Below, piece after piece: positions 1 to 56,610 of a DNA stretch of 56,610 nt; within the stretch, counting starts at the first letter, position 1; the number at the start of each line of letters is the position of its first letter. Source of the DNA: a bacterium (lineage in GTDB: Bacteria > Patescibacteriota > Minisyncoccia > UBA9983); NCBI GenBank assembly GCA_013152035.1, contig JAADHB010000026.1, forward strand, positions 1 through 56,610, written 5' to 3'. Below the pieces are notes generated by a model that searched no databases, was not told where the DNA came from, and worked only from the letters and a program-made list of their open reading frames with translations. A program made the position numbers and the translations under genes.

Positions 1-90
1 CGCCTTTTTGCCTATTTCCTTCCTGAATTTGGCGGGAACGGCCATTCTTTTCTTCGTATCAAGATTGTGTTTGTATTCGCCTATTAACAT
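1..90 (-). CDS. mraZ: MraZ (division/cell-wall cluster regulator), N-terminal fragment running off the left edge
   Basis: Reverse translation from ATG at 90..88 gives MLIGEYKHNLDTKKRMAVPAKFRKEIGKKA. This matches the conserved MraZ N-terminus (GEY.H..D.KGR..VPAKFR). It is absent from the ORF track because the window truncates it. Confidence 0.75.
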   Translation of the reverse strand, partial: MLIGEYKHNLDTKKRMAVPAKFRKEIGKKA

Positions 91-197
91 ATGATTTTAT
101 TAGAGAACGAAGTGAATTTTAGAAAATCATCACCCCGCCCTCTATGCTTGTTATTCTTTTGTTGCCTGGAGTTTCCTCCTTCGCTAAAGCTTCGGAG

Positions 198-343
198 GAT
201 GGATAACTTTTGTTAATTGCAAAGCAATTAACAAAAGTTATCCACACTATCCACAGGTTTATCCACTTTCACCCACTTTAATAACACTATACACCACCCT
301 TCCCCATTCTCCAAACCCAAAAATCCACAAAACTGTGGATAAC
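198..343. promoter_or_regulatory. Cluster of GTGGAT(AAC)/TTATCCACA boxes upstream of mraZ (MraZ-operator-like direct repeats; also matches the DnaA-box consensus)
   Basis: TTATCCACA 238-246, cTATCCACA 247-255, TTATCCACt 259-267, ACCCAC 271-276, ATCCAC 323-328, TGTGGATAA 334-342, and GGATAAC 201-207. On the mraZ strand there are four GTGG[A/G]T direct repeats with 9-12 bp spacing. Confidence 0.5.
201..243. repeat. Perfect palindrome with 20-bp arms and a 3-nt loop, ends formed by GGATAAC/GTTATCC
   Basis: ggataacttttgttaattgc-aaa-gcaattaacaaaagttatcc, read directly from the sequence. Confidence 0.9.
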
Positions 344-362
344 ATTCCATCCGCCAAAATTG

Positions 363-395
363 CAAAAAAAATAGCCCGGACGCTTCCATGTCCAG
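363..395 (-). terminator. Putative intrinsic terminator after CDS 421..852
   Basis: Minus-strand CUGGAC-AUGGAAGC-GUCCGG stem (one G-U pair) followed by GCUAUUUUUUUU. Confidence 0.45.
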
Positions 396-420
396 ACTAT
401 GAAACGAAATGAAAAGGTTT

Positions 421-852
421 CTACTTCTTGTTCTTGTTTGTGGGAAAAACCTCCTTCCTTACTATTACGATCCTGTTGCCGAGGAGGACAAATCTAACCC
501 CCGGCATCCTTAACGCGCCAGGAACCCCCTTAAAAATCCTGGATCCATCTTTCGACAAAATCCAGAAGGTCCCTTTTTCCCCGGCGGAATTACCTACCTC
601 ATAGGTAATTCCGATCCTCTCTGCCAGCTGATTGAATGGCGCCGGCCGACCAATAACCGTAACCCCGACAACAATGCCGATTCCCCATATTATCAGACCG
701 GCGGCGACCCCAAAAATCGCCGACACTCCAGCTCTCTCCCAAGAGCTGGAGTGTTCAGCTCTTATTAATCCGTTTACCAAGTAAAGAATGTAGGCAGCCG
801 CAACCGCAGCCACAATAAGTAAAACTTGATTCCAGTTTGTAGGGTCTACCAT
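421..852 (-). CDS. Hypothetical membrane protein (2-3 TM helices plus a C-terminal soluble domain)
   Basis: 143-aa ORF with an AAGGAGG SD 6 nt upstream of the ATG at 852. Hydrophobic N-terminal half. No family recognised. Confidence 0.6.
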   Translation of the reverse strand: MVDPTNWNQVLLIVAAVAAAYILYLVNGLIRAEHSSSWERAGVSAIFGVAAGLIIWGIGIVVGVTVIGRPAPFNQLAERIGITYEVGNSAGEKGTFWILSKDGSRIFKGVPGALRMPGVRFVLLGNRIVIVRKEVFPTNKNKK

Positions 853-927
853 TCCACACCTCCTTAAAATTCTTAGTATTCAATTTTTAAAGCGGCCGTA
901 AAACGACCGTGCCAATTTACTACCCAC

Positions 928-957
928 AGCATACCACACAAACCCCATTTTTGTCAA
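928..957 (-). promoter_or_regulatory. Sigma70-like promoter for CDS 421..852
   Basis: Minus strand: TTGACA (957..952), 18-nt spacer, TGTGG-TATGCT (938..928). About 75 nt of leader follows, ending in the SD. Confidence 0.45.
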
Positions 958-987
958 TCCCTCCGCTCGCGAGTGGCTTGGTTAGGT

Positions 988-2457
988 TTAGCCCTTAGGT
1001 CTTAGCGTTGGGAACAGGATTACCTCTTTTACATTATGGGTGTCCGTAAGGAGCATAATGAGCCGATCTATGCCTATTCCGAATCCCGCCGCCGGCGGCA
1101 TTCCGTATTCCATCGCCTCCAAATAATCCTCGTCGCTCGGGGAAACATCTTTCTCGCCCGCCTCTTTCGCTTTGTCCTGCTCGGCGAACCTCTCCCGCTG
1201 GTCAACCGGATCGTTCAGTTCCGAAAAACCGTTCACAATCTCCACTCCGCCCACGACAAGCTGAAACCTGTCAATAAGGTCTTTGTCGCCGTCCTTTCTT
1301 TTCGCCAGCGGCGAAGCGCCGACGGGATAATCAACGATGAAGGTCGGCTCTACTATTTTCGGTCGGCACAGTTTTTTGTAGATGTTGTCCAGTATTTTTT
1401 CTTTGGATTCAAACTTTTCAACTTTCACTCCGGACTGCTTCGCCTTCAGCGCGATGTCCTCGCGCGGAGCGTTTTTCGGGTCGGCTATCAGCGCGCGGCT
1501 CCTCAAGACATTATAATATGAAATCACACTGAACTTTTTGGCGAAAGAAATTTTATTGCCGTTGAATTCAAACTGGTTTTTGCCGAGTGTTTTCTTGGCG
1601 AGGTTTTTCATAAACTTTTCAATGAAATTCCGCAGCTGCTCCGCGTCCCAATAAGCCGCGTACATTTCAAGCATCGTGAATTCCGGATTATGGGTCGCGT
1701 CAATCCCTTCATTGCGGAAGTTTCTCCCCATCTCGTAAATTTTTTCAAAGCCGCCGATGAGCAGTTTTTTAAGGTAAAGCTCCGGAGCTACTCTCAAAAA
1801 CAAATCAATATCAAGCGCGTTATGGTGGGTTTTGAACGGCTCCGCCAGCGCCCCCCCGGCGAGCGGCTGAAGGACCGGCGTTTCAACTTCCAAAAACCCG
1901 TCTTTGTTCAAGAAATCCCTCACCTCGGAAATCAGTTTTGAACGCAGGAGAAATTTTTCCCTGACCTCGCCGTTCGCCAGCAGGTCAAGATAGCGTTTTC
2001 TGAACCTTTCCTCAACATCCTGCAACCCGTGCCATTTGTCCGGCAGGGGGCGGAGGGATTTCGCCGCCATTTTCCACTTGGATATTTTCAGCGTCTTTTC
2101 TTTCTTTTTCGTGACGAAAAGCGACCCGCGAATTTCAAGAAAATCCCCCACATCCACCGCGCCGAGAAAAAGCCGGTGGCTTTCCTCCCCAACTTCGTCC
2201 CTTTTTATGTACGCCTGCATTTTCGCGGTTCCGTCAAAAACGTCAAAAAAGACGGACCCCCCGTGGCCGCGGATCGCCATTATTCTGCCGGCAAGGCAGA
2301 GCGGCTTTTTCCTCTTTGACAATTTGGCGAAATTTTCCAGCGTTTCCGCCACGCTGAAATCGCGGCAAACCGAAACAGGGTAAGGGTTGACGCCCTCGCC
2401 TTTCAGAATCTCCAATTTCTTTACGCGATCGTTTCGTATTTCTTCCAAAGAGCTCAT
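988..2457 (-). CDS. lysS: Lysyl-tRNA synthetase, class II
   Basis: 489 aa. OB-fold N-terminus, class II motifs (FRNEG, GIGIDRL), typical LysRS length and layout. Confidence 0.95.
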   Translation of the reverse strand: MSSLEEIRNDRVKKLEILKGEGVNPYPVSVCRDFSVAETLENFAKLSKRKKPLCLAGRIMAIRGHGGSVFFDVFDGTAKMQAYIKRDEVGEESHRLFLGAVDVGDFLEIRGSLFVTKKKEKTLKISKWKMAAKSLRPLPDKWHGLQDVEERFRKRYLDLLANGEVREKFLLRSKLISEVRDFLNKDGFLEVETPVLQPLAGGALAEPFKTHHNALDIDLFLRVAPELYLKKLLIGGFEKIYEMGRNFRNEGIDATHNPEFTMLEMYAAYWDAEQLRNFIEKFMKNLAKKTLGKNQFEFNGNKISFAKKFSVISYYNVLRSRALIADPKNAPREDIALKAKQSGVKVEKFESKEKILDNIYKKLCRPKIVEPTFIVDYPVGASPLAKRKDGDKDLIDRFQLVVGGVEIVNGFSELNDPVDQRERFAEQDKAKEAGEKDVSPSDEDYLEAMEYGMPPAAGFGIGIDRLIMLLTDTHNVKEVILFPTLRPKG

Positions 2458-2924
2458 GATATATCAAGGATTTTATACTTTATTTCTCCGTTGGGGCTTT
2501 TCACGGCAAACTCATCGCCCTTTTTTCTGCCCATAAGCGCCGCGCCCATCGGCGACAAGTTTGAAATCTTCGCCTTCGTTATGTCCACCTCCTCCGGTCC
2601 GACGACGCGAAACTCTTTAATGTCGCCCGATCCGGCTTTTTTAATCTTGACTGAGCATCCCAGTTGGACGGTATCCCCGTCGCCGGTTTTTATGACCACC
2701 GCTCTCCTCACCACATCCCCCAAATGCGCTATTCTGTCCTCAAGCATATCAAGCGCCTCTTTCGCCTCCTTGTATTCGGCATTCTCGGAAAGGTCGCCCA
2801 TGCTCTTCGCGTACTCAAGCCGATCGGCGATCTCCTTCCTCTTGTTGGTTTTCAAGTCTTCAAGCTCCTTCTTGATTTCCTCAAACCTCTCTTTGCTCAA
2901 AAACTCCGAGTTATTATTTGTCAT
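2454..2924 (-). CDS. greA: Transcription elongation factor GreA
   Basis: 156 aa. Coiled-coil N-terminus with the DLSENAEY motif and a C-terminal FKBP-like domain. 4-nt overlap with lysS. Confidence 0.95.
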   Translation of the reverse strand: MTNNNSEFLSKERFEEIKKELEDLKTNKRKEIADRLEYAKSMGDLSENAEYKEAKEALDMLEDRIAHLGDVVRRAVVIKTGDGDTVQLGCSVKIKKAGSGDIKEFRVVGPEEVDITKAKISNLSPMGAALMGRKKGDEFAVKSPNGEIKYKILDIS

Positions 2925-2951
2925 ATTAGAGTGTATTGTATTATATAAAGT

Positions 2952-4637
2952 TTATTTTTGCAAACTGTCAAAATATTCCGGCGTGTTCGCGCTCATCCAT
3001 TTGAAAAGTTCCTTGGCGGCATAAAGAGCGCCGACATAGTTTCCAACCGGACCCTTTTCAAGAACTATACTAAAGGCGACCTTCGGATTTTCATACGGTA
3101 AAAAGCCGATAATCCACGAATTAACATGCGTTTTTGAAGATCCTATCTGAGCCGTTCCGCTTTTCGCCGCTATTTTAATATCCAAATTTCTCAGCCCCCT
3201 GGCAGTCCCCTCCGTGACAACCATCCTCATCCCCTCTTTTATTACTCGGAAATAACGCGCGGGGAGATTTGCCGAAGACTCCCAAGGTCTTACCTTGGTC
3301 CCCAAGGTAAGACCTTGGGAGTCCGGATTGAGAATATGCGGGCGGAGAATTTTGCCGTCGTTCGCGAAAGCGGCGGCGAAAACCGCCATCTGAATCGGAG
3401 TTACCTGGAAAAATCCCTGCCCGATACTGGCGTTGTAAGTGTCGCCGATTCTCCACACGGAGTCGTTTTTTCTTTTCATTTTCCACTCCGGACTCGGCAC
3501 CAGCCCCTTCGCCTCGCCCGCCAAATCAACGCCCGTTTTTGACCCCAACCCGAACTTCTCGGCATACTCCTTTATCTTTTTTATTCCCAGGCCCTTTATG
3601 TTTTCAAAGCCCCCGCCCACCTCGTAAAAATAAACATTTGAAGAATGGGCGAGCGCTTGGCGCATATCAACCCACCCCTGCTTTTTCCAATCGTAAAAAA
3701 CGCTTCTCTTGTCCGGGAAATACGGATTCGGAATGGAAATGCTTCCCGAGCTGAAAATTTTCTTTTCCGGGGTGATGTTGCCTTCGTTCAGCGCGCCGAT
3801 GGCGACAAGCGGTTTGACTATTGAGCCGGGCGTGTACACGCCGGAGACGGCCCTGTTCAAAAAAGGGTTGTCTTTGTCATTGATGAATTCATTGATTTTT
3901 TCTCTCGGCCCCCCGGCGGAAAGAACGCCCGAGTCATATTCGGGATAATTCGTGAGAGCCAATACGCCGCCGTTTTTTATGTCCAAAAGCACTCCGGCGC
4001 CGCCGTGAAAACCGCGATCCCGAATAATTTTTTCCATCGCCTTGTAAAACTCCGACTGAACTCTCGCGTCAATGGTCAGATGAATATCGTCCCCGTCCTC
4101 GGGCGCCTCCTGAACGCTTTCCGACACCGAATTGTTTTGCGAATCTGTTTCCAGTAGCTTCAGCCCCGGCTTGCCCGCCAAAACCGATTCGTATTCCCTC
4201 TCAACGCCCGCCTTCCCCACCGGCAAATCATGCAGAATTTTGCCGTCCCGCTCCCGCGGCAATCCGACATAACCCAAAATATGGCTCAAGCCGGGCAGGT
4301 CGGAATAGACCCTTGACTCCGGTCCGTTCCACGCCAGCTTCATTCCGTTTCTGTCGTATATCACCCCCCTGTTCGGGAGAATCGGCGCCGTTCTTAATCT
4401 GTTGTTTTCTCCTCTGGCGAAGAATACCGCCCCCTGCACCGCCTGCAAGTAGAAAATCTTGGCGAAAAAAAATACCATCACGGCGGCGAAAAAAATCGCC
4501 ACGCCGGTAAAAGTTTTCCTGCCGATCGGCTTCTCCACGCGCCCCTCAAAACGCCCCGTGTCAAAATCGGGGATGTTTTTGGAATCCATAAAAATTTCGT
4601 CGGGATAAATTTGAGATTCTCTTTTTTTTCTTCTCAT
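2952..4637 (-). CDS. mrdA: Penicillin-binding protein 2 (elongasome transpeptidase)
   Basis: 561 aa. N-terminal TM, SxxK (GSIVKP), SxN (SSNVYF), KxG (KSGTA). Located directly after mreBCD. Confidence 0.9.
   Translation of the reverse strand: MRRKKRESQIYPDEIFMDSKNIPDFDTGRFEGRVEKPIGRKTFTGVAIFFAAVMVFFFAKIFYLQAVQGAVFFARGENNRLRTAPILPNRGVIYDRNGMKLAWNGPESRVYSDLPGLSHILGYVGLPRERDGKILHDLPVGKAGVEREYESVLAGKPGLKLLETDSQNNSVSESVQEAPEDGDDIHLTIDARVQSEFYKAMEKIIRDRGFHGGAGVLLDIKNGGVLALTNYPEYDSGVLSAGGPREKINEFINDKDNPFLNRAVSGVYTPGSIVKPLVAIGALNEGNITPEKKIFSSGSISIPNPYFPDKRSVFYDWKKQGWVDMRQALAHSSNVYFYEVGGGFENIKGLGIKKIKEYAEKFGLGSKTGVDLAGEAKGLVPSPEWKMKRKNDSVWRIGDTYNASIGQGFFQVTPIQMAVFAAAFANDGKILRPHILNPDSQGLTLGTKVRPWESSANLPARYFRVIKEGMRMVVTEGTARGLRNLDIKIAAKSGTAQIGSSKTHVNSWIIGFLPYENPKVAFSIVLEKGPVGNYVGALYAAKELFKWMSANTPEYFDSLQK
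3277..3323. repeat. Nested palindromic element inserted in frame in mrdA
   Basis: gactcccaaggtcttaccttgg-tcc-ccaaggtaagaccttgggagtc: 22-bp perfect arms, each arm itself a CCAAGG..CCTTGG hairpin. It encodes DSQGLTLGTKVRPWES. The same core occurs at intergenic site 56226-56270. Confidence 0.85.
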
Positions 4638-4894
4638 TAAATTCGTATTTGCCTTTTAACTCTTTCAATGGCGAAAACCACTATCGCGGATATTGCCGTA
4701 AAAAGCCCGAAGCGGCCGTAAACGCCCGCGGTCTCTCCGCCGTACATCGCGTCCAGAAACAGTCCGGCGAGAACTGCCTCCCAAAATTTGGGAAACAAAA
4801 CGACGAACAAAAACGCCAACAACGCCGTGAAATACCACGGCGCGAAAAAGACACTCAAAAACAAAACAATATCGGCGATAATTCTCTTCATCAT
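4637..4894 (-). CDS. mreD: MreD-like small membrane protein (assigned by position)
   Basis: Probable start is the ATG at 4894 (MMKRIIADIV...). About 3 TM helices. Lies between mreC and mrdA, with a TAATG overlap onto the mrdA start. Shorter than a typical MreD. Confidence 0.45.
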   Translation of the reverse strand: MMKRIIADIVLFLSVFFAPWYFTALLAFLFVVLFPKFWEAVLAGLFLDAMYGGETAGVYGRFGLFTAISAIVVFAIERVKRQIRI

Positions 4895-4900
4895 TTCAGC

Positions 4901-4914
4901 ATTATACCACACTT
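4901..4914 (-). promoter_or_regulatory. Extended -10 promoter AAGTGTGGTATAAT, 6 nt upstream of the mreD ATG (leaderless-type)
   Basis: Minus strand reads aaagTGTGGTATAATgctgaaATGATG. Confidence 0.5.
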
Positions 4915-4945
4915 TCCCCGAAATCCGACTTCGGGGAAAGTGTGG
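4907..4945. repeat. Perfect hairpin with 16-bp arms overlapping the mreD -10 region
   Basis: ccacactttccccgaa-atccgac-ttcggggaaagtgtgg. Confidence 0.85.
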
Positions 4946-4964
4946 AGACTTAATCTCCAAGTGG

Positions 4965-4992
4965 TGGACAAATTAAACTGGCGTGGTATGGT
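4965..4992 (+). promoter_or_regulatory. Plus-strand promoter for the small ORF 5024..5197
   Basis: TGGACA (4965-4970), 16-nt spacer, TGG-TATGGT (4984-4992). Confidence 0.4.
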
Positions 4993-5023
4993 TTAAGTAG
5001 AAATAAAAACTAAAGGAGGTTTT

Positions 5024-5197
5024 ATGCCAGAAACAAAAGAAAAGACTGAAAAAGAGAGAAAAACAAAACAACAAATAAGAGAAGAGCTTATCAAGGAATA
5101 TGAAAAACTCGGTTGGGAGAAGTTCCTTGATGAGATAGTAGGAATGATGTACGAAGTTCAAGAGGAGTTGGAGGACTACAGAATGGGAAGGAAGTAG
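5024..5197 (+). CDS. Small highly charged helical protein (57 aa), opposite strand, inside the mre operon
   Basis: Below the ORF-track size cutoff. AAAGGAGG SD 4 nt before the ATG. Sequence: MPETKEKTEKERKTKQQIREELIKEYEKLGWEKFLDEIVGMMYEVQEELEDYRMGRK. A hairpin plus T-run follows. Confidence 0.45.
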   Translation: MPETKEKTEKERKTKQQIREELIKEYEKLGWEKFLDEIVGMMYEVQEELEDYRMGRK

Positions 5198-5203
5198 TCT
5201 AAC

Positions 5204-5245
5204 CCCCCACTTGGAGATTGAGTCTCCAAGTGGGGGTGTTTTTTA
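5204..5245 (+). terminator. Family-1 palindrome acting as an intrinsic terminator for the small plus-strand ORF
   Basis: cccccacttggaga-ttgag-tctccaagtggggg (14-bp arms) followed by tgttttttatt. Confidence 0.6.
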
Positions 5246-6040
5246 TTTGGGGGTTAGGGTTATGTATTTCAGTTCTTGGAGATTGAGCGGGAGGCGGAAG
5301 AGGATTTTTTGGAAGGGGTCGGCGGGATTGACTTGGATTTTTTCCACGATGCCGATAACCAGGGAATTGACGCCGAGGGTGGCGACTCGTTCGCCGATTT
5401 TAACTTCAACGGCCCTCGGAAGTATGATTTCAAGATTGCCCCCGCCCCGCCCGGAAGCGGCAACCGCCACCCCGGATTCGCCGAGCGCGACGGTTGTTTC
5501 TTCGCCCGGAAAGGAAATCATCCTGACCTTGCTTGTTGACGGAAAAACCTCGGAAACATAGCCCACCAGAATATCTCCGTAAGCCGCCGCCTCCATCCCT
5601 TTCTCAACTCCATCCTTTGAACCGGCGTCCAAAATCAAAGTGTCGTAAGGAGAGCGGGGCGGACGGGAAAGAATCGCGGCGGCGATTCTCTTTTCCTCCC
5701 CCGCGCGCGACAAAATCGCCTTCAATTCTTCGTTCTCCTTTTTTATTATTCCGTACGACAAAAGCTTCGCGGCGGTGGTGGAAACTTCCTCCTTCAAGCC
5801 GCGATTCTCCTCTTCAAGCGCTTTTTTTTCTTTCATTATCGCGATGTTTCCGCCAAACCACTCCCCGACCGAATTGCTCATTTTTAAAAACGGCCGCGCC
5901 GCCCCCATCACCGGAACGGACACCAGGCGAGCCGCGGAATCATTGAATATCATCAAAACCAAAAAAAGCGCGGCAGCCGCGACGGCAAAAACCGCCCTCT
6001 TGCCGCCCCTTTTTTTATTGCGGTGGTAATTCATCTTCAT
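5243..6040 (-). CDS. mreC: Rod shape-determining protein MreC
   Basis: 265 aa. N-terminal TM, coiled coil, then two beta-barrel-like segments. Lies directly downstream of mreB. Confidence 0.85.
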   Translation of the reverse strand: MKMNYHRNKKRGGKRAVFAVAAAALFLVLMIFNDSAARLVSVPVMGAARPFLKMSNSVGEWFGGNIAIMKEKKALEEENRGLKEEVSTTAAKLLSYGIIKKENEELKAILSRAGEEKRIAAAILSRPPRSPYDTLILDAGSKDGVEKGMEAAAYGDILVGYVSEVFPSTSKVRMISFPGEETTVALGESGVAVAASGRGGGNLEIILPRAVEVKIGERVATLGVNSLVIGIVEKIQVNPADPFQKILFRLPLNLQELKYITLTPK

Positions 6041-7067
6041 ACTGGACTAAAACATCCTTAAGCTTGTCAATATCCTCCAAAACGATTCCCGTCCCCCTGA
6101 CGACGGATATCAGCGGATCTTCCGCGGTGTAAACCGGTATTTTAATTTCGGATTCAAAAAGCTCCGGCAAGCCCTTCAAGAATGACCCTCCGCCAACCAT
6201 CACGATTCCCCGGTGCATAATGTCCGAAACGAGCTCGGGAGGAGTTTCCTCTATCACCTCCTTGGTGGCTTTTACGAGGGCGCGAATTGACTTGATTATC
6301 GCTTCGCGAATGTCGGCGTCCGTGACGGCGACTTCTCTCGGCAGTCCCGTCACCAGATCCCTGCCGCGAATGCTTGCCTCCAGCCCCTCCGTTTCTTTGG
6401 CGACGGAACCGATCGCTATTTTGACATCCTCGGCGGTTTTCTCGCCGAGCAGAATTTTGAACTCGTCTCTCGCGTATTGGACAATGTCCGCGTTGAGCCG
6501 GTCTCCGGCGATTCTCATATTTTTTGAAGCCACCACGCCGCCGAGAGAAATGACCGCGATGTCCGTCGTTCCGCCCCCTATGTCAATCACCATATTGCCC
6601 ACCGGCTCTTGGACGGGGAGCCGCACCCCGATGGCGGCCGCCATCGGCTCTTCAACAATGTACGCCTCCCGCGCCCCCGCGTTCTTCGCCGCGTCCCGAA
6701 CGGCGCGAATTTCAACATTCGTTATTCCGGAGGGAACCCCTATCACGACTCTCGGGCGAAGCCAAAGCCGCGCCACTTCCTTGTGCACTTTTCTTATGAA
6801 ATAAGCGAGCATCTCCTCCGTGATTTCAAAATCGGAAATAACCCCTTCCACGAGCGGACGAACGGCGACGATATGGCTCGGCGTCCTGCCGACCATCCTC
6901 TTCGCCTCGTTTCCTATCGCAACAACCTGTCCGGTCTTTTGGTTTACCGCCACCACGGACGGCTCGTTTATGACAATCCCGTGCCCGCGAACATAAACAA
7001 GCGTATTGGCGGTCCCCAAGTCAATGCCGATGTCGTTTGAAAAAAAGTTGTAGAATTTGTTTAACAT
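6015..7067 (-). CDS. mreB: Rod shape-determining protein MreB (actin homologue)
   Basis: 350 aa. Motifs DLGTANT, VIDIGGGTT and GGGSFLKGL. Confidence 0.95.
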   Translation of the reverse strand: MLNKFYNFFSNDIGIDLGTANTLVYVRGHGIVINEPSVVAVNQKTGQVVAIGNEAKRMVGRTPSHIVAVRPLVEGVISDFEITEEMLAYFIRKVHKEVARLWLRPRVVIGVPSGITNVEIRAVRDAAKNAGAREAYIVEEPMAAAIGVRLPVQEPVGNMVIDIGGGTTDIAVISLGGVVASKNMRIAGDRLNADIVQYARDEFKILLGEKTAEDVKIAIGSVAKETEGLEASIRGRDLVTGLPREVAVTDADIREAIIKSIRALVKATKEVIEETPPELVSDIMHRGIVMVGGGSFLKGLPELFESEIKIPVYTAEDPLISVVRGTGIVLEDIDKLKDVLVQYEDELPPQ

Positions 7068-7081
7068 TCAGTTATTAGTTA

Positions 7082-8338
7082 TTAGTAATTAGCAATTTCC
7101 TCAAGCAGTTCTTTTTTGTCCGCCATTTTGACTTCGCCGGTCTTTCTGTTTTTCAGCTCCAGTTTTCCCGCCGCCGCCGTTTTCGCGCTCGCGACCACCC
7201 GCCATGGGATGCCGATTAAGTCCGAATCGGCGAATTTTTCTCCGGCGGAGGCGCCCTCCCTGTCATCATACAATACCTCCATTCCGGCGTTTTGTAAATC
7301 GGCGTAAACGCCGTCCGCTTGGCTCATTACTTCCGAATCGCCGCCCAACCTGAGTAAATGAACCCCGAACGGAGCCACGCTCTCCGGCCAAACAATCCCT
7401 TTTTCATCCGAAAAAATCTCCACTATCGCGCCCATCAGCCGTCCCGGACCTATTCCGTAACTGCCCATAACGACGGGGTTTTTTTCGCCGTTTTCATCCG
7501 TGTAGTCAAGATTAAACGCTTCCGAAAACCTAGTCCCCAAACTGAAAATGTTCCCGACTTCAATCGCCTTCTCCTCTTTCAGCTCCTCTTTTTTCAAGCC
7601 GAGATCTTCAAGCGTCTTGTCGTCGTAAACCTCCTTGTTGACCGCGATTTTTTTCTCTTCGGAAACGAAAATAATATCCTCGCCCGCCTCGCATATCGTC
7701 TGAAATTCATGGGAATACTTGCTGAAACTCCCGCCCGAGGCGAAAGTAATGTAGGTCATATCCCCCAAACCGACGGAAGCGAAAATTTTTCCGTACGCCC
7801 CTTTCGCCTTTTCGTAAAAAGAATTATGCTCGTTTTCGTCCTTTGAAAACGAATACAAATCTTTCATCAAAAATTCGCGCCCGCGCATAATTCCGCTTTT
7901 CGCCCGAATTTCGTTCCTGAATTTCGTTTGGATTTGATAAGGATAAGCGGGTAGGTCGCGGAAAGAGCTGATGTGCTCTTTCATTAATTTCGTGAGCGGC
8001 TCCTCGTGGGTGAATCCCAAACCGAGTTCGGAGCCGTTTTTCAGTTTTGTTTTGAACCAGTTGTCCACCACCGAATCGTCCCACCTGTTCGTTTTTTCCC
8101 AAACGGACTTGTCCTGGAGCGCGGTTAAAAACAGCTCTTGCCCGCCGATGGCGTCCATTTCTCTCCTTATGATATTGTTTATTTTTTTCAGAACGCGGAG
8201 TCCGAGCGGAAGATATGAATAAACGCCCGCCATTTCCTTGTGGACAAAACCGGCGCGAATGAGCAGTTTCGCGTTTTTCGCCACCTCGTCCTTGGGCGCC
8301 TCTTTTCTCGTTTTCGTGAATAATTCGGACTGCCGCAT
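7082..8338 (-). CDS. proS: Prolyl-tRNA synthetase (short form without a full INS editing domain)
   Basis: Start moved to the ATG at 8338 (MRQSELFTKTRKEAPKDE...), which aligns with ProRS N-termini. Class II motifs present. About 418 aa. Confidence 0.9.
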   Translation of the reverse strand: MRQSELFTKTRKEAPKDEVAKNAKLLIRAGFVHKEMAGVYSYLPLGLRVLKKINNIIRREMDAIGGQELFLTALQDKSVWEKTNRWDDSVVDNWFKTKLKNGSELGLGFTHEEPLTKLMKEHISSFRDLPAYPYQIQTKFRNEIRAKSGIMRGREFLMKDLYSFSKDENEHNSFYEKAKGAYGKIFASVGLGDMTYITFASGGSFSKYSHEFQTICEAGEDIIFVSEEKKIAVNKEVYDDKTLEDLGLKKEELKEEKAIEVGNIFSLGTRFSEAFNLDYTDENGEKNPVVMGSYGIGPGRLMGAIVEIFSDEKGIVWPESVAPFGVHLLRLGGDSEVMSQADGVYADLQNAGMEVLYDDREGASAGEKFADSDLIGIPWRVVASAKTAAAGKLELKNRKTGEVKMADKKELLEEIANY

Positions 8339-8351
8339 AATAAATATGTTC

Positions 8352-8380
8352 ATATTATCCCAAAAAACGCTCCGAGTCAA
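8352..8380 (-). promoter_or_regulatory. Sigma70-like promoter of proS
   Basis: Minus strand: TTGACT (8380..8375), 17-nt spacer, TAATAT (8357..8352), 13 nt before the ATG. Confidence 0.5.
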
Positions 8381-8526
8381 AAAAAGGCGCCATTGATAAA
8401 CAATGCCACCTTTACTGTCTTTACTTAATTTTACTGTCGCGATGTTATCCAACATCGCGAAAAAGTCTTTGCTGCTTATAAAACAGCTTTTTTCTCCTTT
8501 CTTATTTTATTTGGTGGTGTGAATTC

Positions 8527-9300
8527 TCAAACCTTCCTTGAAAGAATGTCTCCTAATTGCTTCACCAACTCGCGCTCCTTCTTGAGCGCGAGTTTGAGAT
8601 TGCGCCTCTCTCTTAACAACGACGCAATCTCTTCGTTTCTCTCTTTAATTTTTTCACTCTCCTTCTTTGTAAGCGCGAGTTTCAACTCGCGCTCGTCCGC
8701 GACGAGCTCTCCCACTTCCTTCCTGAGAAGAAAGGTGGAGAGCCCAAGGAGAATAATTATGAAGATCGCAATAATCGCCGCGATCGCCTCCTTTGCTCTT
8801 CTGTTATAGAGGGTGTCAATTGAGTCTATCCTCACCTTCGCCAGGATTGAATTAAGCCTGGCGTTCTCGGCGGAGAGGGCGCCTAGCCTTTTGTTTGCAT
8901 TCTCAACTTTCCGCAATGGATCACGGAAAGTTGGTCTCAATAATTCCGAGGGAATGAAAATCTCATCCCCGGGATATATCAAGTCCGCTTCCTCCACAGA
9001 AATCCTGTTTGCCTTTACTAGCGCAAACAGGGAACCGACTCCCTTTTTGCAGAATTTCTGGGCGATACCTGAGTAGGTGTCGCCCGGTAAAACGGTTACC
9101 GTTGTCCCGGGTGGGACGACCCCCAGCTCCGCCCTAATGTCGGCGACTGGGGTTCCAAGTTCCGCCTGGATGGCGGAGACTGGTGTCCCGGTGATCTCTG
9201 CCCTGGATGGGACCGCTAGGCAGAGGATAACAAAAGCCAAGATAAACAAAACTGCAAAAATAATCTTGATCATTTCAAAAACATCCCGTTTTTTCTCCAT
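8527..9300 (-). CDS. LysM-domain membrane protein with coiled coils
   Basis: 257 aa. AAGGAGG SD, N-terminal TM, LysM motif (VLPGDTYSGIAQKF...IYPGDEIFIP), a second TM and K/E-rich coiled coils. Confidence 0.75.
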   Translation of the reverse strand: MEKKRDVFEMIKIIFAVLFILAFVILCLAVPSRAEITGTPVSAIQAELGTPVADIRAELGVVPPGTTVTVLPGDTYSGIAQKFCKKGVGSLFALVKANRISVEEADLIYPGDEIFIPSELLRPTFRDPLRKVENANKRLGALSAENARLNSILAKVRIDSIDTLYNRRAKEAIAAIIAIFIIILLGLSTFLLRKEVGELVADERELKLALTKKESEKIKERNEEIASLLRERRNLKLALKKERELVKQLGDILSRKV

Positions 9301-9319
9301 TTTTCTTTCCTCCTTTTCT

Positions 9320-10576
9320 TTACTTTTCTTTCCATTCTTTCACCAACGCCGAGGGCGTTGGTACAATCTCAATTCTCGCTTTTTTCGCGAGTTTTAGGGT
9401 TTTTTGCAAATACTGTTTCCTTTTGCCGGAAACTCTTTTGGATTTCTCCAAAGAGATCACGGCAAGTGCCTCATAAGCATCCCTCCTGAGTTTTTCCGGC
9501 GGTCCGTCTCGGAGCGCCTGAGAGAAATTCAAAAATGCCAAATCTAAAGCGATATTTTTCTCGCTCTCATTCTGACTAACCACAAACAGGGTTAAATAAT
9601 TCCTCCCCTGTTTGTTTCTTAATTCAGCGTTCGCTGGCGAGGCAAATGGACAGGCAAGCAACTTTTGATTTTGCTTGCCAATCTCCTCCCTTATTTTCTC
9701 CAATTCCGTTTTCTCCTTTTTTTCCGGAATTGGTTTAAGGTTGGGCTTTGCAATTTCCAGTTTGGAAACCTTTTGGGCTTTTTTCGGCGCGAACTGCTTA
9801 TTCGCCGCCGCCCAAAAATTATCCGGATCCAGGATTTTTACAAACGCCACCGTCATAGACGGCAGCGTCTGGATTTCGCCCGACCCGGACGAGAATCCGC
9901 CGCCCGGGGAGATATTAGCCCCCCACGGGGTTGAGGCAAAAATCTGGGCGAAGGCGCCAAACAAAGAAAAGGCGCCTGCCTTGTTTTTGAATACATAGTT
10001 GGAGCTTTCATTGATCGGGATGATCAAATCAGCTCCAATATCCATTCCCTTTTGCGAAAGCAGCATGGCAAAGTCCCACTTACTCGGGATTTTGTCCTGC
10101 GCTCCGAGTGACAACACCGCCACCCTGGCGTAATCCCTTCCCTCCGTTAATCCCGGAGGAATTCCAGGGAAAGGAGTGATTTCGGCAGTAGGCGGAAATC
10201 TCTGAAAGACAACCGGGGTGCTTTTTATAGCATCCCCCATTTCCTTCAGAAAGTCCTCGCCTTTCTCGGCAACAACTCCCCCTCGGTAATTCCTAATGAT
10301 CTCCCTCGTAATAACCGAGGGAAGATTGGAAAAAATTACAGAGTTGGGCGTTTCCTTCCGGTACTGCGCCGGCGGAAATTCCGGCGCATTCGGGAACTGT
10401 CCATATGGGAAATTCCCTATGGAACTGATGCTGATGTTATTTTTTTGATTATTGTTAAAAATAACACCCTGAGATAAATTCGTATTCGTTTCGCTGGTGA
10501 CGGTTGTGTCACCGGCGAGAACGAGTCCCGGCGCCAATAAAAGCGCTACTAAGACAAAAAACCAAAGAAATTTCAT
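9320..10576 (-). CDS. Secreted hypothetical protein
   Basis: 418 aa. GGAGGAGG SD. Signal peptide MKFLWFFVLVALLLAPGLVLA. No family recognised. Confidence 0.7.
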   Translation of the reverse strand: MKFLWFFVLVALLLAPGLVLAGDTTVTSETNTNLSQGVIFNNNQKNNISISSIGNFPYGQFPNAPEFPPAQYRKETPNSVIFSNLPSVITREIIRNYRGGVVAEKGEDFLKEMGDAIKSTPVVFQRFPPTAEITPFPGIPPGLTEGRDYARVAVLSLGAQDKIPSKWDFAMLLSQKGMDIGADLIIPINESSNYVFKNKAGAFSLFGAFAQIFASTPWGANISPGGGFSSGSGEIQTLPSMTVAFVKILDPDNFWAAANKQFAPKKAQKVSKLEIAKPNLKPIPEKKEKTELEKIREEIGKQNQKLLACPFASPANAELRNKQGRNYLTLFVVSQNESEKNIALDLAFLNFSQALRDGPPEKLRRDAYEALAVISLEKSKRVSGKRKQYLQKTLKLAKKARIEIVPTPSALVKEWKEK

Positions 10577-10577
10577 C

Positions 10578-10658
10578 CTAACCTCCTCCTTTTTTAAACC
10601 TCGCGAACAAGAAAACCGCGAGGAAAACTGTTAAGACTAAAAAACAGGAAAAACTCAT
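10578..10658 (-). CDS. Candidate 26-aa hydrophobic micropeptide
   Basis: AGAGGAG SD 5 nt upstream of the ATG at 10658. Sequence: MSFSCFLVLTVFLAVFLFARFKKGGG. Its stop codon abuts the SD of the next gene. Confidence 0.3.
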   Translation of the reverse strand: MSFSCFLVLTVFLAVFLFARFKKGGG

Positions 10659-10723
10659 CTGATCTCCTCTTTTGACTCTTTTTGTACCCCCGGAAGCGAG
10701 TAAGTCGCTTCCGGGGAGTTGGT

Positions 10724-11089
10724 TTAATTGTCGCCCGCGCCTCCAATTCCGGACTGCAAACTGTTCCTCAAAAAACTCCCTGAGGACTGATATGCGGTCC
10801 CTCCAGAAATTTCCCAGCTTTGGGACGAACCCTGCCCCAGGAAAGTTTCCCCGGAAAATTCTCCGGATCCGCTGGACCATAAGTGGTTCTCCTGTCCCCC
10901 ACCAGAAACGGAGAGGAACGAATTTCCATCAACAGCAAAACCTCCCAGTTGCCATTGGGAGTAGTCAGACCCCCCGTCGGCAAAGGTAAGACTGCAATTA
11001 GTGCAATCTGGGGACATGGCTTGCGCCGCCCCCATTGAGACAAAAAACATTGCAACTACAAAAAAAACTGCCAATGCAAAAAACTTCAT
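10724..11089 (-). CDS. Small secreted Gly/Ser/Gln-rich protein
   Basis: Start set at ATG 11089 (MKFFALAVFFVVAMFFVSMGAAQA), with a GGAGG SD upstream. The mature part is G/S/Q-rich. Confidence 0.6.
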   Translation of the reverse strand: MKFFALAVFFVVAMFFVSMGAAQAMSPDCTNCSLTFADGGSDYSQWQLGGFAVDGNSFLSVSGGGQENHLWSSGSGEFSGETFLGQGSSQSWEISGGTAYQSSGSFLRNSLQSGIGGAGDN

Positions 11090-11182
11090 CCTACACCTCC
11101 AAATAAAACAAGATAGATTATCAAAGAGCCAAGCTCCGCGTGTATTCATAGCACAAAAAGAGTAGTTGTGTCAATGGCAAAT

Positions 11183-12523
11183 TTATTTTCTTTTTTTGTC
11201 TTTAGTTGCCCGGCGAATTGCGATAATTATGATAACCAACAGGATCAAGAGCAGCCAATTGAAAGCTTTGCCCCATCCTCCGGAAAGTCCGAGGAATGCC
11301 GCCGCGGCGCCCAAAAGTCCGTCCGCTCCACCCGTCTTCGGCTCTCCACCCCCGCTTTCCACATCCTTATTATTATTTTCAGTATTTAAATTTTCCCCGC
11401 CGCCCCCGTTCGCCTCCCCACCCCCGAGAGTTTCTCCGCCCCCCTCGCTTTTTCCGAACGAGTTGTCCGAAGTTTTCGTTCCGTAAGCCAACGCTCCACC
11501 CCCGCTGTTTCCTCCATCCCCGTTCTCCGCTCCACCCTGTTCACCCGCTCCGCCGTTTCCGCCCGAAAACTCCTCCGCCGGCGGGGCGGTGTTTATTATA
11601 AAAGTTTTTTCGTAGCTTATCGTCGGGGGGCTCGCGCGCGAAATAACCCGATATTTGTAAAGCGTATCCGGCGCGAGTCCGGTGAGCGTAACCGAGTGCC
11701 GGGTCACTTTTATTCTGTCTTCGCTCGTTCCGTTCGGATACCCGAAATACGGCGATGTCGCCAGACTGAGCTGGTACGGCCCCTCCGAGGCGATTCCGTA
11801 AATCACTTGGCTTGTTGACAAAATGTTCGTGTCCCAAGTGATGACCGCCGTTCCGAGGGGAGTCGCCGGAGTCGCCGTTTCATTGGCGATTTTCAAATGC
11901 TCAAAAGGTTCAACGGGGCCGTTCGCTCCGCCTCCACCGCCTCCGCCCGTTCCGGGAACGGTTTCTCCCGTTCCGTCCGTTCCGCCGTTATCTCCGCCGC
12001 CCTCGCCTTCTCCGCCTATCTCCGTGTCTCCGCAGCTGGTGTTTCCTCCCTCAAATCCGACGCACAAATCAAAGCCGATCTCACCGTTTTGCGTGGAATC
12101 GTCCGCGTCGGCGCCAAAGGAAACAATAAACGAGTAAACCTCCGTGGCTCCCGCCGGCAACACGGAAAGTTTAACTTCTCCGGCGCGCAGAAAATCTCCG
12201 AGCGTTTTTCCGGAACCGTAAATCTCGCCCGAATCGCCGGAGATGACAAGCTTCAGCGCCTCGCCCAGCCCGCTATCGTCCGACGCGTTTATCGCCTCCG
12301 TGATGACCTGTTGGCTCTCTTCGGAATTGTTCGTAACGGTAACGGTTTTCGTTACTCCGTCTCCGGGAATAATATCCGCCTCGCTGAACAGCGGGTTTGT
12401 TTCAAAGACGACGGCAAGGGGCGGCGTCTCCGACACCGCCAGCGCGGAAGCGATCGGCGCGCCCCACAAAAGAACGGCAAGCAGTAAAATTGTTTTATTG
12501 ATTTTCATTTTCATTATTTTCAT
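11183..12523 (-). CDS. Surface protein: TasA/camelysin-like N-domain, Gly-rich linkers, Fn3-like domain, C-terminal sorting-signal-like anchor
   Basis: Signal peptide MKI(M)KMKINKTILLLAVLLWGAPIASALA. TasA-like motif LFSEADIIPGDGVTKTVTVTNNS. Fn3-like segment ending LYKYRVIS. C-terminus is EPKTGG, then a hydrophobic stretch, then RRATKDKKRK. The start could be 12508, 12514 or 12523. Confidence 0.7.
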   Translation of the reverse strand: MKIMKMKINKTILLLAVLLWGAPIASALAVSETPPLAVVFETNPLFSEADIIPGDGVTKTVTVTNNSEESQQVITEAINASDDSGLGEALKLVISGDSGEIYGSGKTLGDFLRAGEVKLSVLPAGATEVYSFIVSFGADADDSTQNGEIGFDLCVGFEGGNTSCGDTEIGGEGEGGGDNGGTDGTGETVPGTGGGGGGGANGPVEPFEHLKIANETATPATPLGTAVITWDTNILSTSQVIYGIASEGPYQLSLATSPYFGYPNGTSEDRIKVTRHSVTLTGLAPDTLYKYRVISRASPPTISYEKTFIINTAPPAEEFSGGNGGAGEQGGAENGDGGNSGGGALAYGTKTSDNSFGKSEGGGETLGGGEANGGGGENLNTENNNKDVESGGGEPKTGGADGLLGAAAAFLGLSGGWGKAFNWLLLILLVIIIIAIRRATKDKKRK

Positions 12524-14549
12524 CTTCGTTATTATCGCCGCCATCCGGACTGTTCCCCTCACCGCCGGAAGCTAATACAACTTCTTCGTTAACTTCCCGG
12601 GTAATCGCCCCGTTCGCCGCCGCCTGCTCCCCGATACTTGCTTCAGCTTGGTCGGAATTTTCTTGCTGTTCCTCGCTCTCCGCCGCCGCCAAGGCGGAAA
12701 CAATCTCCTTCATCCCGGGCGTTGAACTCGCCGCCGGGGGCGCCAAAACTGTTTCCGGTTCAATAACGATTGTCGGAGGGGTGGTGGTCGCCGCTTCAGG
12801 AGTCGTGGTGGCGAAAAACGGAATTTCCGGGATGGCGGAGCCGATGATTACAATTTTTGGCGTGGTGGTCGCCGGGGTGGAGCTCGCCGAGAATGCCGCC
12901 GGAAATTTCGGAGTGGAGGTGGCGGGAGTGGTGGACGCGGAAACCGCGAACGCCGAGGTTGAAGCCGTTGAGAACGCGGCGTTCACCGAAAACTCAATAA
13001 CCGGAAGGGTCGTGAGGGTCGTGGTCGCCGCCGTTGAGGTGGCGGCAGCCGTTTTAATTTCAATCGCCGGAATGGCCGTGGTCGCCCTTTTCGGCGTGGT
13101 GGTGGCGATTCCGGTCGCGGTGGTCGTGGCGGCTGCCGCCCCGCCTCCGCCGCCGGAATTTTCATCCGAAACAAAGATTGGATTCGGGTCCCAAATGTCG
13201 CCGCTCACCGTCGTGCTGTTAAGCAGCGGATTTTCCGGTCCGGTGGCGGTAAGCTCTATCCAAATGTATCCGGTAAACCCGCTCGGGAGCTTCCACCACT
13301 CCGAGCCGTCGTTCGCCGTCCCCATCACGATATTATGCTTCGTGTCGCCGCCGCTTATTTCGCCATCCCCGTTCACATCCTTTATGTAATACAGGTCAAT
13401 CGCCAAATCCGCGTCGTCGCCGTTCGGGTTCACCGCGGTCCACTGTATTTCATAATTATGATTCCAATACCATGAGTAGCTTTCGTCTTCGTCCGGATAT
13501 ATCAAGTCAACTTCCGGCGGAACAAGCTCTTTCCAGTCGCTCGCTTGGTCGGTGTCGTATCCGTTCGGAACGCGCGCCAGCACATCCCCCTTCGTTACGC
13601 CGGGCACTCCCGGATCCCAAACATTCGTATCCGACTGCCAGTTCATTTCGTCAATGACAACTCCGTCAGGGCGTTTGAGAAAAAGAGCGTCTCCCTCGTT
13701 CGCCAGTCCGTTACCTATTTTGCCGTCAGGAAGAATAATTTTAACAACCTCGCTCGGAACATACCAATACCCCCAAGTCGTGCTTGAGGCGGTGATAACC
13801 CCATACCCCATGGCGGGAATCGGGTCGGAGGCCGGAATAACATCGCATGAATCGCTGTCGCAGATGCTCCAGCCGGAAATGTCCAGTGGAACGCTCGTTT
13901 GGTTGAAAATCTCCACCCACTCGTTATCGCCCTCAACGCCCCGATCCGGAGCGACATCGTAATACACTTTATTTAATCTAAGCCCCCACGAGGAAATCGC
14001 GCTTGAAACTTTTTCCGTGTCGGAAAATCCTCCGTTTTCGTAGGTGGGGTAATTGTGCCTCGTCTGCCAACCGTTATACACGACATCAAAATCGCACACC
14101 TTGTTTTGAAAATTATTCGTTCCCATGCCGATTTCAAAATCCCAGGAATCAAGCGTGGTGGTCGCGCCCGTCAAAAGCCCCTTCAAGCTTCCGGAATACA
14201 TTGACGAGCTCGCTGTTCGCGCGTCAACATTCAAAGCATCGCAGAAATCACCATCGCCGCTGAAATTGGTCGTTGAGGCGTAATACCTGAACGGATTGGA
14301 ATTGTTTTCCGGAAGGATGTCAATGTTTTTCACCGTCGCGTCTCCCGGCTCCAAACTTATGGACGGTTCAATCGGGTTGAAGCCGTTGTCCTTGAGCGAG
14401 AAATCAATCACTCCCGCCTGCATTAAATTCGCTCCGGCGCTTTCGGTGTCGTTGTAAAAAGCGAGTGTCTCGCCAATCGCCAAAATTCCGGAATAATTAA
14501 TTCCGACTATCAACAGGAAAACGATAAATTTTAAGCTAAACTGTTTCAT
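12495..14549 (-). CDS. TasA-like (SipW-type signal) protein fused to a lamin-tail domain, a beta-sandwich domain, a Thr/Ala-rich linker and an acidic tail
   Basis: 684 aa. N-terminus has GETLAFYNDTESAGANLMQAGVIDFSL (SipW-cognate pattern). LTD motif NEWVEIFN...GWSI.D...GDALFLKRPDG. EF-hand/dockerin-like loop DVNGDGEISGGD. Long ATTTP-type low-complexity stretch. D/E/N tail. Confidence 0.75.
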   Translation of the reverse strand: MKQFSLKFIVFLLIVGINYSGILAIGETLAFYNDTESAGANLMQAGVIDFSLKDNGFNPIEPSISLEPGDATVKNIDILPENNSNPFRYYASTTNFSGDGDFCDALNVDARTASSSMYSGSLKGLLTGATTTLDSWDFEIGMGTNNFQNKVCDFDVVYNGWQTRHNYPTYENGGFSDTEKVSSAISSWGLRLNKVYYDVAPDRGVEGDNEWVEIFNQTSVPLDISGWSICDSDSCDVIPASDPIPAMGYGVITASSTTWGYWYVPSEVVKIILPDGKIGNGLANEGDALFLKRPDGVVIDEMNWQSDTNVWDPGVPGVTKGDVLARVPNGYDTDQASDWKELVPPEVDLIYPDEDESYSWYWNHNYEIQWTAVNPNGDDADLAIDLYYIKDVNGDGEISGGDTKHNIVMGTANDGSEWWKLPSGFTGYIWIELTATGPENPLLNSTTVSGDIWDPNPIFVSDENSGGGGGAAAATTTATGIATTTPKRATTAIPAIEIKTAAATSTAATTTLTTLPVIEFSVNAAFSTASTSAFAVSASTTPATSTPKFPAAFSASSTPATTTPKIVIIGSAIPEIPFFATTTPEAATTTPPTIVIEPETVLAPPAASSTPGMKEIVSALAAAESEEQQENSDQAEASIGEQAAANGAITREVNEEVVLASGGEGNSPDGGDNNEDENNENENQ

Positions 14550-15063
14550 TTTTCTTTTTTTCCCTCAACCTCTTCACCTCTTTCCATATTTTCTTGACCT
14601 CGTCGCCGGCGACGGCGAGCGCGGGGACTATTATTATGAGCAGAAATCCAATCGGCTTTTTGGCGAACTCAAGCAGATAACCGAGAAACGGGATGGTGAA
14701 AACTTCCTTGCCTACGATTTCCTTTTCGCGAACCTCTTTCGTGTCCGGGCTTTTGTTGGCGTCCCCTTTCGTTTTGTAAAGCATCTTCCCCTCAACGGCG
14801 CGCGCTTCAATAATCCTGTGCGTCGTCGGAATGTCTTTTTTTGTGTCTTTGCCGAATGTGATGATGTCGCCGATTTTGTAATTGTCCGACGGCTTTATCA
14901 CGACCACGCTCCCCGTTTTTATCGCCGGCTCCATGGACCCCGAAAGCACTATTTTCACCTCGTAATTTCCGGGAATTGGAAAAACAGAAACAGCCAAGAG
15001 GATCGCGACCGAAGCGATTCCGGCAATTAAAATGTAATATGCGGTTTTAAATAATCTATTCAT
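14536..15063 (-). CDS. sipW: Signal peptidase I, archaeal/ER type (SipW-like, S26B)
   Basis: 175 aa. Motifs SGSMEP (catalytic Ser), TTHRI (His) and KGDAN. N- and C-terminal TM helices. Confidence 0.85.
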   Translation of the reverse strand: MNRLFKTAYYILIAGIASVAILLAVSVFPIPGNYEVKIVLSGSMEPAIKTGSVVVIKPSDNYKIGDIITFGKDTKKDIPTTHRIIEARAVEGKMLYKTKGDANKSPDTKEVREKEIVGKEVFTIPFLGYLLEFAKKPIGFLLIIIVPALAVAGDEVKKIWKEVKRLREKKKNETV

Positions 15064-15158
15064 AAAGTCTTTACAACCCCGTCCTGCGTGTCACAAGCGC
15101 GCGGAACAAGGCTAAAAAACTTCAGACTTGCTTAACTTTAATGATTATTTTCTTGTGC

Positions 15159-16271
15159 TTAGTCGCTCTCCCTGTTTGTCAACCTACATGTCAGATTGTC
15201 TCCCGCTTCAAGCGTAATGCTTCCATCACCCTCGCAGTCCAACCCGAATTCTCCGGTAAATCCAAAACCGGTGCTCCCATTATACGTTTCGGAAACGGTG
15301 TAAACACCGGGTGTGAGACCGGATACCGGAACTTCGTCCGTTACGGTTTGACTAACGCTGTCACCGTCGGCCGGTCCGGTGAGAGTAAGCGTAAAATCGC
15401 TTATTGACACCGGTCTGTCATCGGTGGAGAAAATAATCTCCTTGTCAACCGTAATCGTTCCCGTCGTCGGCACGGTTTCCGGCTTACAGACAAAGCCCTC
15501 GTTGTGTCGCGACTGAATGGCTCGGAAACTGACATCCCCCGTCACACTGTCCGTTTGCGTTGAGTTATCCTCTCCGGCGCCATCGCAAGTAAATCCTGGA
15601 TTTACAGTTGGATCATTCTCGTCGCTCTGCGCTACGGGAGTAAGTGCCAGCTTTCCAAAACACCACGCCTTCCCGATATAGAGGGTGGAATCGCCCGGAA
15701 GCGGACCACCGGCGCTATTGGCATTCCAGATATTTGTTTCCGAATCGGCGAGAGGAGCCGTTATCGTCTGCCCCAAACTGAGATCGCCGAGCGCTCCCTG
15801 GTTTATAACGGTCTCGTCGTTCTCAAGAACATTGTCGCCGTCGTCAGCCCACCAGATGAAGTGAATACTGTCCGCCAGTTCACCCCTTCCAGCCGTCCAT
15901 GACGGCTCGTCGTTCAGTTCCGGCTCCGTTGAGCCGTTGTCCTGGTTGCTCGTAAGTGTTACATCGGCGCAAAGATACGCGTCGTTGTTTTTGACATGAA
16001 GCGAAATCGTGTCCTCGCCCCAGTCTCCGGGCTTCAAGTCCCTAAAGTTAAAGAACCAGTCGCCGTCCGTGAGGTCCTTTTCGGACCATGTTGTCCCGCT
16101 ATTTAACACTCCGTTGTAGTAGCTGTCGTTGTCAATTTTCAGGTCAATCGCGCCCGCCGTAAAGGTATTTCCCGTTGACACTTCCGTGTCGGAGAAAATG
16201 GCGGTGGTTGCCCCTATAAGGACAGCGCCAACCACTCCAAGGGTGGCAATGCTTAATAATATTTTTTTCAT
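15159..16271 (-). CDS. TasA/camelysin-family secreted protein with an extra C-terminal Ig-like (prealbumin/Cna-B-like) domain
   Basis: 370 aa. MKKILLSIATLGVVGAVLIGATTAIFSDTEVSTGNTFTAGAIDLKID resembles the TasA N-terminus (GGTWAAFND...FASGTLDL). Also FNFRDLKPGDWGEDTISL. The C-terminus has GVYTVSE. Confidence 0.8.
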   Translation of the reverse strand: MKKILLSIATLGVVGAVLIGATTAIFSDTEVSTGNTFTAGAIDLKIDNDSYYNGVLNSGTTWSEKDLTDGDWFFNFRDLKPGDWGEDTISLHVKNNDAYLCADVTLTSNQDNGSTEPELNDEPSWTAGRGELADSIHFIWWADDGDNVLENDETVINQGALGDLSLGQTITAPLADSETNIWNANSAGGPLPGDSTLYIGKAWCFGKLALTPVAQSDENDPTVNPGFTCDGAGEDNSTQTDSVTGDVSFRAIQSRHNEGFVCKPETVPTTGTITVDKEIIFSTDDRPVSISDFTLTLTGPADGDSVSQTVTDEVPVSGLTPGVYTVSETYNGSTGFGFTGEFGLDCEGDGSITLEAGDNLTCRLTNRESD

Positions 16272-16305
16272 AATTCTGTTGCTAATCCAATAATTAACTC
16301 AGCCC

Positions 16306-17289
16306 TTAGTCTTCAAACGGGGTTGGGTTATTTCTGAGCTGTTCGACCTGGAAAATTAAGTTCGCCGTGTATTCGTCACTCTGAACCTCATTTCCCGTAT
16401 CCAACGGAAGGTCCCAAGCCAAACCGAAGTAATAGGTTGTGCTCCCAACCATTCTTCCGTCTTGCGCGAGGCCTTGGCAGAAGCCATAGTTGTCGCTTCC
16501 GTTTGGGTTTCCCGTGCCTATGCTGGTGTCTGTACAGCTTCGCTCATATTCAGCCGAAAGAACACCACTAAGGTCGTTTGTCAGGTTGCCAATCGTTTCG
16601 CTGTTCCAAAATTTCGGACCTTCGTAGTTCTGGTAGATGTTGTCTCCTTCGGTTGGGTCAACCAGCTGGAGGTCATTTTCCCCAGTGCTGTCATTTTCGT
16701 TGGCATAGACAGGATTTCCGTCCGCGTCTGTGTTTTGAAATCCGGGAATCGCCCCTTGGTCAAGCCATCCCGTGAACAGCAAGTTGTCGTCCATTTCGCC
16801 GTCCCCGTCAGGGCTTTCGCAAGTTTTGTCCAACGCTTCCTCCGCCTGGATTTCAGGAGTCGTGCATGTGTTGTCGGCGTCCCTTGTCGGAAATATTACG
16901 AACCTTCCCCACGCGTCGTTGTCATACACATGAAGCGAAATCGTATCCTCTCCGTGGTCTCCCGGCTTCAAGTCCGTGAAGTTAAAGAACTTCTGAACGC
17001 CGTCCTTAAGATTGGTCTCCGTCCATGTTCCGTTACAATCGCTTCCTTGCGTCGGGAACCCTACGGGTACTCCAAACGCGTCCGTATTGCCGGACGGCTG
17101 CCATCCCCCATCTTCGGTACAAACCATACCGTTGTAGTGCGAAACACTGTCCACCTTCAACTCAATCGCCCCGGCGGTAAAAGTGTTTCCGGTTGATGTC
17201 TCGGTGTCGCCATAAAACGCGCCTGTTGCTCCGGCGACTACCGCGCCGACGATGGCGAGCGTCCCAAGACTTAATAATATCTTTTTCAT
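16306..17289 (-). CDS. TasA/camelysin-family secreted protein (candidate major fibre subunit)
   Basis: 327 aa. N-terminal 45 aa are nearly identical to the paralogue at 15159..16271. Motifs FNFTDLKPGDHGEDTISLHV and a C-terminal NEVQSDEYTANLIFQVEQ, as in the last TasA strand. Confidence 0.8.
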   Translation of the reverse strand: MKKILLSLGTLAIVGAVVAGATGAFYGDTETSTGNTFTAGAIELKVDSVSHYNGMVCTEDGGWQPSGNTDAFGVPVGFPTQGSDCNGTWTETNLKDGVQKFFNFTDLKPGDHGEDTISLHVYDNDAWGRFVIFPTRDADNTCTTPEIQAEEALDKTCESPDGDGEMDDNLLFTGWLDQGAIPGFQNTDADGNPVYANENDSTGENDLQLVDPTEGDNIYQNYEGPKFWNSETIGNLTNDLSGVLSAEYERSCTDTSIGTGNPNGSDNYGFCQGLAQDGRMVGSTTYYFGLAWDLPLDTGNEVQSDEYTANLIFQVEQLRNNPTPFED

Positions 17290-17362
17290 AAATTTATTTT
17301 TGTTTAATTATCTGTTAATTTGACTGATAATCCGCTATCGACCCGCCACTTTTTACGCCAAT

Positions 17363-17410
17363 AATCAAATAAAAAACAACCCACCACGGATAGCCCGCAA
17401 TCGGTTGTTT
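17363..17410 (-). terminator. Putative intrinsic terminator between rseP and the TasA-like operon
   Basis: Minus strand: AAACAACC, 21-nt loop, GGUUGUUU, followed by UUUAUUUGAUU. Confidence 0.4.
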
Positions 17411-17553
17411 ATTCGCCAAGGGTGTTGATTTTCGCGATAATTATTGCCCATAAAAATCTGACCTATTTTTATAGTGATAACTCTATATCCCCGGCGTCAG
17501 TTGTCAAGCGCGAAAAAACATTCGAAATTAAAAAAAACGGCTTGTCAAATGCT

Positions 17554-17579
17554 CTAACGGACACAAAAATGTCCGTTAG
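17554..17579. repeat. Palindrome ctaacggaca-caaaaa-tgtccgttag; first of three GGACAC-AAAA boxes
   Basis: 10-bp arms. Related half-sites are cggacacaaaaag (~17611) and aggacactcaaaac (~17630). Confidence 0.7.
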
Positions 17580-17666
17580 GGTTTCGCGAATAATTTTAAG
17601 GGCTTTCTATCGGACACAAAAAGCTCTAAAGGACACTCAAAACGCGAATTTCCAAAAAACGCAAAC

Positions 17667-18719
17667 TTAAAATAATCGCATTATATCTTTGTAGGTGATG
17701 GCGAGCATCAAAAGCAAGAGAAAAATCATTCCCGCGGCGTGAATAATGCCGCTGAGTTTCGGGTTTACGGGCGACCCTTTCGCCTTTTCAATCGCCAAAA
17801 ACAGCAGCCGCCCGCCGTCCAAAGCCGGGAACGGAAGGATGTTTATGATGGCGAGATTGATGGAGAGCATAGCGACAAAACTCAGCAGATAGCCGATGCC
17901 GATTTTCGCCGCCGCCCCGGTGGCTCCGACTATCCCGACCGGACCGAGAACCTGATCAAAACTCGCCAGTCCGCGAAAGGCGTTGACGACAAAATTGAAG
18001 AGTGAAACCGCGATAATAATCGTCAGGTTGTATGTCATCTTGGCGCCCTCCCAAAGGGCGAGATGGACGGGAAGTTTTACCTCTCCGATTTCGTCCATCG
18101 CGACGCCGAGAGATCCGTTGCCGTCTTCCGGCTTGATGTCCGGAACCGCCTCCGCCGAGAAAAATTTATCGCCTCTTTTGTATCTTATCTCCACCCTCTT
18201 CCCTTTGTTTGACGCGATAAATTTCTGCACTTCTTCAATTGAGCTGAACCCGATCAACCGGTCCCCCGCCCGCAAACCCGCCTTCTCGGCGGGCGTCCCT
18301 TTCTGGACTTGGACGACCATAACGCCCACATTTTCAATTTTGGCTCCGGCGGGAGCGGAGCTGGCGCTTGTCGGCATCCCCGCCATAAATCCGGCGGATA
18401 TCAAAAACCACGCCACAATTATATTAAAAACTACACCCGCCGTGAGGACGGCGGCGCGAACCACTGTTGGTTTTGAGGCGAAACTTCGCGAATCGCCCCC
18501 CTCCGTTCCCTCTTCGCCGTGTATTTTCACGAAACCTCCGATTGGAAAAAGATTGAAACTGTAAACAGTCTCCCCTTTCTTGAAGCTGAAAAGGCGGGGC
18601 GGAAAGCCGAACCCGAATTCGTCCACCCTTATTCCGCTTTTTTTGGCAACGATAAAATGCCCGAATTCGTGGGAGAGTATGAGCGCGGCAAGCGCCGCGA
18701 AAAAATAAAGTATCGCCAT
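17667..18719 (-). CDS. rseP: RseP/site-2 protease family M50 zinc metalloprotease
   Basis: 350 aa. HEFGHF motif in TM1, a PDZ-like middle domain, and the LDGG motif. Confidence 0.85.
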   Translation of the reverse strand: MAILYFFAALAALILSHEFGHFIVAKKSGIRVDEFGFGFPPRLFSFKKGETVYSFNLFPIGGFVKIHGEEGTEGGDSRSFASKPTVVRAAVLTAGVVFNIIVAWFLISAGFMAGMPTSASSAPAGAKIENVGVMVVQVQKGTPAEKAGLRAGDRLIGFSSIEEVQKFIASNKGKRVEIRYKRGDKFFSAEAVPDIKPEDGNGSLGVAMDEIGEVKLPVHLALWEGAKMTYNLTIIIAVSLFNFVVNAFRGLASFDQVLGPVGIVGATGAAAKIGIGYLLSFVAMLSINLAIINILPFPALDGGRLLFLAIEKAKGSPVNPKLSGIIHAAGMIFLLLLMLAITYKDIMRLF

Positions 18720-18730
18720 CCGGTTTTTGT

Positions 18731-19279
18731 TTAAGATTTAATCTCCTCCTCTTTTCGCTTCGCCGCCGCCTCCAAGTCTTTCACGATTCCATCCACAATT
18801 TCCTGCAAATCGTCCTTGAAACGGTATTTGTCGTCCTCAGTAATCTCTCCCGCCCTCTCCTTCTCCTGAATATCCTTCCAAATTTCGTCCCTTTCCTGCC
18901 GCAGGGAGATTTTCGCTTCTTCCAGCTTTTCGTTGAGAATTTTTACGAGCGATTTTCTCCGCTCTTCGGTGAGTTCGGGAAGGGCGACGCGAATTGTCTC
19001 CTTGTCCGCTATCGGCTGAACGCCGAGGTTTGAAACGGCAATCGCCTTCTCAATGTCCTTGAGCGATGAAGCGTCCCAAGGAGAAATGCGGATTGTTCTG
19101 GCGTCCTCAACGCTGATGGCGGCAATATGCTTCAACGGAGTCTTCACCCCGTAAGAATCAACGGGTAAGTTCTCCACCAGAGCGGGGGTCGCCATGCCCG
19201 TCCTCAAAACGGAGTACTCTTTCTTGAGCCATTCCTTGATTTCCTCTCCCCTGTTTTTTATTTTTGAAAAGTCATACAT
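18731..19279 (-). CDS. frr: Ribosome recycling factor
   Basis: 182 aa. Typical RRF layout (LPELTEERRK). Confidence 0.93.
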   Translation of the reverse strand: MYDFSKIKNRGEEIKEWLKKEYSVLRTGMATPALVENLPVDSYGVKTPLKHIAAISVEDARTIRISPWDASSLKDIEKAIAVSNLGVQPIADKETIRVALPELTEERRKSLVKILNEKLEEAKISLRQERDEIWKDIQEKERAGEITEDDKYRFKDDLQEIVDGIVKDLEAAAKRKEEEIKS

Positions 19280-19325
19280 AATATCCGTATTTTATCCCGT
19301 TAACGGAATTTTGTCCATACGCCAT

Positions 19326-19336
19326 ATTATACCACA
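19326..19336 (-). promoter_or_regulatory. Extended -10 TGTGGTATAAT upstream of frr
   Basis: Minus strand reads gaagTGTGGTATAATatgg, about 46 nt upstream of the frr ATG. Confidence 0.45.
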
Positions 19337-19343
19337 CTTCCGA

Positions 19344-19389
19344 CGCCTCCGAAGCCTGCCGGAGGCAGGCAGGTCGGACTTCGGAGGCG
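19344..19389. repeat. GC-rich nested hairpin downstream of holB
   Basis: gcctccgaag (19345-54) pairs with cttcggaggc (19379-88). The inner hairpin is cctgcc-gga-ggcagg. Confidence 0.75.
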
Positions 19390-19396
19390 GGAAAAT

Positions 19397-20092
19397 TTAC
19401 AGTATCAGGGCGAGATGCTCCAGAACCATTTTTACGGACGAGCCGCGCGCAGCGAGAAATTCCCGCGATTTGCCGAGCTCCTCCAGCGCCCCGGCTTGGG
19501 CGTCCGTTTTGGGGCTGTTTTCCGCCACTGATTTCTCAAGTTTTTTCGCCATAATCGCCTCCAGTCCGTTCAAAAACTCAATCGCCGCGTTTTTGTCCTT
19601 GCCGATTTTTTTAATCATATCCATTCTTTTGTTCGGCATCGTCTTCAGAAACTCTTCGCAGGCGGCGTTCTCCTCCTCTTTTTTTTGAAATTCAACGGCC
19701 GTCAAACGCGAACGAAGGGTTGGTATCACCGCGTCCTCGGAGGGAACGGCGATAAAGAAATGCGTCCCTTCGGGCGGCTCTTCAAAAAGCTTCAGCAGGG
19801 CGTTGGCGGATTCCATGGTCAGCGAAAACAGTTCAATTATGAAAACTTTTTTATCTCCGGAAAAAGGCCTCAGCAAACTCCTGCTTTTCAATTCGTGGCT
19901 TTCTTTTATCCCGAACAAGTCAAATTTTTGATGGGAAAAGTCCGGGCACGATTCCAGTTTCCCCTCCTCGCGCCCCAGCAAAACGGCGGCCGCCGCGCGG
20001 GCGGCGGCGCGGGCGGCGGCAAAATCGCCGATCAGCAGATAACCGTGGTTTAATTCGCCGTTTTTCGCGTGAGTTTCCAATAAAGAATTCAT
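19397..20092 (-). CDS. holB: DNA polymerase III delta-prime subunit (clamp-loader AAA+)
   Basis: 231 aa. Motifs HGYLLIG and LLKLFEEPPEGTHFFI. Confidence 0.7.
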   Translation of the reverse strand: MNSLLETHAKNGELNHGYLLIGDFAAARAAARAAAAVLLGREEGKLESCPDFSHQKFDLFGIKESHELKSRSLLRPFSGDKKVFIIELFSLTMESANALLKLFEEPPEGTHFFIAVPSEDAVIPTLRSRLTAVEFQKKEEENAACEEFLKTMPNKRMDMIKKIGKDKNAAIEFLNGLEAIMAKKLEKSVAENSPKTDAQAGALEELGKSREFLAARGSSVKMVLEHLALIL

Positions 20093-20166
20093 GGAGCCTG
20101 AGGTCGGATTTGAACCGACGACCTACGCTTTACAAGAGCGTTGCTCTGCCACTGAGCTACTCAGGC
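20092..20166 (-). tRNA. tRNA-Thr (anticodon UGU), CCA encoded
   Basis: Manual cloverleaf: GCCTGAG/TA/GCTC-AGTGGCA-GAGC/A/ACGCT-CTTGTAA-AGCGT/AGGTC/GTCGG-TTCAAAT-CCGAC/CTCAGGC/T/CCA. 75 nt. Confidence 0.9.
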
Positions 20167-20188
20167 AAAATGCCTGTTGCCAAGTTTT

Positions 20189-20566
20189 TTACTCTTCTTT
20201 CAGTCCGTTTTTGAAATCATTCATGCCGTTCCAATACTTGGAACCCCCATTCCCTTTCGGATGGCTTTTGCCGTGAATATAGTCTCCGAACCGCTTGAGT
20301 GTTCTTTCAAACTTCGCCGCGAGCGACGCGAATTTCAAAATAACCCTTTCGGCAAGCGCGTAAAGCAGCGGAGTAATTCTGGACTGCCAATACTTTCCCG
20401 CCGGCGTCAAAACGGAATCGTTGAGCCCCTTCATTATCGGGCTGCTGGAACGGAATTTCTCCAGAAATTCGCCTTCCGGCATCAACCTGACTTTAAGCAA
20501 GCGTCTCCCGAAAATAACAACCATACCAATTCCCGAAAGAGACGCCGCCGTAATTAGATATATCAT
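20189..20566 (-). CDS. Hypothetical single-TM protein
   Basis: 125-aa ORF with an N-terminal TM helix. No family recognised. Confidence 0.5.
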   Translation of the reverse strand: MIYLITAASLSGIGMVVIFGRRLLKVRLMPEGEFLEKFRSSSPIMKGLNDSVLTPAGKYWQSRITPLLYALAERVILKFASLAAKFERTLKRFGDYIHGKSHPKGNGGSKYWNGMNDFKNGLKEE

Positions 20567-20575
20567 AGAAATGAA

Positions 20576-21166
20576 TTAAGAAATACTGAACCTCTTAAAT
20601 CGCGTTATCTCAATGTTTTCCCCGAATTTTTGTATCACCTCCTTAATGTAATCCCCAATCGTGATATCCGGATTTTTGACGTAATCCTGCTCCAAAAGGA
20701 CGCGTTCTTTGAGATAAGTGTCCATTTTGCCCTCCAAGATTTTCTCTTTTATGTCTTGCGGCTTGTCAATCTTGCTTATTTCCTCTTCAAAAATCCTTTT
20801 TATCTCCTCTTTTGATTCTTCGGAAACATCGTCAAGGGAAACATAAAGCGGGTCCGCCGCCGCGATGTGCAGGGCGATATTGTGGGCAAAATCCAGAAAC
20901 ATCTCGTTTTTGCCGACAAAGTCCGTTTCGCACCTCGCCTCAACCAACACTCCCACCTGCCTGTTGGAATGCACATACGCCTCAACCGTTCCGGCGTTCA
21001 ACGCCCTGTCGGATTTTTTCTCGGCAACCTTGGCGCCCTCCTTGCGGAGAAAAAGCGCCGCCTTTTCCATATCGCCTTCGGCTTTTTCAAGCGCTTTCTT
21101 GCACGCCATTATTGAAACATCCGTTTTGTCGCGAAGCTCTTTTATTTTTTCTGAAGTTATCGCCAT
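20576..21166 (-). CDS. tsf: Elongation factor Ts (short form)
   Basis: 196 aa. UBA-like N-terminus (IKELRDKTDVSIMACKKALE) and the ETDFV motif. Confidence 0.93.
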   Translation of the reverse strand: MAITSEKIKELRDKTDVSIMACKKALEKAEGDMEKAALFLRKEGAKVAEKKSDRALNAGTVEAYVHSNRQVGVLVEARCETDFVGKNEMFLDFAHNIALHIAAADPLYVSLDDVSEESKEEIKRIFEEEISKIDKPQDIKEKILEGKMDTYLKERVLLEQDYVKNPDITIGDYIKEVIQKFGENIEITRFKRFSIS

Positions 21167-21195
21167 ATTATTGTTATATTTTTTAACGCCAATAA

Positions 21196-22074
21196 TTAAG
21201 CCGCCTCTTTTTCCTCTCCGCCGTTTTCTTTTTTCTCGCCTTCTCCGGCTTTTTCCTCGTCCTTTTTCTCCTCCTCTTTTTTAATTTCCTTTTCCCTTTC
21301 TTCAAGCCCCTCTTTATATGATTCAACGATTTCTTTAAGGAAAAACTCCACGCTCGCGATGGAGTTATCATTCGCCGGTATGGGGTAATTCGCGTCGTCA
21401 GGATCGCAGTCGCTGTTCATTATTCCAACCACCGGAATGCTCGTTTTTTTCGCCTCCACGACGGAAATATTCTCCTTTCTCGTGTCAATGACAACCAACG
21501 CCGAGGGTAATGTTTTCAGCTGCTCCAGCCCGGAAAAGAATTGCCTGAGGCGGGCAATCTTTCTGCTGATTTGCAGGCGTTCTTTTTTTGTGTATTTTTC
21601 AAGCTCTCCGGAATCCCTTTTCTGCATCAATTCCTCCATATGGTCCCTTCTCTTTTTAATCTCACCGAAATTGGTAAGCGTCCCCCCAATCCACCGCTCC
21701 GTGACAAAAGGCGCGTTCGCTTCTTTGGCGTACTTTCTCACCAAATCCTTTATTTCCGGCTTTGTTCCGGCAAAAAGAATCTGTTTTCCTTCTTTGCCGA
21801 GGCCTTTAATAAATTCCTTCGCCTCGTCAAGTTTTTTTCCGGTTTTATCAAGGTCAAAGACCTCCACATTATTGCGAAGCCCAAAAAGAAACCTTTTCAT
21901 TTTAGGATTTCTGCTTGAACGGGAATATCCGAAATGCGCGCCGGCTTTGAACATTTCCTCAAGCCTGCCCGCCTGCCTGTCCGGCAGGTCCGCCGGTGAG
22001 GCGGATAGGTCCGCCACGGCCGGGGGATATTCCTTGTTTGTCGGTACACTGATTGTTTCGTCTAATGTTTGCAT
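21196..22074 (-). CDS. rpsB: 30S ribosomal protein S2 with N-terminal (~30 aa) and K/E-rich C-terminal extensions
   Basis: 292 aa. Core motifs AGAHFGY...NPKM and VVIDTRKE. Confidence 0.93.
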   Translation of the reverse strand: MQTLDETISVPTNKEYPPAVADLSASPADLPDRQAGRLEEMFKAGAHFGYSRSSRNPKMKRFLFGLRNNVEVFDLDKTGKKLDEAKEFIKGLGKEGKQILFAGTKPEIKDLVRKYAKEANAPFVTERWIGGTLTNFGEIKKRRDHMEELMQKRDSGELEKYTKKERLQISRKIARLRQFFSGLEQLKTLPSALVVIDTRKENISVVEAKKTSIPVVGIMNSDCDPDDANYPIPANDNSIASVEFFLKEIVESYKEGLEEREKEIKKEEEKKDEEKAGEGEKKENGGEEKEAA

Positions 22075-22146
22075 TTCAATAATTTAGCAAAATTCCAAAA
22101 TAAACGCAAGCATTTTTGCATTTTACCGTTTAGAGTTTTGGTTTTT

Positions 22147-23439
22147 TTATATCTCCTCCCAGCCCGGCTCAAGTGTTTCTACGTTCAATGGAATGGACAC
22201 GAACCTGTCTATTCCTCCCCCCGTCGCGTTGATTGTGACGATGTAAAGCCCGTTGGGAATACTTCCGTCAACATTCAGACTGAAATCAACACCGCTCGTG
22301 TAATCGTACGGAATGATGCCGTCAGCGGGATTAAAATTACCAACGAAACTGCTTGTCACTTCAATTCCGTTTGAACTGGTCACGCTTCCCAGAGAAAGAG
22401 TAACATCACTGGTGAAATTGACATCACCGGTTATTGAAAGCGTAATTGTGTTTGTGGTAACGCTTCGCCCGCTGACAATGGTCGCGTAAAGCGAACCGCC
22501 CGTATAAGAAACGGTGTAGTCCTGAACGGCGGGACAAGCCACCGCCGTGTCTCCGGCAACATTGGAGTAGCCCGAACTTCCGGCGGCATTATAGGCGTAA
22601 ACCCTGTAGTAATAGTCGCCGGCGGCGATGCCCGTGTCCGTGTAATTTGTTGAGTTGGCGGCAAGATCGGCGACAGTGTCGGGGAAGGTGACGCCGTCCA
22701 CGCCTCTTTCAATTTTATATCCGTCTTCGTTGTCCGCGTTGTCAGTCCACGCCAAAGCGATTGTCTCGCAAGCGCCGCCCGTTCCCGCCAATGCCGTGAG
22801 GCCTGAAGGATCAACGGGGACATTATCGTCAGACTCGCTGTTGTCATTCGGACCGACACAGCCGGGATCGTCCGGGAAGTCAGTTAAAGTGTCTCCATCG
22901 TTGTCTAAGCCGTCAGAACACTCCGGGTTAAGAGAGACGGCGTAACCGGAACCGCTGAAAGAAATCCATCCGACAACATTGGAAGCCCACGCCCAACCGG
23001 AAAAATTACTGGTGCTTTGATTAAATTCAACGCCGTAAGAGCTGCCGTCGCTCGCCGTCCCGGACATGCTAATCCAGCCGTCCCAGCCGCTCGCGGCATC
23101 ACCCGCCACCGCCTTCGCCCATCCGGTGACCGCTCCCGTTGACTTGCTGAGAAAAGCGCCTCCGGGGTTGCCGTCGGGAGCCGTCTCAGCCGTCGGAGCG
23201 AAATCAATCCATCCAATGTTCTCGGACCAAGCGTAACCGGAAAAATCGCCGGTGGCATTATCAATGAAAACTCCTCCGAAATCCGGAGCGAATTGAATCC
23301 AGCCGATTGTGTCCGACCACGCCCAGCCCATCACCGCCTTAGTGGCGGCTTTAACCGCAAAAACCCCGACGAACGCGAAAGCCGCGATTGACAGCGAAAC
23401 AGCGGAAGCGATAAACAGCTTTTTTATTTTTTTATTCAT
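22147..23439 (-). CDS. Secreted/anchored protein: four Trp-rich GW(A)WS..IGWI.F repeats, a Cys-flanked DNDGD motif, an Fn3 domain and an Ig-like domain
   Basis: Start set at ATG 23439 (MNKKIKKLFIASAVSLSIAAFAF). Repeats: GWAWSDTIGWIQF, GYAWSENIGWIDF, SGWDGWISM and GWAWASNVVGWISF. Also CSDGLDNDGDTLTDFPDDPGC, and an Fn3 with YYYRVYAYN. Confidence 0.75.
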   Translation of the reverse strand: MNKKIKKLFIASAVSLSIAAFAFVGVFAVKAATKAVMGWAWSDTIGWIQFAPDFGGVFIDNATGDFSGYAWSENIGWIDFAPTAETAPDGNPGGAFLSKSTGAVTGWAKAVAGDAASGWDGWISMSGTASDGSSYGVEFNQSTSNFSGWAWASNVVGWISFSGSGYAVSLNPECSDGLDNDGDTLTDFPDDPGCVGPNDNSESDDNVPVDPSGLTALAGTGGACETIALAWTDNADNEDGYKIERGVDGVTFPDTVADLAANSTNYTDTGIAAGDYYYRVYAYNAAGSSGYSNVAGDTAVACPAVQDYTVSYTGGSLYATIVSGRSVTTNTITLSITGDVNFTSDVTLSLGSVTSSNGIEVTSSFVGNFNPADGIIPYDYTSGVDFSLNVDGSIPNGLYIVTINATGGGIDRFVSIPLNVETLEPGWEEI

Positions 23440-23504
23440 TACCGTAATTATACAGGAAAAAACCTCGGCAAGAAACCGGGGTGTGGATAACCGCCGGACC
23501 CGCC

Positions 23505-23531
23505 CCACTTGGAGGCCGAGCCTCCAAGTGG
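23505..23531. repeat. Family-1 palindrome (variant loop), 13 nt downstream of a TGTGGATAA box
   Basis: ccacttggagg-ccgag-cctccaagtgg. TGTGGATAA lies at 23482-23490. Confidence 0.85.
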
Positions 23532-23544
23532 TTAGCCGGGCGCC

Positions 23545-23573
23545 TTGCAAAAGGGCGCGATTGGTGATAGTAT
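23545..23573 (+). promoter_or_regulatory. Promoter of rpmE
   Basis: TTGCAA, 17-nt spacer, (TGa)TAGTAT, 9 nt before the ATG at 23583. Confidence 0.5.
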
Positions 23574-23582
23574 GAGAGCATT

Positions 23583-23792
23583 ATGAAGAAAGACATTCAT
23601 CCAAAATACTTCGCGGACGCGGTTATAAAATGCGCTTGCGGAAATGAAATAAAAGCGGGGTCCACCAGAGAAAAAACCGAGGTGGAGATTTGCGGCGCCT
23701 GCCACCCGTTTTTTACCGGCAAAAAGAAGGTCATTGACACCGCCGGAAGGGTTGAGAAATTCAAACAAAGGATGGCGAAAGCAAAAGCCTAA
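23583..23792 (+). CDS. rpmE: 50S ribosomal protein L31
   Basis: 69 aa. MKKDIHPKY..., with a C..C...C..CHPF zinc ribbon. Confidence 0.93.
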
Positions 23793-23859
23793 AACATCAG
23801 AATTTGGGATTTAACCATTGTTTCGGATTTCGATATTCTGATTTTGAATTTTAACTATT

Positions 23860-24591
23860 ATGGAACCTAAGACCATTATCATGGAAATACGCGCCGGGGC
23901 GGGAGGCCGGGAAGCCTCCCTTTTCGCCATGGACCTCTTTGAAATGTACACGAAATACGCCGCGAAACAGGGATGGAAAACCAGTCTCGTGGACGAATCA
24001 AAAAGCGAAGGGGGCGGATACAAGGAAGTTGTTTTTGAGATTTCAGGAGAGGGCGCTTACAAAAAACTCAAGAATGAAAGCGGGGTGCACAGGGTGCAGA
24101 GAATTCCGGTGACGGAAAAGTCCGGCAGGGTTCACACCTCAACCGCTTCCGTCGCCGTGCTCGCCGAAGAACCGGAGAGAAAAATAGAAATCAGGCCCGA
24201 CGATCTTGAAATAACCTTTTCACGCTCCGGCGGGGCGGGAGGGCAAAATGTCAATAAAGTTGAAACGGCGGTGCGAATATTGCACAAACCGACCGGAGTC
24301 GTGGTGCGATCGGAGCAGCAGCGATCCCAGCAGAAAAACCGCGAAAAAGCGATGGGTATTTTGAAGGCGAAAATAGGACAAATGGCGGCGGAGCAAAGAA
24401 GCGGCGCCGTGGCGCAGGAAAGAAGGGAGCAGATCGGAACCCAAGACAGGTCCGAGAAAATCAGAACTTACAACTTTCCGCAAAACAGAATCACCGACCA
24501 CAGAATCAAAAAATCTTGGCACAACATTGAAAAAATAATGGCGGGCGACTTGGAGCCGGTCATTAAGAAAGTTTCTCAAATTCAAAACTGA
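23860..24591 (+). CDS. prfA: Peptide chain release factor 1 lacking the N-terminal domain 1
   Basis: 243 aa. It starts at the position equivalent to about residue 106 of E. coli RF1 ([17 protein letters not shown]). PxT codon-recognition motif ([14 protein letters not shown]) and GGQ ([10 protein letters not shown]) are present. An in-frame TGA lies 5 codons upstream of the ATG. Confidence 0.85.
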
Positions 24592-24619
24592 TGTTTCGCG
24601 AAACATCAGTTTTGAATTT
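24578..24619. terminator. Perfect 42-bp palindrome (bidirectional terminator) containing the prfA stop codon
   Basis: aaattcaaaactgatgtttcg|cgaaacatcagttttgaattt, flanked by A/T runs, between convergent genes. Confidence 0.65.
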
Positions 24620-24637
24620 TTAAAGATATCAATATTT

Positions 24638-24665
24638 AGAAATTAGAAATTGGAAATTAGAAATT
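24638..24665. repeat. Four tandem heptamers (A/G)GAAATT
   Basis: agaaatt agaaatt ggaaatt agaaatt. Confidence 0.85.
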
Positions 24666-24671
24666 GCCGAT

Positions 24672-26090
24672 TTATCGGTTCAAAGTATCTATATCCCTCT
24701 GATATTTTCTGGCGCGCTCAACAACCGGCTCGCCGTATGACATGGTAAAAGTACGCCAACTTCCTCCGGCATAATACTTCGCCGCGGCGCATCTCTCTTG
24801 AAGAAGTTGCTTTGGGGCAAGATAATTGTATTTTTTCGCGTAGGCGCGGCAAGCTCTTGAGCCATAAGCGTCTCTTAAATACGAAGCTGTTCCGGCAAAA
24901 GCGTCATAATTGTTGAACGGCGAAGGCGGGTTGTTTCCCGTTATTTTTGCAACGCGTTTTTTATAGCCGGTCTGCGTTTTAATGTCCCACCAGGTCGTCG
25001 GCATAAACTGCGCCGGGCCCATCGCCCCCCCGTAAGCTCCGTCGGACACAATCGGGCAGGAAACCGGAGTGGTGTTCGGGTCGCGTCCAAGCTCCCTCAT
25101 AATCGCCAAAAAGGAGGGCTTTTGCCTGTTGCTCATCACCGTTCCGCTTCTGTTTCGGCGGGGCTGGTTGTAAAAACACCTCCCTTGGTTGCGGCCGATA
25201 ACGCCGTCAATCGCCGATTCCTGCGCCAGAATGGCGAGAATAAAAGCCGCGCGCATTCCGCTCGCCTTTCCGGCGAATTGGGCGATCTTCACCGCCTCGC
25301 CGAAAGACAACTCCCCTCCCCCGAAGAGGCGGAAAATCCTGCTCCTTATCTCCGCCGCCGTTTTCTTTGTTTTGGCCAACAGCTTCTGGTAGGCGGCCTC
25401 CTGCCCTTTTGTAATCCTCAAAATCCTTTTCTTTTCCGCCGCCATTTTCTCAAGATTCCTTTTTTCAAGTGTTTGTATCGCCCTCAACTGCAGCTCCTCC
25501 GCTTTTTGGTTTTCCAATTCATCCCTTTCTTTCTCTGTTTTTTCTCTGGAATTTTCAATCTGCCTGAAAGAATTCTGCATCGCGAGATGAATTGACTCAA
25601 AAGAATCTTCGTTAACGAAAAAATCGGACAGGTTTTCATATCCGAGCATAAGCTCCACCAGGGAGGTGGAATCAAGTTCGTTTGTTTTTCTTATCAGTTC
25701 TTCCAGCGATCTTTTTTCTCTCCCTATTTTCTTCAGAAGCCCCCCTATCGTCCGCGAGCGGCTTTCAATTCCGCGCGACAATCTTTGTATGCTTAAGTTT
25801 CGGGCGCGGATTCCGAGCTGGACTTTCTTTCTTTTCGCGTCAAGAATGGCGAGATCCCTTTCCAAACTTGACGACTTCATCACATAGCCGCTGATCACGC
25901 CGGACAGTTCGTCCATCTGTTTCTCGATTTCCTTTAATTCGTTTTCGCACTCCACCTGCGAACCGCATTCCGTTTGGGCGCGCGCGGCCCTGAACAAAAA
26001 ACCGCCCCCCGCCAGGAGGAGGATTGAAAACAGTGCGATAAAAATTCGCGAGTAATGCCCCGATTTTTTAATGTTTAAAAATTCAGACAT
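24672..26090 (-). CDS. Membrane-anchored peptidoglycan lytic transglycosylase (MltB/SLT_2-like) with an N-terminal coiled coil
   Basis: 472 aa. TM helix, long coiled coil, ILAQESA catalytic Glu region, and GGAMGPAQFMPTTW. Confidence 0.75.
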   Translation of the reverse strand: MSEFLNIKKSGHYSRIFIALFSILLLAGGGFLFRAARAQTECGSQVECENELKEIEKQMDELSGVISGYVMKSSSLERDLAILDAKRKKVQLGIRARNLSIQRLSRGIESRSRTIGGLLKKIGREKRSLEELIRKTNELDSTSLVELMLGYENLSDFFVNEDSFESIHLAMQNSFRQIENSREKTEKERDELENQKAEELQLRAIQTLEKRNLEKMAAEKKRILRITKGQEAAYQKLLAKTKKTAAEIRSRIFRLFGGGELSFGEAVKIAQFAGKASGMRAAFILAILAQESAIDGVIGRNQGRCFYNQPRRNRSGTVMSNRQKPSFLAIMRELGRDPNTTPVSCPIVSDGAYGGAMGPAQFMPTTWWDIKTQTGYKKRVAKITGNNPPSPFNNYDAFAGTASYLRDAYGSRACRAYAKKYNYLAPKQLLQERCAAAKYYAGGSWRTFTMSYGEPVVERARKYQRDIDTLNR

Positions 26091-26111
26091 TGGAAAAATG
26101 GAAGCGAGAAA

Positions 26112-26756
26112 TTATTTTTTCTCTTCGCCCTCCCCTTCAACCTCTTTCTTTCCTTTTTTCTCCACTTCAATATCTTCAAGATTCGCCGGCGCGGCCTCCT
26201 CCGCCTCCTCTTCCCGCGGAGATTCAACGAGAATCACGGCTTCGTCGGGATTGCCAGTCACTTTCACCCCTTCCGGCAAATCAATGTCCTTGATGGTGAT
26301 TTTATCCTCAATGGCGGAGAGTTTTTCAATGTTAATTTTCAATTCGTGCGGCAAATCCTTCGGAAGGGCTTCCACTTCCAGCTCATGCATAACTTTGACA
26401 AGCACCCCGCCCGCCTCCTTGACCGCCGGAGCGATTCCTTCAAAAACGAGCGGCACCGAAGCCGTAATCAGTTTGTCCATCTGCACCGCGAGGAAATCAA
26501 CGTGAATCGGTTCGTTTTTTATCGGGTCAATGGCGACATCCTGAATGAGCGCGTTGACTCCCTTTTCCCCTTCCTTCAATTCAATGATTGTTGACTCGCC
26601 CGCCCCTTTCCACGCTTTGACAAAATCCTTCAAAACCACGAAGAGCGGTTTGCTTTTCACTTTCGCGCCGTACAAAACGGCGGGAAGTTTTCCTTCCTCC
26701 CTGAATGGCTTTAATTTTTTGCCGAAGATATTTCTTTGTTCCACCGTTAATTGCAT
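26112..26756 (-). CDS. rplY: 50S ribosomal protein L25/Ctc form
   Basis: 214 aa. Motifs GKLPAVLYG and HVDF. Acidic tail. Confidence 0.9.
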   Translation of the reverse strand: MQLTVEQRNIFGKKLKPFREEGKLPAVLYGAKVKSKPLFVVLKDFVKAWKGAGESTIIELKEGEKGVNALIQDVAIDPIKNEPIHVDFLAVQMDKLITASVPLVFEGIAPAVKEAGGVLVKVMHELEVEALPKDLPHELKINIEKLSAIEDKITIKDIDLPEGVKVTGNPDEAVILVESPREEEAEEAAPANLEDIEVEKKGKKEVEGEGEEKK

Positions 26757-26816
26757 TGCGTTCAGTATAGCACCATCAATCTAATTTTGCAATCCGCCAC
26801 GGCGGATTGCCGAAGG

Positions 26817-27257
26817 CTAATCATCAAGTTTAGCAATCCTTCTCTTGTGCCTTTCGTCTCCGCTGAACGGCGTTTCCAGCCAGAGTTTTATCGCCTTTTT
26901 CGCTTCTTCCTCGCCCAGAAAACGCGCGCCCAAAGAGAGGATATTGGCGTCGTTGTGCTCGCGCGCGAGTTTTACGATATCCTCGTCGTATTTATACAAA
27001 ACCGCCGCGCGGACGCCCTTGATCCTGTTCGCCGCCATCGCCTCCCCTTGTCCCGAGCCGCCCAAAACAATCGCGCGATTGTTTTCCGGATCGTCCGCCA
27101 CCGCGCGGGCGGCGGGCAAAATAAAGTCAGGGTAATCGTCTTTCTCGTCGTACGAAAAAGCGCCGAGGTCTTCCGCCTCGCAGCCCAACTCACTGAGAAA
27201 AACTTTTAATTTCTCTTTTAATTCAAAACCGGCATGATCGGAAGCTAGATATAGCAT
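26817..27257 (-). CDS. rpiB: Ribose-5-phosphate isomerase B
   Basis: Start preferred at ATG 27257 (MLYLASDHAGFELK). Also GSGQGEAMAANR. Confidence 0.88.
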   Translation of the reverse strand: MLYLASDHAGFELKEKLKVFLSELGCEAEDLGAFSYDEKDDYPDFILPAARAVADDPENNRAIVLGGSGQGEAMAANRIKGVRAAVLYKYDEDIVKLAREHNDANILSLGARFLGEEEAKKAIKLWLETPFSGDERHKRRIAKLDD

Positions 27258-27318
27258 AGATTTATTAATTTTCAATTTCTAATTTTAAATTTCTAAACAA
27301 TTTCTAATGTCTTAATTT
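27258..27318. repeat. AT-rich short-period repeat, left flank of the four-helix-bundle gene
   Basis: ...aattttcaatttctaattttaaatttctaaacaatttctaatg... It resembles the reverse complement of 27670-27718. Confidence 0.6.
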
Positions 27319-27669
27319 TCAATTGCCTTTTCTTAAGGTTGTTGAAATCTTGTTAAAAATAAGCGTCAATTCCTGCGCCTCTTTCCATAATTTCTTCAAA
27401 CTTTTGTTTTCTTCGGGATTAGATCTTGCTAATAATTCAATCCAGTATTTAGTTTCTTGTATTTCCTTTCTGCAAATAAATATTTTATTTCTGAAATCTT
27501 TCTTGGAGCTTGCGCCATTGGCTTCACAGTAATTCGCGCCAACGCTGGTGGAAGATCTCATCAATTGAAAAATTATGTTTTTATTTATTTCGTCTTTTTT
27601 AATCTCCTTTAATAAATCTATTATGTTTTTGCTGAAATTTTTAGTTCTTTCTTCGAGGTCGTAATTCAT
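27319..27669 (-). CDS. Four-helix-bundle protein (23S rRNA intervening-sequence protein family)
   Basis: 116 aa. Motif SVGANYCEANGASSKKDFRNKIFICRKEIQETKYW, typical of this family. Confidence 0.8.
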   Translation of the reverse strand: MNYDLEERTKNFSKNIIDLLKEIKKDEINKNIIFQLMRSSTSVGANYCEANGASSKKDFRNKIFICRKEIQETKYWIELLARSNPEENKSLKKLWKEAQELTLIFNKISTTLRKGN

Positions 27670-27718
27670 TTTAAAATTGAAAATTGTTTGAAAATTAGAA
27701 ACTGAAAATTGAAAATTC
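27670..27718. repeat. AT-rich short-period repeat, right flank (inverted relative to the left flank)
   Basis: Reverse complement reads ggaattttcaattttcagtttctaattttcaaacaattttcaattttaaa. It shares aattttcaattt, tttctaatttt and aaacaattt with the left flank. Confidence 0.6.
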
Positions 27719-28711
27719 CTAGAGGTAATTCCTTAACGCTTCAATGTGCTTGAGGAGCATCGCGCAATATCCCCATTCGTTGTCATACCACGAGAAGATT
27801 TTCACGAGGTCGCCATCAATCACCTTGATAAAATTCAGGTCCACCACGGAGCCGTACGGCTCGCCGAGTATGTCCGAGGAAACGAGCGGTTCTTCATTCA
27901 CTTTCATAATTCCCCGCCATTCCGGTTTTTCCGCCGCCTCTTTGAAAATGTTTTTTATTTCATCAACGGTGGTCGGCCGTTCCGCCAAAAAAGTGAAGTC
28001 AATGATTGATCCCGACGGCACCGGAACGCGCATCGCCACCCCGTCAAACCTGTCTTTCATCTCGGGTATCGTTTTCGCCGTCGCGATTGCCGCCCCCGTG
28101 GTGGAGGGAACGATATTCACGGCACCCGCCCTGCCCCTTCGCCAATCCTTCGCGTCCGGCTTGTCCACTATCCCCTGCGAAGCGGTGTAGCCATGCACTG
28201 TGTTGAGAATCGCTTTTTTAATTCCGGGATTTTTCATCATAATTGAAACGACCGGCGCCACGGCGTTGGTCGTGCAGGAGGCGTTTGAGGTGATTTTTGA
28301 TTTCGCGGCGGCGTCAACGCCCACATTTGGGGTGAAAATTTCCGCTTTCTGCTCGCTTCCTTCGGCGTCCTTGGCGGGCGCGGATATCACGACGCGTTTC
28401 GCTCCGGCGTCCAAATGCGCCTTCGCTTTTTCGTACGAAGTGAAAAAACCGGTTGACTCAACGACAATGTCAACATCCATATCACCCCACGGCAAATCCG
28501 CTGGATCTCTTTCCCGGGAAAATTTAATCTTGCCGATTTCTTCATCGGAGATGTCAAATCCATGGTAAACGCTGTCGTGGCGCAATAAATGAATCAGATT
28601 GTCTTTATCCGCCAAGTCATTAATAGCCACCACCTCAATGTCCGGATGATTGTACGCCTGCCTGAAAAAAATTCTCCCTATGCGGCCGAAGCCGTTAATC
28701 GCTATACGCAT
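27719..28711 (-). CDS. gap: Glyceraldehyde-3-phosphate dehydrogenase
   Basis: Start set at ATG 28711 (MRIAINGFGRIGR). Also the SNASCTTN active site. Confidence 0.93.
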   Translation of the reverse strand: MRIAINGFGRIGRIFFRQAYNHPDIEVVAINDLADKDNLIHLLRHDSVYHGFDISDEEIGKIKFSRERDPADLPWGDMDVDIVVESTGFFTSYEKAKAHLDAGAKRVVISAPAKDAEGSEQKAEIFTPNVGVDAAAKSKITSNASCTTNAVAPVVSIMMKNPGIKKAILNTVHGYTASQGIVDKPDAKDWRRGRAGAVNIVPSTTGAAIATAKTIPEMKDRFDGVAMRVPVPSGSIIDFTFLAERPTTVDEIKNIFKEAAEKPEWRGIMKVNEEPLVSSDILGEPYGSVVDLNFIKVIDGDLVKIFSWYDNEWGYCAMLLKHIEALRNYL

Positions 28712-28779
28712 ATTTGAATTATACACTCCTTTCAAAAAATTAAAAGTGGATAACCCCTCCTTTAATTTCAAACACCCTG

Positions 28780-28824
28780 AAAAACATTTGTAGTCAATTC
28801 CACCGTGTGTTCAAATTGACTACA
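28780..28824 (-). terminator. Terminator of the giant surface-protein gene, bracketed by inverted GTGGATAAC boxes
   Basis: tgtagtcaatt-14 nt-aattgactaca, followed on the minus strand by AAUGUUUUU. GTGGATAAC at 28746-28754 (+) and 28837-28829 (-). Confidence 0.55.
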
Positions 28825-28868
28825 CAAAGTTATCCACCAAGGGTCATGGTGAGTCCTTGTTGAGTAGG

Positions 28869-31800
28869 TCAGTTCTGCTCGCTTGAGGTTACGGTTACCG
28901 TAACGGGAATTGATACCGCTGATTCGTTCTTGGCGGCGTCAACGGCGGAAATGGTGTAAGTGTAAACGGTTGAAGTGGCGAGGTTTGTGTCGGAATATGA
29001 GGTCGTGGCGGTTGTGGCGAGAAGTTTTTCGTCTTTGTATATTCTGTAACCGGACACTCCTATGTTATCCCTGGAGGCGACCCAATTTAAGTTTATTCGC
29101 AATGGCGATGTCGTCGCGATTGCGGTCAAATTCTCAGGAACTGAGGGCGGAATGGTGTCGACCGTATCCGGCGTCGATGCCGCGGCTGAACCGGAATCTC
29201 TGCTAATCCCCGCGTTATCCAAGAGTGTTTTTAGTTCATCCCTGTTAACACAAACATCGTCAATGCATAATTCTTTCTTCACTTCAACCGTATCCACCAC
29301 CAATTTTTTAAGCCGCATGACTCCGTCGGACATGGCGATTCCGAAATTCTTGAATTGATCCAGGAACCAGTCCACTCCTTCGGCAATCGCGTTCGTTCCG
29401 CCGTTGACTGACCCAAGGTTCACGAACACCAGTATCTTCCCTTGTCCGGAACCGTTGAACGGTTCCAGCGCCTTGCCGATTACGGATTCCCCCGCCTCGG
29501 CTTTTTTGCCGACTCCCGAAACACTTGAAAGTGATATCGCGTCCCCCACCTTTATTTCTCCGCCCTCGTCGTTGACTTTTACCGGAACACGACCGGAGAG
29601 AGCCACGGGATATTGGTCCGGCTGAGGATAGTCGTTTTCCATTCCCAAAATAATACCCGGCTTTGTTGAGATGGCGCCGATAATCGCTTCTTTGTTTGAT
29701 TGGGACGCCAAAGTTATTGAACTTCCTCCCGCCGCCGCGATTATGTCACCCGGTTCAAGCGCCTCCGATGAATAATAGATTTCCGCGAGGTCGGTGCTGC
29801 CCGTAGTGTAATCAACGGCGCTCACCCTTCCGGTTGTTGACGCCGTACAACTTCCGTCATTGTCAACGCAAAGTCCTCCATACCCTATCTGGATGCCCGC
29901 CTGCTGAGCCGTTGAGGAAACTCCGATTGTCGTGGTGGCGGTGATCACCGCCTGCCCGGCAACGGATAACTTTGCGTACGGCGAAGTGGAAGCGATGCCG
30001 ACATTACCCGAGGGATCAACCGTAAATAATCCCGCCGCGCTGCTGTCTTGAATCTGAAAAAGATTAGCGGTTTGGCTCGGGTACCCTTGGATAGTTAAAG
30101 GTATGGCGTTTGTGGAAGTGGCCTCTACGCTCAATACCGTATTGGTGAATTGAGTCGTAGTCGCCACGGTCATGGCGCCGGTGGAGAGGATTCTCATTTT
30201 AGAGACGCTGTTGTTTTGCAGATCAAGGAAATTGCCGGTGAAAGAGCCGGAGCCATTGGCGAAATTCATTTTGAGGCCGGTGCCGGTGAAGGCGGAAGTG
30301 TCTTGGGTAAGGTAGGTAAGATTGGAGGAAGTTATTGTGTCTGAAAACAATTTTAAAGAATTACCGGCGGTTGTGCCATTCATATCCCCATACAAAGCGA
30401 CTCCTCCATTTCCGGAGGCGTAAGAATAAACGCCGTAGCCGCTGGAACTGCCGCTCGTTCCGTAAACTCCAATTCCACCGGTACTGCTGCCATAACCATA
30501 AACTCCATACTGGCTTCCTTGCGCATAAGCTCCATAATTAGTATCCGCGCCACTTGCGTAAAAATATCCTCCATAGGCGCGAGAAATTCCCTGTGAAGCT
30601 CCTGCCGCCTTGGCATACATGCCGTAAGTATTGAAAGTTCCGCCGGTGGCGCCGGTTCTGCTCACATTAACATATTGCCCGTAAGTGTTGTCGGTGCCGG
30701 TGGTTACCGCCCCGGTGTCGGAAAAATTAAGATACGAAGCGTATTCGTTCCCCGCGGTCGTATTGGTTGAAGAACGGACGATACCCAAGTTAGCCATTGG
30801 GGTTGTTGAACCGATGCCAACAAAACCGTTGTCCAAAACACTAAACAGCGTAGTGCTCGCGTTGTCCGCCACATTAAACGCCGTCGCTCCGCTCGTTCCA
30901 CTCCCCCAAACTGAGAGTTTGGCGTATGGGGTGGAGGTGCCGATGCCGACATTGTCGGAAGAAGTCGTCAGGCCAACGGTCGTTCCACTGTCAGTCCAGC
31001 CGCCGGCGGCGCTCAGAGAAACGGTTGACCAGGAAAGGGTTCCGGAACCGTCCGTGGAAAGAACTTGTCCGGAGCTTCCGTCGGCTGACGGCCACGCATA
31101 TGTGACTCCGTTCAAAATCGTGCTTCCGGAAACCGTAAGGTTTCCGGAGAAGCTGGCTGAAGTTCCGGTAAGCGCACCCGTAAGCGTTCCGCCGGAGAGA
31201 GGAAGGTAGGAGAGATTAAGTCCGCTTACCGTCCCCGTAAATGTGGTGTTGTTCAATGTGGCTCCCGACAAACTGTCTATTTTTTGAGTGAGCGCGATCG
31301 CCCGGAAATTCGCGGAATTCCCGGAAGCGGCGAAATTTTTCGCCTCTATAATCTGCGCCGTCAGTTTGTTTTTTAGTTTTTGAAGCTCAGCCCTAATTTC
31401 TTCACTGCTCATTCCGCTTACGATTTTCTCAATGGTTTTTTCAACTACGGTTTTTTGAACAACCGGACCTTCTATGACTAAGCCGGCTTTTTTTATTTTT
31501 TCCAGTTCGCCTCTCAAATCGGATAGTTCGCCTTGAAGAAGTTTTGATTGTTTTTGGTTTTCATTTCCGGAAACTTTAGCGCTCTCGCTTTGGAACGCTT
31601 CCACTGAAGCCGCTTTTCCATTGTTATTATTATTGTTGTTTGGTTTTTTCGCCGTTTCACTTTTTCGCGCGGTGTCGTCTTTCTTGCCGCCCGACGGCAG
31701 TATGCTTTTCACACCCCCTGAGATTATTTTGAAAAAACCGGAAACGGCATCCGAAACGGAAGCGGAAAGCCCGCTCGTCACATTCGCCGCGGCGCCGCCC

Positions 31801-32381
31801 GCAACGCCGACACCTGCCACATACGCGTTGCCGACACCGTTTATGGTGTTTATGTACAAATCAAAAGCGCCCGAAGCGGCATACCCCGCGTTCGCGGCTT
31901 CGTCAAGCGCGAAATTTTTTACGCTGTCGGCTTTTTTTGAAATCAGGGTAATGCTTTCAAATTTCGGGAGTTTCGGCATCGCGGAGAGTTCCGGGAAACG
32001 AACGAAAGCAAGTGTTCCGGAAACATCCGAAAATAAATCACCGGCGGTGGCGATCGCCGAATCCACCGACTTTACAACTTCCCCCATTCCGTTTTCCGCG
32101 ATTTTTTTGAGAGGAGCCCCGTAGGCGAATATTGCCGCGATCAGCATTGCGGCAACCACGGAGGAAGCGGCGGGGAGAAGAAAATTTTTGGCTGGGAGCG
32201 GCAAGAAAGTTTTAATTTTTTTCGCGCCAAAAAACTCCCCCGATTTTTTGTTTTCTTGCTCGGGCGGCTTTTCAAATTTACGAACGGGAACATCGCCCTT
32301 CGCGGATAAATCTTCAGAAAATCCGCCTAAGAGTTCTTCGTCCCAAGAGTCTTTTTTAAGGTTGTCTTTAAGAACAGCCAT
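28869..32381 (-). CDS. Giant N-terminally membrane-anchored fibre protein (coiled coil, tail-fibre-like G/S/T/Y-rich repeats, IMC-like domain, C-terminal Fn3)
   Basis: 1170 aa. TM helix around aa 75-97, an N7 run, and a coiled coil around aa 270-350. Repeated motif (V/I)GI(G/A)(S/T)(S/T)(T/S)PYAKLSV. Also TDLAEIYYSSEALEPGDII...IIGAISTKPGIILG, and an Fn3 with VYTYTISAVD. Confidence 0.8.
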   Translation of the reverse strand: MAVLKDNLKKDSWDEELLGGFSEDLSAKGDVPVRKFEKPPEQENKKSGEFFGAKKIKTFLPLPAKNFLLPAASSVVAAMLIAAIFAYGAPLKKIAENGMGEVVKSVDSAIATAGDLFSDVSGTLAFVRFPELSAMPKLPKFESITLISKKADSVKNFALDEAANAGYAASGAFDLYINTINGVGNAYVAGVGVAGGAAANVTSGLSASVSDAVSGFFKIISGGVKSILPSGGKKDDTARKSETAKKPNNNNNNNGKAASVEAFQSESAKVSGNENQKQSKLLQGELSDLRGELEKIKKAGLVIEGPVVQKTVVEKTIEKIVSGMSSEEIRAELQKLKNKLTAQIIEAKNFAASGNSANFRAIALTQKIDSLSGATLNNTTFTGTVSGLNLSYLPLSGGTLTGALTGTSASFSGNLTVSGSTILNGVTYAWPSADGSSGQVLSTDGSGTLSWSTVSLSAAGGWTDSGTTVGLTTSSDNVGIGTSTPYAKLSVWGSGTSGATAFNVADNASTTLFSVLDNGFVGIGSTTPMANLGIVRSSTNTTAGNEYASYLNFSDTGAVTTGTDNTYGQYVNVSRTGATGGTFNTYGMYAKAAGASQGISRAYGGYFYASGADTNYGAYAQGSQYGVYGYGSSTGGIGVYGTSGSSSGYGVYSYASGNGGVALYGDMNGTTAGNSLKLFSDTITSSNLTYLTQDTSAFTGTGLKMNFANGSGSFTGNFLDLQNNSVSKMRILSTGAMTVATTTQFTNTVLSVEATSTNAIPLTIQGYPSQTANLFQIQDSSAAGLFTVDPSGNVGIASTSPYAKLSVAGQAVITATTTIGVSSTAQQAGIQIGYGGLCVDNDGSCTASTTGRVSAVDYTTGSTDLAEIYYSSEALEPGDIIAAAGGSSITLASQSNKEAIIGAISTKPGIILGMENDYPQPDQYPVALSGRVPVKVNDEGGEIKVGDAISLSSVSGVGKKAEAGESVIGKALEPFNGSGQGKILVFVNLGSVNGGTNAIAEGVDWFLDQFKNFGIAMSDGVMRLKKLVVDTVEVKKELCIDDVCVNRDELKTLLDNAGISRDSGSAAASTPDTVDTIPPSVPENLTAIATTSPLRINLNWVASRDNIGVSGYRIYKDEKLLATTATTSYSDTNLATSTVYTYTISAVDAAKNESAVSIPVTVTVTSSEQN

Positions 32382-32465
32382 TGGAGTTATTATACCAAAA
32401 AAGAATTTTTATTACAGCCGATTTTCACCGGAAGTGTGGATAAACCGATGCCTTCGGTAATTTCA

Positions 32466-33941
32466 TTATTTTAATTTTTTTTCAAGCGTTTCTCCCAGAA
32501 TTTTCGGGTTCACGCTCCCTCTTGTCTCCTTCATTCCCTGCCCGACCAAAAACTGGAGGAGAGCTTCTTTGCCGCTTTTATACCCCTCCGCCTCCGTGGG
32601 GTTTTCCACGATTATTTTGTCAGCGAGTTTCTCTATCGCCGCCGCGTCGCTTGTCTGCTTCAACCCCATCTCGTCAACGATGGACGAAGGGTCGCCGCCC
32701 TTTTCAACCATTATTTTTAAAACATCCTTGCCGGCTCTGGATCCTATCTCCCCGGTTTTTATCATAGCGATAAGCTTCGCGAAATTTTTCGGAGAGGCGG
32801 GGAGATTTTCAAACGCCGGACCGCCACCGGCATCTTTCATTATGCTCTGCAAATCAGTGGTAAGATAATTCGCCGCCAAAGAAATCAATTCTCCACTTGG
32901 ACACTTAGTGTCCAAGTGGGGCAGTTCGGCGGCGACCTCCTCAAAATAGTCCGCGAATTTTTTGTCGCGAATAAAAACTTCCGTTTGTTCGCCATTGAGC
33001 CCGTATTCTTTTTTGAACCGTTCCCGTTTCTGCTGGGGAAGTTCCGGGGTGGGCATATCGCCCAAATCCAGATTGGTTAAATTCAACGCGGGCAGATCGG
33101 GTTCCGGGAAATACCGGTAGTCATGCGATTCTTCTTTTTCCCGCTGTGAAAATGTTTCTTGTTTATCCTCATTCCATCCGCGCGTTTCCTGGATGATTTT
33201 TTCTCCCACGTCCAACGCTCTCGCCTGCCTTTCAATTTCATAATTTATCGCCCGCTCCACGGCGCGAAAAGAATTAAGGTTTTTAACCTCAACCTTGGTG
33301 CCAAGTTGACCCAACTTGGAGATTGAGTCTCCAAGTGAACTTGGAGACTCAATCTCCAAGTTGGCGGGCTTAATTGAAATATTCGCCTCCACGCGCATCT
33401 GCCCCTTTTCCATATTCGCGTCCGATACCCCGAGGCAGAGAAAAATCAGCCGCAATTCTTCCGCGAATTTTCTCGCCTCCTCCCCGCTCTTTATGTCCGG
33501 TTCCGTCACAAGCTCCATTAAAGGAAGTCCGGCGCGATTAAAATCAACCAAACTGCCGTCCTTGCCGTGGACGAGCTTGCCCGTGTCTTCCTCAAGATGA
33601 ACACGGGTTATCTTGACTCCGTTCAACTCTCCCCCGCTCACGAGCGGATACTTGTACTGAGATATTTGGTAACCCTTCGGCAGGTCGGGATAAAAATAAT
33701 TTTTTCTGTCAAAGCGCGATCGCTCCGCCAGCCGTCCGCCCAACGCCTTGCCGACCATCAGCACTTTTTTCACCGCCTCTTTATTGATAACGGGCAGAGT
33801 CCCCGGATGACCCATGCAGACCGGGCACACGTTCACATTCGGGCGTTTTTCGTCCGGATTATTTGGAGAGCCGCAAAACATTTTGGTTCGCGTATTCAAC
33901 TCCGCGTGAATCTCCAAGCCGATTGTAGTTTCGTATTTCAT
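32466..33941 (-). CDS. gatB: Asp/Glu-tRNA(Asn/Gln) amidotransferase subunit B
   Basis: 491 aa. MKYETTIGLEIHAELNT..., the KNLNSF motif and a YqeY-like tail. It contains two palindrome-derived insertions. Confidence 0.93.
   Translation of the reverse strand: MKYETTIGLEIHAELNTRTKMFCGSPNNPDEKRPNVNVCPVCMGHPGTLPVINKEAVKKVLMVGKALGGRLAERSRFDRKNYFYPDLPKGYQISQYKYPLVSGGELNGVKITRVHLEEDTGKLVHGKDGSLVDFNRAGLPLMELVTEPDIKSGEEARKFAEELRLIFLCLGVSDANMEKGQMRVEANISIKPANLEIESPSSLGDSISKLGQLGTKVEVKNLNSFRAVERAINYEIERQARALDVGEKIIQETRGWNEDKQETFSQREKEESHDYRYFPEPDLPALNLTNLDLGDMPTPELPQQKRERFKKEYGLNGEQTEVFIRDKKFADYFEEVAAELPHLDTKCPSGELISLAANYLTTDLQSIMKDAGGGPAFENLPASPKNFAKLIAMIKTGEIGSRAGKDVLKIMVEKGGDPSSIVDEMGLKQTSDAAAIEKLADKIIVENPTEAEGYKSGKEALLQFLVGQGMKETRGSVNPKILGETLEKKLK
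32893..32919. repeat. Family-1-like palindrome in frame inside gatB (tail domain)
   Basis: ccacttggacac-tta-gtgtccaagtgg (12-bp arms). It encodes PHLDTKCPSG. Confidence 0.85.
33311..33364. repeat. Double family-1 palindrome in frame inside gatB (catalytic body)
   Basis: ccaacttggagattgagtctccaagt-ga-acttggagactcaatctccaagttgg: 26-bp perfect arms, each holding the cttggaga..tctccaag hairpin. It encodes NLEIESPSSLGDSISKLG. Confidence 0.9.
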
Positions 33942-33951
33942 AATTTAAATT

Positions 33952-35016
33952 TTATTTCCCGGCGAGGTGAATCACCATTCCGATAACCGCCAAAACCGTA
34001 CTCATCACCCAAAAGCGCATCGTCACTTTATGCGCCGGCCATCCGCGCGCCTCAAAATGATGGTGAATCGGCGCCGCTAAAAAAACTTTTTTGCCGTTGC
34101 GGAATTTTTTGGAAAGAAGCTGGACGCTTGAAGACCCCGACGCCAAGAAAAGCGGAAAAGCGATAATCGGCAGAACCATCACGGCGTTCGTCAGAAAGGC
34201 GATGACCGTCAGAGCGGTCGTGAGCGCCAAAATTCCGGTTTCCCCCATATAAAAACGGGCGGGAGGGATGTTAAACCAAAGAAAAGCGAGAATGCTTCCG
34301 GCAAGAACCGCGCTGAACGCCGCCAAGTCAAACTGGTTCTGGAAAAAGGCGATGCCCGCGTAGGCGGAAAAAATGGCGGCGAATATCCCCCCCGAAAGCC
34401 CGTCTATTCCGTCTATCACTCCGCCCGAAAAAATCGCCAGCATCACAATCATAAAAACCGGAACGAAAAGAATCCCCAAATTCACCAGTCCGTAAAACGG
34501 TATGAAAAAAGTGGGATCAAGTTTCGTGAAGAACCACCACGCGCCGATCGCCCCGATAAGCAGGACGATTAAAATTCTCTCCGAAAGCCGCAACCCCCCG
34601 CTCACGTATTTTCCCCTGCCGTAAATCGTAAACAAATCGTCAACAAGCCCGACAATCGCTCCGGCGATTAAGGTGAATAAAGGAAGCCAGGTTTGCGAAC
34701 GGCTCAAAAAATCAAACTTGCGGGTGAAGTCGCTCGGAAAGGCGCGCGAAACAATCCAAAAAATTGAGATAATGATAAGGGCGCTTCCCCATATCAAAAT
34801 TCCGCCCATTCGCGGGACATTCGTTTCTTGTTTCTGGCTTTCAAGGTTTCTCACGACGGATGTTTCCCTTCCGTCAGTCGTCCGCTCCTTCGCCTTCCTC
34901 CTCCACATTTTATGCTTGTAAAGATAGTGCGTGAGAATCGGAGTGAGCGCCACGGCGAGAAAAAAAGAAAAGGCGGACAGCCCGAAAACTTTCAGTATGT
35001 TTAATTCCATTTCCAT
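33952..35016 (-). CDS. mraY: Phospho-N-acetylmuramoyl-pentapeptide transferase
   Basis: Start preferred at ATG 35016 (MEMELN...). Motifs VGLVDD, DGIDGL and PIHHHFE..GW...V..RFW. Confidence 0.88.
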   Translation of the reverse strand: MEMELNILKVFGLSAFSFFLAVALTPILTHYLYKHKMWRRKAKERTTDGRETSVVRNLESQKQETNVPRMGGILIWGSALIIISIFWIVSRAFPSDFTRKFDFLSRSQTWLPLFTLIAGAIVGLVDDLFTIYGRGKYVSGGLRLSERILIVLLIGAIGAWWFFTKLDPTFFIPFYGLVNLGILFVPVFMIVMLAIFSGGVIDGIDGLSGGIFAAIFSAYAGIAFFQNQFDLAAFSAVLAGSILAFLWFNIPPARFYMGETGILALTTALTVIAFLTNAVMVLPIIAFPLFLASGSSSVQLLSKKFRNGKKVFLAAPIHHHFEARGWPAHKVTMRFWVMSTVLAVIGMVIHLAGK

Positions 35017-35035
35017 ACCCGCAGGATACCACACT

Positions 35036-35974
35036 TTACTTATATTGAAAATATCTCAGCGTTTCTTCGTACAGCGTTTTTACATCGTTGAATCTCCCCT
35101 CTTCGGACGACCCCAACGCCGCGATGGCAACCGGATTTCCGAGTCCGACATCAACGATAATCGCCAAATTCCCTCCGGCGAGCGCGCTGAAACCCGTTTT
35201 CCCGGCGACAATCAAAGGAACTTCGTCAACAAGCTTGTTCGTGTTTTTGAAGCGGATGTTTCCGGCGTCAAAAAATTCTTTTCTCGTTACGCCGAAAATT
35301 GACGGGTATTTTTTGAACGCGAAAGCGAGCAAATTCGCGACATCCTCCGCGGAGCCGTAAGCCCCCGCGACCCCCTCGCTCTCGTCCAACCCCGTGGGAT
35401 TGAGAAAATATGTTTGGGAAAGATTAAGTTCGCGCGCCTTCCTGTTCATAAGCGCGACGAAGTCCGCCGCGGAGGCGGGATTTTCCGTCCGCCCCGCCAC
35501 CGAATTGAAGGCGGACGCGAAAGCGAAGGCGGCGTCGTTTGACGACGAAATCAGCATCGCCCGCGCGAGGTCTCCAATCTTCCACAATTCGCCGGCGGAA
35601 AGCCCAGAGTCGCCCTCCTGCATAATCGCCGCGAGCGGAATCTCCACCTTCATCCATTTCGGAAATTTTTCTTCCACCACCACCGCCGTCATTATTTTCG
35701 TCAAACTCGCCAGCGGAAGCTGAGAGGAAGGGTTCAGTTCAAAAATCGCCTTGCCGCTCGCGAGGTCAAAAACTATCGCGGACTTCGCCTCCAGGGAGAT
35801 GTTTTTGAACGGAGCGTCAAAAACCAGCGGAGATTTTTGCTCCGCCCGCGCCGCCGGCTTGCCTCCCTCGCCCCCCGAATTTGAAAAAGCGGAAAGCGAA
35901 AAAATAAAGCCGAAACTAAGCAGCAATATCAGAGTCGCCAACGATTTCTTTTTGTTGTTCGCCAAGATTTTCAT
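35036..35974 (-). CDS. D-alanyl-D-alanine carboxypeptidase (PBP5/6-like, S11)
   Basis: Start preferred at ATG 35974 (MKILANNKKKSLATLILLL). Motifs SLTK (SxxK), SSND (SxN) and KTGF (KTG). Confidence 0.8.
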   Translation of the reverse strand: MKILANNKKKSLATLILLLSFGFIFSLSAFSNSGGEGGKPAARAEQKSPLVFDAPFKNISLEAKSAIVFDLASGKAIFELNPSSQLPLASLTKIMTAVVVEEKFPKWMKVEIPLAAIMQEGDSGLSAGELWKIGDLARAMLISSSNDAAFAFASAFNSVAGRTENPASAADFVALMNRKARELNLSQTYFLNPTGLDESEGVAGAYGSAEDVANLLAFAFKKYPSIFGVTRKEFFDAGNIRFKNTNKLVDEVPLIVAGKTGFSALAGGNLAIIVDVGLGNPVAIAALGSSEEGRFNDVKTLYEETLRYFQYK

Positions 35975-36593
35975 TTTTATTTTTATCTTCTCCCGCGTTT
36001 TCGTCCAAACCCGCGTTTTCACCGCCGCCTTCACCGTCGTCCGCCCCCTTGCCCTCCTCAATAAATTCATTCATTTTCTTGTTGAAATCCCCGTACTCCG
36101 GAAGTTCGCTTATGTCCCCGACCCCCAAATACCTCAGCAGTTTAAAGGACGGCCTGTATAAAAAACTTCTGCTGTCGTTCGGATGGATGATTCGCTCAAC
36201 CAGCCCCCTTATCAAAAGATTCCTCAAAATAAAAGACGAATTGACCCCTCTTATGTAGTCAATCTCCGCGCGGCTGACCAATTCTTTATAAACAACTATT
36301 GAAAGTGTTTCAAGCCCCGCCCTTGTGAGCTTTGAATCGGTTTCCTCCTCAGCCAAGGCCCCGGCGGCTTCGGAATGTTCGGGAGAGCTCGCCAGCGACA
36401 CCATATTCCCCTTTCTGATAAGCGTCAGACCCCGGCCGGACAATTTCTCTTTGAGCAGGGAAACCGCCTCTTCAATTTTGCCTTCTCCGGTTTTGAAAAG
36501 TTTCGCCAAATCCCTTATCGCCATCGGTTCGCCCTTCACGAAAAGAACCGCCTCCACGCCCGCGTCCAAATTGTCGTCGTTTTCGTTTTCCAT
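35916..36593 (-). CDS. scpB: Segregation and condensation protein B with an acidic G/D/E/N-rich tail
   Basis: 225 aa. Winged-helix repeats (ETLSIVVYKELVSRAEIDYIRGV). Follows scpA. Confidence 0.85.
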   Translation of the reverse strand: MENENDDNLDAGVEAVLFVKGEPMAIRDLAKLFKTGEGKIEEAVSLLKEKLSGRGLTLIRKGNMVSLASSPEHSEAAGALAEEETDSKLTRAGLETLSIVVYKELVSRAEIDYIRGVNSSFILRNLLIRGLVERIIHPNDSRSFLYRPSFKLLRYLGVGDISELPEYGDFNKKMNEFIEEGKGADDGEGGGENAGLDENAGEDKNKNENLGEQQKEIVGDSDIAA

Positions 36594-36596
36594 AAT

Positions 36597-37334
36597 TTAT
36601 TCCCCGTTTTTGCGGATATTGATGCTGTCAAACAAATCCTCCTGCCTTACCATTATAAAGCCCTGTTTGACTAATTCAAGCATCGCGAGAAAACTTATGA
36701 TTATCTCAACCCTTTTATCGCCGCTTCCTATGTCGCCTCTTGACACCGAAAATTCGGAAAAGGAAACTTCAAGCGAGTCTTGGATGCGCCCGCTCAGCTC
36801 CATAATTTTATCCTCCAGACTGATTATTCTTTTCACTTCCGCTTCCGGAAGAGATTCCTTCTCGGGCAATTTTTTCAGCGCGGCGTCCAGGCAGGACCGC
36901 AGAGTTTCTTTCGTCACTCCTTCGGGTTCAATAAAATCTTTTTTCTCTTCCGGACTCGCAAACAAAACGCCCAGACCGCCTCTTTCAAAAAGCGGATTTT
37001 TTCCGAAAAGATTTTCCAGATGGACGGAGAGGTCGCGGATTCGCCGATAAATTTTCAATCTATCCTCAAGTTCCTCAATGCTCCGCTCCTCTTCTTCCGT
37101 CAACTCCATTGAAGGCATCAGGGAGCGGGATTTTATGACCATCAGCGTGGAAGCGATAACGACAAAACCGGCGGCCTCTTCCAGCGGGAAATTTCGCAGT
37201 CGCCTCAGATATTCAAGATACCGCTCGGCGATTCCGGCGAGAGAAACATCGTTAATGGAAACTTTGCGTTTTTCTATAAGCCCCAAAAGCAAATCCAACG
37301 GCCCCTCAAATTGCGCGGTTTTAACTTCGTACAT
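36597..37334 (-). CDS. scpA: Segregation and condensation protein A (kleisin)
   Basis: 245 aa. FEGPLDLLLGLIEKRKVSINDVSLA. Confidence 0.88.
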   Translation of the reverse strand: MYEVKTAQFEGPLDLLLGLIEKRKVSINDVSLAGIAERYLEYLRRLRNFPLEEAAGFVVIASTLMVIKSRSLMPSMELTEEEERSIEELEDRLKIYRRIRDLSVHLENLFGKNPLFERGGLGVLFASPEEKKDFIEPEGVTKETLRSCLDAALKKLPEKESLPEAEVKRIISLEDKIMELSGRIQDSLEVSFSEFSVSRGDIGSGDKRVEIIISFLAMLELVKQGFIMVRQEDLFDSINIRKNGE

Positions 37335-37366
37335 AATATTACCGTATCATTATAGCACACACCGCC

Positions 37367-37395
37367 CCCACTTGGAGTTTGAGTCTCCAAGTGGG
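37367..37395. repeat. Family-1 palindrome upstream of the scpA promoter, next to a TGTGGATAT box
   Basis: cccacttggag-tttgagt-ctccaagtggg. ATATCCACA lies at 37401-37409. The scpA -10 TGCTATAAT is at 37357..37349. Confidence 0.85.
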
Positions 37396-37459
37396 TTTAG
37401 ATATCCACAGCTTTGTATTTTTTGCTTGACTTCCCGTTATTGGCGTATATACTAAAAGT

Positions 37460-37512
37460 ATTATGGCTTCGGCCTCCGAGGACCCCGCGCTTGCGCGGGG
37501 TCCGATTTGTTT
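37460..37512 (+). ncRNA. Candidate ~50-nt sRNA convergent with the MazF-like gene
   Basis: TTGACT (37426-31), 16-nt spacer, TATACT (37448-53). A perfect hairpin ggaccccgcg-cttg-cgcggggtcc (37480-37503) is followed by GAUUUGUUU. No plus-strand gene is nearby. Confidence 0.3.
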
Positions 37513-37894
37513 ACAGCAACTGCAGCCACGCTTGCCTTAAAGAACTAAAAGATTTTTTGTTCAGCACATCAACTTTTCTCAGTAATCTTTTATTGCTTAC
37601 GAGTCTTACTTGTGTAAGCTTTGCCCAGATGGTTTTTTCTTCTGTTTGAATTTTATAATGAAATTTGTCATCTTTCTGCTTCGTGGTTAAAGGCAGAACA
37701 ACCATGGTTTCTTTATTGTAGACTTTCATAATTATTACGGGTCTTTCAAAATTTTCATTTTTCCCATCAATTTCAGCGCCGAGATTTAGACCAAGGGAAC
37801 ACCACCATATTTCTCTAGGGTGTATATATTTTTTTATATCAACTTCTTCAAGCTTCTTTTTTATTGAATTCCATTTGTCAAAATCTTTTTTCAT
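37511..37894 (-). CDS. PemK/MazF-family toxin-like protein (solo type with an N-terminal extension)
   Basis: 127 aa. REIWWCSLGLNLGAEIDGKNENFERPVIIM...VVLPLTT...AKLTQVRLVSNKRL matches the MazF/PemK fold pattern (compare E. coli MazF GDLIWVDFDP..G.EQAGHRPAVVLS). Confidence 0.65.
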   Translation of the reverse strand: MKKDFDKWNSIKKKLEEVDIKKYIHPREIWWCSLGLNLGAEIDGKNENFERPVIIMKVYNKETMVVLPLTTKQKDDKFHYKIQTEEKTIWAKLTQVRLVSNKRLLRKVDVLNKKSFSSLRQAWLQLL

Positions 37895-37900
37895 TGTCTT

Positions 37901-38218
37901 TTATCGTGCCACAATTTCCGTTTGCGGGATTATTTTTACGATTTTGTTCGGCGTTCGCGCGCCTTTTATGATTACGATTCTCTTTTTGGGGATGTTCAGC
38001 AGGTTCGCCAGCAATTCAATCGCCTCATCGTTCGCCCTCCCCTCGCGCCTTTTGGATTTTACGTAAACAAAAAACCGGCCGCCCTCCTTCCGCGCCTCCG
38101 CTTTTTTCGCCTCCGCGAACACCTTAACTTTTATAAGCGGAGCCTCGCCTTTGGCGGACAAAGCCTCGCTTCGAGCGGACCGCCTTTGCGCGTCTTTTGC
38201 CTCTTTTTTTCCCGCCAT
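37901..38218 (-). CDS. DUF167/YggU-family protein
   Basis: 105 aa. REGRANDEAIELLANLLNIPKKRIVIIKGARTPNKIVKI matches the YggU pattern. Confidence 0.65.
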   Translation of the reverse strand: MAGKKEAKDAQRRSARSEALSAKGEAPLIKVKVFAEAKKAEARKEGGRFFVYVKSKRREGRANDEAIELLANLLNIPKKRIVIIKGARTPNKIVKIIPQTEIVAR

Positions 38219-38229
38219 AAATTAGTTTT

Positions 38230-39066
38230 TTATTTCAATTTCTTCACTCTTTTCTTTTTTGGAAGATAATTCCTGCTTGTTGAAACTTTTTTGCCGGTTT
38301 TTCTTTCCAGATCTTTCCTCGCCTTGCCCGCTACGCTTCCGCCCTCTTTCGCGGCAATTTTATTCTTTTTCAGCCCTTGGGCGTTTTTATTTTTAGCGAT
38401 TTCCGTTGTTGAAGCCTCGCCCAACATCGTAAAGATTAGTTCCAAATCGTCCATATGGTCCCGCAAATTCTCCCTTTTCAATCCTTTCAGTTTTTGGTAT
38501 TCACTCGGCGTTATGCCAAAAGTCGCTTTTGATATTTCAGCCGTTAAAATCGCGTACTCCTGCCCCTCTTTCACCCCACGATTTTTCCATTCGTTTGTCA
38601 ATGTCGCGCGAACTTCAATGCCTCGCATTCTTTTTTCAATCCACGCGCCGGAATATCCCTTTGCCCTGTAAAGCGCCCTCGTTCTTTTTGTCGCCAGTTC
38701 CGGGTCCTCTATTTCTTTTACGCGCTCATAACCGACTTTTGCCAGCCAACGCTTGAAAGGTTCGGCTTTTGGCGAAGGGATTGATTGGATTATGCGAAAA
38801 ACACCTTCGGTGTTGGCGCAATCTGTCTCTCTCATTTTTCCATCAGGTGCCGGTAATTTCAACCCGTGACAAAATGTCACGACTTCACTTCCCTCATCCT
38901 TCAGTCTTTGTTTTAATTTTCTCCAATAAGCTCCTGCGTCAATACTGTCGGTTAAAGCGCCACAAACATCAATAACCGAAAACCACCATTCATTATTGTG
39001 AATAACTTTACGGACTTCTCTTTTTTGAAAAATCGCTATTTTTGTCGTTGTAATTTCTTTGTCCAT
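38230..39066 (-). CDS. Bro-N domain protein (DinD / phage antirepressor-like)
   Basis: 278 aa. N-terminal Bro-N motif (IHNNEWWFSVIDVCGAL...NTEGVFRIIQSI), a DinD-like middle region and a basic tail. Confidence 0.7.
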   Translation of the reverse strand: MDKEITTTKIAIFQKREVRKVIHNNEWWFSVIDVCGALTDSIDAGAYWRKLKQRLKDEGSEVVTFCHGLKLPAPDGKMRETDCANTEGVFRIIQSIPSPKAEPFKRWLAKVGYERVKEIEDPELATKRTRALYRAKGYSGAWIEKRMRGIEVRATLTNEWKNRGVKEGQEYAILTAEISKATFGITPSEYQKLKGLKRENLRDHMDDLELIFTMLGEASTTEIAKNKNAQGLKKNKIAAKEGGSVAGKARKDLERKTGKKVSTSRNYLPKKKRVKKLK

Positions 39067-39078
39067 ATTGTTGATTGC

Positions 39079-40500
39079 TTAATCCTTGTTCTTTTTAATC
39101 TCTATCCCGAGTTCGTCCAGTTGTTCCTGGCTGATTTCGCTCGGCGCGTCCATCATCAAGTCGCGGCTGTCGCCCGTTTTCGGAAAGGCGATTACCTCGC
39201 GGATGCTCGGTTCGTTTTTCAAAATTGCGACAATCCGGTCAAGCCCGAAAGCGATTCCGCCGTGAGGCGGAGCTCCGTATTCAAAAGCGGAAAGCATATG
39301 CCCGAAGTTCTTTCCAATTTCCTCGTCGCTGAAACCGAGAATTTCAAAAACTTTTTTCAGCGCCTCCGGTCTGTGGTTTCGGATACTCCCTCCGGCAATC
39401 TCAAATCCGTTCAGGACGAGATCGTATTGAGTGGCGATAATTTCGCCGACATTTTCTTTTTTCATCAACATTTCTTCATACTCCTTGGCGGGCGCGGAAA
39501 AAGGATTGTGCGTGAAAGTCCATCCTCCCTTGTCGTTCTTTTCAAAAAACGGAAAATCAACCACCCAGCAAAACGCCAACTCATTCGGGTCGTTTTTATC
39601 TTCCCTTAAATCCGGCCTGTCCGTCCCGTATTTTTCCATAACTTCTTTAAACGGCAATCTGGGGAACGGAATTTCTTTTATTTTTTTCTCCGGCATAAGT
39701 TCCTTGACCATGCCGATTATCAAGGCTTCGTTCAAATTCATAATGTCTTCCTTTTCCGTAAACGCCATTTCCATATCAAGCTGGGTAAATTCCGGCTGGC
39801 GATCGCTTCTGGTATCCTCATCGCGCATACACTTCGCGATTTGGAAATATTTTTCAAAACCGGAAGCCATTAGAAGTTGTTTGTATTGCTGGGGAGATTG
39901 CGGCAGAGCGTAAAATTTTCCCTTCTGAGTTCTGGACGGGACAACGAAATCGCGCGCCCCTTCCGGCGTTGATTTGGTCAAAATAGGAGTTTCTATTTCA
40001 ACAAAATCTTTATCGGTCAGATAATCTCTGATGAATTTCAACGCCCTGTATCTGTCGCGGATATTTTTCTGGAGCCGCTCGCGGCGCAGATCCAGGTATC
40101 TGTATTTAAGGCGGACTTCTTCGCCAACCTCGTATCCGTCCGTCCCTATTTCAAAAGGAGGAGTTTTCGCTTCGTTGAGAACCGAGATTTTTTTCACCAG
40201 AACTTCAAAGCCGCCGAGTTCGGAGTCCGCGTTCGCCATATTGTCCGGCCGCCTCTTCGCCTCCCCTTCAACCTCTATCACCCACTCCGGCCTGACGGTG
40301 TCGGCAATTTGATGCGCCTCCTTTTCGGAAGGCAAAACGACAAGCTGGACCTTGCCGGTCGCGTCCCTCAGGTCAATAAAAATCAGTTTGCCGTGGTCGC
40401 GCCTGACATCAACCCACCCTGAAATTTTCACGATCTCTTCCTTCTCCGCTGAAGCTTCGAAGGACAAGCCCTTAATCTCTCTTATTTGAATCCTTTTCAT
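39079..40500 (-). CDS. aspS: Aspartyl-tRNA synthetase, bacterial type but lacking the GAD insertion domain
   Basis: 473 aa. OB fold, FQIAKCMRDEDTRSDRQPEFTQLDMEM, and GTDRPDLRE joined directly to FCWVVDFPFFE. Confidence 0.9.
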   Translation of the reverse strand: MKRIQIREIKGLSFEASAEKEEIVKISGWVDVRRDHGKLIFIDLRDATGKVQLVVLPSEKEAHQIADTVRPEWVIEVEGEAKRRPDNMANADSELGGFEVLVKKISVLNEAKTPPFEIGTDGYEVGEEVRLKYRYLDLRRERLQKNIRDRYRALKFIRDYLTDKDFVEIETPILTKSTPEGARDFVVPSRTQKGKFYALPQSPQQYKQLLMASGFEKYFQIAKCMRDEDTRSDRQPEFTQLDMEMAFTEKEDIMNLNEALIIGMVKELMPEKKIKEIPFPRLPFKEVMEKYGTDRPDLREDKNDPNELAFCWVVDFPFFEKNDKGGWTFTHNPFSAPAKEYEEMLMKKENVGEIIATQYDLVLNGFEIAGGSIRNHRPEALKKVFEILGFSDEEIGKNFGHMLSAFEYGAPPHGGIAFGLDRIVAILKNEPSIREVIAFPKTGDSRDLMMDAPSEISQEQLDELGIEIKKNKD

Positions 40501-40511
40501 ATTTTTTAAAT

Positions 40512-41243
40512 TTATTTTGATAAATCCTCCGCGAACCCGCTCTCATTATTCTCTTCAACCCTTAACTCTTTTTTCTTCGGGACAAGGAAAGCCGCCGTGA
40601 AAAATATGGTGCCGGCGTAAATAAACACGAACGCCAAAAGAATTTGCGTAAAGCCGCGCGCGGGGAAATGCATAATTGATGAGACTCCGAAAGAAAACAG
40701 CCCGATAACCAGAAGCACATTTTTCAGTTTTTCGTTAAAGTTTAAATTGGCGGGCCAATTCCTCAAGGATACCACGACAAAAATCATCGCCGCGACAAAG
40801 CCCGCCAGTGCCGTAATCCACGCCGCCGCCAAATTCGCGTTCCACAAAATAAATCCCGAAGAAAGAATAACCGGGAGGCGAAAATCGTAAATTTGCAGAA
40901 GAACCACGAACAAACAAATGGACATAAAAAAAGCAATCACTGTCCGGGATTTTCTCCGGGAAAATCCGAGTATGCTGAACTCCACCATTAAAAACGCGGA
41001 AACGAGCAGGAAGATAAAAACAACGGCAAGGTTATAGCCCCACGCCATCGTTTTTAAATCTCCGCCTGAAAAAAGGAACGGCAAAATTAAGGAAAGATGA
41101 TAGCCGAGAAGGAAAGAATAAAACAAAAATATGTTTTTCATTATCGAATTTTCTTTCTTCCCTTTCCTTAAAATAAAATAAAAAACGGCGACCCCAAAAG
41201 TGGTTAAAATCGCCAGAATTGAATGTAGAATTATTGACAGCAT
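40512..41243 (-). CDS. Polytopic (about 7 TM) membrane protein
   Basis: 243 aa, hydrophobic throughout. Lies next to a kinase that has a 7TM sensor module. Confidence 0.6.
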   Translation of the reverse strand: MLSIILHSILAILTTFGVAVFYFILRKGKKENSIMKNIFLFYSFLLGYHLSLILPFLFSGGDLKTMAWGYNLAVVFIFLLVSAFLMVEFSILGFSRRKSRTVIAFFMSICLFVVLLQIYDFRLPVILSSGFILWNANLAAAWITALAGFVAAMIFVVVSLRNWPANLNFNEKLKNVLLVIGLFSFGVSSIMHFPARGFTQILLAFVFIYAGTIFFTAAFLVPKKKELRVEENNESGFAEDLSK

Positions 41244-41266
41244 AAATATCTCTTATGGCTCCCATT

Positions 41267-42910
41267 CTATACCATTTTCCCGCCGTTTTCAACCGGTTGG
41301 GAAACCGGCAACTCCACGAAAAACGCGCTTCCTTTTCCCTCGCCTTTTGACTCAACCCAGATTCTGCCATTATGCGCCTTGACCATTTCACTCGCCACGT
41401 AAAGCCCAAGCCCCGAACCGTCGGTGTGCAGTTTTGAAATGCCTTTGGCGCGGCTGAATTTTTGGAAAAGAGTCGGAATTGTTTCCGGAGAAATTCCGAC
41501 TCCGGAGTCCTCTATTTTAAGCAAAACCTTCTTTGCCGATTCGTCCCTCGCTAAAGACACGGCGACTGTTCCTTTCGGGGTGTACTTTATCGCGTTATCA
41601 ATAAGGTTTGAAACAACCTGCCTTATTTTTCCGTAATCCGCTTTTATTTTGAAATCACCCTCTCCGGAACTGAATTTCAAGGTAACCTCCTCTTTGTTTT
41701 TGATATTCGCGGCAAAATCATCCGTTATGCTTTTCACTAAATCCTTGAAGGCAAAATCGGCAAAATCGTATTTCATTTTTCCCGATTCGATGCGGCTTAT
41801 GTCAAGAAAATCTCCTATGGTTAAAATGAGGCGTTGGCTTGATTGGAATATTCTTTCAATAACCTCTTTCATTTTTCCCGGCATCTGCCCGTACGCCCCC
41901 TCCAGAACCATTGAAGAGTAACCCTTGATTGAAGTGAGCGGAGCGCGCAGCTGGTGCGAAGCGACGGAAATAAATTCCGACTTCGCTTCATCCAACTGCC
42001 TCAACCTCGCGTTCGCCGATTTCAGCTTCTCCGTCAAATCCTCCAATTCCTCCCGGGTCCGCACCTCCTTGAGCACGCTGCGGATAAGCAGATAACTGAA
42101 TATTGAGCCGACAACCAGTAACCCTCCCTTAACGAACCACTCCATGGCAGTTTCAGAGGTCAAAAAGACAATCAGCAAAACCATAACGATACCGCCGGAA
42201 AATAACTCGGTGGCAATAACCTTGATATTCATCAAGTGGTGTTTGGCGATGGCATAGGCGATAAAAATAATCATAACGGATGTCATAATTTGTCCAAGCC
42301 AATTTAAATCAAATATTCCCATGTACGGCATTATCAAATTGGTGTTCACTCCAATAAGGGTTGATATTAATGTCCCCGCGAATATATATTGCACCTGCAT
42401 CTTGAGCGCGCCTGATGACTTCAAATATTTTTTAAATAAAACAACATAGCTAAATACAAAATAGCCAACTATATAAATTGCGTAAAACAAATGTACTTTT
42501 TGGTTAAAAAAAATAATATTCTCTCCATTTGGAACCAACCTGACCGCCGTTATTAAAAAATCGGGCCAAAGGCTCGCCGCCGCCGCCAATATAAACGGAA
42601 TCGGCAACAAATATTTTTGCGGGACATTAAAATTAATTTTATCTTTGGGAAACACGAATGTGAAATAAAGGAAAGAAACAGGAATAAGCGATGCTGATAA
42701 ATACAACATTCTCGCGCCCAAAACACTCGCGAATTCAAACGACCTGAAAAAAAACATTGAAAAAACCCAGAATGTAACGCTTAGCGCGACCAAAAAAAAC
42801 CACAGATTCGTTTTGCTCCTTCTGTTTTTCAGATAAATAACCGACCCAAAAACAAGATTAACAATTCCAATCAAAAATAATAATGTGTTTTTAAAATCCA
42901 GATAACCCAT
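41267..42910 (-). CDS. Sensor histidine kinase with an N-terminal 7TM module (no response regulator in the window)
   Basis: 547 aa. HisKA H-box SHQLRAPLTSI. HATPase N/G boxes (NLIDNAIKYT, DSGVGI, GSGLGL). Confidence 0.85.
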   Translation of the reverse strand: MGYLDFKNTLLFLIGIVNLVFGSVIYLKNRRSKTNLWFFLVALSVTFWVFSMFFFRSFEFASVLGARMLYLSASLIPVSFLYFTFVFPKDKINFNVPQKYLLPIPFILAAAASLWPDFLITAVRLVPNGENIIFFNQKVHLFYAIYIVGYFVFSYVVLFKKYLKSSGALKMQVQYIFAGTLISTLIGVNTNLIMPYMGIFDLNWLGQIMTSVMIIFIAYAIAKHHLMNIKVIATELFSGGIVMVLLIVFLTSETAMEWFVKGGLLVVGSIFSYLLIRSVLKEVRTREELEDLTEKLKSANARLRQLDEAKSEFISVASHQLRAPLTSIKGYSSMVLEGAYGQMPGKMKEVIERIFQSSQRLILTIGDFLDISRIESGKMKYDFADFAFKDLVKSITDDFAANIKNKEEVTLKFSSGEGDFKIKADYGKIRQVVSNLIDNAIKYTPKGTVAVSLARDESAKKVLLKIEDSGVGISPETIPTLFQKFSRAKGISKLHTDGSGLGLYVASEMVKAHNGRIWVESKGEGKGSAFFVELPVSQPVENGGKMV

Positions 42911-42914
42911 AAAT

Positions 42915-44072
42915 TTATGTTTGTCTCGCTATAATGCCTTTAATTTTGTTTATTTTGGCTTCTCCTATTTCACCCTCCACTGTATTTTGAAATTTGGCCA
43001 GCCGGAAATCAAGTTTGCTTATAATTTTTGAGATATCATCAATCAATTCCAAGTCCAAATAACCGATGGCGTAATCCTTATCCCAATTCGCATAAGACAA
43101 CGCCAGTGTTTCGCCCAAACAGCAAAAAATATCTTCCTTGTTGACCAACCCGAAATTAAAATGATATTTTATCCCCGGCGTGCTTATCACCCCCCCTTCT
43201 ATAATAAGCACATCATCTCTTTCACTGAAAACTTCGGGGGAAATATCGGAGGGTTGAGCGTCATTCACTATTACGGCGCCTGGTTTTAGATCATCCGGCT
43301 TAATGACTACTTCCGGCGCGTTCGTGGCGGCAATAATAATATCAGCCGGATAAATATCACCAATTCGGGAAGATACTTTGAACTCAAAATCGTCTTGACC
43401 GGTGTCCGTTCTGATTTCTTTAATTAAATTATTGATTGAATCTTTCTTTCTCTCCAAGTCAACTAAAATAAAATTCTTGACTCCTCTTGCCGATAAAATC
43501 TTGGCGCACGCAGAACCGATTCCGCCGGCGGCGCCGACTATCCCTATGGTTGAGTTTTTTAAATCCATTTCCAGCCTGTCCGCGGCGGCTAAAACATTCT
43601 CCACGACATTTTTTGTTGTGTACGCCCTGCCGGTCGTAATTCCCGCCTCCACCTTCCCAACTAAATCCAGACCTCCTTTTGTAAGGGAAGCCGTCAACGC
43701 GCCCAGCCCTATTATTGACGCCCCGAATTTTTCCGCCAGCTTAATCGCCTGAACAATTTTTTTAGATGCCAATTCGCGGTCATTCATCATTTGCTCGGCG
43801 GTCAGAGGTATCGTAATTATCCAACCCGGAACTTCTTTGCCGTTTTGATCTTTCATTCCATCCACCTTCGACAAAACAACCGGCCAAAAACGCCGCAAAA
43901 ACCACTTCAATTTTTTATCAGAAACATATCTCGTGAACGGGTATTTGCGATACACATCCGAGATGTCTCTTGGATGCACCAAAAACGCGAACCCGCCCTT
44001 TTTTTTCATCCGAGGCAAATATCTGACAATCAAATCTCGGAACGCATGGAGCGCCAAAATTACGGCTTTCAT
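42915..44072 (-). CDS. NAD(P)-binding oxidoreductase, acyl-ACP-reductase-like / shikimate-DH-like fold
   Basis: 385 aa. FAFLVHPRD N-terminus, Rossmann motif GIVGAAGGIGSA. Overall layout resembles the cyanobacterial AAR family (from memory). Confidence 0.45.
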   Translation of the reverse strand: MKAVILALHAFRDLIVRYLPRMKKKGGFAFLVHPRDISDVYRKYPFTRYVSDKKLKWFLRRFWPVVLSKVDGMKDQNGKEVPGWIITIPLTAEQMMNDRELASKKIVQAIKLAEKFGASIIGLGALTASLTKGGLDLVGKVEAGITTGRAYTTKNVVENVLAAADRLEMDLKNSTIGIVGAAGGIGSACAKILSARGVKNFILVDLERKKDSINNLIKEIRTDTGQDDFEFKVSSRIGDIYPADIIIAATNAPEVVIKPDDLKPGAVIVNDAQPSDISPEVFSERDDVLIIEGGVISTPGIKYHFNFGLVNKEDIFCCLGETLALSYANWDKDYAIGYLDLELIDDISKIISKLDFRLAKFQNTVEGEIGEAKINKIKGIIARQT

Positions 44073-44142
44073 TCCTTAAATTATACCAAGTTCATCCAAA
44101 ATAGGCAAAAAGAAGCACGCGTTTGGAATTCGCGTTCTTCTT

Positions 44143-44808
44143 TTAGTAATCGGACTTTATCAACTCTCCGATTACGCGCATGACTGCGCTTGCGCCGTCT
44201 TCAAGGGAAACATCCCCGAGGGAATAGATCGGTTTGCCTATTTTCACCTTAATCTTGTTTTTACGAAGAATAGTTCCCGGCGACAAAATGCCGTAATTTC
44301 CAATTATCGCAACGGGTACAATTGGGGCTTTTGTTCGCCGGTGCAAAAACACCACACCCCTTTTGCCCTGCCGCAGTTTTCCGTCTTTGGTTATCGCGCC
44401 TTCAGGGTAAATCCACAGTTTTCCTCCCTGTTTCAACCCGTTTATTGCGGCGCTTAACGCCTTAAATAAGTCCCCGCCCGTTTTTTCCACCGGAATGGAG
44501 CCGTTTATTCTTACGTAAAAAGTGACAAGAATGGAAATAGGAAACGGAAATTGCCCCCTCAATCCAAAAAACTTCTTGAATGCCAGGAATCTTATCGGAA
44601 AAAAATCTCTGGGGAACAGGCTGTTTCTCGGCATAGACGCGGCTGAAATCGGACCGTCAAGATAAGACGCGTGATTGGACGCGAAAATAACCCCTTTATT
44701 TTCCAATCCCTTCAAATTCTCCTGCCCCTCTACTTTGTAATGGACAAAGAATTTTAGGGCTAAAAAAATGGGCCAGTATGTCAAAGTCTGAAAAATTTTC
44801 GGTATCAT
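44143..44808 (-). CDS. plsC: 1-acyl-sn-glycerol-3-phosphate acyltransferase
   Basis: 221 aa. NHASYLD (HX4D) and the YPEG motif. Confidence 0.8.
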   Translation of the reverse strand: MIPKIFQTLTYWPIFLALKFFVHYKVEGQENLKGLENKGVIFASNHASYLDGPISAASMPRNSLFPRDFFPIRFLAFKKFFGLRGQFPFPISILVTFYVRINGSIPVEKTGGDLFKALSAAINGLKQGGKLWIYPEGAITKDGKLRQGKRGVVFLHRRTKAPIVPVAIIGNYGILSPGTILRKNKIKVKIGKPIYSLGDVSLEDGASAVMRVIGELIKSDY

Positions 44809-45476
44809 AACGCTATTATAACAAATTCTCCTTTTATTTTTTCCTCGTTCGTTTTGAAATATTCCAATATCTCCGCGATTGAACCGCGCAGGACTTCCTC
44901 GAACATTTTGGTCAGTTCCCTGCCGACGATAAGCCGTTTGTCCGGCGACATTTCCGCCAGAAGCTCAAGGTTTTTTATGAAGCGATGGGGCGATTCGTAA
45001 TAAACGACGGGATATTTCGTTTCCGCGACCTCTTGAAAAAATTTTCTTCTTCCTTTTTTATGAGGCGGAAACGCCATAAAAACGAATTTCTGCGCGTTTA
45101 TTCCGGAAACGCTCAACAGCGCGGCGAGCGCTGAGGGTCCGGGAATCGGTTCAACTTTTATTTCGTTTTCGGCGGCTTCCGCGACCAAAACATTTCCCGG
45201 GTCGCTGATGCCCGGAGTGCCGGCGTCGGTAACCAGAGCGACATTCTTACCCGCGAGCAGTTCGCGGATTATTCTGTCCGTCTTGGAAACTTTTGAATGC
45301 TGAAAATATGAAATCGTGGGCGTTCCGATTTCAAAATGGTTGAGCAATTTCCTCGCCACCCTTGTGTCCTCGCAGGCGATTAAGTTCACCTCCTTCAAAA
45401 TCCTCAAGGCCCTCAAAGTGATGTCTTCAAGATTTCCGATCGGCGTGGCGACAACATAAAGCGTTCCGGTGTTCAT
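44805..45476 (-). CDS. rsmI: 16S rRNA (cytidine1402-2'-O)-methyltransferase
   Basis: 223 aa. LYVVATPIGNLEDITLRALRIL...IACEDTR. Confidence 0.88.
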   Translation of the reverse strand: MNTGTLYVVATPIGNLEDITLRALRILKEVNLIACEDTRVARKLLNHFEIGTPTISYFQHSKVSKTDRIIRELLAGKNVALVTDAGTPGISDPGNVLVAEAAENEIKVEPIPGPSALAALLSVSGINAQKFVFMAFPPHKKGRRKFFQEVAETKYPVVYYESPHRFIKNLELLAEMSPDKRLIVGRELTKMFEEVLRGSIAEILEYFKTNEEKIKGEFVIIAL

Positions 45477-45552
45477 AATAATTTCAGTTTATCACTTCCG
45501 GACGAAAAAACCCATCCTCCGCCGCCTTACCTCCTCACTTTTAGACAAAATT

Positions 45553-46131
45553 CTATTTTAATATTTCTTTTGCATTTCCTTTATTTTCAACGGCTGAAAT
45601 CTCTTTTGAGATTTTCAACAAATCCTGCCTTTTTTCTCTATTCATGGAAAGCGCCCATCGCCACGCCTCTTTGTAGTCAAATATTCCGGTTCGCTTGCTT
45701 TCGACGATCACCTGATTTTCGGCAAATTTTTTGCCGAAAAGTTCTTCCCAAACATCAAATAAAATTAAAAACAAAGTTCTCTCCATCCCCACAAAAACCC
45801 CTTCGTGCCTGAATCCCTTTAAATTTAAGAGTAAGATGTGCCCAAGCTCATGAATAAGCGTGCCTGTTTTTATTTCTGCAGGATAACTCGCTCTCATTTT
45901 AATAAACTCCACTTCCTTTTTGTTGTTGTTCTCGCGCCACTTAACAAAACTGTATCCATTATAAACAACAACCTTAATGTTCTTGATATTACTATCAAAA
46001 GGCATTTCCGCCGCCCTTTCCAAGTTTTCAACAATCCTTTCTCCGTCTTTGTCCCAAATCTTTTTATATTCCTCGGTTGATTTGACAAACTCGGGGGTAT
46101 TTTGCTCAGGACTAAAAGTTAATTTCAACAT
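45553..46131 (-). CDS. Hypothetical protein with an HExxH motif (possible small metallopeptidase)
   Basis: 192 aa. TLIHELGHILL. No family recognised. Confidence 0.5.
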   Translation of the reverse strand: MLKLTFSPEQNTPEFVKSTEEYKKIWDKDGERIVENLERAAEMPFDSNIKNIKVVVYNGYSFVKWRENNNKKEVEFIKMRASYPAEIKTGTLIHELGHILLLNLKGFRHEGVFVGMERTLFLILFDVWEELFGKKFAENQVIVESKRTGIFDYKEAWRWALSMNREKRQDLLKISKEISAVENKGNAKEILK

Positions 46132-46265
46132 AATTATTCAAAATAAGGTTCATTTCTTGAACCCATAGATGAGCCAATAATATTCAAATGGTGTTGTCAG
46201 TTGTTTTTTCATAAAAATAAAACGCGGAAAACGAAAGAGGTTCGCGTGGCGGAAAAGTTAAAAAT

Positions 46266-46850
46266 TTACGCGAGTTTTTTGCCGAGTTTCTCGGCTTTTT
46301 GAAGCCATTTTTTTCTTTTGGCTTCGGAGGAGTTTTTGAGCGAGCCGAACATCGTCACTTTGACGGGACTCACGCCGGACATTAGAAGTATCGCCTTTTT
46401 TATGGTTTTAACGCCCGAGGCTCCGAGGAATAATTTGTAAAAAAACGGCGGCGCGTCCATCGTCACCAGCAGGCGAGCGGAACGGCCCTTGAGCAATTTC
46501 TCCCACGAATACTTGCCCGTGAACTTAAAAGCGAATCTTGGAAGAAAAACTCTGTCAAAAAATCCTTTCAGCAACGCCGGCATCGTCCCCCACCATGTCG
46601 GATAAACGAACACTATGTGTTCCGCCCACTTTATGTCCTCTCTCGCTTTGTTCAGCCCCGGCTCCAATTCCTGGACCTCTTTGTAACCTTTGTGAAGAAT
46701 CGGGTCAAAATCCAATTCGCCGAGATAAATTTCCCTGACCTCCGCCCCCGACGATTTTGCCCCGCCAACATACGCTCGCGCCAACGCTCCGCAAAAACTG
46801 TCTCTCATTGGGTGTCCGAATATTAACAGTATTTTTTTATTTTTATTCAT
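46266..46850 (-). CDS. Flavodoxin-like-fold NAD(P)H dehydrogenase (quinone) family protein
   Basis: 194 aa. ILLIFGHP...SF and VFVYPTWWGTMPALLKGFFDRVF. Confidence 0.75.
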   Translation of the reverse strand: MNKNKKILLIFGHPMRDSFCGALARAYVGGAKSSGAEVREIYLGELDFDPILHKGYKEVQELEPGLNKAREDIKWAEHIVFVYPTWWGTMPALLKGFFDRVFLPRFAFKFTGKYSWEKLLKGRSARLLVTMDAPPFFYKLFLGASGVKTIKKAILLMSGVSPVKVTMFGSLKNSSEAKRKKWLQKAEKLGKKLA

Positions 46851-46851
46851 A

Positions 46852-47349
46852 TTATCTGCGGGCTAAAAACAAGGCCACCAGCGGCAATGTCAGCCACCAG
46901 AAGAAGGCGGCGTCGGACGCGAAAATGTTTTGGACGACCGGAGAAAAGGTGAAAATATCGCGCGCCGGAAAGAGATGGAAAAGATAACTGAACATCAATC
47001 CGCTCGCGAGAAAGCTAATCAACAGAATGTGCCACCAGTTTTTTTCGGATGAATCCTGGTGCGCCTTTATGAATCTTGAGAAAAGGGCGGACAGGGCGAG
47101 AACAATCAAAAAGAAAACAAACCCTCTCGCGAGAAATGTTTCAACAATCGTTCCGCCTTTTATCAGGCGGTCCAGATAATAAAAATTTTTGAACAAGAAT
47201 CCCGAGACATACAGGGCGAACAAGAAAGAAATCAACCGCGTCTTGCCGGCGGAGATGCCGTAAAAAAAACCTACGGCGACGAAGGCGAACACGACCAAAA
47301 CATCCCAAGACGGGTTTCCCAGTATCGCGTTAATTTGTTCAAAAGACAT
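46852..47349 (-). CDS. Hypothetical 4-TM membrane protein (CvpA-like?)
   Basis: Start preferred at ATG 47349 (MSFEQINAILG...). This avoids an overlap with the dnaJ stop. Confidence 0.55.
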   Translation of the reverse strand: MSFEQINAILGNPSWDVLVVFAFVAVGFFYGISAGKTRLISFLFALYVSGFLFKNFYYLDRLIKGGTIVETFLARGFVFFLIVLALSALFSRFIKAHQDSSEKNWWHILLISFLASGLMFSYLFHLFPARDIFTFSPVVQNIFASDAAFFWWLTLPLVALFLARR

Positions 47350-47356
47350 ATCTCTA

Positions 47357-48427
47357 TTATAACCCTTCTTCCTTAAGTTCTTCAATAAGCTTCTTCGCTT
47401 TCCTTGAAATTTTCTTCGGCGTCCTGACCATAATTTTAATCAGCAGATCGCCCCGCGTTCCGCTCGGTTGGGGCATACCGAGGCCTTTCGCCCGCAGCAC
47501 TTCTCCGGAATCAATTCCGGCGGGGATTTTCAGCTTGATTGATTTGTCAAAAATTTTGATTTCTTTTTCCGCGCCGAGCAAAGCGTCCGATATTTTAACG
47601 TCAAGATCCATGACGATGTCCCTCCCGCTCCTCCTGAAAACAGGGTGGGGCAAGACATGAATTTTAACGTAAAGATCCCCGGGGATTCCGTTGGCGGCCG
47701 CCTCTCCGGCTCCCGCCAATTTTATCATTTCTCCATCCTCAATTCCGGAAGGGACGGTTATTTTTATCTCTTCCCTTTTCGGCATTACGCCGTTGCCGCG
47801 GCAAGCGGAACATTTTTTTGAAGGAATGTTTCCCTTCCCGCCGCACTTATCGCACTCGCGCAAGGATGTAAAACTGCCGAAAAACGATTTCCTTGTTTCG
47901 TGAACTTTCCCCTTGCCCTGGCAATAGGAGCATTTTTTCGTATCGGTCCCCGGCTCGGCTCCGTTTCCGCCGCACTTGTCGCAAACGGCTATTTTTGAAA
48001 TTAAAACGCTTCGTTCAACTCCGAACACGGCCTCCTCAAAAGAAATTTCAAGGTCAATTGAAATATCCCTCCCTCTTTTGGCGCGCCCCTGGGCGGCGCC
48101 TCCTCCGAAAAAAGTTTCAAAAATATCGTTCAAGTCAAAATTTGAAGCGCCTCCGAAACCGCCGAAATCCCAGCCGGGAGCTGATCCGCCCTGTCCGGAC
48201 GGTCCTTGCCCGCCGCTAAAAACCCTGCCATAGGTGTCATACTCGGCGCGTTTCTTTTCATCGCTCAAAACGGAATAAGCCTCGCTTATCTCCTTGAATT
48301 TGTCGTCAGTACCGCCGTTTTTATCAGGGTGATGCTTATGCGCGAGCTTGCGATAGGCTTTTTTTATTTCTTCTTTTGTGGCGCCTTTCGGCACGCCAAG
48401 AATTTCGTAATAGTTATTTGATGTCAT
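47357..48427 (-). CDS. dnaJ: Chaperone DnaJ
   Basis: Start set at ATG 48427 ([12 protein letters not shown]). J-domain HPD, G/F region, four CxxCxGxG motifs. Confidence 0.93.
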
Positions 48428-48636
48428 ATTGGTATTATTGCACGCTAGGGGCGAGAAAACAAACCTGGAGACCAACCGATGTGGAGAAAACAAAGTTTGA
48501 AAATCGTAGGCAGTGGGCGGCTAAGGATAAGCGATTTTTAAAATTTGGTTTTCGGAGCATTGGAGTCACGGTGGAGATTTTAGGATTTTGTTTTCTTCGC
48601 ATTGGTACCGACACTGGCGCATCTCTTTTTCCGGTT

Positions 48637-50550
48637 TTAGTTTTTGTCCTTTTCGCCGCCCTCCTCCTTTTTCTCCTCAAAATCCGCGTCTCTCGCCTGC
48701 CCGCTCTGGGACGAATCGGCGCTTCCGCCCTCCGCCTTTTGCTCGGACTGCTGTTTGTAGAGCAGTTCGCCTATTTTCTGAATCGCCTTTGAAAGCTCTT
48801 CGGTCGCGTTTTTGATTGCCGCCAAATCTTCTCCGTCTTTCACTTTTTTAAGCGCCTCAATTTTTTCTTCAATTTCTTTTTTGGTGTCGGCGGGAACCTT
48901 ATCTCCCGCGTCCTTCAATGATTTTTCCGAAGTGTAAACAAGAGAGTCAGCCATATTCCGCGCGTCAATCAATTCCTTTTTCTTTTTATCGTCCTCCGCG
49001 TGCGCCTCCGCGTCTTTTTTCATTTTCTCAATTTCTTCTTTTGACAGCCCGGAAGACGCCTCAATGCGTATTGACTGCTCTTTGCCCGTCGCCTTGTCTT
49101 TCGCTTTTACGCTCAAAATCCCGTTGGCGTCAATGTCAAAAGTCACCTCTATTTGCGGAAGCCCTCTCGGCGCCGGCGCCACTCCGTCAAGAATGAACCT
49201 CCCGAGGGATTTGTTGTCAGCCGCCATTTCCCGCTCGCCCTGCAAAACATGGATTTCAACGGAAGTTTGGTTGTCCGCCGCGGTTGAGAAGACCTGGCTT
49301 TTGCTTGCCGGGATAGTCGTGTTTTTCTCAATCAGTTTCGTGCAAACGCCTCCGAGCGTTTCAATCCCGAGCGACAGCGGAATGACATCAAGAAGCAAAA
49401 CATCTTTGACATCCCCACGCATAATCCCGCCCTGCACGGCGGCGCCAAGCGCGACAACTTCATCCGGGTTGATTGATTTGTTCGGTTCTTTTCCGAAAAG
49501 CTCCTTGACCGCGTTTTGGACGGCGGGCATTCTCGTTTGGCCTCCGACCAAAATAATCTCGTCAATATCTTCAATTTTGAAACCGGACGCCTCAACCGCT
49601 TTTTTCGTTATCTCAATGGATTTCCTGATGAAATCGCCCACCAGCTCCTCAAGTTTGGCTCTGGTCAGTTTGAGCAAGAGGTGCTTTGGCCCGGACGCGT
49701 CTGATGTGATAAAAGGAATGTTTATCTCCGTTTCCATTGTGCTGGAAAGTTCGTGTTTGGCTTTCTCCGCCGCCTCCTTCAAGCGCTGAAGCGCCATAAA
49801 ATCTTTTGAAACATCCACGCCGCTTTCTTTTCTGAATTCGTCAACAATCCACGCTATAATTTTCTGGTCAATGTCATCCCCTCCGAGATGGGTATCCCCG
49901 TCCGTCGCTTTCACTTCAATGACATCATCGCCGACCTCAAGAACCGAAACATCAAAAGTTCCGCCGCCTAAGTCGTAAACGACAATCTGTTCGTCTTTCT
50001 TTTTGTTGAATCCGTACGCCAGCGCCGCCGCCGTCGGCTCGTTGATTATTCTACTCACCTTCAAGCCGGCGATTTCCCCGGCATCCTTGGTCGCCTTTCT
50101 CTGCGCGTCATTGAAATAGGCCGGCACGGTGATAATCGCCTCCTCCACCTTCTCTCCAAGGCGCTCCTCAGCGTCGCGCTTCAATTTTTGGAGTATCATC
50201 GCGGAAATTTCCTCCGGTCGGTATGTCTTGTCCCCCATCTTCACCACGACTCCACCGTCCTTGCCCTCTTCAATCTTGTACGGCATCAATTCCCTGTCCT
50301 TTTGAATCTCGGCATCGCTGAACTTGCGTCCGATAAGCCGTTTGACGGAAAAAACCGTATTTTCAGCGTTGGTAATCGCCTGCCTTTTCGCCAAAAGGCC
50401 CACAAGGCGTTCCCCCGTTTTTGAAATGGCGACCATGGAGGGGGTTGTTCTGTTGCCCTCCGCGTTCTCCAAAATTTTCGGCTCTCCCCCTTCAACGACC
50501 GCCATCGCCGAGTTTGTTGTTCCTAAATCTATTCCTAATATTTTTGTCAT
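48637..50550 (-). CDS. dnaK: Chaperone DnaK (Hsp70)
   Basis: 637 aa. [17 protein letters not shown] and the rest of the canonical Hsp70 motifs. Confidence 0.97.
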
Positions 50551-50577
50551 ATTTTTTTAAATTCGAAATTTCGAATG

Positions 50578-51123
50578 TTACGCCTTATACTTTCCGACCT
50601 TAACTTGAGCCGGTCTTACGACTTTGCCGCGCATTTTATATCCTTTTCTCAGTTCTTCAATCACTATTCCGTCATCCTTTTCATCGTCAACCGAGACTTC
50701 CGCGAACGCCTCATGCTCTTCCGGATTGAATTTTTTGCCAACGGCGTCTATCGGCTCAAGGTTATGTTCTTTTAAAACACTTATAAATTGGTTGTACAAG
50801 TATTTTATACCATTCTGCCAAGCTTTGTCAACTTTTTTCCAACTCTCCTCTTTGAAAGCGTTCTCAAAGCCGTCCACGACGGGCAAAATGTCCTCAATTA
50901 GCGACAGTTCCGCGTATTTCCTAAATTCCTCGCTCCTTTTTTCCTCCTCGTTTCTCGCGTTCACGAGATCGGCCTTCGCCCTTTGCCATCCGGCGAGATA
51001 TTCGTCCTTCTGCCTTTGGCACTCTTTCAGTTTTTCCCGCAATTTCTTCAACTCAAAACCCGCGGAAGCCCCCTCTTCCTCAAAAACAATATCGTCAATT
51101 TGAGCGCCTTTTTTGTCGGGCAT
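50578..51123 (-). CDS. grpE: Nucleotide exchange factor GrpE
   Basis: 181 aa. Coiled coil plus a C-terminal beta domain (GYKMRGKVVRPAQVKV). Confidence 0.9.
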   Translation of the reverse strand: MPDKKGAQIDDIVFEEEGASAGFELKKLREKLKECQRQKDEYLAGWQRAKADLVNARNEEEKRSEEFRKYAELSLIEDILPVVDGFENAFKEESWKKVDKAWQNGIKYLYNQFISVLKEHNLEPIDAVGKKFNPEEHEAFAEVSVDDEKDDGIVIEELRKGYKMRGKVVRPAQVKVGKYKA

Positions 51124-51191
51124 TACAAGAGCATATTATCAAAATACCGGCGCGAACGCAAGCAAAAAAATCGCCTTTCATTTGTAAATTC

Positions 51192-51234
51192 AAAAATAAA
51201 AAACCGGCAACAATGACTTTATCATCGTTGCCGG
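51192..51234 (-). terminator. Intrinsic terminator after CDS 51257..51922
   Basis: Minus strand: CCGGCAAC, 15-nt loop, GUUGCCGG, followed by UUUUUUAUUUUU. Confidence 0.6.
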
Positions 51235-51256
51235 CGGGTGTTCAAGTTACCCTTCT

Positions 51257-51922
51257 TCAAACCAGATTGAATATGTAGGCTGTCGCCTCTATGGCGAATA
51301 AAAAATAAAAAAGAATTGAGCTTATCCAATACATTTTTTGTTGTTCAATGACACCGGCAATAAAGACCCCCATGCTGGCGACAAGGGCACCGGTATAACC
51401 CAAAAGAAGACCGGCGCTAAAAAGGGGTGATGATGGAAAAGGGCTAGCGATAAACAGCCCTACGATGGCAAAGGAGATGGCCCCCGCCGCAAACCATCCC
51501 TTTCTTGTTACGTTGGCTGCCCCCATACAGAGGAGCCCACCGAGGATGACGGCGAAAAAGGGATTAAATTTTCTTTCCCGCTTCTCCTCCTTTTCCACAT
51601 TCTCTACGATAAAACTATTGCTAGCCTTGTCGTAAGAGATTGTCTTTTTGCACTCTGTGATTGTGGCATAGTGCCACAATCCATCCCGCTCCTTGCGGGA
51701 CTCGCAAATCGGGACTTTTGTTCCCGGGGTAAGTTTCGCGATTAGCGACCCCCTCTGGTTGCTGATGATCGTTTCTGTGTCGTTGGTTTTAATCAACGAC
51801 CCTTCGGTAACTAGGCGAAATCTGCCCCTTTCTATCTTTACCTCCCCTTCCGTGGCATACGCCACGGAAGCTAAAACCACCATAACGACCAAAATCGCAA
51901 TCGCAAAAAATATCTTTTTCAT
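51257..51922 (-). CDS. Hypothetical protein: signal peptide, small extracytoplasmic domain, about 4 C-terminal TM helices
   Basis: 221 aa. AAAGGAGGAG SD. Starts MKKIFFAIAILVVMVVLASVAYA. Confidence 0.65.
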   Translation of the reverse strand: MKKIFFAIAILVVMVVLASVAYATEGEVKIERGRFRLVTEGSLIKTNDTETIISNQRGSLIAKLTPGTKVPICESRKERDGLWHYATITECKKTISYDKASNSFIVENVEKEEKRERKFNPFFAVILGGLLCMGAANVTRKGWFAAGAISFAIVGLFIASPFPSSPLFSAGLLLGYTGALVASMGVFIAGVIEQQKMYWISSILFYFLFAIEATAYIFNLV

Positions 51923-51996
51923 CTCTCCTCCTTTGTGTTCAGTAATTTTTTGAAGTTTATTTTCAGTTGTAAAACAACCGGAATTACAATACCAAA

Positions 51997-52035
51997 ATCT
52001 GCCTGCATTATAGCAGACAGATTACAAATAGTCAA
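51997..52035 (-). promoter_or_regulatory. Consensus promoter whose -10 sits in the loop of an inverted repeat (operator-like)
   Basis: Minus strand: TTGACT (52035..52030), 17-nt spacer, TATAAT (52012..52007). The inverted repeat atctgcctgc/gcagacagat (9 of 10 positions pair) flanks the -10. Confidence 0.6.
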
Positions 52036-52054
52036 GAAAAGTTGTGTGGGGGTT

Positions 52055-52510
52055 TTATCTCTTCCTCCATTGCGCCGCTTTGCGCGCTTTTTTGAGGCCG
52101 AATTTTCGGCGTTCTTTCATTCGAGGGTCGCGGATTAAAAATCCCGCTTTCTTCATTCGCTTCCTGAAATCGGCGTTGAATTCAACGAGCGCCCTGGCTA
52201 TTCCGTGCCTCAACGCTTCCGCCTGCGACTTTACCCCTCCGCCCGAGATTTTTACGAGCACCTTGAACTTGCCGAGCAGCTTCATTTTTTTCAAAGGATC
52301 TTCAATTATGCTCATCAATTCCGGGGTCGGGAAATAGTCCTCCGCCTTTTTCTCGTTAACCGTGATTTTCGCGTCGCCCTTGCTGAACAGGCGCACTCTC
52401 GCGACCGAAGTCTTCCTTCTTCCGACCGCCTCAAAATACCGGTTGTTGTTTCCGGCGGCGCTTTTGGTCTCCTCGGTTTCGGTTTTTATTTTTTCCTGAT
52501 CTGTTGGCAT
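52055..52510 (-). CDS. rpsI: 30S ribosomal protein S9 (with about 20 aa of N-terminal extension)
   Basis: 151 aa. GRRKTSVARV ... ends KKARKAAQWRKR. Confidence 0.93.
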   Translation of the reverse strand: MPTDQEKIKTETEETKSAAGNNNRYFEAVGRRKTSVARVRLFSKGDAKITVNEKKAEDYFPTPELMSIIEDPLKKMKLLGKFKVLVKISGGGVKSQAEALRHGIARALVEFNADFRKRMKKAGFLIRDPRMKERRKFGLKKARKAAQWRKR

Positions 52511-52524
52511 AATTTAAAAATTGA

Positions 52525-52866
52525 TTACTTGATAATAAGATTCTTTAACATTTGCTTTCTCAGTTTGTTTTTCGGAAGCATCCCGCTCACCGCTTTTTCA
52601 AAAACATATCCGGTCCCCTTCTTATCAATAACATCCTCCATGGCGGCGGTTTTCAAAGATCCCGGGTAGCCGGAATGCCTTATGTATTTTTTCTGCTTCA
52701 GTTTGTTGCCCGTTATTTTTATCTTATCAATGTTTTCCACCAGCAGTTTGATGTCGGGAATTCGGTTCGGCGCGAAATCGGTGTTATTTTTCCCGCGCAA
52801 AATGACCGCCGCCTCCGTGGCCGCCCTCCCCAACGCTTTTCCTTTTACATCCAAAATAATTTCCAT
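52525..52866 (-). CDS. rplM: 50S ribosomal protein L13 (short)
   Basis: Start set at ATG 52866 (MEIILDVKGKALGRAATEAAVILRGK). This avoids an overlap with rplQ. Confidence 0.85.
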   Translation of the reverse strand: MEIILDVKGKALGRAATEAAVILRGKNNTDFAPNRIPDIKLLVENIDKIKITGNKLKQKKYIRHSGYPGSLKTAAMEDVIDKKGTGYVFEKAVSGMLPKNKLRKQMLKNLIIK

Positions 52867-52888
52867 AACTATATTCCTACCATTTATG

Positions 52889-53236
52889 CTACACAAATTC
52901 AATAATCGCCATTTTCGCGGCATCCCCTTTCCTTCGCGGAAGCTTGGTTATCCTCGTGTATCCGCCTTTTCTTTCCTTGTATTTCGGCGCGATTTCCGAA
53001 AAAATCTTTTTCGCCGCGTCTTCCCCAATCCTCGCCGTAACCAATCTCCTGCTCGCCAGCGCGCCGCTCTTTCCCTTCGTTATCATTTTTTCTATGTACG
53101 GGCGGAGCTCCTTCGCCTTCGCCTCGGTCGTCTTAATCTTCTCGTCTCTGACAAAGTTAACAGCCAGCGATCGCATTAAAGCCCGCCTCGCGTTTCTTTT
53201 TCTTCCTAATTTTCTTCCCGTTGATTTATGCTTCAT
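52889..53236 (-). CDS. rplQ: 50S ribosomal protein L17
   Basis: 115 aa. [24 protein letters not shown]. Confidence 0.93.
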
Positions 53237-53303
53237 AATGTTTCAACTGCCAATTTTCGGTTAATTTGCCCTTTTGCGAAAATCCACCCTCCGCGGCTCG
53301 CGA

Positions 53304-54275
53304 TTATTTCAGTATCAAGCCGTAATTCCCCAAAGCTCTCCTGATTTCCTGAACCGCCTTCTTGCCAACCCCTTCCATACCCAGCAAATCCTCCTCTTTC
53401 TTTCTCGCCAGCCCTCCGACGGTCCTGATGCCGGCGTCCGACAGCGCGCTCAATGTCCTTGACGAAATCTGCAGATCTTCAATTCTTGTTTTCATTATTT
53501 CAGCGTCCTCCGGCTTCCCTTCGCTTTTTTCTTCCTCAACCGCGGCTTCCGGCATGGATATTTCCTCGGGAAAGGCGAATTCCTCCTCCTTGAAGCCGAC
53601 AATCGCCCTTAAATGGTTTATCACAATCTCTATCGCCTTTTCAAGCGATTCGCGCGGAGAAATAATTCCGTCCGTCTCTATTGAGAATCGAAGCCGGTTG
53701 TAGTCCGTGCGATCTCCGACGCGCATATTCTCCACCTCGTAATTCACTCTTTTTACGGGAGTGAAAACGGCATCCATAACTATTTCTCCGACGCCAACCT
53801 TCCCGTTGTGGAGCTGTTCCCTCGGCACGTATCCGAGCCCTTTCTCCACGACAATTTCCATTTCAAGCTTCGCGTCCTTGGATGTCAAAGACGCGATGTG
53901 CCGGTCTTTGTTCAAAACCTCCAACTGGGACGGAACTTTTATGTCTTTGGCCGTCACCTCCTTCGCTCCTTTCACGGAGATGGTCGCCACCTGCGGCTCA
54001 TCGGAATGCAGTTTGAACCTGACCTTCTTAAGATTCAAAAGGATATTGATTACATCCTCCTTTATTCCCGGAATGGACGAGAATTCGTGCGCCACGCCCT
54101 CTATCTTCACTCTGGTGACGGCGGAACCCGGAAGAGAGGATAAAATAACCCTTCTCAATGAGTTTCCGAGCGTGTGCCCGTAGCCGGCGTAGAGGCCGTC
54201 AATCTCATAGACGCCCTTGTTTCCTTCCTCGTGGACGATTTTTGGTTTTGAAGGCAATGAAATGTTGCAATCCAT
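53304..54275 (-). CDS. rpoA: DNA-directed RNA polymerase alpha subunit
   Basis: Start preferred at ATG 54275 (MDCNISLPSKPKI...). NTD motifs plus a C-terminal HhH domain (LQISSRTLSALSDAGIRTVGGL). Confidence 0.92.
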   Translation of the reverse strand: MDCNISLPSKPKIVHEEGNKGVYEIDGLYAGYGHTLGNSLRRVILSSLPGSAVTRVKIEGVAHEFSSIPGIKEDVINILLNLKKVRFKLHSDEPQVATISVKGAKEVTAKDIKVPSQLEVLNKDRHIASLTSKDAKLEMEIVVEKGLGYVPREQLHNGKVGVGEIVMDAVFTPVKRVNYEVENMRVGDRTDYNRLRFSIETDGIISPRESLEKAIEIVINHLRAIVGFKEEEFAFPEEISMPEAAVEEEKSEGKPEDAEIMKTRIEDLQISSRTLSALSDAGIRTVGGLARKKEEDLLGMEGVGKKAVQEIRRALGNYGLILK

Positions 54276-54354
54276 AAATTTGGTTTTTGGTTTTTGCCGT
54301 TTGCCGTTCGGTGTTCCCGTCCGCCAAACTTCAATCGCCAATCACCCGAATTAA

Positions 54355-54993
54355 TTAACGCGAATAAAATTCAATTATTGTATTTAAACTTCCTTCCATT
54401 CCGGCTTCCTCGCCGACGGACGGCAGTCCGCAAATCTCACCCGTCTTGCCGTCTTTGTCCAGTTTCAACCACGCCGGCGGGCTGTATTTTTTCAACCTAA
54501 GGTCAAGGCCGCTGAAAATCCCCTTTGGCGCCGACTGCGGCCTGATGGCGATCTTGTCCCCCTTTTTTATTCTGTAAGAAGGGATATCAACCCTTCTGCC
54601 GTTTACCGTTATGTGCCCGTGAGAAACAATCTGCCTCGCCTTTGATCTGGAATCCGCCAAGCCGAGCCGAAAAACAATACTGTCCAGCCGCGATTCAAGA
54701 AGCTCAAAGAACTTCGCGGAAGTGTCCGCCCCGGGCGCCTTAACCGCCTCTTTCGCGTAATTCACGAATTGGCGCTCTCTCAAGCCGTAACCGAACTTCA
54801 CCTTCTGCTTTTCGCGAAGCTGTATTCCGTATTCCGACCCGCCCCTCCTCACATTCTTGCCGCCGCCTTTGCCGGTGGCTCCGGGAGCGTAGGGCTTGGT
54901 CGTAATCGGACATTTCGGGGTATGGCATTTCTCCCCTTTCAAAAAGAGTTTTTGCCGCGCCCTTCTGCATTTTTTACATTTGTCGCCTAACAT
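54355..54993 (-). CDS. rpsD: 30S ribosomal protein S4
   Basis: 212 aa. N-terminal Cys cluster (CKKC...C..PKC) and an S4 domain. Confidence 0.93.
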   Translation of the reverse strand: MLGDKCKKCRRARQKLFLKGEKCHTPKCPITTKPYAPGATGKGGGKNVRRGGSEYGIQLREKQKVKFGYGLRERQFVNYAKEAVKAPGADTSAKFFELLESRLDSIVFRLGLADSRSKARQIVSHGHITVNGRRVDIPSYRIKKGDKIAIRPQSAPKGIFSGLDLRLKKYSPPAWLKLDKDGKTGEICGLPSVGEEAGMEGSLNTIIEFYSR

Positions 54994-55007
54994 AATAATA
55001 TATAAAT

Positions 55008-55439
55008 TTATACTCGCCTCGGTTTCGGAGGCCTCGGGCCGTTATGCGGCACCGGCGTAATATCCTTAATTGAACTTATCTCAATGCCCTTCGCGGCGAA
55101 AGAACGAACCGCCGCCTCCCTTCCGGACCCGACCCCCTTCACGACGACATCAACCTCTTTCACTCCCATCATTATCGCTTTTTCGGCGAGCAGTTCGGCA
55201 ATCTTGGCGGCGGCGAACGGCGTCCCCTTTTTAGCTCCCTTAAAACCGAGGGCTCCGCTTGAGGACTGCATAATCGCGTTCCCTTCTTTGTCAGCGAAAG
55301 TTATCAGCGTGCTGTTATAAGTTGACTGGATATTCAAAATACCGCCGGAAAGCTTCCTTTTGGGAATTTTCCCTATTCCGTGCCTCGCGGCGCCTCTCGC
55401 GCCTCCTCCCGTTTTTTTTATAATTCGTTTTTTTCCCAT
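55008..55439 (-). CDS. rpsK: 30S ribosomal protein S11
   Basis: 143 aa. ...DITPVPHNGPRPPKPRRV. Confidence 0.93.
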   Translation of the reverse strand: MGKKRIIKKTGGGARGAARHGIGKIPKRKLSGGILNIQSTYNSTLITFADKEGNAIMQSSSGALGFKGAKKGTPFAAAKIAELLAEKAIMMGVKEVDVVVKGVGSGREAAVRSFAAKGIEISSIKDITPVPHNGPRPPKPRRV

Positions 55440-55451
55440 AATATACCGTGA

Positions 55452-55835
55452 TTATTTCTTATCAAGTTTTTTCCTTCCGCTTCCCATCGTCATTCGGCCC
55501 TTGTACGGCCTCGTTGTTCGCGAATTCGTGGATGTCCTCTGCCCTCTTGACGGCAAATGCCTGATGTGCCGGATCCCCCTGTAGCATTTTATCTCTTTCA
55601 ATCTTTTTATGTTTGAGGAAACCTCTCTCCGCAAATCCCCCTCAATCCTGTATTTTTCCACCAATTCTCTTATGGCGCCGGTTTCCTTTTCGGAGAGATC
55701 TTTCGCTTTTTTGTCAAAAGAAACTTTCGCCTTTTCAAGAATCGTTTTCGCCCTGAACGGCCCAATGCCAAAAACATAAGTCAGCGCGACCTCCAGTTTC
55801 TTGTTATCGGGTATGTTTGTTCCTGCTATTCTCAT
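55452..55835 (-). CDS. rpsM: 30S ribosomal protein S13
   Basis: 127 aa. [25 protein letters not shown]. Confidence 0.93.
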   Translation of the reverse strand: MRIAGTNIPDNKKLEVALTYVFGIGPFRAKTILEKAKVSFDKKAKDLSEKETGAIRELVEKYRIEGDLRREVSSNIKRLKEIKCYRGIRHIRHLPSRGQRTSTNSRTTRPYKGRMTMGSGRKKLDKK

Positions 55836-55951
55836 TATCCTTGTCGCTGCTTATGCTTCGGATTCTTTTTGCAGATAACATAAACCCGGCCGCTTCGCCT
55901 GACCAGTTTGCAGTCTTTGCAAATTTTTTTAACCGAAGATCTGACTTTCAT
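55835..55951 (-). CDS. rpmJ: 50S ribosomal protein L36
   Basis: Not in the ORF track (38 aa). Sequence: [43 protein letters not shown] overlap with the rpsM start. Confidence 0.9.
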
Positions 55952-55960
55952 TTTTAATTT

Positions 55961-56176
55961 TTACAACCTTTTTACTATCCTCGCCTTTGTGTCTTCGTAC
56001 GGGTTCAGCTCAACCTTCACCCTGTCGCCGACCAAAACCCTGATTCTGTACATCCGCATCTTGCCCGCCAAATGCCCAAAAATATCCTTTCCGTCTTCAA
56101 GGCGAACCCGAAAAGTAGCATTAGGCAATGCCTCCGTCACTGTTCCTATAGCTGTTTTTGCGGACCTGTCTGCCAT
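55961..56176 (-). CDS. infA: Translation initiation factor IF-1
   Basis: 71 aa. [19 protein letters not shown]...[14 protein letters not shown]. Confidence 0.93.
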
Positions 56177-56193
56177 CTATTTATAACTTTCAC

Positions 56194-56223
56194 AGTATAG
56201 CAAAACCCCCGCAAAAAAGTCAA
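56194..56223 (-). promoter_or_regulatory. Promoter of the infA-ribosomal protein-rpoA cluster
   Basis: Minus strand: TTGACT (56223..56218), 18-nt spacer, TATACT (56199..56194), 17 nt before the infA ATG. Confidence 0.5.
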
Positions 56224-56225
56224 GT

Positions 56226-56270
56226 TTTTTTACAATTTCCCAAGGTAAGACCTTGGGAAATTGTAAAAAA
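56226..56270. terminator. Family-2 palindrome (21-bp arms) acting as a bidirectional terminator-like hairpin
   Basis: ttttttacaatttcccaaggt-aag-accttgggaaattgtaaaaaa. The core cccaaggtaagaccttggg is identical to the right half of the mrdA insertion. Confidence 0.65.
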
Positions 56271-56283
56271 CAAACCGCTCCAA

Positions 56284-56601
56284 TTAAACACCCTTTGAAA
56301 TAAATTTATAGCTTCTGTAGATAAAGAGGAGCGTGATTGTGTTTATGAGCAAGGAGAATCCGAGATTTTTCCATATGTCAGCACCTTTTTGTTGAATTTC
56401 CATAAGCAACGGTATCAAAGAGGCATCCTTAATTATTAATATAATAATTCCGGCAACAAAAACGATTTTCCATAAGAGCAGGCTCGTAATTTTTTTAAAG
56501 AATAATCTGTCAATGGATAAGATGGCAAAAAGCGACCAATAAATTAACATTGCATTGGGGGCGACAGAAAAATATACGGCAAAATATACAGCGGGAACCA
56601 C
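56284..56601 (-). CDS. Hypothetical 3-TM membrane protein (5' end may lie beyond the window edge)
   Basis: 105-aa hydrophobic ORF. No family recognised. Confidence 0.45.
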   Translation of the reverse strand: MVPAVYFAVYFSVAPNAMLIYWSLFAILSIDRLFFKKITSLLLWKIVFVAGIIILIIKDASLIPLLMEIQQKGADIWKNLGFSLLINTITLLFIYRSYKFISKGV

Positions 56602-56610
56602 ACCCCCAAA

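Follow-up and report, generated by a model that had tools for sequence, protein, structure and literature searches.

Results

The 47-bp palindrome at 3277-3323 of the window (the whole stretch of 56,610 nucleotides analysed here, assigned by its homologues to a Patescibacteria metagenome-assembled genome, MAG) is best explained as a dispersed hairpin repeat, present as an inverted doublet inside a PBP2 gene, tolerated in a disordered loop of the protein and kept symmetric by copying at the DNA level, a reading to which we give a probability of about 0.6. On this reading the palindrome is one copy from a family of very short hairpins, marked by CCAAG/CTTGG in their stems, that populates the source genome and those of its relatives, with single hairpins between genes and both doublets and singles also in length-variable, disordered surface loops such as those of PBP2 and GatB. 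The intragenic copies would be transcribed and, most simply, translated, giving stretches of about 9-18 arbitrary residues to which the protein is tolerant, and such copies would be selfish or neutral. The exact complementarity of the arms may be maintained by intrastrand templating at the replication fork (fold-back or a switch of template), and alternatively or additionally by replacement from other copies of the family. Such upkeep of complementarity in the DNA itself would explain why both arms change jointly in their inner blocks, with the protein loop simply following.

The palindrome in the PBP2 gene

The stretch at 3277-3323 is a perfect palindrome of 22+3+22 nucleotides, in which the arms (3277-3298 and 3302-3323) are 100% complementary, and it ranks second by length among the inverted repeats of the window. 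By simple arithmetic, a random sequence of 56.6 kb should hold about 3e-8 perfect repeats with 22-nt arms and a spacer of 0-9 nt. Each arm is in turn a hairpin, CCCAAGGT-ctt-ACCTTGGG (8/3) and CCAAGGT-aag-ACCTTGG (7/3), so the nested architecture given in a preliminary description of this DNA was recovered exactly. As RNA the palindrome has a folding energy of -44.9 kcal/mol (z = -9.0), and no clear target-site duplication was seen in its flanks. Its minus-strand translation, ...NPDSQGLTLGTKVRPWESSAN..., amounts to 16 residues and is free of stops, which agrees with the earlier statement that the mrdA frame is unbroken. The results also support the proposal that DNA symmetry, rather than selection on the protein, determines the sequence at 3277-3323, and the same is seen in gatB.

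The best PDB matches of the 561-aa host ORF were MrdA/PBP2 proteins, the gene lies downstream of mreB and mreC, and the exact protein is recorded from a single contig; the gene is presumed essential from its family. In the AF2 model residues D439-S454 form a coil whose pLDDT falls under 50 at 443-448, and the residues encoded by the element fall in the most length-variable block of the PBP2 alignment (A1), so that the loop is tolerant, as had been suggested, and the position is compatible with the fold. A clean insertion of about 15 residues, which had also been implied, was not borne out. The loop has the same length in an 84%-identical orthologue (L001), whose palindrome is a variant and partly decayed, and is just 3-10 residues shorter in Patescibacteria orthologues sharing no more than 62% identity; the loop of E. 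coli PBP2, like that of other MrdA structures, is as long as in the window protein, so that an insertion cannot be demonstrated here. Many PBP2 and GatB orthologues are without the element, and orthologues carrying the same peptide on non-palindromic DNA were looked for and not found.

Related hairpins in the window

The 19-nt core of the right sub-hairpin, CCCAAGGTAAGACCTTGGG, recurs exactly in an intergenic hairpin near the end of the window (Table 1), as the preliminary description had stated. This hairpin lies between a 105-aa ORF and infA, some 50 nt upstream of the latter, and directly precedes a promoter-like site, TTGACT-17-TATACT. With up to three mismatches, the core matched the window 5 times, against 0.01 expected from shuffled sequences. 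Only 2 loci in 56.6 kb carry the core of this A type and 6 loci are of a second, B type, which is found both in gatB and between genes. In a collection of genome contigs and a collection of metagenome contigs, neither including the source MAG, the exact 19-mer had 2 unrelated matches in the former (Oscillospiraceae and Shewanella) and an 18-mer was found in the latter at 18 loci with unrelated flanks, none of them a doublet. A look-up of the window IF-1 protein, aimed at the infA upstream region of relatives, returned nothing on record.

Table 1. Hairpin elements of the window and the two genes that host them
Feature	Positions	Strand	Description
PBP2/MrdA-type transpeptidase, host gene	2952..4637	-	561 aa; PBP_dimer and Transpeptidase domains
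A-type inverted doublet	3277..3323		22-nt perfect arms, 3-nt spacer; minus-strand coding for PBP2 D439-S454
Left sub-hairpin of the doublet	3281..3299	-	minus strand reads ACCAAGGTAAGACCTTGGG; loop inverted relative to right sub-hairpin
Right sub-hairpin of the doublet	3301..3319	+	core CCCAAGGTAAGACCTTGGG, exact copy
Partial B copy	4946..4967	-	CCACCACTTGGAGATTAAGTCT; fused to an unrelated hairpin with a 16-bp stem at 4907-4945
B-type single hairpin	5204..5236		6 nt after the mreC stop; 23-nt core ACTTGGAGATTGAGTCTCCAAGT equal to the gatB doublet arm
B-like hairpin	23505..23531		CCACTTGGAGGC-cga-GCCTCCAAGTGG; divergent region between a 467-aa ORF and rpmE
gatB, host gene	32466..33941	-	491 aa
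B-type single hairpin in gatB	32893..32919		13/1, 27 bp; encodes (P)HLDTKCPS(G)
B-type inverted doublet in gatB	33311..33364		54 bp; 26-nt perfect arms, 2-nt spacer; encodes (A)NLEIESPSSLGDSISKL(G)
B-type single hairpin, one mismatch	37367..37395		between a mazF-like gene and scpA; near copy of the core
A-type single hairpin	56226..56270		21-bp stem; same 19-nt core at 56239-56257; intergenic

The peptide (A)NLEIESPSSLGDSISKL(G) is not present in the GatB proteins of Aquifex and Thermotoga, the gatB doublet corresponds to a gap of 13-15 aa in the alignment with solved GatB structures, and the length gains at GatB elements come to 13-18 aa. By our own reading, a TTGG repeat may flank the GatB copies. 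The single hairpins were also considered as intrinsic terminators, and this was rejected for the canonical type because no T-run follows them on the coding strand. A Pfam scan of the approximately 60 ORFs of the window found no transposase or RAYT, and neither the B core nor the core shared by the relatives L022 and L025 had a match in viral contigs.

Turnover of the elements among relatives

Perfect palindromes occupy the same GatB site in six independent assemblies (JGI, NCBI and ENA), with identical outer stems and differing inner blocks. Among the palindrome pairs of the six orthologues, 11 of 26 change on both sides, with neither a one-sided change nor a G-T pair; counted over 146 cells, there are 22 double-sided changes and no one-sided (G-U type) change, and all paired cells are Watson-Crick. 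The covariation score exceeded those of all shuffles and all slid controls. The gatB genes of L022 and L025 are 69% identical and share one exact run of 50 nt, whose extent coincides with that of the palindrome, and no other run exceeds 20 nt; the window gene and that of L022 are 85% identical, yet their inner blocks differ. L026 carries at GatB site 1 the 45-nt variant that L029 carries at site 2 (38 of 39 nt identical), and site 2 has lengthened from 13/1 in the window to 19/1 in L022 through flank changes. The GatB elements move within the gene, and some are replaced by unrelated palindromes.

The PBP2 loop behaves similarly, in that different variants fill it in different lineages. The copy in L001 carries the inner block CGGCG/CGCCG in place of TCTTA/TAAGA, a change of 5 nt on both arms, and is decaying (-27 kcal/mol, z = -2.95), L030 has a rearranged CCAAGG/GAGTC palindrome, and L031 has a hairpin whose core is found as an intergenic hairpin in L023. 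Element turnover among relatives is thus not congruent with the host gene tree.

Palindromes formed in place

The window is rich in palindromes. Perfect palindromes with arms of at least 10 nt inside ORFs number 16, against 0.8 in synonymous-codon shuffles (about 20-fold), and many long perfect palindromes of the window have a unique sequence. The window has about 4 palindrome loci per 10 kb and unrelated metagenome loci about 1, a comparison that is just indicative since the density controls were picked via a palindromic query and the relatives were picked for the sites. Palindromes in this lineage also arise in place, with no need of a repeat family. At 200-244 the left arm begins with 12 ancestral nt, which belong to a block about 98% identical to L001, and the right arm was newly copied from it as the reverse complement. 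The same is implied in rpiB, where a 22-nt perfect palindrome (27064-27085) sits in the conserved motif ENNRAIVL without an indel; in RpiB of L025 the motif reads EENRGIVL and is non-palindromic, and the two residues that differ (E to N, G to A) are exactly those completing the palindrome of the window. Such formation could explain part of the pattern. The site at 3277-3323 is already a palindrome in L001 as well as in the window.

Discussion

Alternative explanations

The main rival, which we consider unlikely, is a purely local origin, in which quasipalindrome or template-switch mutagenesis wrote the palindrome in place and no mobile element was involved: fold-back copying would homogenise the arms and invert the spacers, its products would survive only where the loop tolerates any sequence, and the 19-mer common to both loci would stem from conversion of short tracts or from convergence on CCAAGG/CCTTGG seeds. 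Since the process leaves the length unchanged, it also keeps the reading frame, and it is in keeping with the in-place cases at 200-244 and in rpiB, the growth of GatB site 2, the unchanged net length relative to E. coli PBP2 and the many long palindromes of unique sequence; the mechanism itself is documented (PMC7202029, PMC8604942). However, it leaves unexplained the exact cores of 19-23 nt, loop bases included, at unlinked loci, the identical 50-nt element in genes that are 69% identical, the occurrence of one variant at two GatB sites and the gains of 13-18 aa in GatB. A dispersed repeat would account for these, and the copy at 3277-3323 may itself have been mobile. A selected structure, either a functional mRNA element (translation pause, RNase III or protein-binding site, stability) or a protein-binding DNA cruciform, seems quite unlikely, although pairing is kept through the 11 double-sided changes of the six GatB orthologues with covariation above both sets of controls, the folding energies are very strong and hairpins occupy the same loop in several lineages. 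The lack of one-sided changes in all 146 cells, with every pair Watson-Crick, fits DNA symmetry rather than selection on RNA; moreover, the element is missing from many orthologues, shifts within GatB, gives way there to unrelated palindromes and is decaying in L001. No Rfam family was matched by the element, a tRNA-Thr being the only match of the search.

Two further readings are very improbable. A chimeric fold-back read within the contig, that is, an assembly or amplification artefact, might be suspected from the single-contig record of the exact PBP2 protein, but the reading frame is intact, and the artefact was rejected on the strength of independent assemblies: a JGI assembly has a variant of the same length at the same PBP2 site, and the perfect GatB palindromes are present in all six. 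Patescibacteria are thought to scavenge DNA, and uptake sequences are known in inverted pairs, placed behind genes or within coding segments that tolerate them, from which it might be supposed that CCAAG/ACTTGG words were gathered by biased uptake, comparable to the paired USS/DUS of Haemophilus and Neisseria. Against such an uptake signal, the hexamers show no excess outside the hairpins, with counts of 13 for CCAAGG, 18 for CCTTGG, 12 for ACTTGG and 22 for CCAAGT where about 14 of each are expected in 56.6 kb.

Comparison with known repeat families

The hairpin family described here behaves like the Rickettsia palindromic elements (RPEs) and like REPINs, and is a member of neither. The RPEs (Ogata et al. 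2000, 2002, summarised in PMC10969869) are about 100-150 bp long, encode a conserved peptide, form about ten families and are confined to Rickettsia. Like the window repeats, they are palindromes that lie between genes as well as, in frame, within unrelated housekeeping genes, at sites that the protein fold can accommodate, and are read as an extra peptide; in the window, the in-frame copies of PBP2 and GatB have intergenic counterparts with the same cores. The turnover off the host gene tree, the core common to the loop and an intergenic hairpin and the tolerant loop together make the behaviour RPE-like. In contrast to RPEs, the units are only 27-54 bp, the peptide varies with the inner block, the doublets are perfectly symmetric nested double hairpins, different variants fill the same loop in different lineages and the host is a member of the Patescibacteria. 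The earlier suggestion of an RPE-like selfish element is therefore kept for the behaviour and dropped for membership, given 47 bp against about 150 bp and another phylum.

REP singlets and REPIN doublets are mobilised by RAYT transposases, and the inverted doublets fold into one long hairpin (PMC3116915, PMC3337134). They share with the window repeats the combination of singlets and inverted doublets, the frequent changes on both sides and the multiple copies per genome. REPINs are, however, extragenic, usually about 70-100 bp or more, equipped with a real spacer and linked to RAYT, whereas both window doublets lie inside ORFs with a spacer of 0-3 nt. Most REPINs end in a GTAG or CGTC tag (PMC3733652), and no A or B copy has such a tag at its ends or in its flanks. 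MITEs are marked by terminal inverted repeats, a target-site duplication and a related autonomous insertion sequence; inverted ends are trivial in a palindrome, and no insertion sequence was seen in the window. Template switching associated with quasipalindromes homogenises the arms of inverted repeats, flips their spacers and leaves multi-nucleotide changes in clusters, also in coding DNA (PMC7202029, PMC8604942). Its signature was found here in the Watson-Crick arms and both-arm changes of the GatB cells, in the 5-nt block that differs between the window and L001, and in the in-place cases at 200-244 and rpiB; but it is a mutational process and not an element family, and alone it does not disperse identical cores to unlinked loci or to other genomes. 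The PARCELs of Mollicutes are likewise palindromic protein-coding DNA that is distributed horizontally (PMC2996958), but they are longer tandem units encoding amphipathic modules of surface proteins, whereas the window has isolated hairpins in enzymes. As for cis-regulatory RNA hairpins, the covariation without wobble pairs, the shifting position, the orthologues lacking the element and the Rfam result all point away from this class. Coding regions and variable regions of rRNA can likewise host mitochondrial hairpin elements. These elements, which include double-hairpin elements, yeast GC clusters and the repetitive hairpin-forming elements of sponges, are very short and have spread in compact genomes, as the window repeats have (PMC4478555, PMC2800124), but they belong to organelle genomes and are unrelated in sequence.

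Implications for Patescibacteria

In-frame hairpin repeats in housekeeping proteins have until now been known mainly from Rickettsia. The Patescibacteria, which have tiny genomes and form a very large radiation that is still poorly understood, are unrelated to Rickettsia, and the same in-frame palindrome behaviour is seen in them, with elements three times smaller than RPEs and perfectly symmetric; the proteins concerned are a cell-wall transpeptidase and a tRNA amidotransferase. Some of the odd insertions and of the length variation in Patescibacteria proteins can be explained concretely in this way, with the caution that such loops may be driven by DNA rather than adaptive. The signature of no wobble pairs and joint change of both arms offers a clean natural case of hairpin-templated evolution in coding DNA, and it raises the question of which enzyme or missing repair function makes these genomes rich in palindromes. 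More tentatively, a lineage-wide process or a hairpin-specific enzyme might write, spread and keep perfect palindromes in Patescibacteria, even in essential genes. The same protein loops would then be repeatedly overwritten, 50-nt elements would be identical between hosts whose genes are 69% identical, and the smallest known protein-invading elements would spread horizontally or in a targeted manner; the loss of exonucleases that normally suppress fold-back copying is one candidate cause.

RtcB and Archease adjoin gatB in the relatives L026 and L027. Excision of the hairpins at the RNA level, an idea taken from this neighbourhood, was set aside, and translation is the simpler reading because all copies are in frame and stop-free. 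One predicted tryptic peptide that would be diagnostic of hairpin translation is VRPWESSANLPAR.

Results

The PBP2 palindrome was found in the inverted-repeat search of the window as GACTCCCAAGGTCTTACCTTGG-TCC-CCAAGGTAAGACCTTGGGAGTC, with 22-nt arms that are 100% complementary and a 3-nt spacer. Each arm contains a small hairpin of its own (CCCAAGGT-ctt-ACCTTGGG and CCAAGGT-aag-ACCTTGG), so the whole consists of two side-by-side copies of one hairpin with the loop inverted. The host ORF, which comes after mreB, mreC and a small ORF in the gene order, encodes PBP_dimer and Transpeptidase domains, has MrdA/PBP2 as its best solved relatives, and reads through the palindrome as ...NPDSQGLTLGTKVRPWESSAN... 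with no stop. The preliminary description had reported the nested perfect arms, their in-frame position in mrdA and an identical core in an intergenic hairpin, and all three were confirmed, the last as an exact 19-mer. Random sequence as long as the window would yield about 3e-8 perfect repeats of this size, and shuffles give an expectation of 0.01 core matches with at most 3 mismatches; the feature is genuine, and chance is excluded as the origin of both the palindrome and the shared core. As RNA, the palindrome folds at -44.9 kcal/mol (z = -9). The window spans an entire MAG contig of 56,610 bp, and its close homologues were all from Patescibacteria/Parcubacteria.

The window holds two hairpin families, A with CCAAGG/CCTTGG stems and B with ACTTGG/CCAAGT stems, which share a pattern of intergenic single hairpins plus one intragenic inverted doublet. 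The gatB doublet, a nested palindrome (arms of 26 nt, spacer of 2 nt), encodes (A)NLEIESPSSLGDSISKL(G), and the solved Aquifex and Thermotoga GatB proteins show a gap of 13-15 residues exactly at this peptide. Its sub-hairpin is ACTTGGAGA-TTGAG-TCTCCAAGT. Inside the ORFs of the window, 16 perfect palindromes with arms of at least 10 nt were seen, against a mean of 0.8 and a maximum of 2 in synonymous-codon shuffles.

Positions of the palindromes and hairpins (window coordinates unless a relative's locus is named)
Feature	Position	Setting
PBP2 doublet, A-type	3277-3323	in frame in ORF 2952..4637, minus strand
Identical 19-mer core of PBP2 palindrome	56239-56257	within hairpin of 21-bp stem, between 105-aa ORF and infA-rpmJ-rpsM
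gatB doublet, B-type; longest inverted repeat in window	33311-33364	in frame in gatB (32466..33941, minus strand)
B hairpin, 23 nt identical to gatB sub-hairpin	5204-5236	intergenic, begins 6 nt past mreC stop
Hairpin nearly identical to gatB sub-hairpin	37367-37395	
Partial copy of gatB sub-hairpin	4946-4967	
Related hairpin, outer stem as in gatB sub-hairpin	23505-23531	intergenic
Related hairpin (13-nt arms, 1-nt spacer), outer stem as in gatB sub-hairpin	32893-32919	inside gatB, in frame, encodes HLDTKCPS
~66-nt GDFVPLRTD-type palindrome	L028 gatB 10001-11554	both variable sites
~66-nt GDFVPLRTD-type palindrome	L029 gatB 83-1582	site 1
Palindrome, perfect 21-bp arms	200-244	
22-nt spacerless perfect palindrome	27064-27085	rpiB (26817..27275, minus strand), conserved motif ENNRAIVL, no indel
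42-bp spacerless perfect palindrome	24578-24619	overlaps last 14 nt of release-factor gene, convergent gene junction
Perfect palindromes from 10-mer AACTCGCGCT, opposite arrangement	8567-8594; 8672-8693	LysM-domain protein (8527..9300, minus strand); encode KLALKKEREL and ERELKLAL
Perfect palindromes, 10-13-nt arms	585-613; 723-754	ORF 421..852, no Pfam match
Perfect palindromes, 10-13-nt arms	51659-51681; 51847-51870	ORF 51257..51922, no Pfam match
Perfect palindrome, 10-13-nt arms	45716-45740	ORF 45553..46131, no Pfam match

The only close PBP2 orthologue, P0002 (84% amino-acid identity; locus L001 of an independent JGI assembly), has a loop of equal length, SQGGASGTKAPPWKYS, whose DNA is a degraded palindrome with the same centre, folding at -27 kcal/mol. 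The inner 5-nt blocks TCTTA/TAAGA of the window are CGGCG/CGCCG in L001, altered in both arms, and the amino-acid changes are radical and fall in both arms at once (GAS to LTL, AP to VR). Orthologues of at most 62% identity are 3-10 residues shorter exactly in the palindrome block, and several carry their own perfect palindromes there. That of the relative's locus L030, CCAAGGGGAGTCCTTGGA-t-TCCAAGGACTCCCCTTGG (18-nt arms, 1-nt spacer), has the CCAAGG and GAGTC blocks of the window in a different order; that of L031, CACCGACAAC-g-GTTGTCGGTG, has a 21-nt core that recurs as an intergenic hairpin of a different genome (L023 850-888); L032 has no palindrome in this loop. Compared with solved MrdA proteins, that of E. 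coli included, the window's loop has no net insertion. In an AlphaFold2 model built on the PBP2 alignment A1 (mean pLDDT 75), residues 436-452 form a coil flanked by a short strand and by the helix leading to the KSG motif, with pLDDT <50 at 443-448, which bears out the surmised placement in a loop. The variation in loop length, the lineage-specific palindromes, the lack of an insertion against E. coli and the modelled coil together mark a permissive, length-variable loop filled with palindromes that differ between lineages, and not the clean insertion of about 15 residues that had been proposed. Among other hairpins of the relatives, L023 has intergenic families of its own (850-888, 4710-4754, 11464-11533): one, CCACCGAAACC-n-GGTTTCGGTGG, occurs three times in 21 kb, and the core of the other, CCACCGACAAC-g-GTTGTCGGTGG, is the palindrome of the L031 PBP2 loop (L031 11340-11360). 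Three perfect hairpins with the loop CTGC, two sharing the stem GCAAGCCAA, lie at L028 7498-8144 in a ~0.9-kb non-coding gap from rbfA to infB. Eight JGI metagenome contigs of ~47% GC (L004, L005, L010, L012, L015, L016, L019 and L020) carry the 18-mer CCAAGGTAAGACCTTGGG at a single recurring locus, whose flanks are identical among these contigs and unrelated to the window.

A perfect palindrome was present at one GatB site in 6/6 independent assemblies (the window and the loci L022, L023, L025, L026 and L027), with arms of 21-27 nt, spacers of 0-2 nt, a constant outer stem AACTTGG/CCAAGTT and variable inner blocks. In the alignment of these six sequences, 13 of the 26 pairs were invariant, 11 had changed on both sides and none on one side only, and unpaired cells were confined to the two outermost pairs. 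There were no G-T (G-U) pairs among 146 cells, which fits exact arm-from-arm copying of DNA, selection on an RNA helix usually giving a different result. The gatB genes of L022 and L025 are 69% identical, yet they share a 50-nt exact run that is the palindrome (next longest run, 20 nt); those of the window and L022 are 85% identical, and their inner blocks differ. A 45-nt variant of L026 site 1 recurs, slightly decayed, at site 2 of L029 (38/39 nt identical), and a third site in L029 gatB holds a further CTTGG/CCAAG hairpin. An unrelated imperfect palindrome of ~66 nt, GGGGAGGATTTTGTTCCC...GGGAACCAAAATCCTCCCC, encodes GDFVPLRTD..GN.TGTKI in gatB of other Patescibacteria, and this peptide also occurs in the proteins P0127, P0133 and P0238. 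Many GatB orthologues have nothing at the palindrome site. The history of the element is discordant with that of gatB, and the comparisons together show short palindromic units turning over and moving among a few tolerant loops. RtcB RNA ligase is directly upstream of gatB in L026 (499-2429, with Archease too) and L027 (4577-5959).

Some palindromes arose or were perfected in place. The palindrome at 200-244 adjoins a ~100-nt block (about 245-345) that is ~98% identical to L001, compared with 82-85% in genes; the first 12 nt of its left arm belong to this block, and L001 has no counterpart of its right arm, a reverse-complement copy. The block is rich in DnaA-box-like words (TTATCCACA, CTATCCACA, TTATCCACT) and could therefore represent either an origin or a promoter region that is conserved. 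The L025 rpiB reads EENRGIVL with non-palindromic DNA; the differences E-to-N and G-to-A plus one synonymous change are exactly those completing the symmetry. At GatB site 2, the palindrome has arms of 13 nt in the window and 19 nt in L022 (1-nt spacer in both), through flank changes. These three cases show that the lineage makes or perfects palindromes locally as well. They match quasipalindrome or template-switch mutation, by which arms are homogenised and spacers inverted with length, and hence frame, kept (PMC7202029, PMC8604942).

Discussion

Our preferred explanation, to which we give a probability of roughly 0.6, takes the PBP2 palindrome to be one copy, in doublet form, from a dispersed hairpin-repeat family, in a loop that would tolerate arbitrary sequence; intrastrand templating would keep it exactly symmetric, and the inner block would occasionally be replaced from other family copies. 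The inner block equals that of the intergenic A copy in the window's genome, which is not so in L001. The radical, simultaneous changes in both arms show the encoded peptide to be a passenger. The hairpin is probably translated, not removed, and is presumably neutral or selfish rather than useful. Some agent presumably copies the palindromes; there is no transposase among the window's genes and no evident target-site duplication at the PBP2 site.

The main rival, a purely local origin by template switching, would account for the preserved frame, the perfect arms and the unique palindromes, but not for cores that match, loop bases included, between unlinked loci and across distant genomes; we consider it unlikely. 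Less probable still is a selected RNA or DNA structure: the GatB covariation fits it, whereas the missing wobble pairs, the positional shifts of the elements, the many orthologues without an element and the decaying L001 copy speak against it. An assembly artefact and an uptake signal are both very unlikely. A local palindrome-perfecting process clearly works alongside any mobility, which corrects the reading as a repeat alone.

The elements are closest in behaviour to Rickettsia palindromic elements (RPEs), palindromic repeats inserted in frame into many housekeeping genes where the protein structure tolerates them (PMC10969869). However, RPEs are ~150 bp long with a conserved peptide and occur in Rickettsia, whereas the elements described here measure 27-54 bp, encode a variable peptide and occur in Patescibacteria. 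In architecture they are closest to REP singlets and REPIN inverted doublets (PMC3116915), but REPINs are extragenic and carry a GTAG/CGTC tag (PMC3733652), whereas here the doublets are inside genes and the copies lack the tag; no RAYT gene was seen in the window. The suggestion of an RPE-like palindrome in a loop thus holds in kind, for a palindromic repeat that is driven at the DNA level and that the loop tolerates, and not as membership of the RPEs or REPINs. Analogues from another type of compact genome are the double-hairpin and GC-cluster elements of mitochondria. No such elements in Patescibacteria/CPR were found in the searchable full-text literature, an absence that applies to that literature only. 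The more novel question is which mechanism makes and spreads perfect palindromes across Patescibacteria.

Other features of the window were also observed. Downstream of rpmE (23583-23792, plus strand), a 243-aa release-factor-like protein (23860-24591, plus strand) matches the RF-1 domain but only the C-terminal half of PCRF (profile 99-194 of 194), which leaves it without an N-terminal domain; none of the upstream reading frames provides the absent part, and the gene likewise adjoins rpmE in L031. About 55/60 of the convincing genes are on the minus strand, and the coding density is ~93%. Genes for a free-standing 23S rRNA intervening-sequence family protein (27319-27669), a MazF/PemK-like toxin (37511-37894) and a Bro-N domain protein (38230-39066) lie amid the housekeeping genes.

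Follow-up and report, generated by a model that had tools for sequence, protein, structure and literature searches.

Chaperone-usher pili (Fim/Pap) are built by donor-strand exchange, and their specialized end subunits have no donor strand or are not open to complementation. In the Bacillus cereus group, the sipW-tasA-calY genes encode several TasA-family paralogues together with one SipW and without TapA, and to our knowledge neither a membrane-anchored paralogue lacking the donor strand nor a modular tip protein is found there. For TasA, donor-strand exchange is established, with TapA as donor of the first strand (PMC9674648, PMC10151520), and TasA has been likened to the chaperone-usher pili (PMC10151520). 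The archaeal bundling pili AbpA/AbpB of Pyrobaculum also possess the TasA fold and are donor-strand-complemented (PMC9245690). For Patescibacteria, Wang et al. 2022 mention in one sentence that PF12389 homologues are readily identifiable (PMC9245690), and NCBI names for homologues are 'CalY family protein' or 'SipW-dependent-type signal peptide-containing protein'. The claim of the initial annotation that such a system is undescribed in CPR bacteria was therefore overstated with respect to the presence of the TasA family, whereas for the operon architecture we found no description in the literature.

Gene layout and signal peptidase

The locus described here lies in a 56,610-nucleotide stretch of a Patescibacteriota genome, which as a whole is referred to as the window. 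The initial annotation had placed five co-directional genes between positions 11183 and 17289, and all five are indeed present there as minus-strand ORFs:

16306..17289, minus strand: T1, 327 aa, candidate shaft subunit
15159..16271, minus strand: T2, 370 aa, candidate second subunit, paralogue of T1
14536..15063, minus strand: SipW-like ER/archaeal-type signal peptidase I, 175 aa
12495..14549, minus strand: X, 684 aa, candidate nucleator or tip
11183..12562, minus strand: Y, 459 aa from the first GTG, candidate cell anchor and terminal acceptor
17480..17507, minus strand: sigma-70-like promoter candidate TTGACA-16-TAGAGT, a consensus match only and weak evidence

The five genes are separated by gaps of 34 and 95 nt and joined by two 14-nt overlaps, and for Y a start at 12544 or 12508 is likelier than the first GTG at 12562. 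The promoter candidate is situated about 190 nt upstream of T1, within the 377-nt intergenic region 17290-17666, and an Rfam search of the window gave no regulatory RNA. T1, T2 and X are each listed as 'hypothetical protein' in the record deposited for the window. As T1 homologues are numerous and the gene order is kept in relatives, the five ORFs are real genes and did not arise by chance.

The peptidase had been recognized as an archaeal/ER-type enzyme, and this assignment stands. It scores 121 bits on TIGR02228 (cutoff 51.85) versus 25 on the bacterial-type model TIGR02227 (cutoff 47), and its best solved relatives are SEC11A/C (E 1e-9). The previously quoted motifs SGSMEP, THRI and GDAN are found at residues 41, 81 and 100, align to SEC11A/C and are of the Ser/His type that defines S26B, not of the bacterial Ser/Lys type; TM helices are located at the N- and C-terminus. 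On the SipW equivalog model NF046067, the score of 134.8 is below the cutoff of 190, so that by sequence the enzyme is SipW-like, yet no equivalog of Bacillus SipW.

Donor strands and domains of T1, T2, X and Y

The following segments were assigned within the four other proteins:

17149..17289, minus strand: T1 residues 1-47, signal peptide, T-x-A cleavage motif and donor strand (PF12389/TIGR04088 match)
15165..15464, minus strand: T2 residues 270-369, CnaB/SpaA_2-like domain with a Lys...Glu...Asn triad and two Cys (SpaA_2 E 1e-3)
14037..14459, minus strand: X residues 31-171, donor strand and TasA/CalY-like domain (hhalign against the TasA/CalY family)
13635..13982, minus strand: X residues 190-305, lamin tail domain, Ig-like (PF00932, 38.5 bits, cutoff 34.3)
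12038..12430, minus strand: Y residues 45-175, TasA-like domain homologous to the X N-domain (profile comparison)
11621..11869, minus strand: Y residues 232-314, fn3-like Pur_ac_phosph_N domain (PF16656, 39 bits, cutoff 30)
11216..11272, minus strand: Y residues 431-449, C-terminal TM helix (hydropathy 2.52), followed by RRATKDKKRK

T1 and T2 had been presented as paralogous TasA/camelysin-like proteins. Their paralogy is evident from 45% identity over the first 179 residues (E 2e-39), and the N-terminal pattern KKILLS...GAT.A.F.DTE.STGNTFTAGAI(D/E)LK that had been read from the sequence occurs in both. The likeness to TasA/CalY extends from the signal peptide and its T-x-A motif through the donor strand to the KPGD strand, and is not demonstrable for the rest of the body. 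Both PF12389 and TIGR04088 match T1 at residues 1-47 only, and in T1, T2 and 10 homologues the PF12389 match is limited to profile positions ~4-51 of 196. When the SipW-cognate signal model and PF12389 were run, as the initial annotation had suggested, T2, in which signal and donor strand are as in T1, was above both cutoffs (TIGR04088 27.6 vs 19, PF12389 24.8 vs 22.5), whereas T1 was under both (14.8 vs 19 and 19.3 vs 22.5). The T-family profile matches a TasA/CalY family profile built from Bacillus plasmid genes with hhalign probabilities of 97.6-97.9% (E 4.9e-13) over the first 53-67 columns, a region that comprises the signal, the donor strand and the KPGD strand; with TasA as single sequence against the T profile, only 47 columns were aligned.

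The TasA reference sequence is 100% identical to PDB 8aur and 5of1, and comparison with these structures shows that mature TasA starts at A28. By alignment to this mature end, cleavage is predicted after A24 in T1 (GATGA↓FYGD) and likewise after A24 in T2, and after A30 in X (ETLA↓FYND), the arrow marking the cut. The conserved donor-strand segment of T1 comprises residues 25-47, and an alignment of homologues shows T22, D28, E30, S32, N35, F37, G40, L44 and D47 to be invariant; beyond the cut, over 20 positions are invariant or nearly so across the T family. The donor motif in T and X was judged from alignments; regular expressions were too strict for reliable counts. In the AF2 monomer model of T1 (pLDDT 80.7), residues 17-39 are disordered (<50), which is expected for this conserved N-terminal segment if the strand pairs with another subunit.

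The bodies of T1 and T2 are a different matter. Without the N-terminus, the T body did not match TasA, X-N or Y-N significantly in profile comparison, the probability against the TasA profile being 13-23%, and the best local alignments of the body alone always fell on the last two strands. The TasA-like last-strand motif noted at the outset is common to the locus and B. subtilis TasA. Neither T2 nor the T profile matched any PDB sequence. The T1 body is a Cys-rich beta-sandwich, and the top Foldseek match of its model is the TasA fibre 8aur_A, a weak match (E 6.1e-3, probability 0.75, TM 0.22/0.30) in a search that gave no match at E<=1e-3 and TM-scores of 0.2-0.3; after TasA, lectin/CBM-type beta-sandwiches such as Epa1 and CBMs follow. 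The body of T2 is more compact than that of T1, its model is poor (pLDDT 68) with TasA outside the top 50 Foldseek matches, and it is informative for the CnaB-like C-domain only. AbpA was not among the Foldseek matches of either model. Full-length homology of T1 and T2 to TasA was not found, and their bodies are not demonstrably TasA jelly-rolls. The CnaB/prealbumin-like C-domain of T2 matches Gram-positive adhesins and pilins in Foldseek (5u6f at E 4e-6, also PitA, Spy0128, GBS52, RrgB and BcpA). Its K...E...N triad positions are conserved in 8 homologues, a CnaB-like domain was found in 40 T ORFs from 33 loci, and the domain may be stabilized by an isopeptide bond.

X begins with a SipW-type signal and a donor strand, which lead into a mini TasA/CalY-like domain and the lamin-tail domain; a further beta domain follows, and the protein ends in an Ala/Thr-rich stalk (465-640) with an acidic tail behind it. 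Its signal and donor motif are of the same type as those of T (hhalign 97.7%), in agreement with the signal type first proposed for it. The N-domain of X aligns with the TasA/CalY family across 136 columns (probability 96.3%, E 1.5e-9), spanning columns 23-193 of the 197 in the family profile, and homology searches with this domain, either as single sequence or as a 24-sequence profile, returned 4-5 proteins.

Y begins with an ordinary A-x-A signal peptide, followed by a mini TasA-like domain, a Gly-rich linker, the fn3-like domain, a Gly-rich region, the TM helix and a basic tail. A TasA-like N-domain had been ascribed to Y from the start, and this could be substantiated by hhalign, which gave 97.1% (E 6.6e-11) against X-N and 86.7% (E 4.4e-6) against the TasA family, the latter over columns 35-186 and hence beginning just past the donor strand. 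No donor motif was found in the Y-family N-termini inspected, which carry ordinary signal peptides. As single sequences, X-N and Y-N are below Pfam significance, and their TasA assignment is made at the profile level; we have moderate confidence in the link of Y to TasA, which rests partly on transitivity via X. On these profile comparisons, the real full-length TasA-like domains of the locus are the N-domains of X and Y, not the T bodies. A C-terminal TM helix is present in 19/27 members of the Y family, and in two Y homologues only (L015 and L028) it is replaced by an LPATG or LPGTG sorting signal.

Distribution and gene order in Patescibacteria

T1 has 2590 database homologues and matches 4064 clusters (50% identity, E<=1e-3), and its relatives are present in 398 species-representative genomes. 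The operon occurs in hundreds of species-level genomes, in both the Parcubacteria and the Microgenomates groups. Named Patescibacteria lineages, again with both groups included, account for 63 of the 80 nearest species-level loci, and the CPR-type host that had been assumed thus agrees with an overwhelmingly Patescibacterial system. The peptidase is present in 71 of these 80 loci, with one to four T copies upstream of it. For 52 loci the sequence continues downstream for 4.5 kb or more, and in 44 of these the peptidase is followed by a gene of the X and/or Y type; 17 have exactly the arrangement T(n)-S-X-Y, and 8 of the 52 show neither X nor Y, so that these two are not strictly required. The suggested survey of synteny therefore yielded a recurring order of T(1-4 copies), peptidase, X and Y, which dozens of Patescibacteria lineages have kept. 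At least six genomes encode peptidase and X as a single fused ORF, whose topology brings the cleavage motif next to the catalytic domain. None of the operon's neighbours in the window recurs in the 80 related loci, so that the surrounding context is not conserved.

A proposed cell-anchored fibre and its alternatives

Based on this sequence evidence, we consider it rather probable that Patescibacteria possess a lineage-wide operon for a TasA/CalY-type extracellular fibre that assembles by donor-strand exchange and whose added modules would make it a cell-anchored pilus. T1, T2 and X would be exported via Sec and cut by the operon's own SipW-like peptidase at T-x-A↓[FA][FY]xD(T)E, which would expose an N-terminal strand of ~20 residues. 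This strand would enter the beta-sandwich of a neighbouring subunit, and T1 and T2 are therefore proposed to form the shaft, which T2 would decorate with its possibly isopeptide-stabilized CnaB-like domain. X combines a donor strand and a small TasA-like domain with adhesin-type modules (lamin-tail, Ig-like, Ala/Thr-rich stalk), and as it would supply the first or distal strand, like TapA for TasA, it is proposed to reside at the tip, although it would lie within the shaft if it could accept a strand as well. Y, without a donor strand, could only accept one, and the chain is therefore proposed to end with it at the cell surface, where Y would be held by its C-terminal membrane anchor or, in some lineages, by a sortase signal. 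The predicted layout is membrane-Y<=T<=T...<=X, and such a fibre may serve attachment to hosts or other surfaces. The shaft, tip and anchor architecture envisaged in the initial annotation is reasonable in view of the C-terminal membrane anchor of Y.

As in B. subtilis tapA-sipW-tasA, a dedicated ER/archaeal-type peptidase is encoded alongside its predicted substrates, starts and stops of genes overlap around the peptidase (PMC10151520), an accessory protein has a donor-like N-terminus, and the T-x-A↓AF.D cleavage and donor-strand motif, the KPGD strand and the last-strand motif are found in common with TasA. In contrast to B. subtilis, the T paralogues number two to four, are much larger, contain Cys-rich insertions and have bodies that are not detectably TasA-like, and there are an additional donor-less TasA-family paralogue, Y, with membrane anchor or LPXTG, adhesin modules on X, the gene order T-T-S-X-Y, a peptidase below the SipW equivalog cutoff, and no TapA homologue. 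With a TapA sequence checked against PDB 6qay, hhalign of the X-N, Y-N and T profiles gave probabilities of 0.1-4.6%, the T-x-A↓AF.D.E motif being all that they have in common with TapA; at 0.5% for X, a TapA homology of X was rejected. Of the tapA-sipW-tasA-like set that had been claimed, the SipW-like peptidase and the TasA-type features hence remain, but not TapA, X and Y being TasA-family paralogues. As to the B. cereus system, the CalY/TasA family profile built from plasmid copies matches X-N at full length, whereas the Bacillus proteins are ~197-aa, single-domain proteins. The archaeal bundling pili likewise have a multi-domain accessory protein, proposed as assembly initiator and adhesin, but their operon has no dedicated peptidase (PMC9245690). 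Sortase-assembled Gram-positive pili resemble the proposed fibre in tip adhesin, repeating shaft and cell-fixed basal subunit, in the CnaB-type domain (T2) and in the LPXTG of some Y homologues, and differ from it in that strand exchange is predicted to be non-covalent and the window contains neither a sortase nor a pilin LPXTG. Chaperone-usher pili are made of unrelated proteins, and the diderm chaperone and usher on which they depend are missing here.

The proteins could alternatively be monomeric secreted or surface proteins (adhesins, lectin-like or envelope proteins) that share only a SipW-type signal and a conserved N-terminal recognition segment, are cut by the dedicated peptidase and do not polymerize, which we regard as unlikely, though clearly deserving attention. 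Such a reading would accommodate the confinement of the database-model similarity between T1/T2 and TasA to the first ~50 residues, the T bodies that are not significantly TasA-like, the lectin/CBM-type sandwiches that follow TasA among the T1 fold matches, and the adhesin modules typical of X (LTD), Y (fn3) and T2 (CnaB). However, the conserved stretch continues for over 20 residues beyond the cut and specifically matches the TasA donor strand, and X-N and Y-N are full-length TasA-family domains. The donor-bearing proteins are consistently paired with one donor-less anchored paralogue, which is hard to explain without strand exchange.

The CnaB match of the T2 C-domain to Gram-positive pilins and adhesins with its K/E/N triad, together with the LPATG or LPGTG of two Y homologues, would also suit a SpaA-like covalent pilus assembled by sortase, with T2 and its relatives as pilins and Y as wall-linked basal pilin. 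We hold this to be highly improbable, as there is no LPXTG in T1, T2, X and Y of the window, the sortase motif TLxTC is absent from all ORFs of the 56.6-kb window, and the enzyme of the operon is a signal peptidase and no sortase. It is, if anything, even less probable that T1 and T2 are secreted metalloproteases of the camelysin type (Peptidase_M73), as the name of the Pfam family suggests: HExxH is absent from T1, T2, X and Y, the PF12389 match covers signal and donor strand only, and TasA itself was solved as a fibre subunit (PMC9674648). Both readings were rejected on these motifs. The locus might finally be foreign to a CPR genome, through recent transfer or as a contaminant from a Firmicute or an archaeon, and three related loci indeed bear archaeal and nine proteobacterial labels. 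Yet it lies mid-contig amid the bacterial housekeeping genes rseP, frr, a holB-like gene, tRNA-Thr, tsf, rpsB, mreB, PBP2 and dnaK, GC content and strand bias are uniform over the window, the Bacillus TasA/CalY proteins are only distant relatives, and named Patescibacteria predominate among the nearest loci. The 'Nanoarchaeia' contig L034 encodes GatA, GatB and a family-A DNA polymerase and is therefore bacterial, making an occurrence in DPANN archaea doubtful, and a foreign origin appears extremely improbable.

Beyond type IV pili, it is largely unknown how CPR bacteria attach to their hosts. As a tentative extension of the donor-strand-exchange model, for which we see some but clearly less than even support, Patescibacteria may carry a third kind of monoderm pilus besides type IV and sortase pili, a TasA-type fibre that grows tip-first from X, is anchored by Y and explains some of the host-contact filaments. 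This idea is directly testable, because Paceibacteria-methanogen enrichments and co-cultures already show uncharacterized extracellular material at contact sites (PMC10936435). If it is true, some of the filaments or extracellular material where ultra-small episymbionts meet their hosts would be a TasA-type fibre, and an anchored donor-less acceptor such as Y would be a new way of attaching such fibres to cells. If the model holds, TasA-type donor-strand exchange would extend from matrix fibres to anchored pili, the donor-less tethered paralogue would be a candidate for an anchoring mechanism that is not defined for Bacillus TasA, and a testable, widespread surface organelle would be added to the biology of CPR bacteria.

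Gene order and genomic setting of the operon

The five co-directional genes reported in the initial annotation were all recovered, as tightly packed minus-strand ORFs at these positions:

Genes of the operon (all on the minus strand)
16306-17289, minus: T1, candidate shaft subunit, ORF of 327 aa
15159-16271, minus: T2, candidate shaft subunit, ORF of 370 aa
14536-15063, minus: S, peptidase, ORF of 175 aa
12495-14549, minus: X, candidate nucleator or tip protein, ORF of 684 aa
11183-12562, minus: Y, candidate cell anchor and terminal acceptor, 459 aa counted from the first GTG

In this order they are separated by 34 nt, 95 nt and a 14-nt overlap, with a second 14-nt overlap if Y starts at 12508. 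T1 and T2 are paralogous as judged by their alignment (45% identity across 179 residues, E 2e-39), and T1 is preceded by a 377-nt intergenic region that contains a single sigma-70-like site. The deposited record annotates T1, T2 and X as 'hypothetical protein' and S as 'signal peptidase I'.

The neighbouring bacterial housekeeping genes encode an M50 site-2 protease, RRF, a pol III delta'-like protein and tRNA-Thr, and EF-Ts, S2, MreB, PBP2, DnaK, several aminoacyl-tRNA synthetases and GatB are also found around the locus. As these surroundings are bacterial, the GC content of the window is even and the minus strand carries nearly every gene, the locus is integral to this genome, whose CPR assignment is taken from the nearest relatives of the operon proteins. 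Across the window (1-56610) the cumulative GC skew drops monotonically and long ORFs are nearly all on the minus strand, so that the whole contig lies within one replichore with strongly co-oriented genes. Two class IIb (Asp/Lys/Asn-type) aminoacyl-tRNA synthetase genes together with GatB (988-2457, 39079-40500, 32466-33941) suggest indirect tRNA amidation. Three large ORFs at 28869-32381 (1170 aa), 22147-23550 (467 aa) and 24672-26090 (472 aa) had no Pfam match at E<=1e-5. Directly downstream of the operon (8527-11149), three more secreted-looking genes follow on the same strand, which have no counterpart among the 80 related loci described below:

10724-11149, minus: secreted-looking gene, 141 aa, no Pfam match
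9320-10576, minus: secreted-looking gene, 418 aa, no Pfam match
8527-9300, minus: secreted-looking gene with a LysM domain

The peptidase and its candidate substrates

The operon very probably encodes a SipW-type peptidase together with TasA-family substrates. S scores 121 bits with TIGR02228 (cutoff 51.85), 25 with the bacterial-type signal peptidase model (cutoff 47) and 134.8 with the Bacillus SipW equivalog, which is under the cutoff of 190. Its best solved relatives are human SEC11A/C, with which SGSMEP, HR and GD.N align, and by these matches S is an ER/archaeal-type signal peptidase, as had been claimed.

The TasA-likeness that had been proposed for T1 and T2 holds for the signal, the cleavage motif, the donor strand (the conserved N-terminal segment after the cut) and the KPGD strand, but the evidence for it is weak in the body, the protein minus this N-terminus. 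T2 lies above the cutoffs of the SipW-cognate signal model (27.6 versus 19) and of PF12389 (24.8 versus 22.5), and T1 under both. In T1, T2 and ten homologues, PF12389 is matched only at profile positions ~4-51 of 196, which comprise the signal peptide and first strand. For direct comparison, a TasA/CalY profile was built from B. subtilis TasA (100% identical to PDB 8aur and 5of1, mature chain beginning at A28) and eight Bacillus genes from plasmids that carry a TasA or CalY annotation. T-family profiles match it with 97.6-97.9% probability (E 4.9e-13) over only 53-67 columns, which run from the signal through the T-x-A cleavage motif and donor strand to the KPGD strand. The T body alone reaches 13-23%, and each time the last two strands give its best local alignment; in a relaxed alignment the KPGD and '...GN..Q...F..Q' motifs are collinear. 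The AF2 model of T1 (pLDDT 80.7, pTM 0.77) is nearly all beta, with the conserved residues 17-39 disordered in the monomer; the T2 model is weaker (pLDDT 68). A PDB fold search with T1 gave no match at E<=1e-3, and its top match is the TasA fibre 8aur, a weak one (E 6e-3, probability 0.75, TM 0.22/0.30). The modelled T bodies are thus beta-sandwiches that may be elaborated TasA folds. An inserted DUF642 (galactose-binding-like) domain occurs in some T-family members (P0114, 483 aa), so the T body tolerates lectin-type insertions.

T2 ends in a further domain:

15165-15464, minus: CnaB/prealbumin-like domain of T2, residues 270-369

These last 100 residues can confidently be predicted to form a CnaB/prealbumin-type domain, the fold matches being Gram-positive adhesins and pilins (5u6f, E 4e-6; PitA, Spy0128, GBS52, RrgB, BcpA). 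A Lys (TITVDK), Glu (YTVSE) and Asn (RLTN) triad is kept in eight homologues. The domain also has two Cys, and at the level of sequence the pattern is similar to the intramolecular isopeptide triad known from pilin domains of Gram-positive bacteria. The CnaB-like domain is present in 40 T genes across 33 related loci.

By profile comparison, the clear TasA-family domains of the operon are the N-domains of X and of Y. In X, residues 19-55 correspond to the signal and donor segment of the T proteins (97.7%), and residues ~32-171 match the TasA/CalY profile (96.3%, E 1.5e-9) over its whole length (columns 23-193 of 197). After this domain come a lamin-tail domain that scores above the PF00932 cutoff, a further beta domain and ~175 residues rich in Ala and Thr, and the protein ends in an acidic tail. 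X was also considered as a TapA homologue and rejected (0.5% probability, with a TapA sequence checked against PDB 6qay). The Y N-domain matches both the X N-domain (97.1%, E 6.6e-11) and TasA/CalY (86.7%, E 4.4e-6), the latter from column 35 on, just past the donor strand. In Y, the ordinary A-x-A type signal peptide is separated by just ~6 residues from the first strand of the body. Further along are an fn3-like domain and Gly-rich linkers, and the C-terminal TM helix is followed by a basic tail.

Distribution and variants among related loci

T1 has 2590 homologues in a database clustered at 90% identity; those with names belong to MAGs of Parcubacteria, Pacebacteria, Sungbacteria and Nomurabacteria. 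A profile search of 1.84 billion representatives yielded 4064 clusters at E<=1e-3, 2025 at 1e-10 and 719 at 1e-30. T1 relatives are encoded in 398 stretches of GTDB species representatives, and the best 80 of these (handles L0xx) bear Patescibacteria-type names in 63 cases, from both Parcubacteria and Microgenomates groups; the others are five without a name, nine with proteobacterial labels from third-party bins and three labelled archaeal. Of these 80 loci, 71 contain S, preceded by one to four T genes, usually two or three, and the operon genes share a strand in every locus except one. As the genes flanking the operon in the window have no counterpart in any of these loci, the operon behaves as a cassette. 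Where 4.5 kb or more of sequence lies past S (52 loci), HMM searches gave these arrangements:

Arrangement after the T genes (loci of 52)
S, X with donor, Y without donor: 17
S, Y: 13
S, X: 6
S fused to X: 5
S, Y, Y: 2
S fused to a Y-like domain: 1
S only: 8

Taxon labels of third-party bins are unreliable, and several look wrong here. L034 ('Nanoarchaeia', DATBWR010000011.1) carries genes for GatA and GatB and for a family-A DNA polymerase with 3'-5' exonuclease, and by these features it is bacterial. The labels of the two other loci assigned to archaea, L031 and L080, also look wrong, as do those of nine bins with a CPR-type operon (L008, L015, L022, L025, L026, L027, L054, L057, L059) that are assigned to Gammaproteobacteria, Bdellovibrionales, Desulfobacterales or Pseudomonadales.

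S and X are joined into a single ORF in at least six genomes. The peptidase domain is followed there by a TM helix, a basic linker and an additional TM helix, and then by the 'GGTVS|YFNDTE' donor motif and the TasA-like domain. Enzyme and substrate are fused in this ORF, with a predicted topology that brings the cleavage site to the same side of the membrane as the catalytic domain. In two Y homologues (L015:7218-8327, L028:5144-6595) an LPATG or LPGTG sorting signal replaces the plain TM anchor, and in these lineages the base protein may be covalently attached to the cell wall. In six Microgenomates-type loci the peptidase is followed by a gene whose product has a donor-less TasA-like N-domain, RTX/GGxGxD calcium-binding repeats at the end and a Cys-containing C-terminus, with no TM anchor.

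Variant genes in related loci
S::X fusions: L009:14843-16684; L012:13410-14969; L046:10138-11685; L052:13737-15188; L060:14773-16338; L075:14247-15800
RTX-ending Y-like genes: L030:12370-13401; L036:12420-13520; L054:11614-12645; L064:4421-5446; L066:12274-13299; L034:12084-13220

The initial annotation had presented a system of this kind in CPR bacteria as new, which was overstated. PF12389 homologues are readily identifiable in Patescibacteria (Wang et al. 2022, PMC9245690), and some T1 homologues are already named 'CalY family protein' or 'SipW-dependent-type signal peptide-containing protein' by NCBI models. Full-text searches found nothing else relevant linking SipW/TasA-type systems to CPR, and no description of the conserved T(n)-S-X-Y architecture, a donor-less anchored paralogue, a modular tip protein, S::X fusions or CnaB-decorated subunits.

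A proposed strand-exchanged fibre

In the TasA fibre, the N-terminal strand (residues 28-38 onward) completes the next subunit's sheet, and TapA is thought to provide the first strand (PMC9674648, PMC10151520). Placed by alignment to the TasA cut between A27 and A28, S would cleave T1 and T2 after A24 (GAT.A|[FI][YF].D) and X after A30 (ETLA|FYND). In the predicted motif, T at -3 and A at -1 vary little or not at all, and at least 20 conserved residues follow the cut, far beyond what a signal peptidase needs. This conservation and the disorder in the monomer model fit a donor strand. T1, T2 and X would be able to donate a strand, whereas Y would only accept one while tethered to the cell. The resulting topology would be membrane-Y<=T...T<=X regardless of the kinetic order, with the adhesin-like modules of X distal. 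We think it somewhat probable that such a strand-exchanged fibre is formed. The proposed layout resembles the tip/shaft/base logic of sortase pili, and its predicted terminal subunits resemble the end subunits of chaperone-usher pili.

The products could instead be monomeric surface adhesins processed by S, which the weak evidence for a TasA-like T body favours, but the donor strand is conserved and a donor-less anchored paralogue, Y, exists, which makes this rather unlikely. A sortase pilus is highly improbable, as the window has neither LPXTG nor sortase. A metalloprotease is barely credible, as there is no HExxH motif, and equally little credence is due to a foreign contig, against which both the genomic context and the phylogenetic spread of the operon speak.

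For the fibre with Y at the base and X at the tip, host attachment would be a plausible role. In Paceibacteria-methanogen enrichments there is unexplained extracellular material where cells touch, and secreted Ig-like and galactose-binding-fold proteins are highly expressed (PMC10936435). Such enrichments offer a system in which the fibre idea can be tested.

Follow-up and report, generated by a model that had tools for sequence, protein, structure and literature searches.

The essential gatB gene of a bacterium of the Patescibacteria (candidate phyla radiation, CPR) contains, in frame in a surface loop, a perfect palindrome, and the locus raises the question of how DNA of this symmetry comes to lie within a housekeeping gene, what keeps it symmetric, and what the added peptide means to the protein. 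We addressed this question in the window, i.e., the whole stretch of 56,610 nucleotides that was analyzed, and in the gatB genes of related genomes.

A double hairpin in frame in gatB

The window holds a perfect 54-bp palindrome at 33311-33364. A repeat search gave two arms, 33311-33336 and 33339-33364, of 26 nt each, which are 100% complementary and separated by a 2-nt spacer. Each arm also folds as a hairpin of its own, giving a head-to-head doublet of a hairpin unit, and this is the double palindrome with inner hairpins that a first-pass annotation had described. The features of the locus are as follows.

32466..33941, minus strand: gatB, Asp/Glu-tRNA amidotransferase subunit B, 491 aa, the host gene; Pfam GatB_N (6.4e-107) and GatB_Yqey (4.1e-36).
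33311..33364, no strand assigned: the doublet, a perfect palindrome in frame in gatB, encoding NLEIESPSSLGDSISKL inside the loop KPANLEIESPSSLGDSISKLGQL.
33314..33336, no strand assigned: unit 1 of the doublet, ACTTGGAGA-TTGAG-TCTCCAAGT, 23/23 identical to intergenic 5209-5231.
33338..33362, no strand assigned: unit 2 of the doublet, with the loop inverted relative to unit 1, AACTTGGAGA-CTCAA-TCTCCAAGTT.
33301..33310, no strand assigned: extra half-site CCAAGTTGAC beside the doublet; on the gene strand GTCAACTTGG, coding for GQL.
33316..33600, plus strand: spurious antisense ORF, beginning MEIESPSELGDSISKL; its first 16 residues mirror the gatB insert.

The translation of ORF 32466..33941 reads ...ANISIKP-ANLEIESPSSLGDSISKLGQL-GTKVEVKNLNSF, in agreement with the annotation, which had placed the insert in frame between these two flanking segments, and LEIESPSSLGDSISK is the peptide stretch expected in GatB if the hairpin is translated through. 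The resemblance of the antisense ORF to the insert follows trivially from the symmetry of the DNA, as the annotation had also recognized, and palindromic inserts explain spurious ORFs of this kind. The antisense pseudo-peptide (33313-33405, plus strand) had 0 matches at E ≤ 0.001 in a representative protein library, the query match being too short to inform, and in a homologous-protein search a 46-aa composite of the element translation shared words with no protein. The undecodable coding gap that marks programmed translational bypass, as in T4 gene 60 and the mitochondrial “byps,” is not seen here, since the gatB insert is stop-free and in frame. Matching TTG codons flank a 45-nt stretch of the insert, with no stop after the first TTG, and we consider it extremely improbable that ribosomes hop between these codons and skip the 45 nt.

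A closer look at the borders of the doublet showed that positions 33301-33308 of the half-site pair with 33312-33319 at the element end, forming a mini-palindrome with 8-nt arms. Nine nucleotides matching the half-site are missing in the 87%-identical sister gene L083 (...CCAAGTTGGGTCAACTTGGCACC in WIN versus ...CCAAGTTGGGCACC in L083, where WIN is the gatB of the window and L-numbers such as L083 and L164 are loci of relatives). These 9 extra nt, which follow the doublet in WIN, are the reverse complement of the adjoining element end, a fold-back signature. The sole flanking direct repeat is the 8-nt CCAAGTTG (33301-33308 and 33356-33363, 55 nt apart). It was rejected as a target-site duplication, since it belongs to the symmetry of the palindrome itself and overlaps the palindrome end, and since deleting one copy with the intervening sequence would shift the frame. 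A classical MITE has terminal inverted repeats between target-site duplications; here the entire element is an inverted repeat. The doublet has a calculated folding energy of -49.1 kcal/mol as mRNA (z = -10.9) and -29.7 kcal/mol as DNA; the mRNA-strand sequence 3' of it is GGGUCAACUUGGCACC, from which the U-run of an intrinsic terminator is absent.

The host loop

The expectation that other GatB proteins have about 6 residues at this place was borne out. We surveyed 163 Patescibacteria gatB loci, and the loop pattern matched 160 of them, with a loop of 6 to 8 aa in 115; the other 3 also have 6-aa loops. HMMER alignment of the window GatB to the Aquifex and Thermotoga proteins (PDB 3H0L and 3AL0) leaves a 15-residue gap at the loop, and about three-quarters of Patescibacteria gatB genes are without any insertion. 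Among the 160 matched loci, a perfect inverted repeat of ≥8 nt is present in 0 of 125 loops of <12 aa, compared to 23 of 35 loops of ≥12 aa, i.e., the long loops of relatives are mostly palindromic and are not filled by unrelated, nonpalindromic DNA. All 163 loci, including all 35 expanded loops, are in frame and stop-free.

Perfect inverted repeats number 49 in a set of 168 gatB genes, compared to 3 in codon shuffles, and they are concentrated at three loops; 35 of the 168 genes have at least one. The loop that carries the doublet had been called conserved in the annotation, but it is instead hypervariable, one of three such hot spots in the gatB of Patescibacteria. Other lineages have unrelated palindromes (e.g., L009, L003, and L094), or even tandem simple repeats, in this loop.

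The doublet loop sits in the turn between two long strands bearing the ANIS and GTKVEVKNLNSF motifs. Judged by its motifs, it corresponds to the beta11-beta12 turn of S. aureus GatB, which is not among the elements named around the acceptor-stem U1-A72 pair in a docking model (PMC2811023). In an AlphaFold2 model of the window GatB, residues 196-211, between strands 182-192 and 217-222, have pLDDT values of <50. Peptide conservation in GatB inserts is confined to residues set by the conserved DNA ends, and the interiors vary (IESPS, TGFPS, TRCPS, and TKSPN). The doublet appears, from the predicted structure, to be translated as a disordered passenger loop that exceeds the usual length by ~15 residues and has no catalytic role, and the inserted peptide is presumably neutral; this is one part of an explanation, set out below, to which we give somewhat better than even chances. 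A separate observation is that the hairpin units are read in just two of the three frames, both hydrophilic (L-E/D-x-x-x-P-S and L-G-x-x-x-S-K-L), which hints at some peptide selection.

Other copies in the window and in other genomes

The core of the first-pass reading, an in-frame insertion, in a normally short loop, of a palindromic unit that is also found between genes, is upheld. The other copies in the window, and the members of a second hairpin family, are as follows.

5204..5236, plus strand: intergenic copy, intrinsic-terminator-like, CCCCCACTTGGAGATTGAGTCTCCAAGTGGGGG then TGTTTTTTAT; directly after the small plus-strand ORF 5024..5197.
4941..4966, no strand assigned: degenerate copy, inverted relative to 5204-5236; adjoins a hairpin at 4907-4945 with stem base CACTT...AAGTG.
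5275..5288, plus strand: partial copy, left arm and loop only, CTTGGAGATTGAGC.
37367..37395, no strand assigned: intergenic copy with 1 mismatch in the 21-nt core, CCCACTTGGAGTTTGAGTCTCCAAGTGGG; between a mazF-like gene and scpA.
23505..23531, no strand assigned: intergenic member of the family whose stem top differs, CCACTTGGAGG-CCG-AGCCTCCAAGTGG; upstream of rpmE.
32893..32919, no strand assigned: second family member inside gatB, a single hairpin, CCACTTGGACAC-TTA-GTGTCCAAGTGG.
3277..3323, no strand assigned: doublet with 22-nt arms that belongs to another hairpin family and lies in frame within 2952..4637, the PBP2/MrdA gene.
56226..56270, no strand assigned: intergenic terminator-like hairpin holding the 19-nt unit CCCAAGGTAAGACCTTGGG in common with the PBP2 doublet.

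The 21-nt unit of the gatB doublet has an exact match at 5210-5230, a match with 1 mismatch at 37371-37391, and a compensated stem variant at 23508-23528, the chance expectation in the window being 0.00 to 0.02; for the full identity of 5209-5231 to 33314-33336 it is 0. Three intergenic sites had been reported for the single unit, and those at 5204-5236 and 37367-37395 hold (the latter with its one mismatch), while that at 23505-23531 is a stem variant. The copies at 4941-4966, 5275-5288, and 32893-32919 are additional to those reported, and the phenomenon is not specific to gatB. The hairpin at 5204-5236, with 15 pairs, 9 of them G-C, and a T-run after it, ranks first among the sites listed by a terminator scan. 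A cassette of ~270 nt with a small ORF lies between inverted unit copies and is missing from the sister contig.

In the window as a whole, there are 27 perfect hairpins with a stem of ≥9, compared to 1 to 8 in shuffles, and the 8-mers ACTTGGAG and CTCCAAGT add up to 14 occurrences in the 56.6 kb, nearly always inside hairpins. A scan of the window with Rfam 15 gave tRNA-Thr as its sole match and no family at the palindrome. No transposase domain was found with Pfam among the ~58 ORFs of the window, which covers 56.6 kb of the genome, and viral contigs gave no exact match to the 23-nt unit and none to the generic doublet pattern. A programmed frameshift in the release-factor gene by the 23505 hairpin was considered and rejected, as the ORF upstream proved to be rpmE and the release factor to be no more than a short protein.

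The second hairpin inside gatB is also in frame and encodes PHLDTKCPSG. It lies in the helical domain of GatB, within a variable linker, at the gatB hot spot 340-360, and the sister L083 has a longer perfect version of it with arms of 18-19 nt. The PBP2 doublet consists of the units CCAAGGTCTTACCTTGG and CCAAGGTAAGACCTTGG and encodes the peptide DSQGLTLGTKVRPWES. Judged by eye in a printed alignment, the PBP2 loops of WIN and P0122 are ~5-8 residues longer than those of most Patescibacteria relatives, although the window loop aligns without gaps to the proteobacterial PBP2 of solved structures, so that an insertion is not evident from that comparison alone. The PBP2 gene of L170 holds, in frame, a 44-bp palindrome of the ACTTGG family, and the GAPDH gene next to gatB in L164 contains a further in-frame copy of the gatB unit of that genome. 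L009 has an unrelated 63-bp gatB doublet in the same loop, with its unit also at two intergenic sites, and an intergenic hairpin at L009:3979 is followed by a T-run. The doublet of L088 is direct, not inverted.

Co-variation and turnover of the doublets

At least eight gatB orthologues have a doublet at the same codon position, with shared ends (AACTTGGA...TCCAAGTT) and different interiors that are always perfectly complementary. In a comparison of 7 distinct orthologous doublets, 98% of the long hairpin is paired, and 11 of 24 pairs are changed on both sides, with 0 one-sided changes and 0 G-U pairs; the 5-nt unit loops co-vary with each other as reverse complements. In the family consensus, the base of the stem is ACTTGG...CCAAGT, in many cases lengthened to CCCC...GGGG, and both the top of the stem and the loop are free. 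This outer stem is conserved across genomes with ~70% GatB identity, whereas the interior is free.

The elements do not resemble one another in step with the relatedness of their hosts. Between WIN and L083, its 87% sister, 13 of the 50 element positions differ, each of them within identical ends, whereas L083 and L164 are identical at 50/50 despite 71% protein and 68% flank identity. The trio of L081, L167, and L168, which are 86-87% identical, comprises one perfect doublet, one decayed single hairpin, and, in L168, no element at all. These differences, and the different interiors of WIN and L083, tell against a family of just a few sites without polymorphism.

Origin of the palindromes

The analysis shows the insertion and its anatomy, the dispersal of identical units, the repeated use of hot spots, the strictly Watson-Crick co-variation, the independence of the element from the host phylogeny, and the in-frame status. 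The explanation that we favor, and regard as on balance probable, is that a short hairpin repeat with dispersed copies spreads by copying into permissive loops, is kept symmetric by templated copying at the DNA level, and is translated as a passenger. The intergenic hairpins look like, and probably act as, intrinsic terminators or RNA-end hairpins. Copies would arise inside genes too, where the only survivors would be those that are in frame, stop-free, and in structurally permissive loops. The symmetry would be made and renewed on DNA, with fold-back or template-switch synthesis copying one arm from the other, and the conserved ends may provide the microhomology through which the interior is overwritten from other family members in the genome; selection for RNA pairing would not be what keeps the palindrome symmetric. 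We suggest that the copying proceeds by template switching and not by a transposase.

Several points weigh against this explanation or ask more of it. Neither a mobilizing enzyme nor a target-site duplication was found in the 56.6 kb of the genome covered. The doublet at the same codon in at least eight orthologues, together with the conserved ACTTGG/CCAAGT, could be a sign of selection for some function, e.g., the binding of a protein or a structure in the mRNA, and the use of two of the three frames could reflect some selection on the peptide. Appearance de novo at new sites (PBP2, GAPDH, and the three gatB loops) is more naturally attributed to transposition than to conversion alone. That last point would fit a REPIN- or MITE-like nonautonomous transposon, in which the doublet would move as a whole and leave the singlets as its decayed remnants, with an HUH/Y1 enzyme (RAYT, IS200/IS605-type) or other transposase, encoded elsewhere, that recognizes and inserts the ACTTGG...CCAAGT hairpin. 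Such an origin seems to us rather unlikely, although it would fit the inverted doublet, which is the architecture of REPINs (PMC3116915), the conserved stem base, which could serve as a recognition site, the identical 50-nt element in GatB proteins that are just 71% identical, and the small-ORF cassette between inverted copies. The hairpin ends lack the GTAG or CGTC tag (compared with PMC3733652), the only candidate for a target-site duplication is part of the palindrome, and the direct doublet of L088 departs from the inverted arrangement, while the lack of a transposase domain in the window is weak evidence in the same direction. Furthermore, the replacement of the interior between WIN and L083, with ends, length, and position identical, resembles conversion rather than excision and reinsertion. 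Selection for a cis-acting mRNA structure, causing ribosome pausing (for co-translational folding or GatA/GatC assembly) or acting as an RNase processing or stability element, would account for the high stability of the hairpin, its constant position in orthologues, and the pairs changed on both sides. We judge it quite improbable, given that G-U pairs and one-sided intermediates are lacking, that the unit loops also co-vary as reverse complements, although nothing in an RNA hairpin calls for this, and that most Patescibacteria gatB genes, including that of the close relative L168, have no insertion. The same units also lie in other genes and between genes, unrelated palindromes and simple repeats fill the same loop in other lineages, and there is no Rfam match.

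The remaining alternatives place the selection, or the origin, elsewhere. The loop could be adaptive at the protein level, forming a new GatB surface for tRNA, a non-discriminating aminoacyl-tRNA synthetase, or another partner, with the DNA palindrome incidental. The two hydrophilic frames and the retention of the insertion in several lineages would suit this idea; it is nonetheless very improbable, as the conserved residues are only those dictated by the DNA ends, the predicted confidence of the loop is low, the same peptides occur in PBP2 and GAPDH, and protein selection is not expected to yield a perfect 26-nt inverted repeat. A binding or DNA-uptake signal, selected genome-wide and tolerated in coding DNA, would explain why the outer stem is conserved and the interior free. 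The uptake sequences of Neisseria and Pasteurellaceae, too, are often arranged as inverted pairs with a second role as terminators, and in coding DNA they lie in frame where the protein is variable. Such sequences are marked by one oriented 9-12-mer at very high density across the genome, for the most part outside palindromes. However, the two 8-mers are sparse in the window, quite different palindromes occupy the same loop in L009, L003, and L094, and neither type of signal requires perfect long palindromes, so that this, too, is highly improbable. Multiple-displacement amplification or assembly errors can generate perfect palindromes, but the chance that the gatB doublet is such a chimeric fold-back is virtually nil, since in-frame palindromes of the same kind are present at this codon position in independent NCBI, JGI, and ENA assemblies by different groups, the contig also has an independent copy of the unit between genes, and the reading frame is kept in all of the surveyed loci.

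Templated copying of a dispersed hairpin, our preferred explanation, can be extended to a bolder idea, which we offer tentatively and with some doubt: Patescibacteria may hold a transposase-free, self-templating hairpin system, in which the stem base serves as microhomology, one locus supplies the stem top of another, palindromes undergo doubling and self-repair, and the loops of GatB, PBP2, and GAPDH are repeatedly seeded and overwritten. If this is true, self-templating hairpins would be a distinct way, still in operation, by which ultra-small bacteria gain new loops in their essential proteins.

Implications

We found no prior description of such elements in CPR/Patescibacteria in the open-access literature, which is not proof of absence. 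In-frame palindromic repeats in housekeeping genes are best known from Rickettsia, and the elements described here are a much smaller, doublet-forming, perfectly self-complementary version in CPR/Patescibacteria. A sizeable share of the loop-length variation of GatB and PBP2 in these bacteria is repeat DNA and not adaptive sequence, which matters for alignments, phylogenies, protein-family models, and structure prediction. The many independent events at one codon provide a natural system in which to study how hairpins are created, made symmetric, and exchanged, and to weigh template switching against transposition, and the palindromes directly mark sites at which GatB and PBP2 tolerate insertions.

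Comparison with known systems

The closest analogues of the gatB element are the Rickettsia palindromic elements (RPEs) and the REPINs, and it is a member of neither. Like the present family, RPEs are dispersed palindromes that lie between genes and in frame in unrelated housekeeping genes, in small, reduced genomes, and the peptide that they add is thought to be compatible with the protein fold (summarized in PMC10969869), a view that extends to the peptide here. RPEs are, however, ~100-150 bp long, with family-specific conserved peptides, and are confined to Rickettsia, whereas the present family belongs to the phylum Patescibacteria, is unrelated to them in sequence, and has a unit of 21-31 bp and coding copies of 27-63 bp, mostly doublets. 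Also unlike RPEs, its interior is free but perfectly complementary, and the same loop is repeatedly struck and overwritten in orthologues.

REPs are short palindromes of 20-40 bp that form within-genome families, and two inverted units make a larger hairpin that is the evolving entity, the REPIN (PMC3116915, PMC3337134, PMC3733652). The present unit of 23-33 bp and the 26-nt arms in gatB agree with this size and inverted-doublet arrangement. REPs are extragenic by definition, whereas 33311-33364, 32893-32919, and 3277-3323 are in frame inside ORFs. REPs also carry a GTAG or CGTC tag (PMC3733652), while the hairpins here start with a C-run and then ACTTGG and have neither tag at their ends. Whereas REPs are imperfect and separated by spacers, the units here abut, with 0-6 nt between them, in coding DNA. 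The RAYT of REPIN systems was not seen in the 56.6-kb window.

The intergenic copies at 5204-5236, 56226-56270, and L009:3979, with G+C-rich stems followed by T-runs at gene ends, are like terminator-like MITEs (SPRITE of Streptococcus pneumoniae, PMC10969869) and intrinsic terminators. The gatB and PBP2 copies differ in that they lack a T-run and lie inside ORFs, and ordinary terminators are not dispersed as identical units. Template-switch mutations (PMC8794818) make perfect stems in one step and give apparent compensation without G-U pairs, which fits the Watson-Crick co-variation and the 9-nt fold-back seen here; they have been described for RNA genes as local events, and alone they do not explain identical units at unlinked loci. 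The coding palindromes of Nematomorpha mitochondria (PMC6649704) are, as here, perfect inverted repeats in functional genes with both arms translated, but their arms reach 284 bp and encode conserved regions, whereas the present ones are short, add extra residues in non-conserved loops, and match intergenic repeats. PARCELs (PMC2996958) share with the present family the translation of palindromic repeat DNA in proteins and the spread across lineages, but they are longer tandem coding repeats that build surface proteins, rather than 50-bp inserts in the loops of housekeeping enzymes.

Palindrome within gatB

The gatB gene, its palindrome, and the ORF on the opposite strand are as follows.

33311-33364, in gatB: perfect palindrome, 26-nt arms with 100% complementarity, 2-nt spacer
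32466..33941, minus strand: gatB host ORF, 491 aa; Pfam GatB_N (6.4e-107) and GatB_Yqey (4.1e-36)
33316..33600, plus strand: antisense ORF, beginning MEIESPSELGDSISKL

Each arm holds an internal 9-10-bp stem with a 5-nt loop, and the RNA fold of the region is a single 25-bp helix (-49.1 kcal/mol, z = -10.9). The first-pass annotation had described perfect 26-bp arms with inner hairpins, in frame within GatB, and both descriptions hold: the translation reads ...ANISIKP-ANLEIESPSSLGDSISKLGQL-GTKVEVKNLNSF, in an ORF whose nearest database relatives carry annotations as Patescibacteria or Parcubacteria MAGs. It had also rightly attributed the spurious plus-strand ORF to the symmetry, since the palindrome is identical on both strands and this ORF opens with the mirrored peptide.

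In an AlphaFold2 model of the protein (mean pLDDT 82.9), strand 182-192 precedes and strand 217-222 follows residues 193-216, with pLDDT <50 at 196-211. Motifs shared with Staphylococcus aureus GatB (KME 183-185 and F217) would place the insert in the cradle domain, at its beta11-beta12 turn. That turn is absent from the elements that surround the acceptor-stem U1-A72 pair in the published docking model, namely, alpha3, the beta12-alpha3 and beta13-beta14 loops, and the 3(10) turn before beta11 (PMC2811023).

Insertions in gatB loops

The comparison set of gatB genes and their flanks drew on 80 GTDB species genomes, 80 metagenome contigs, and 7 close relatives. The loop that holds the palindrome (loop 1), delimited by ...N(I/V)S and G(T)K.E.KNLNS, was matched in 160 loci and is 6 to 8 residues long in 115 of them; three loci missed by the pattern have normal 6-aa loops. 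The earlier figure of about 6 residues in other GatB proteins is borne out by these lengths and by a 15-residue alignment gap at the insert against the Aquifex and Thermotoga proteins (PDB 3H0L and 3AL0 sequences). Perfect inverted repeats of at least 8 nt occur in 23 of the 35 loops of at least 12 aa and in none of the 125 shorter ones (0/125), and most of the remaining long loops have imperfect palindromes or short tandem repeats. Loop 1 is in frame and stop-free in 163/163 loci. These comparisons show that the gatB palindrome is an insertion, at a hot-spot loop.

Across whole gatB genes, 35 of 168 have at least one perfect inverted repeat with an arm of at least 10 nt, for a total of 49, versus 3 after codon shuffling. 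The repeats cluster at residues 190-210 (18), 290-300 (7), and 340-360 (12) of the window protein, and the last of these hot spots is occupied in the window by a second hairpin, at 32893-32919 (loop 2).

Several other loci show variants of these arrangements. Loop 1 of L005, L011, and L018 is enlarged by tandem AAATCC, CCCAAAT, and CACCCAA motifs without palindromes (peptides NPKSQIPNPK and TQHPTPN); the site tolerates more than one kind of expansion by repeats. Loop 2 of L088 (10984-11035) has two copies of one hairpin unit, direct rather than inverted and 31 nt apart; one is read as LETEFPS and the other, in a different frame, as LGNRVSKL. At the third gatB hot spot, near residue 295 of the window protein, the orthologues L002 (10892-10915) and L165 (1955-1978) share one and the same 24-nt hairpin of ACTTGG type, CTTGGTTTCCAAACGGAAACCAAG, which encodes KLGFQTETKFP.

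Orthologous doublets

Two units head to head, here called a doublet, occupy the same gatB codons in eight orthologues (those of the window, L083, L164, L081, L001, L165, L166, and L015). All start with (A/C)ACTT(G/A)GA and finish with TC(C/T)AAGTT, and their interiors vary (GAGATTGAGTCTC, GAAACTGGATTTC, GACACTCGGTGTC, and others). When the seven distinct doublets are aligned, pairing along the long hairpin reaches 98%; 11 of its 24 pairs have changed on both sides, with no one-sided changes and no G-U pairs, and the two unit "loops", 5 nt each, covary as mutual reverse complements. A model of two small hairpins is also satisfied, but with less covariation.

Window gatB and its sister L083 share 87% protein identity and 81% and 91% identity in the 150 nt upstream and downstream, and their palindromes match at only 37 of 50 nt, every difference being internal and the ends identical. 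L083 and L164 share 71% protein identity and 68% identity in both flanks, and their palindromes match at 50 of 50 nt. By these comparisons, similarity between gatB elements does not follow similarity between the genes that carry them. The check for presence or absence in relatives that the first-pass annotation had proposed revealed such a polymorphism: within a trio that is 86-87% identical (L081, L167, and L168), the doublet is perfect in one member, another has a single decayed hairpin with slippage repeats ahead of it, and the third lacks a palindrome. Relative to L083, the window has 9 extra nt, GTCAACTTG (GQL), following the doublet on the gene strand; this stretch reverse-complements the adjoining end of the element and makes a further mini-palindrome with 8-nt arms, a fold-back signature.

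Units at other loci

Further units and a second coding doublet were found in the window, where chance expectation for unit copies is 0.00-0.02.

3277-3323, in the PBP2/MrdA gene (2952..4637, minus strand): 47-bp doublet of a different hairpin family, 22-nt arms, in frame, encoding DSQGLTLGTKVRPWES
4941-4966: degenerate unit copy
5204-5236: intergenic unit copy, C5/G5-extended stem followed by TGTTTTTTAT, directly 3' of a small plus-strand ORF
5275-5288: unit fragment
23508-23528: unit with a compensated stem variant
32893-32919, inside gatB: related hairpin, encoding PHLDTKCPSG

The 21-nt core, CTTGGAGATTGAGTCTCCAAG, is exact at 5210-5230 and, with the flanking A and T, 5209-5231 is identical to 33314-33336 (23/23); 37371-37391 has one mismatch. 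Of the three intergenic single units claimed earlier, those at 5204-5236 (exact core) and 37367-37395 (one mismatch) stand, and the one at 23505-23531 is a stem variant. The 5204-5236 copy is the first entry among terminator-like sites in a scan of the window. Perfect hairpins with stems of at least 9 bp number 27, versus 1-8 in shuffles; 17 of the 27 scored inside ORFs on a crude greedy ORF map with at least one miscount (23505-23531, wrongly coding).

The L164 gatB unit recurs (21/21) in the adjoining GAPDH gene (2422-3402) at 2580-2600, in the same reading frame as in gatB (LETGFPS). In L009, gatB loop 1 holds an unrelated doublet of 63 bp with 28-nt arms, and the 23-nt unit of this doublet lies at two gene boundaries 6 kb off, one followed by a T-run. 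The 19-nt unit of the window PBP2 doublet recurs in an intergenic terminator-like hairpin (56226-56270), the sister contig L169 has an imperfect, diverged palindrome at the matching PBP2 position, and L170 (4039-4082) has a 44-bp perfect ACTTGG-family palindrome in the same loop at the DNA level, encoding NLEAPLPLGSGASKL. Units move, or get copied, between loci.

The mreC-mreD spacer of the window (4907-5290) contains a stretch of about 270 nt, bounded by the inverted copies 4941-4966 and 5204-5236, with a 57-aa plus-strand ORF (5024..5197) that has its own strong Shine-Dalgarno sequence and no Pfam match. The L169 spacer (380-580) has one hairpin and lacks this stretch, which may be a small repeat-bounded cassette.

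Other hairpins and neighboring genes were also noted. In other Patescibacteria, palindrome-like peptides in the same variable PBP2 loop include LPLGSGASKL, QGLPLENSKGSPW, and EGPSFA.SAKDGPS, the DNA-level comparison covering L170; the group comprises proteins P0148, P0159, P0164, P0152, P0157, P0167, and P0174. Long perfect hairpins of other families (stems 10-21 bp) lie at gene boundaries (200-244, 24578-24619, 10688-10716, and 37480-37503), and paired hairpins lie inside hypothetical ORFs (585-613 with 723-754, 8567-8594 with 8672-8693, and 51659-51681 with 51847-51870). Hairpin 37367-37395 sits where a mazF-like gene borders scpA; in L081, a relative with 73% identity, phoH takes this position and no hairpin is present. 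The window encodes a 23S-rRNA-intervening-sequence protein (27319..27669), a MazF-like toxin (37511..37894), and a Bro-N domain protein (38230..39066), genes of types that frequently accompany mobile or accessory DNA. At 23860..24591 a class-I release factor of only 243 aa is encoded; it has the PVT and GGQ motifs, and its Pfam PCRF match begins at profile position 99, so the N-terminal domain is missing. A frameshifted prfB leader was rejected, the upstream ORF (23583..23792) being rpmE (L31).

Origin of the doublets

We lean toward a dispersed hairpin repeat that enters permissive coding loops and owes its symmetry to templated copying of DNA. Between genes it is a short, terminator-like repeat; copies arising in coding DNA would persist only if in frame, stop-free, and in permissive loops, and the GatB doublet would be a translated, disordered passenger. 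Published work has shown that perfect stems can be generated and preserved by template switching (PMC8794818), and fold-back or template-switch synthesis would give both the symmetry and the fast turnover of the interiors. The conserved ACTTGG/CCAAGT ends would provide microhomology for template switching, so that interiors would be overwritten from other family members. Such copying fits the window/L083 pair, with ends, length, and position identical and the interior replaced; it also fits pairing free of G-U, the 9 extra nt with their fold-back signature, and the fact that no target-site duplication was found at the gatB palindrome.

The main rival, a REPIN-like element mobilized by an HUH/Y1 transposase encoded elsewhere, gives a better account of first arrivals at new sites and is the less probable of the two. 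Within the 56 kb of genome covered, no transposase domain was found in the roughly 58 ORFs, and the hairpins lack the REP GTAG/CGTC tag. Selected mRNA structure is less likely: Watson-Crick symmetry so strict that even the loops obey it is what copying of arm from arm yields, and selection on RNA pairing does not. Also less likely are adaptive value of the protein loop, a signal for uptake or binding, and an artefact, and obligatory ribosomal bypass is disfavored by an insert loop that is in frame and stop-free at all 163 loci.

Comparison with known palindromic elements

We found no prior description of such palindromes in CPR/Patescibacteria in the open-access literature. Templated copying into permissive loops would explain the 54-bp gatB feature, which opens onto a phylum-wide pattern of loops colonized and overwritten. 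Functionally closest are the Rickettsia palindromic elements, also in-frame palindromic repeats within housekeeping genes (PMC10969869), and REPINs, also short palindromes in inverted doublets (PMC3116915); by its size, ends, and genic location, the gatB element is neither. The coding palindromes of hairworm mitochondria are likewise translated perfect inverted repeats but, unlike the gatB insert, they encode conserved protein regions (PMC6649704).
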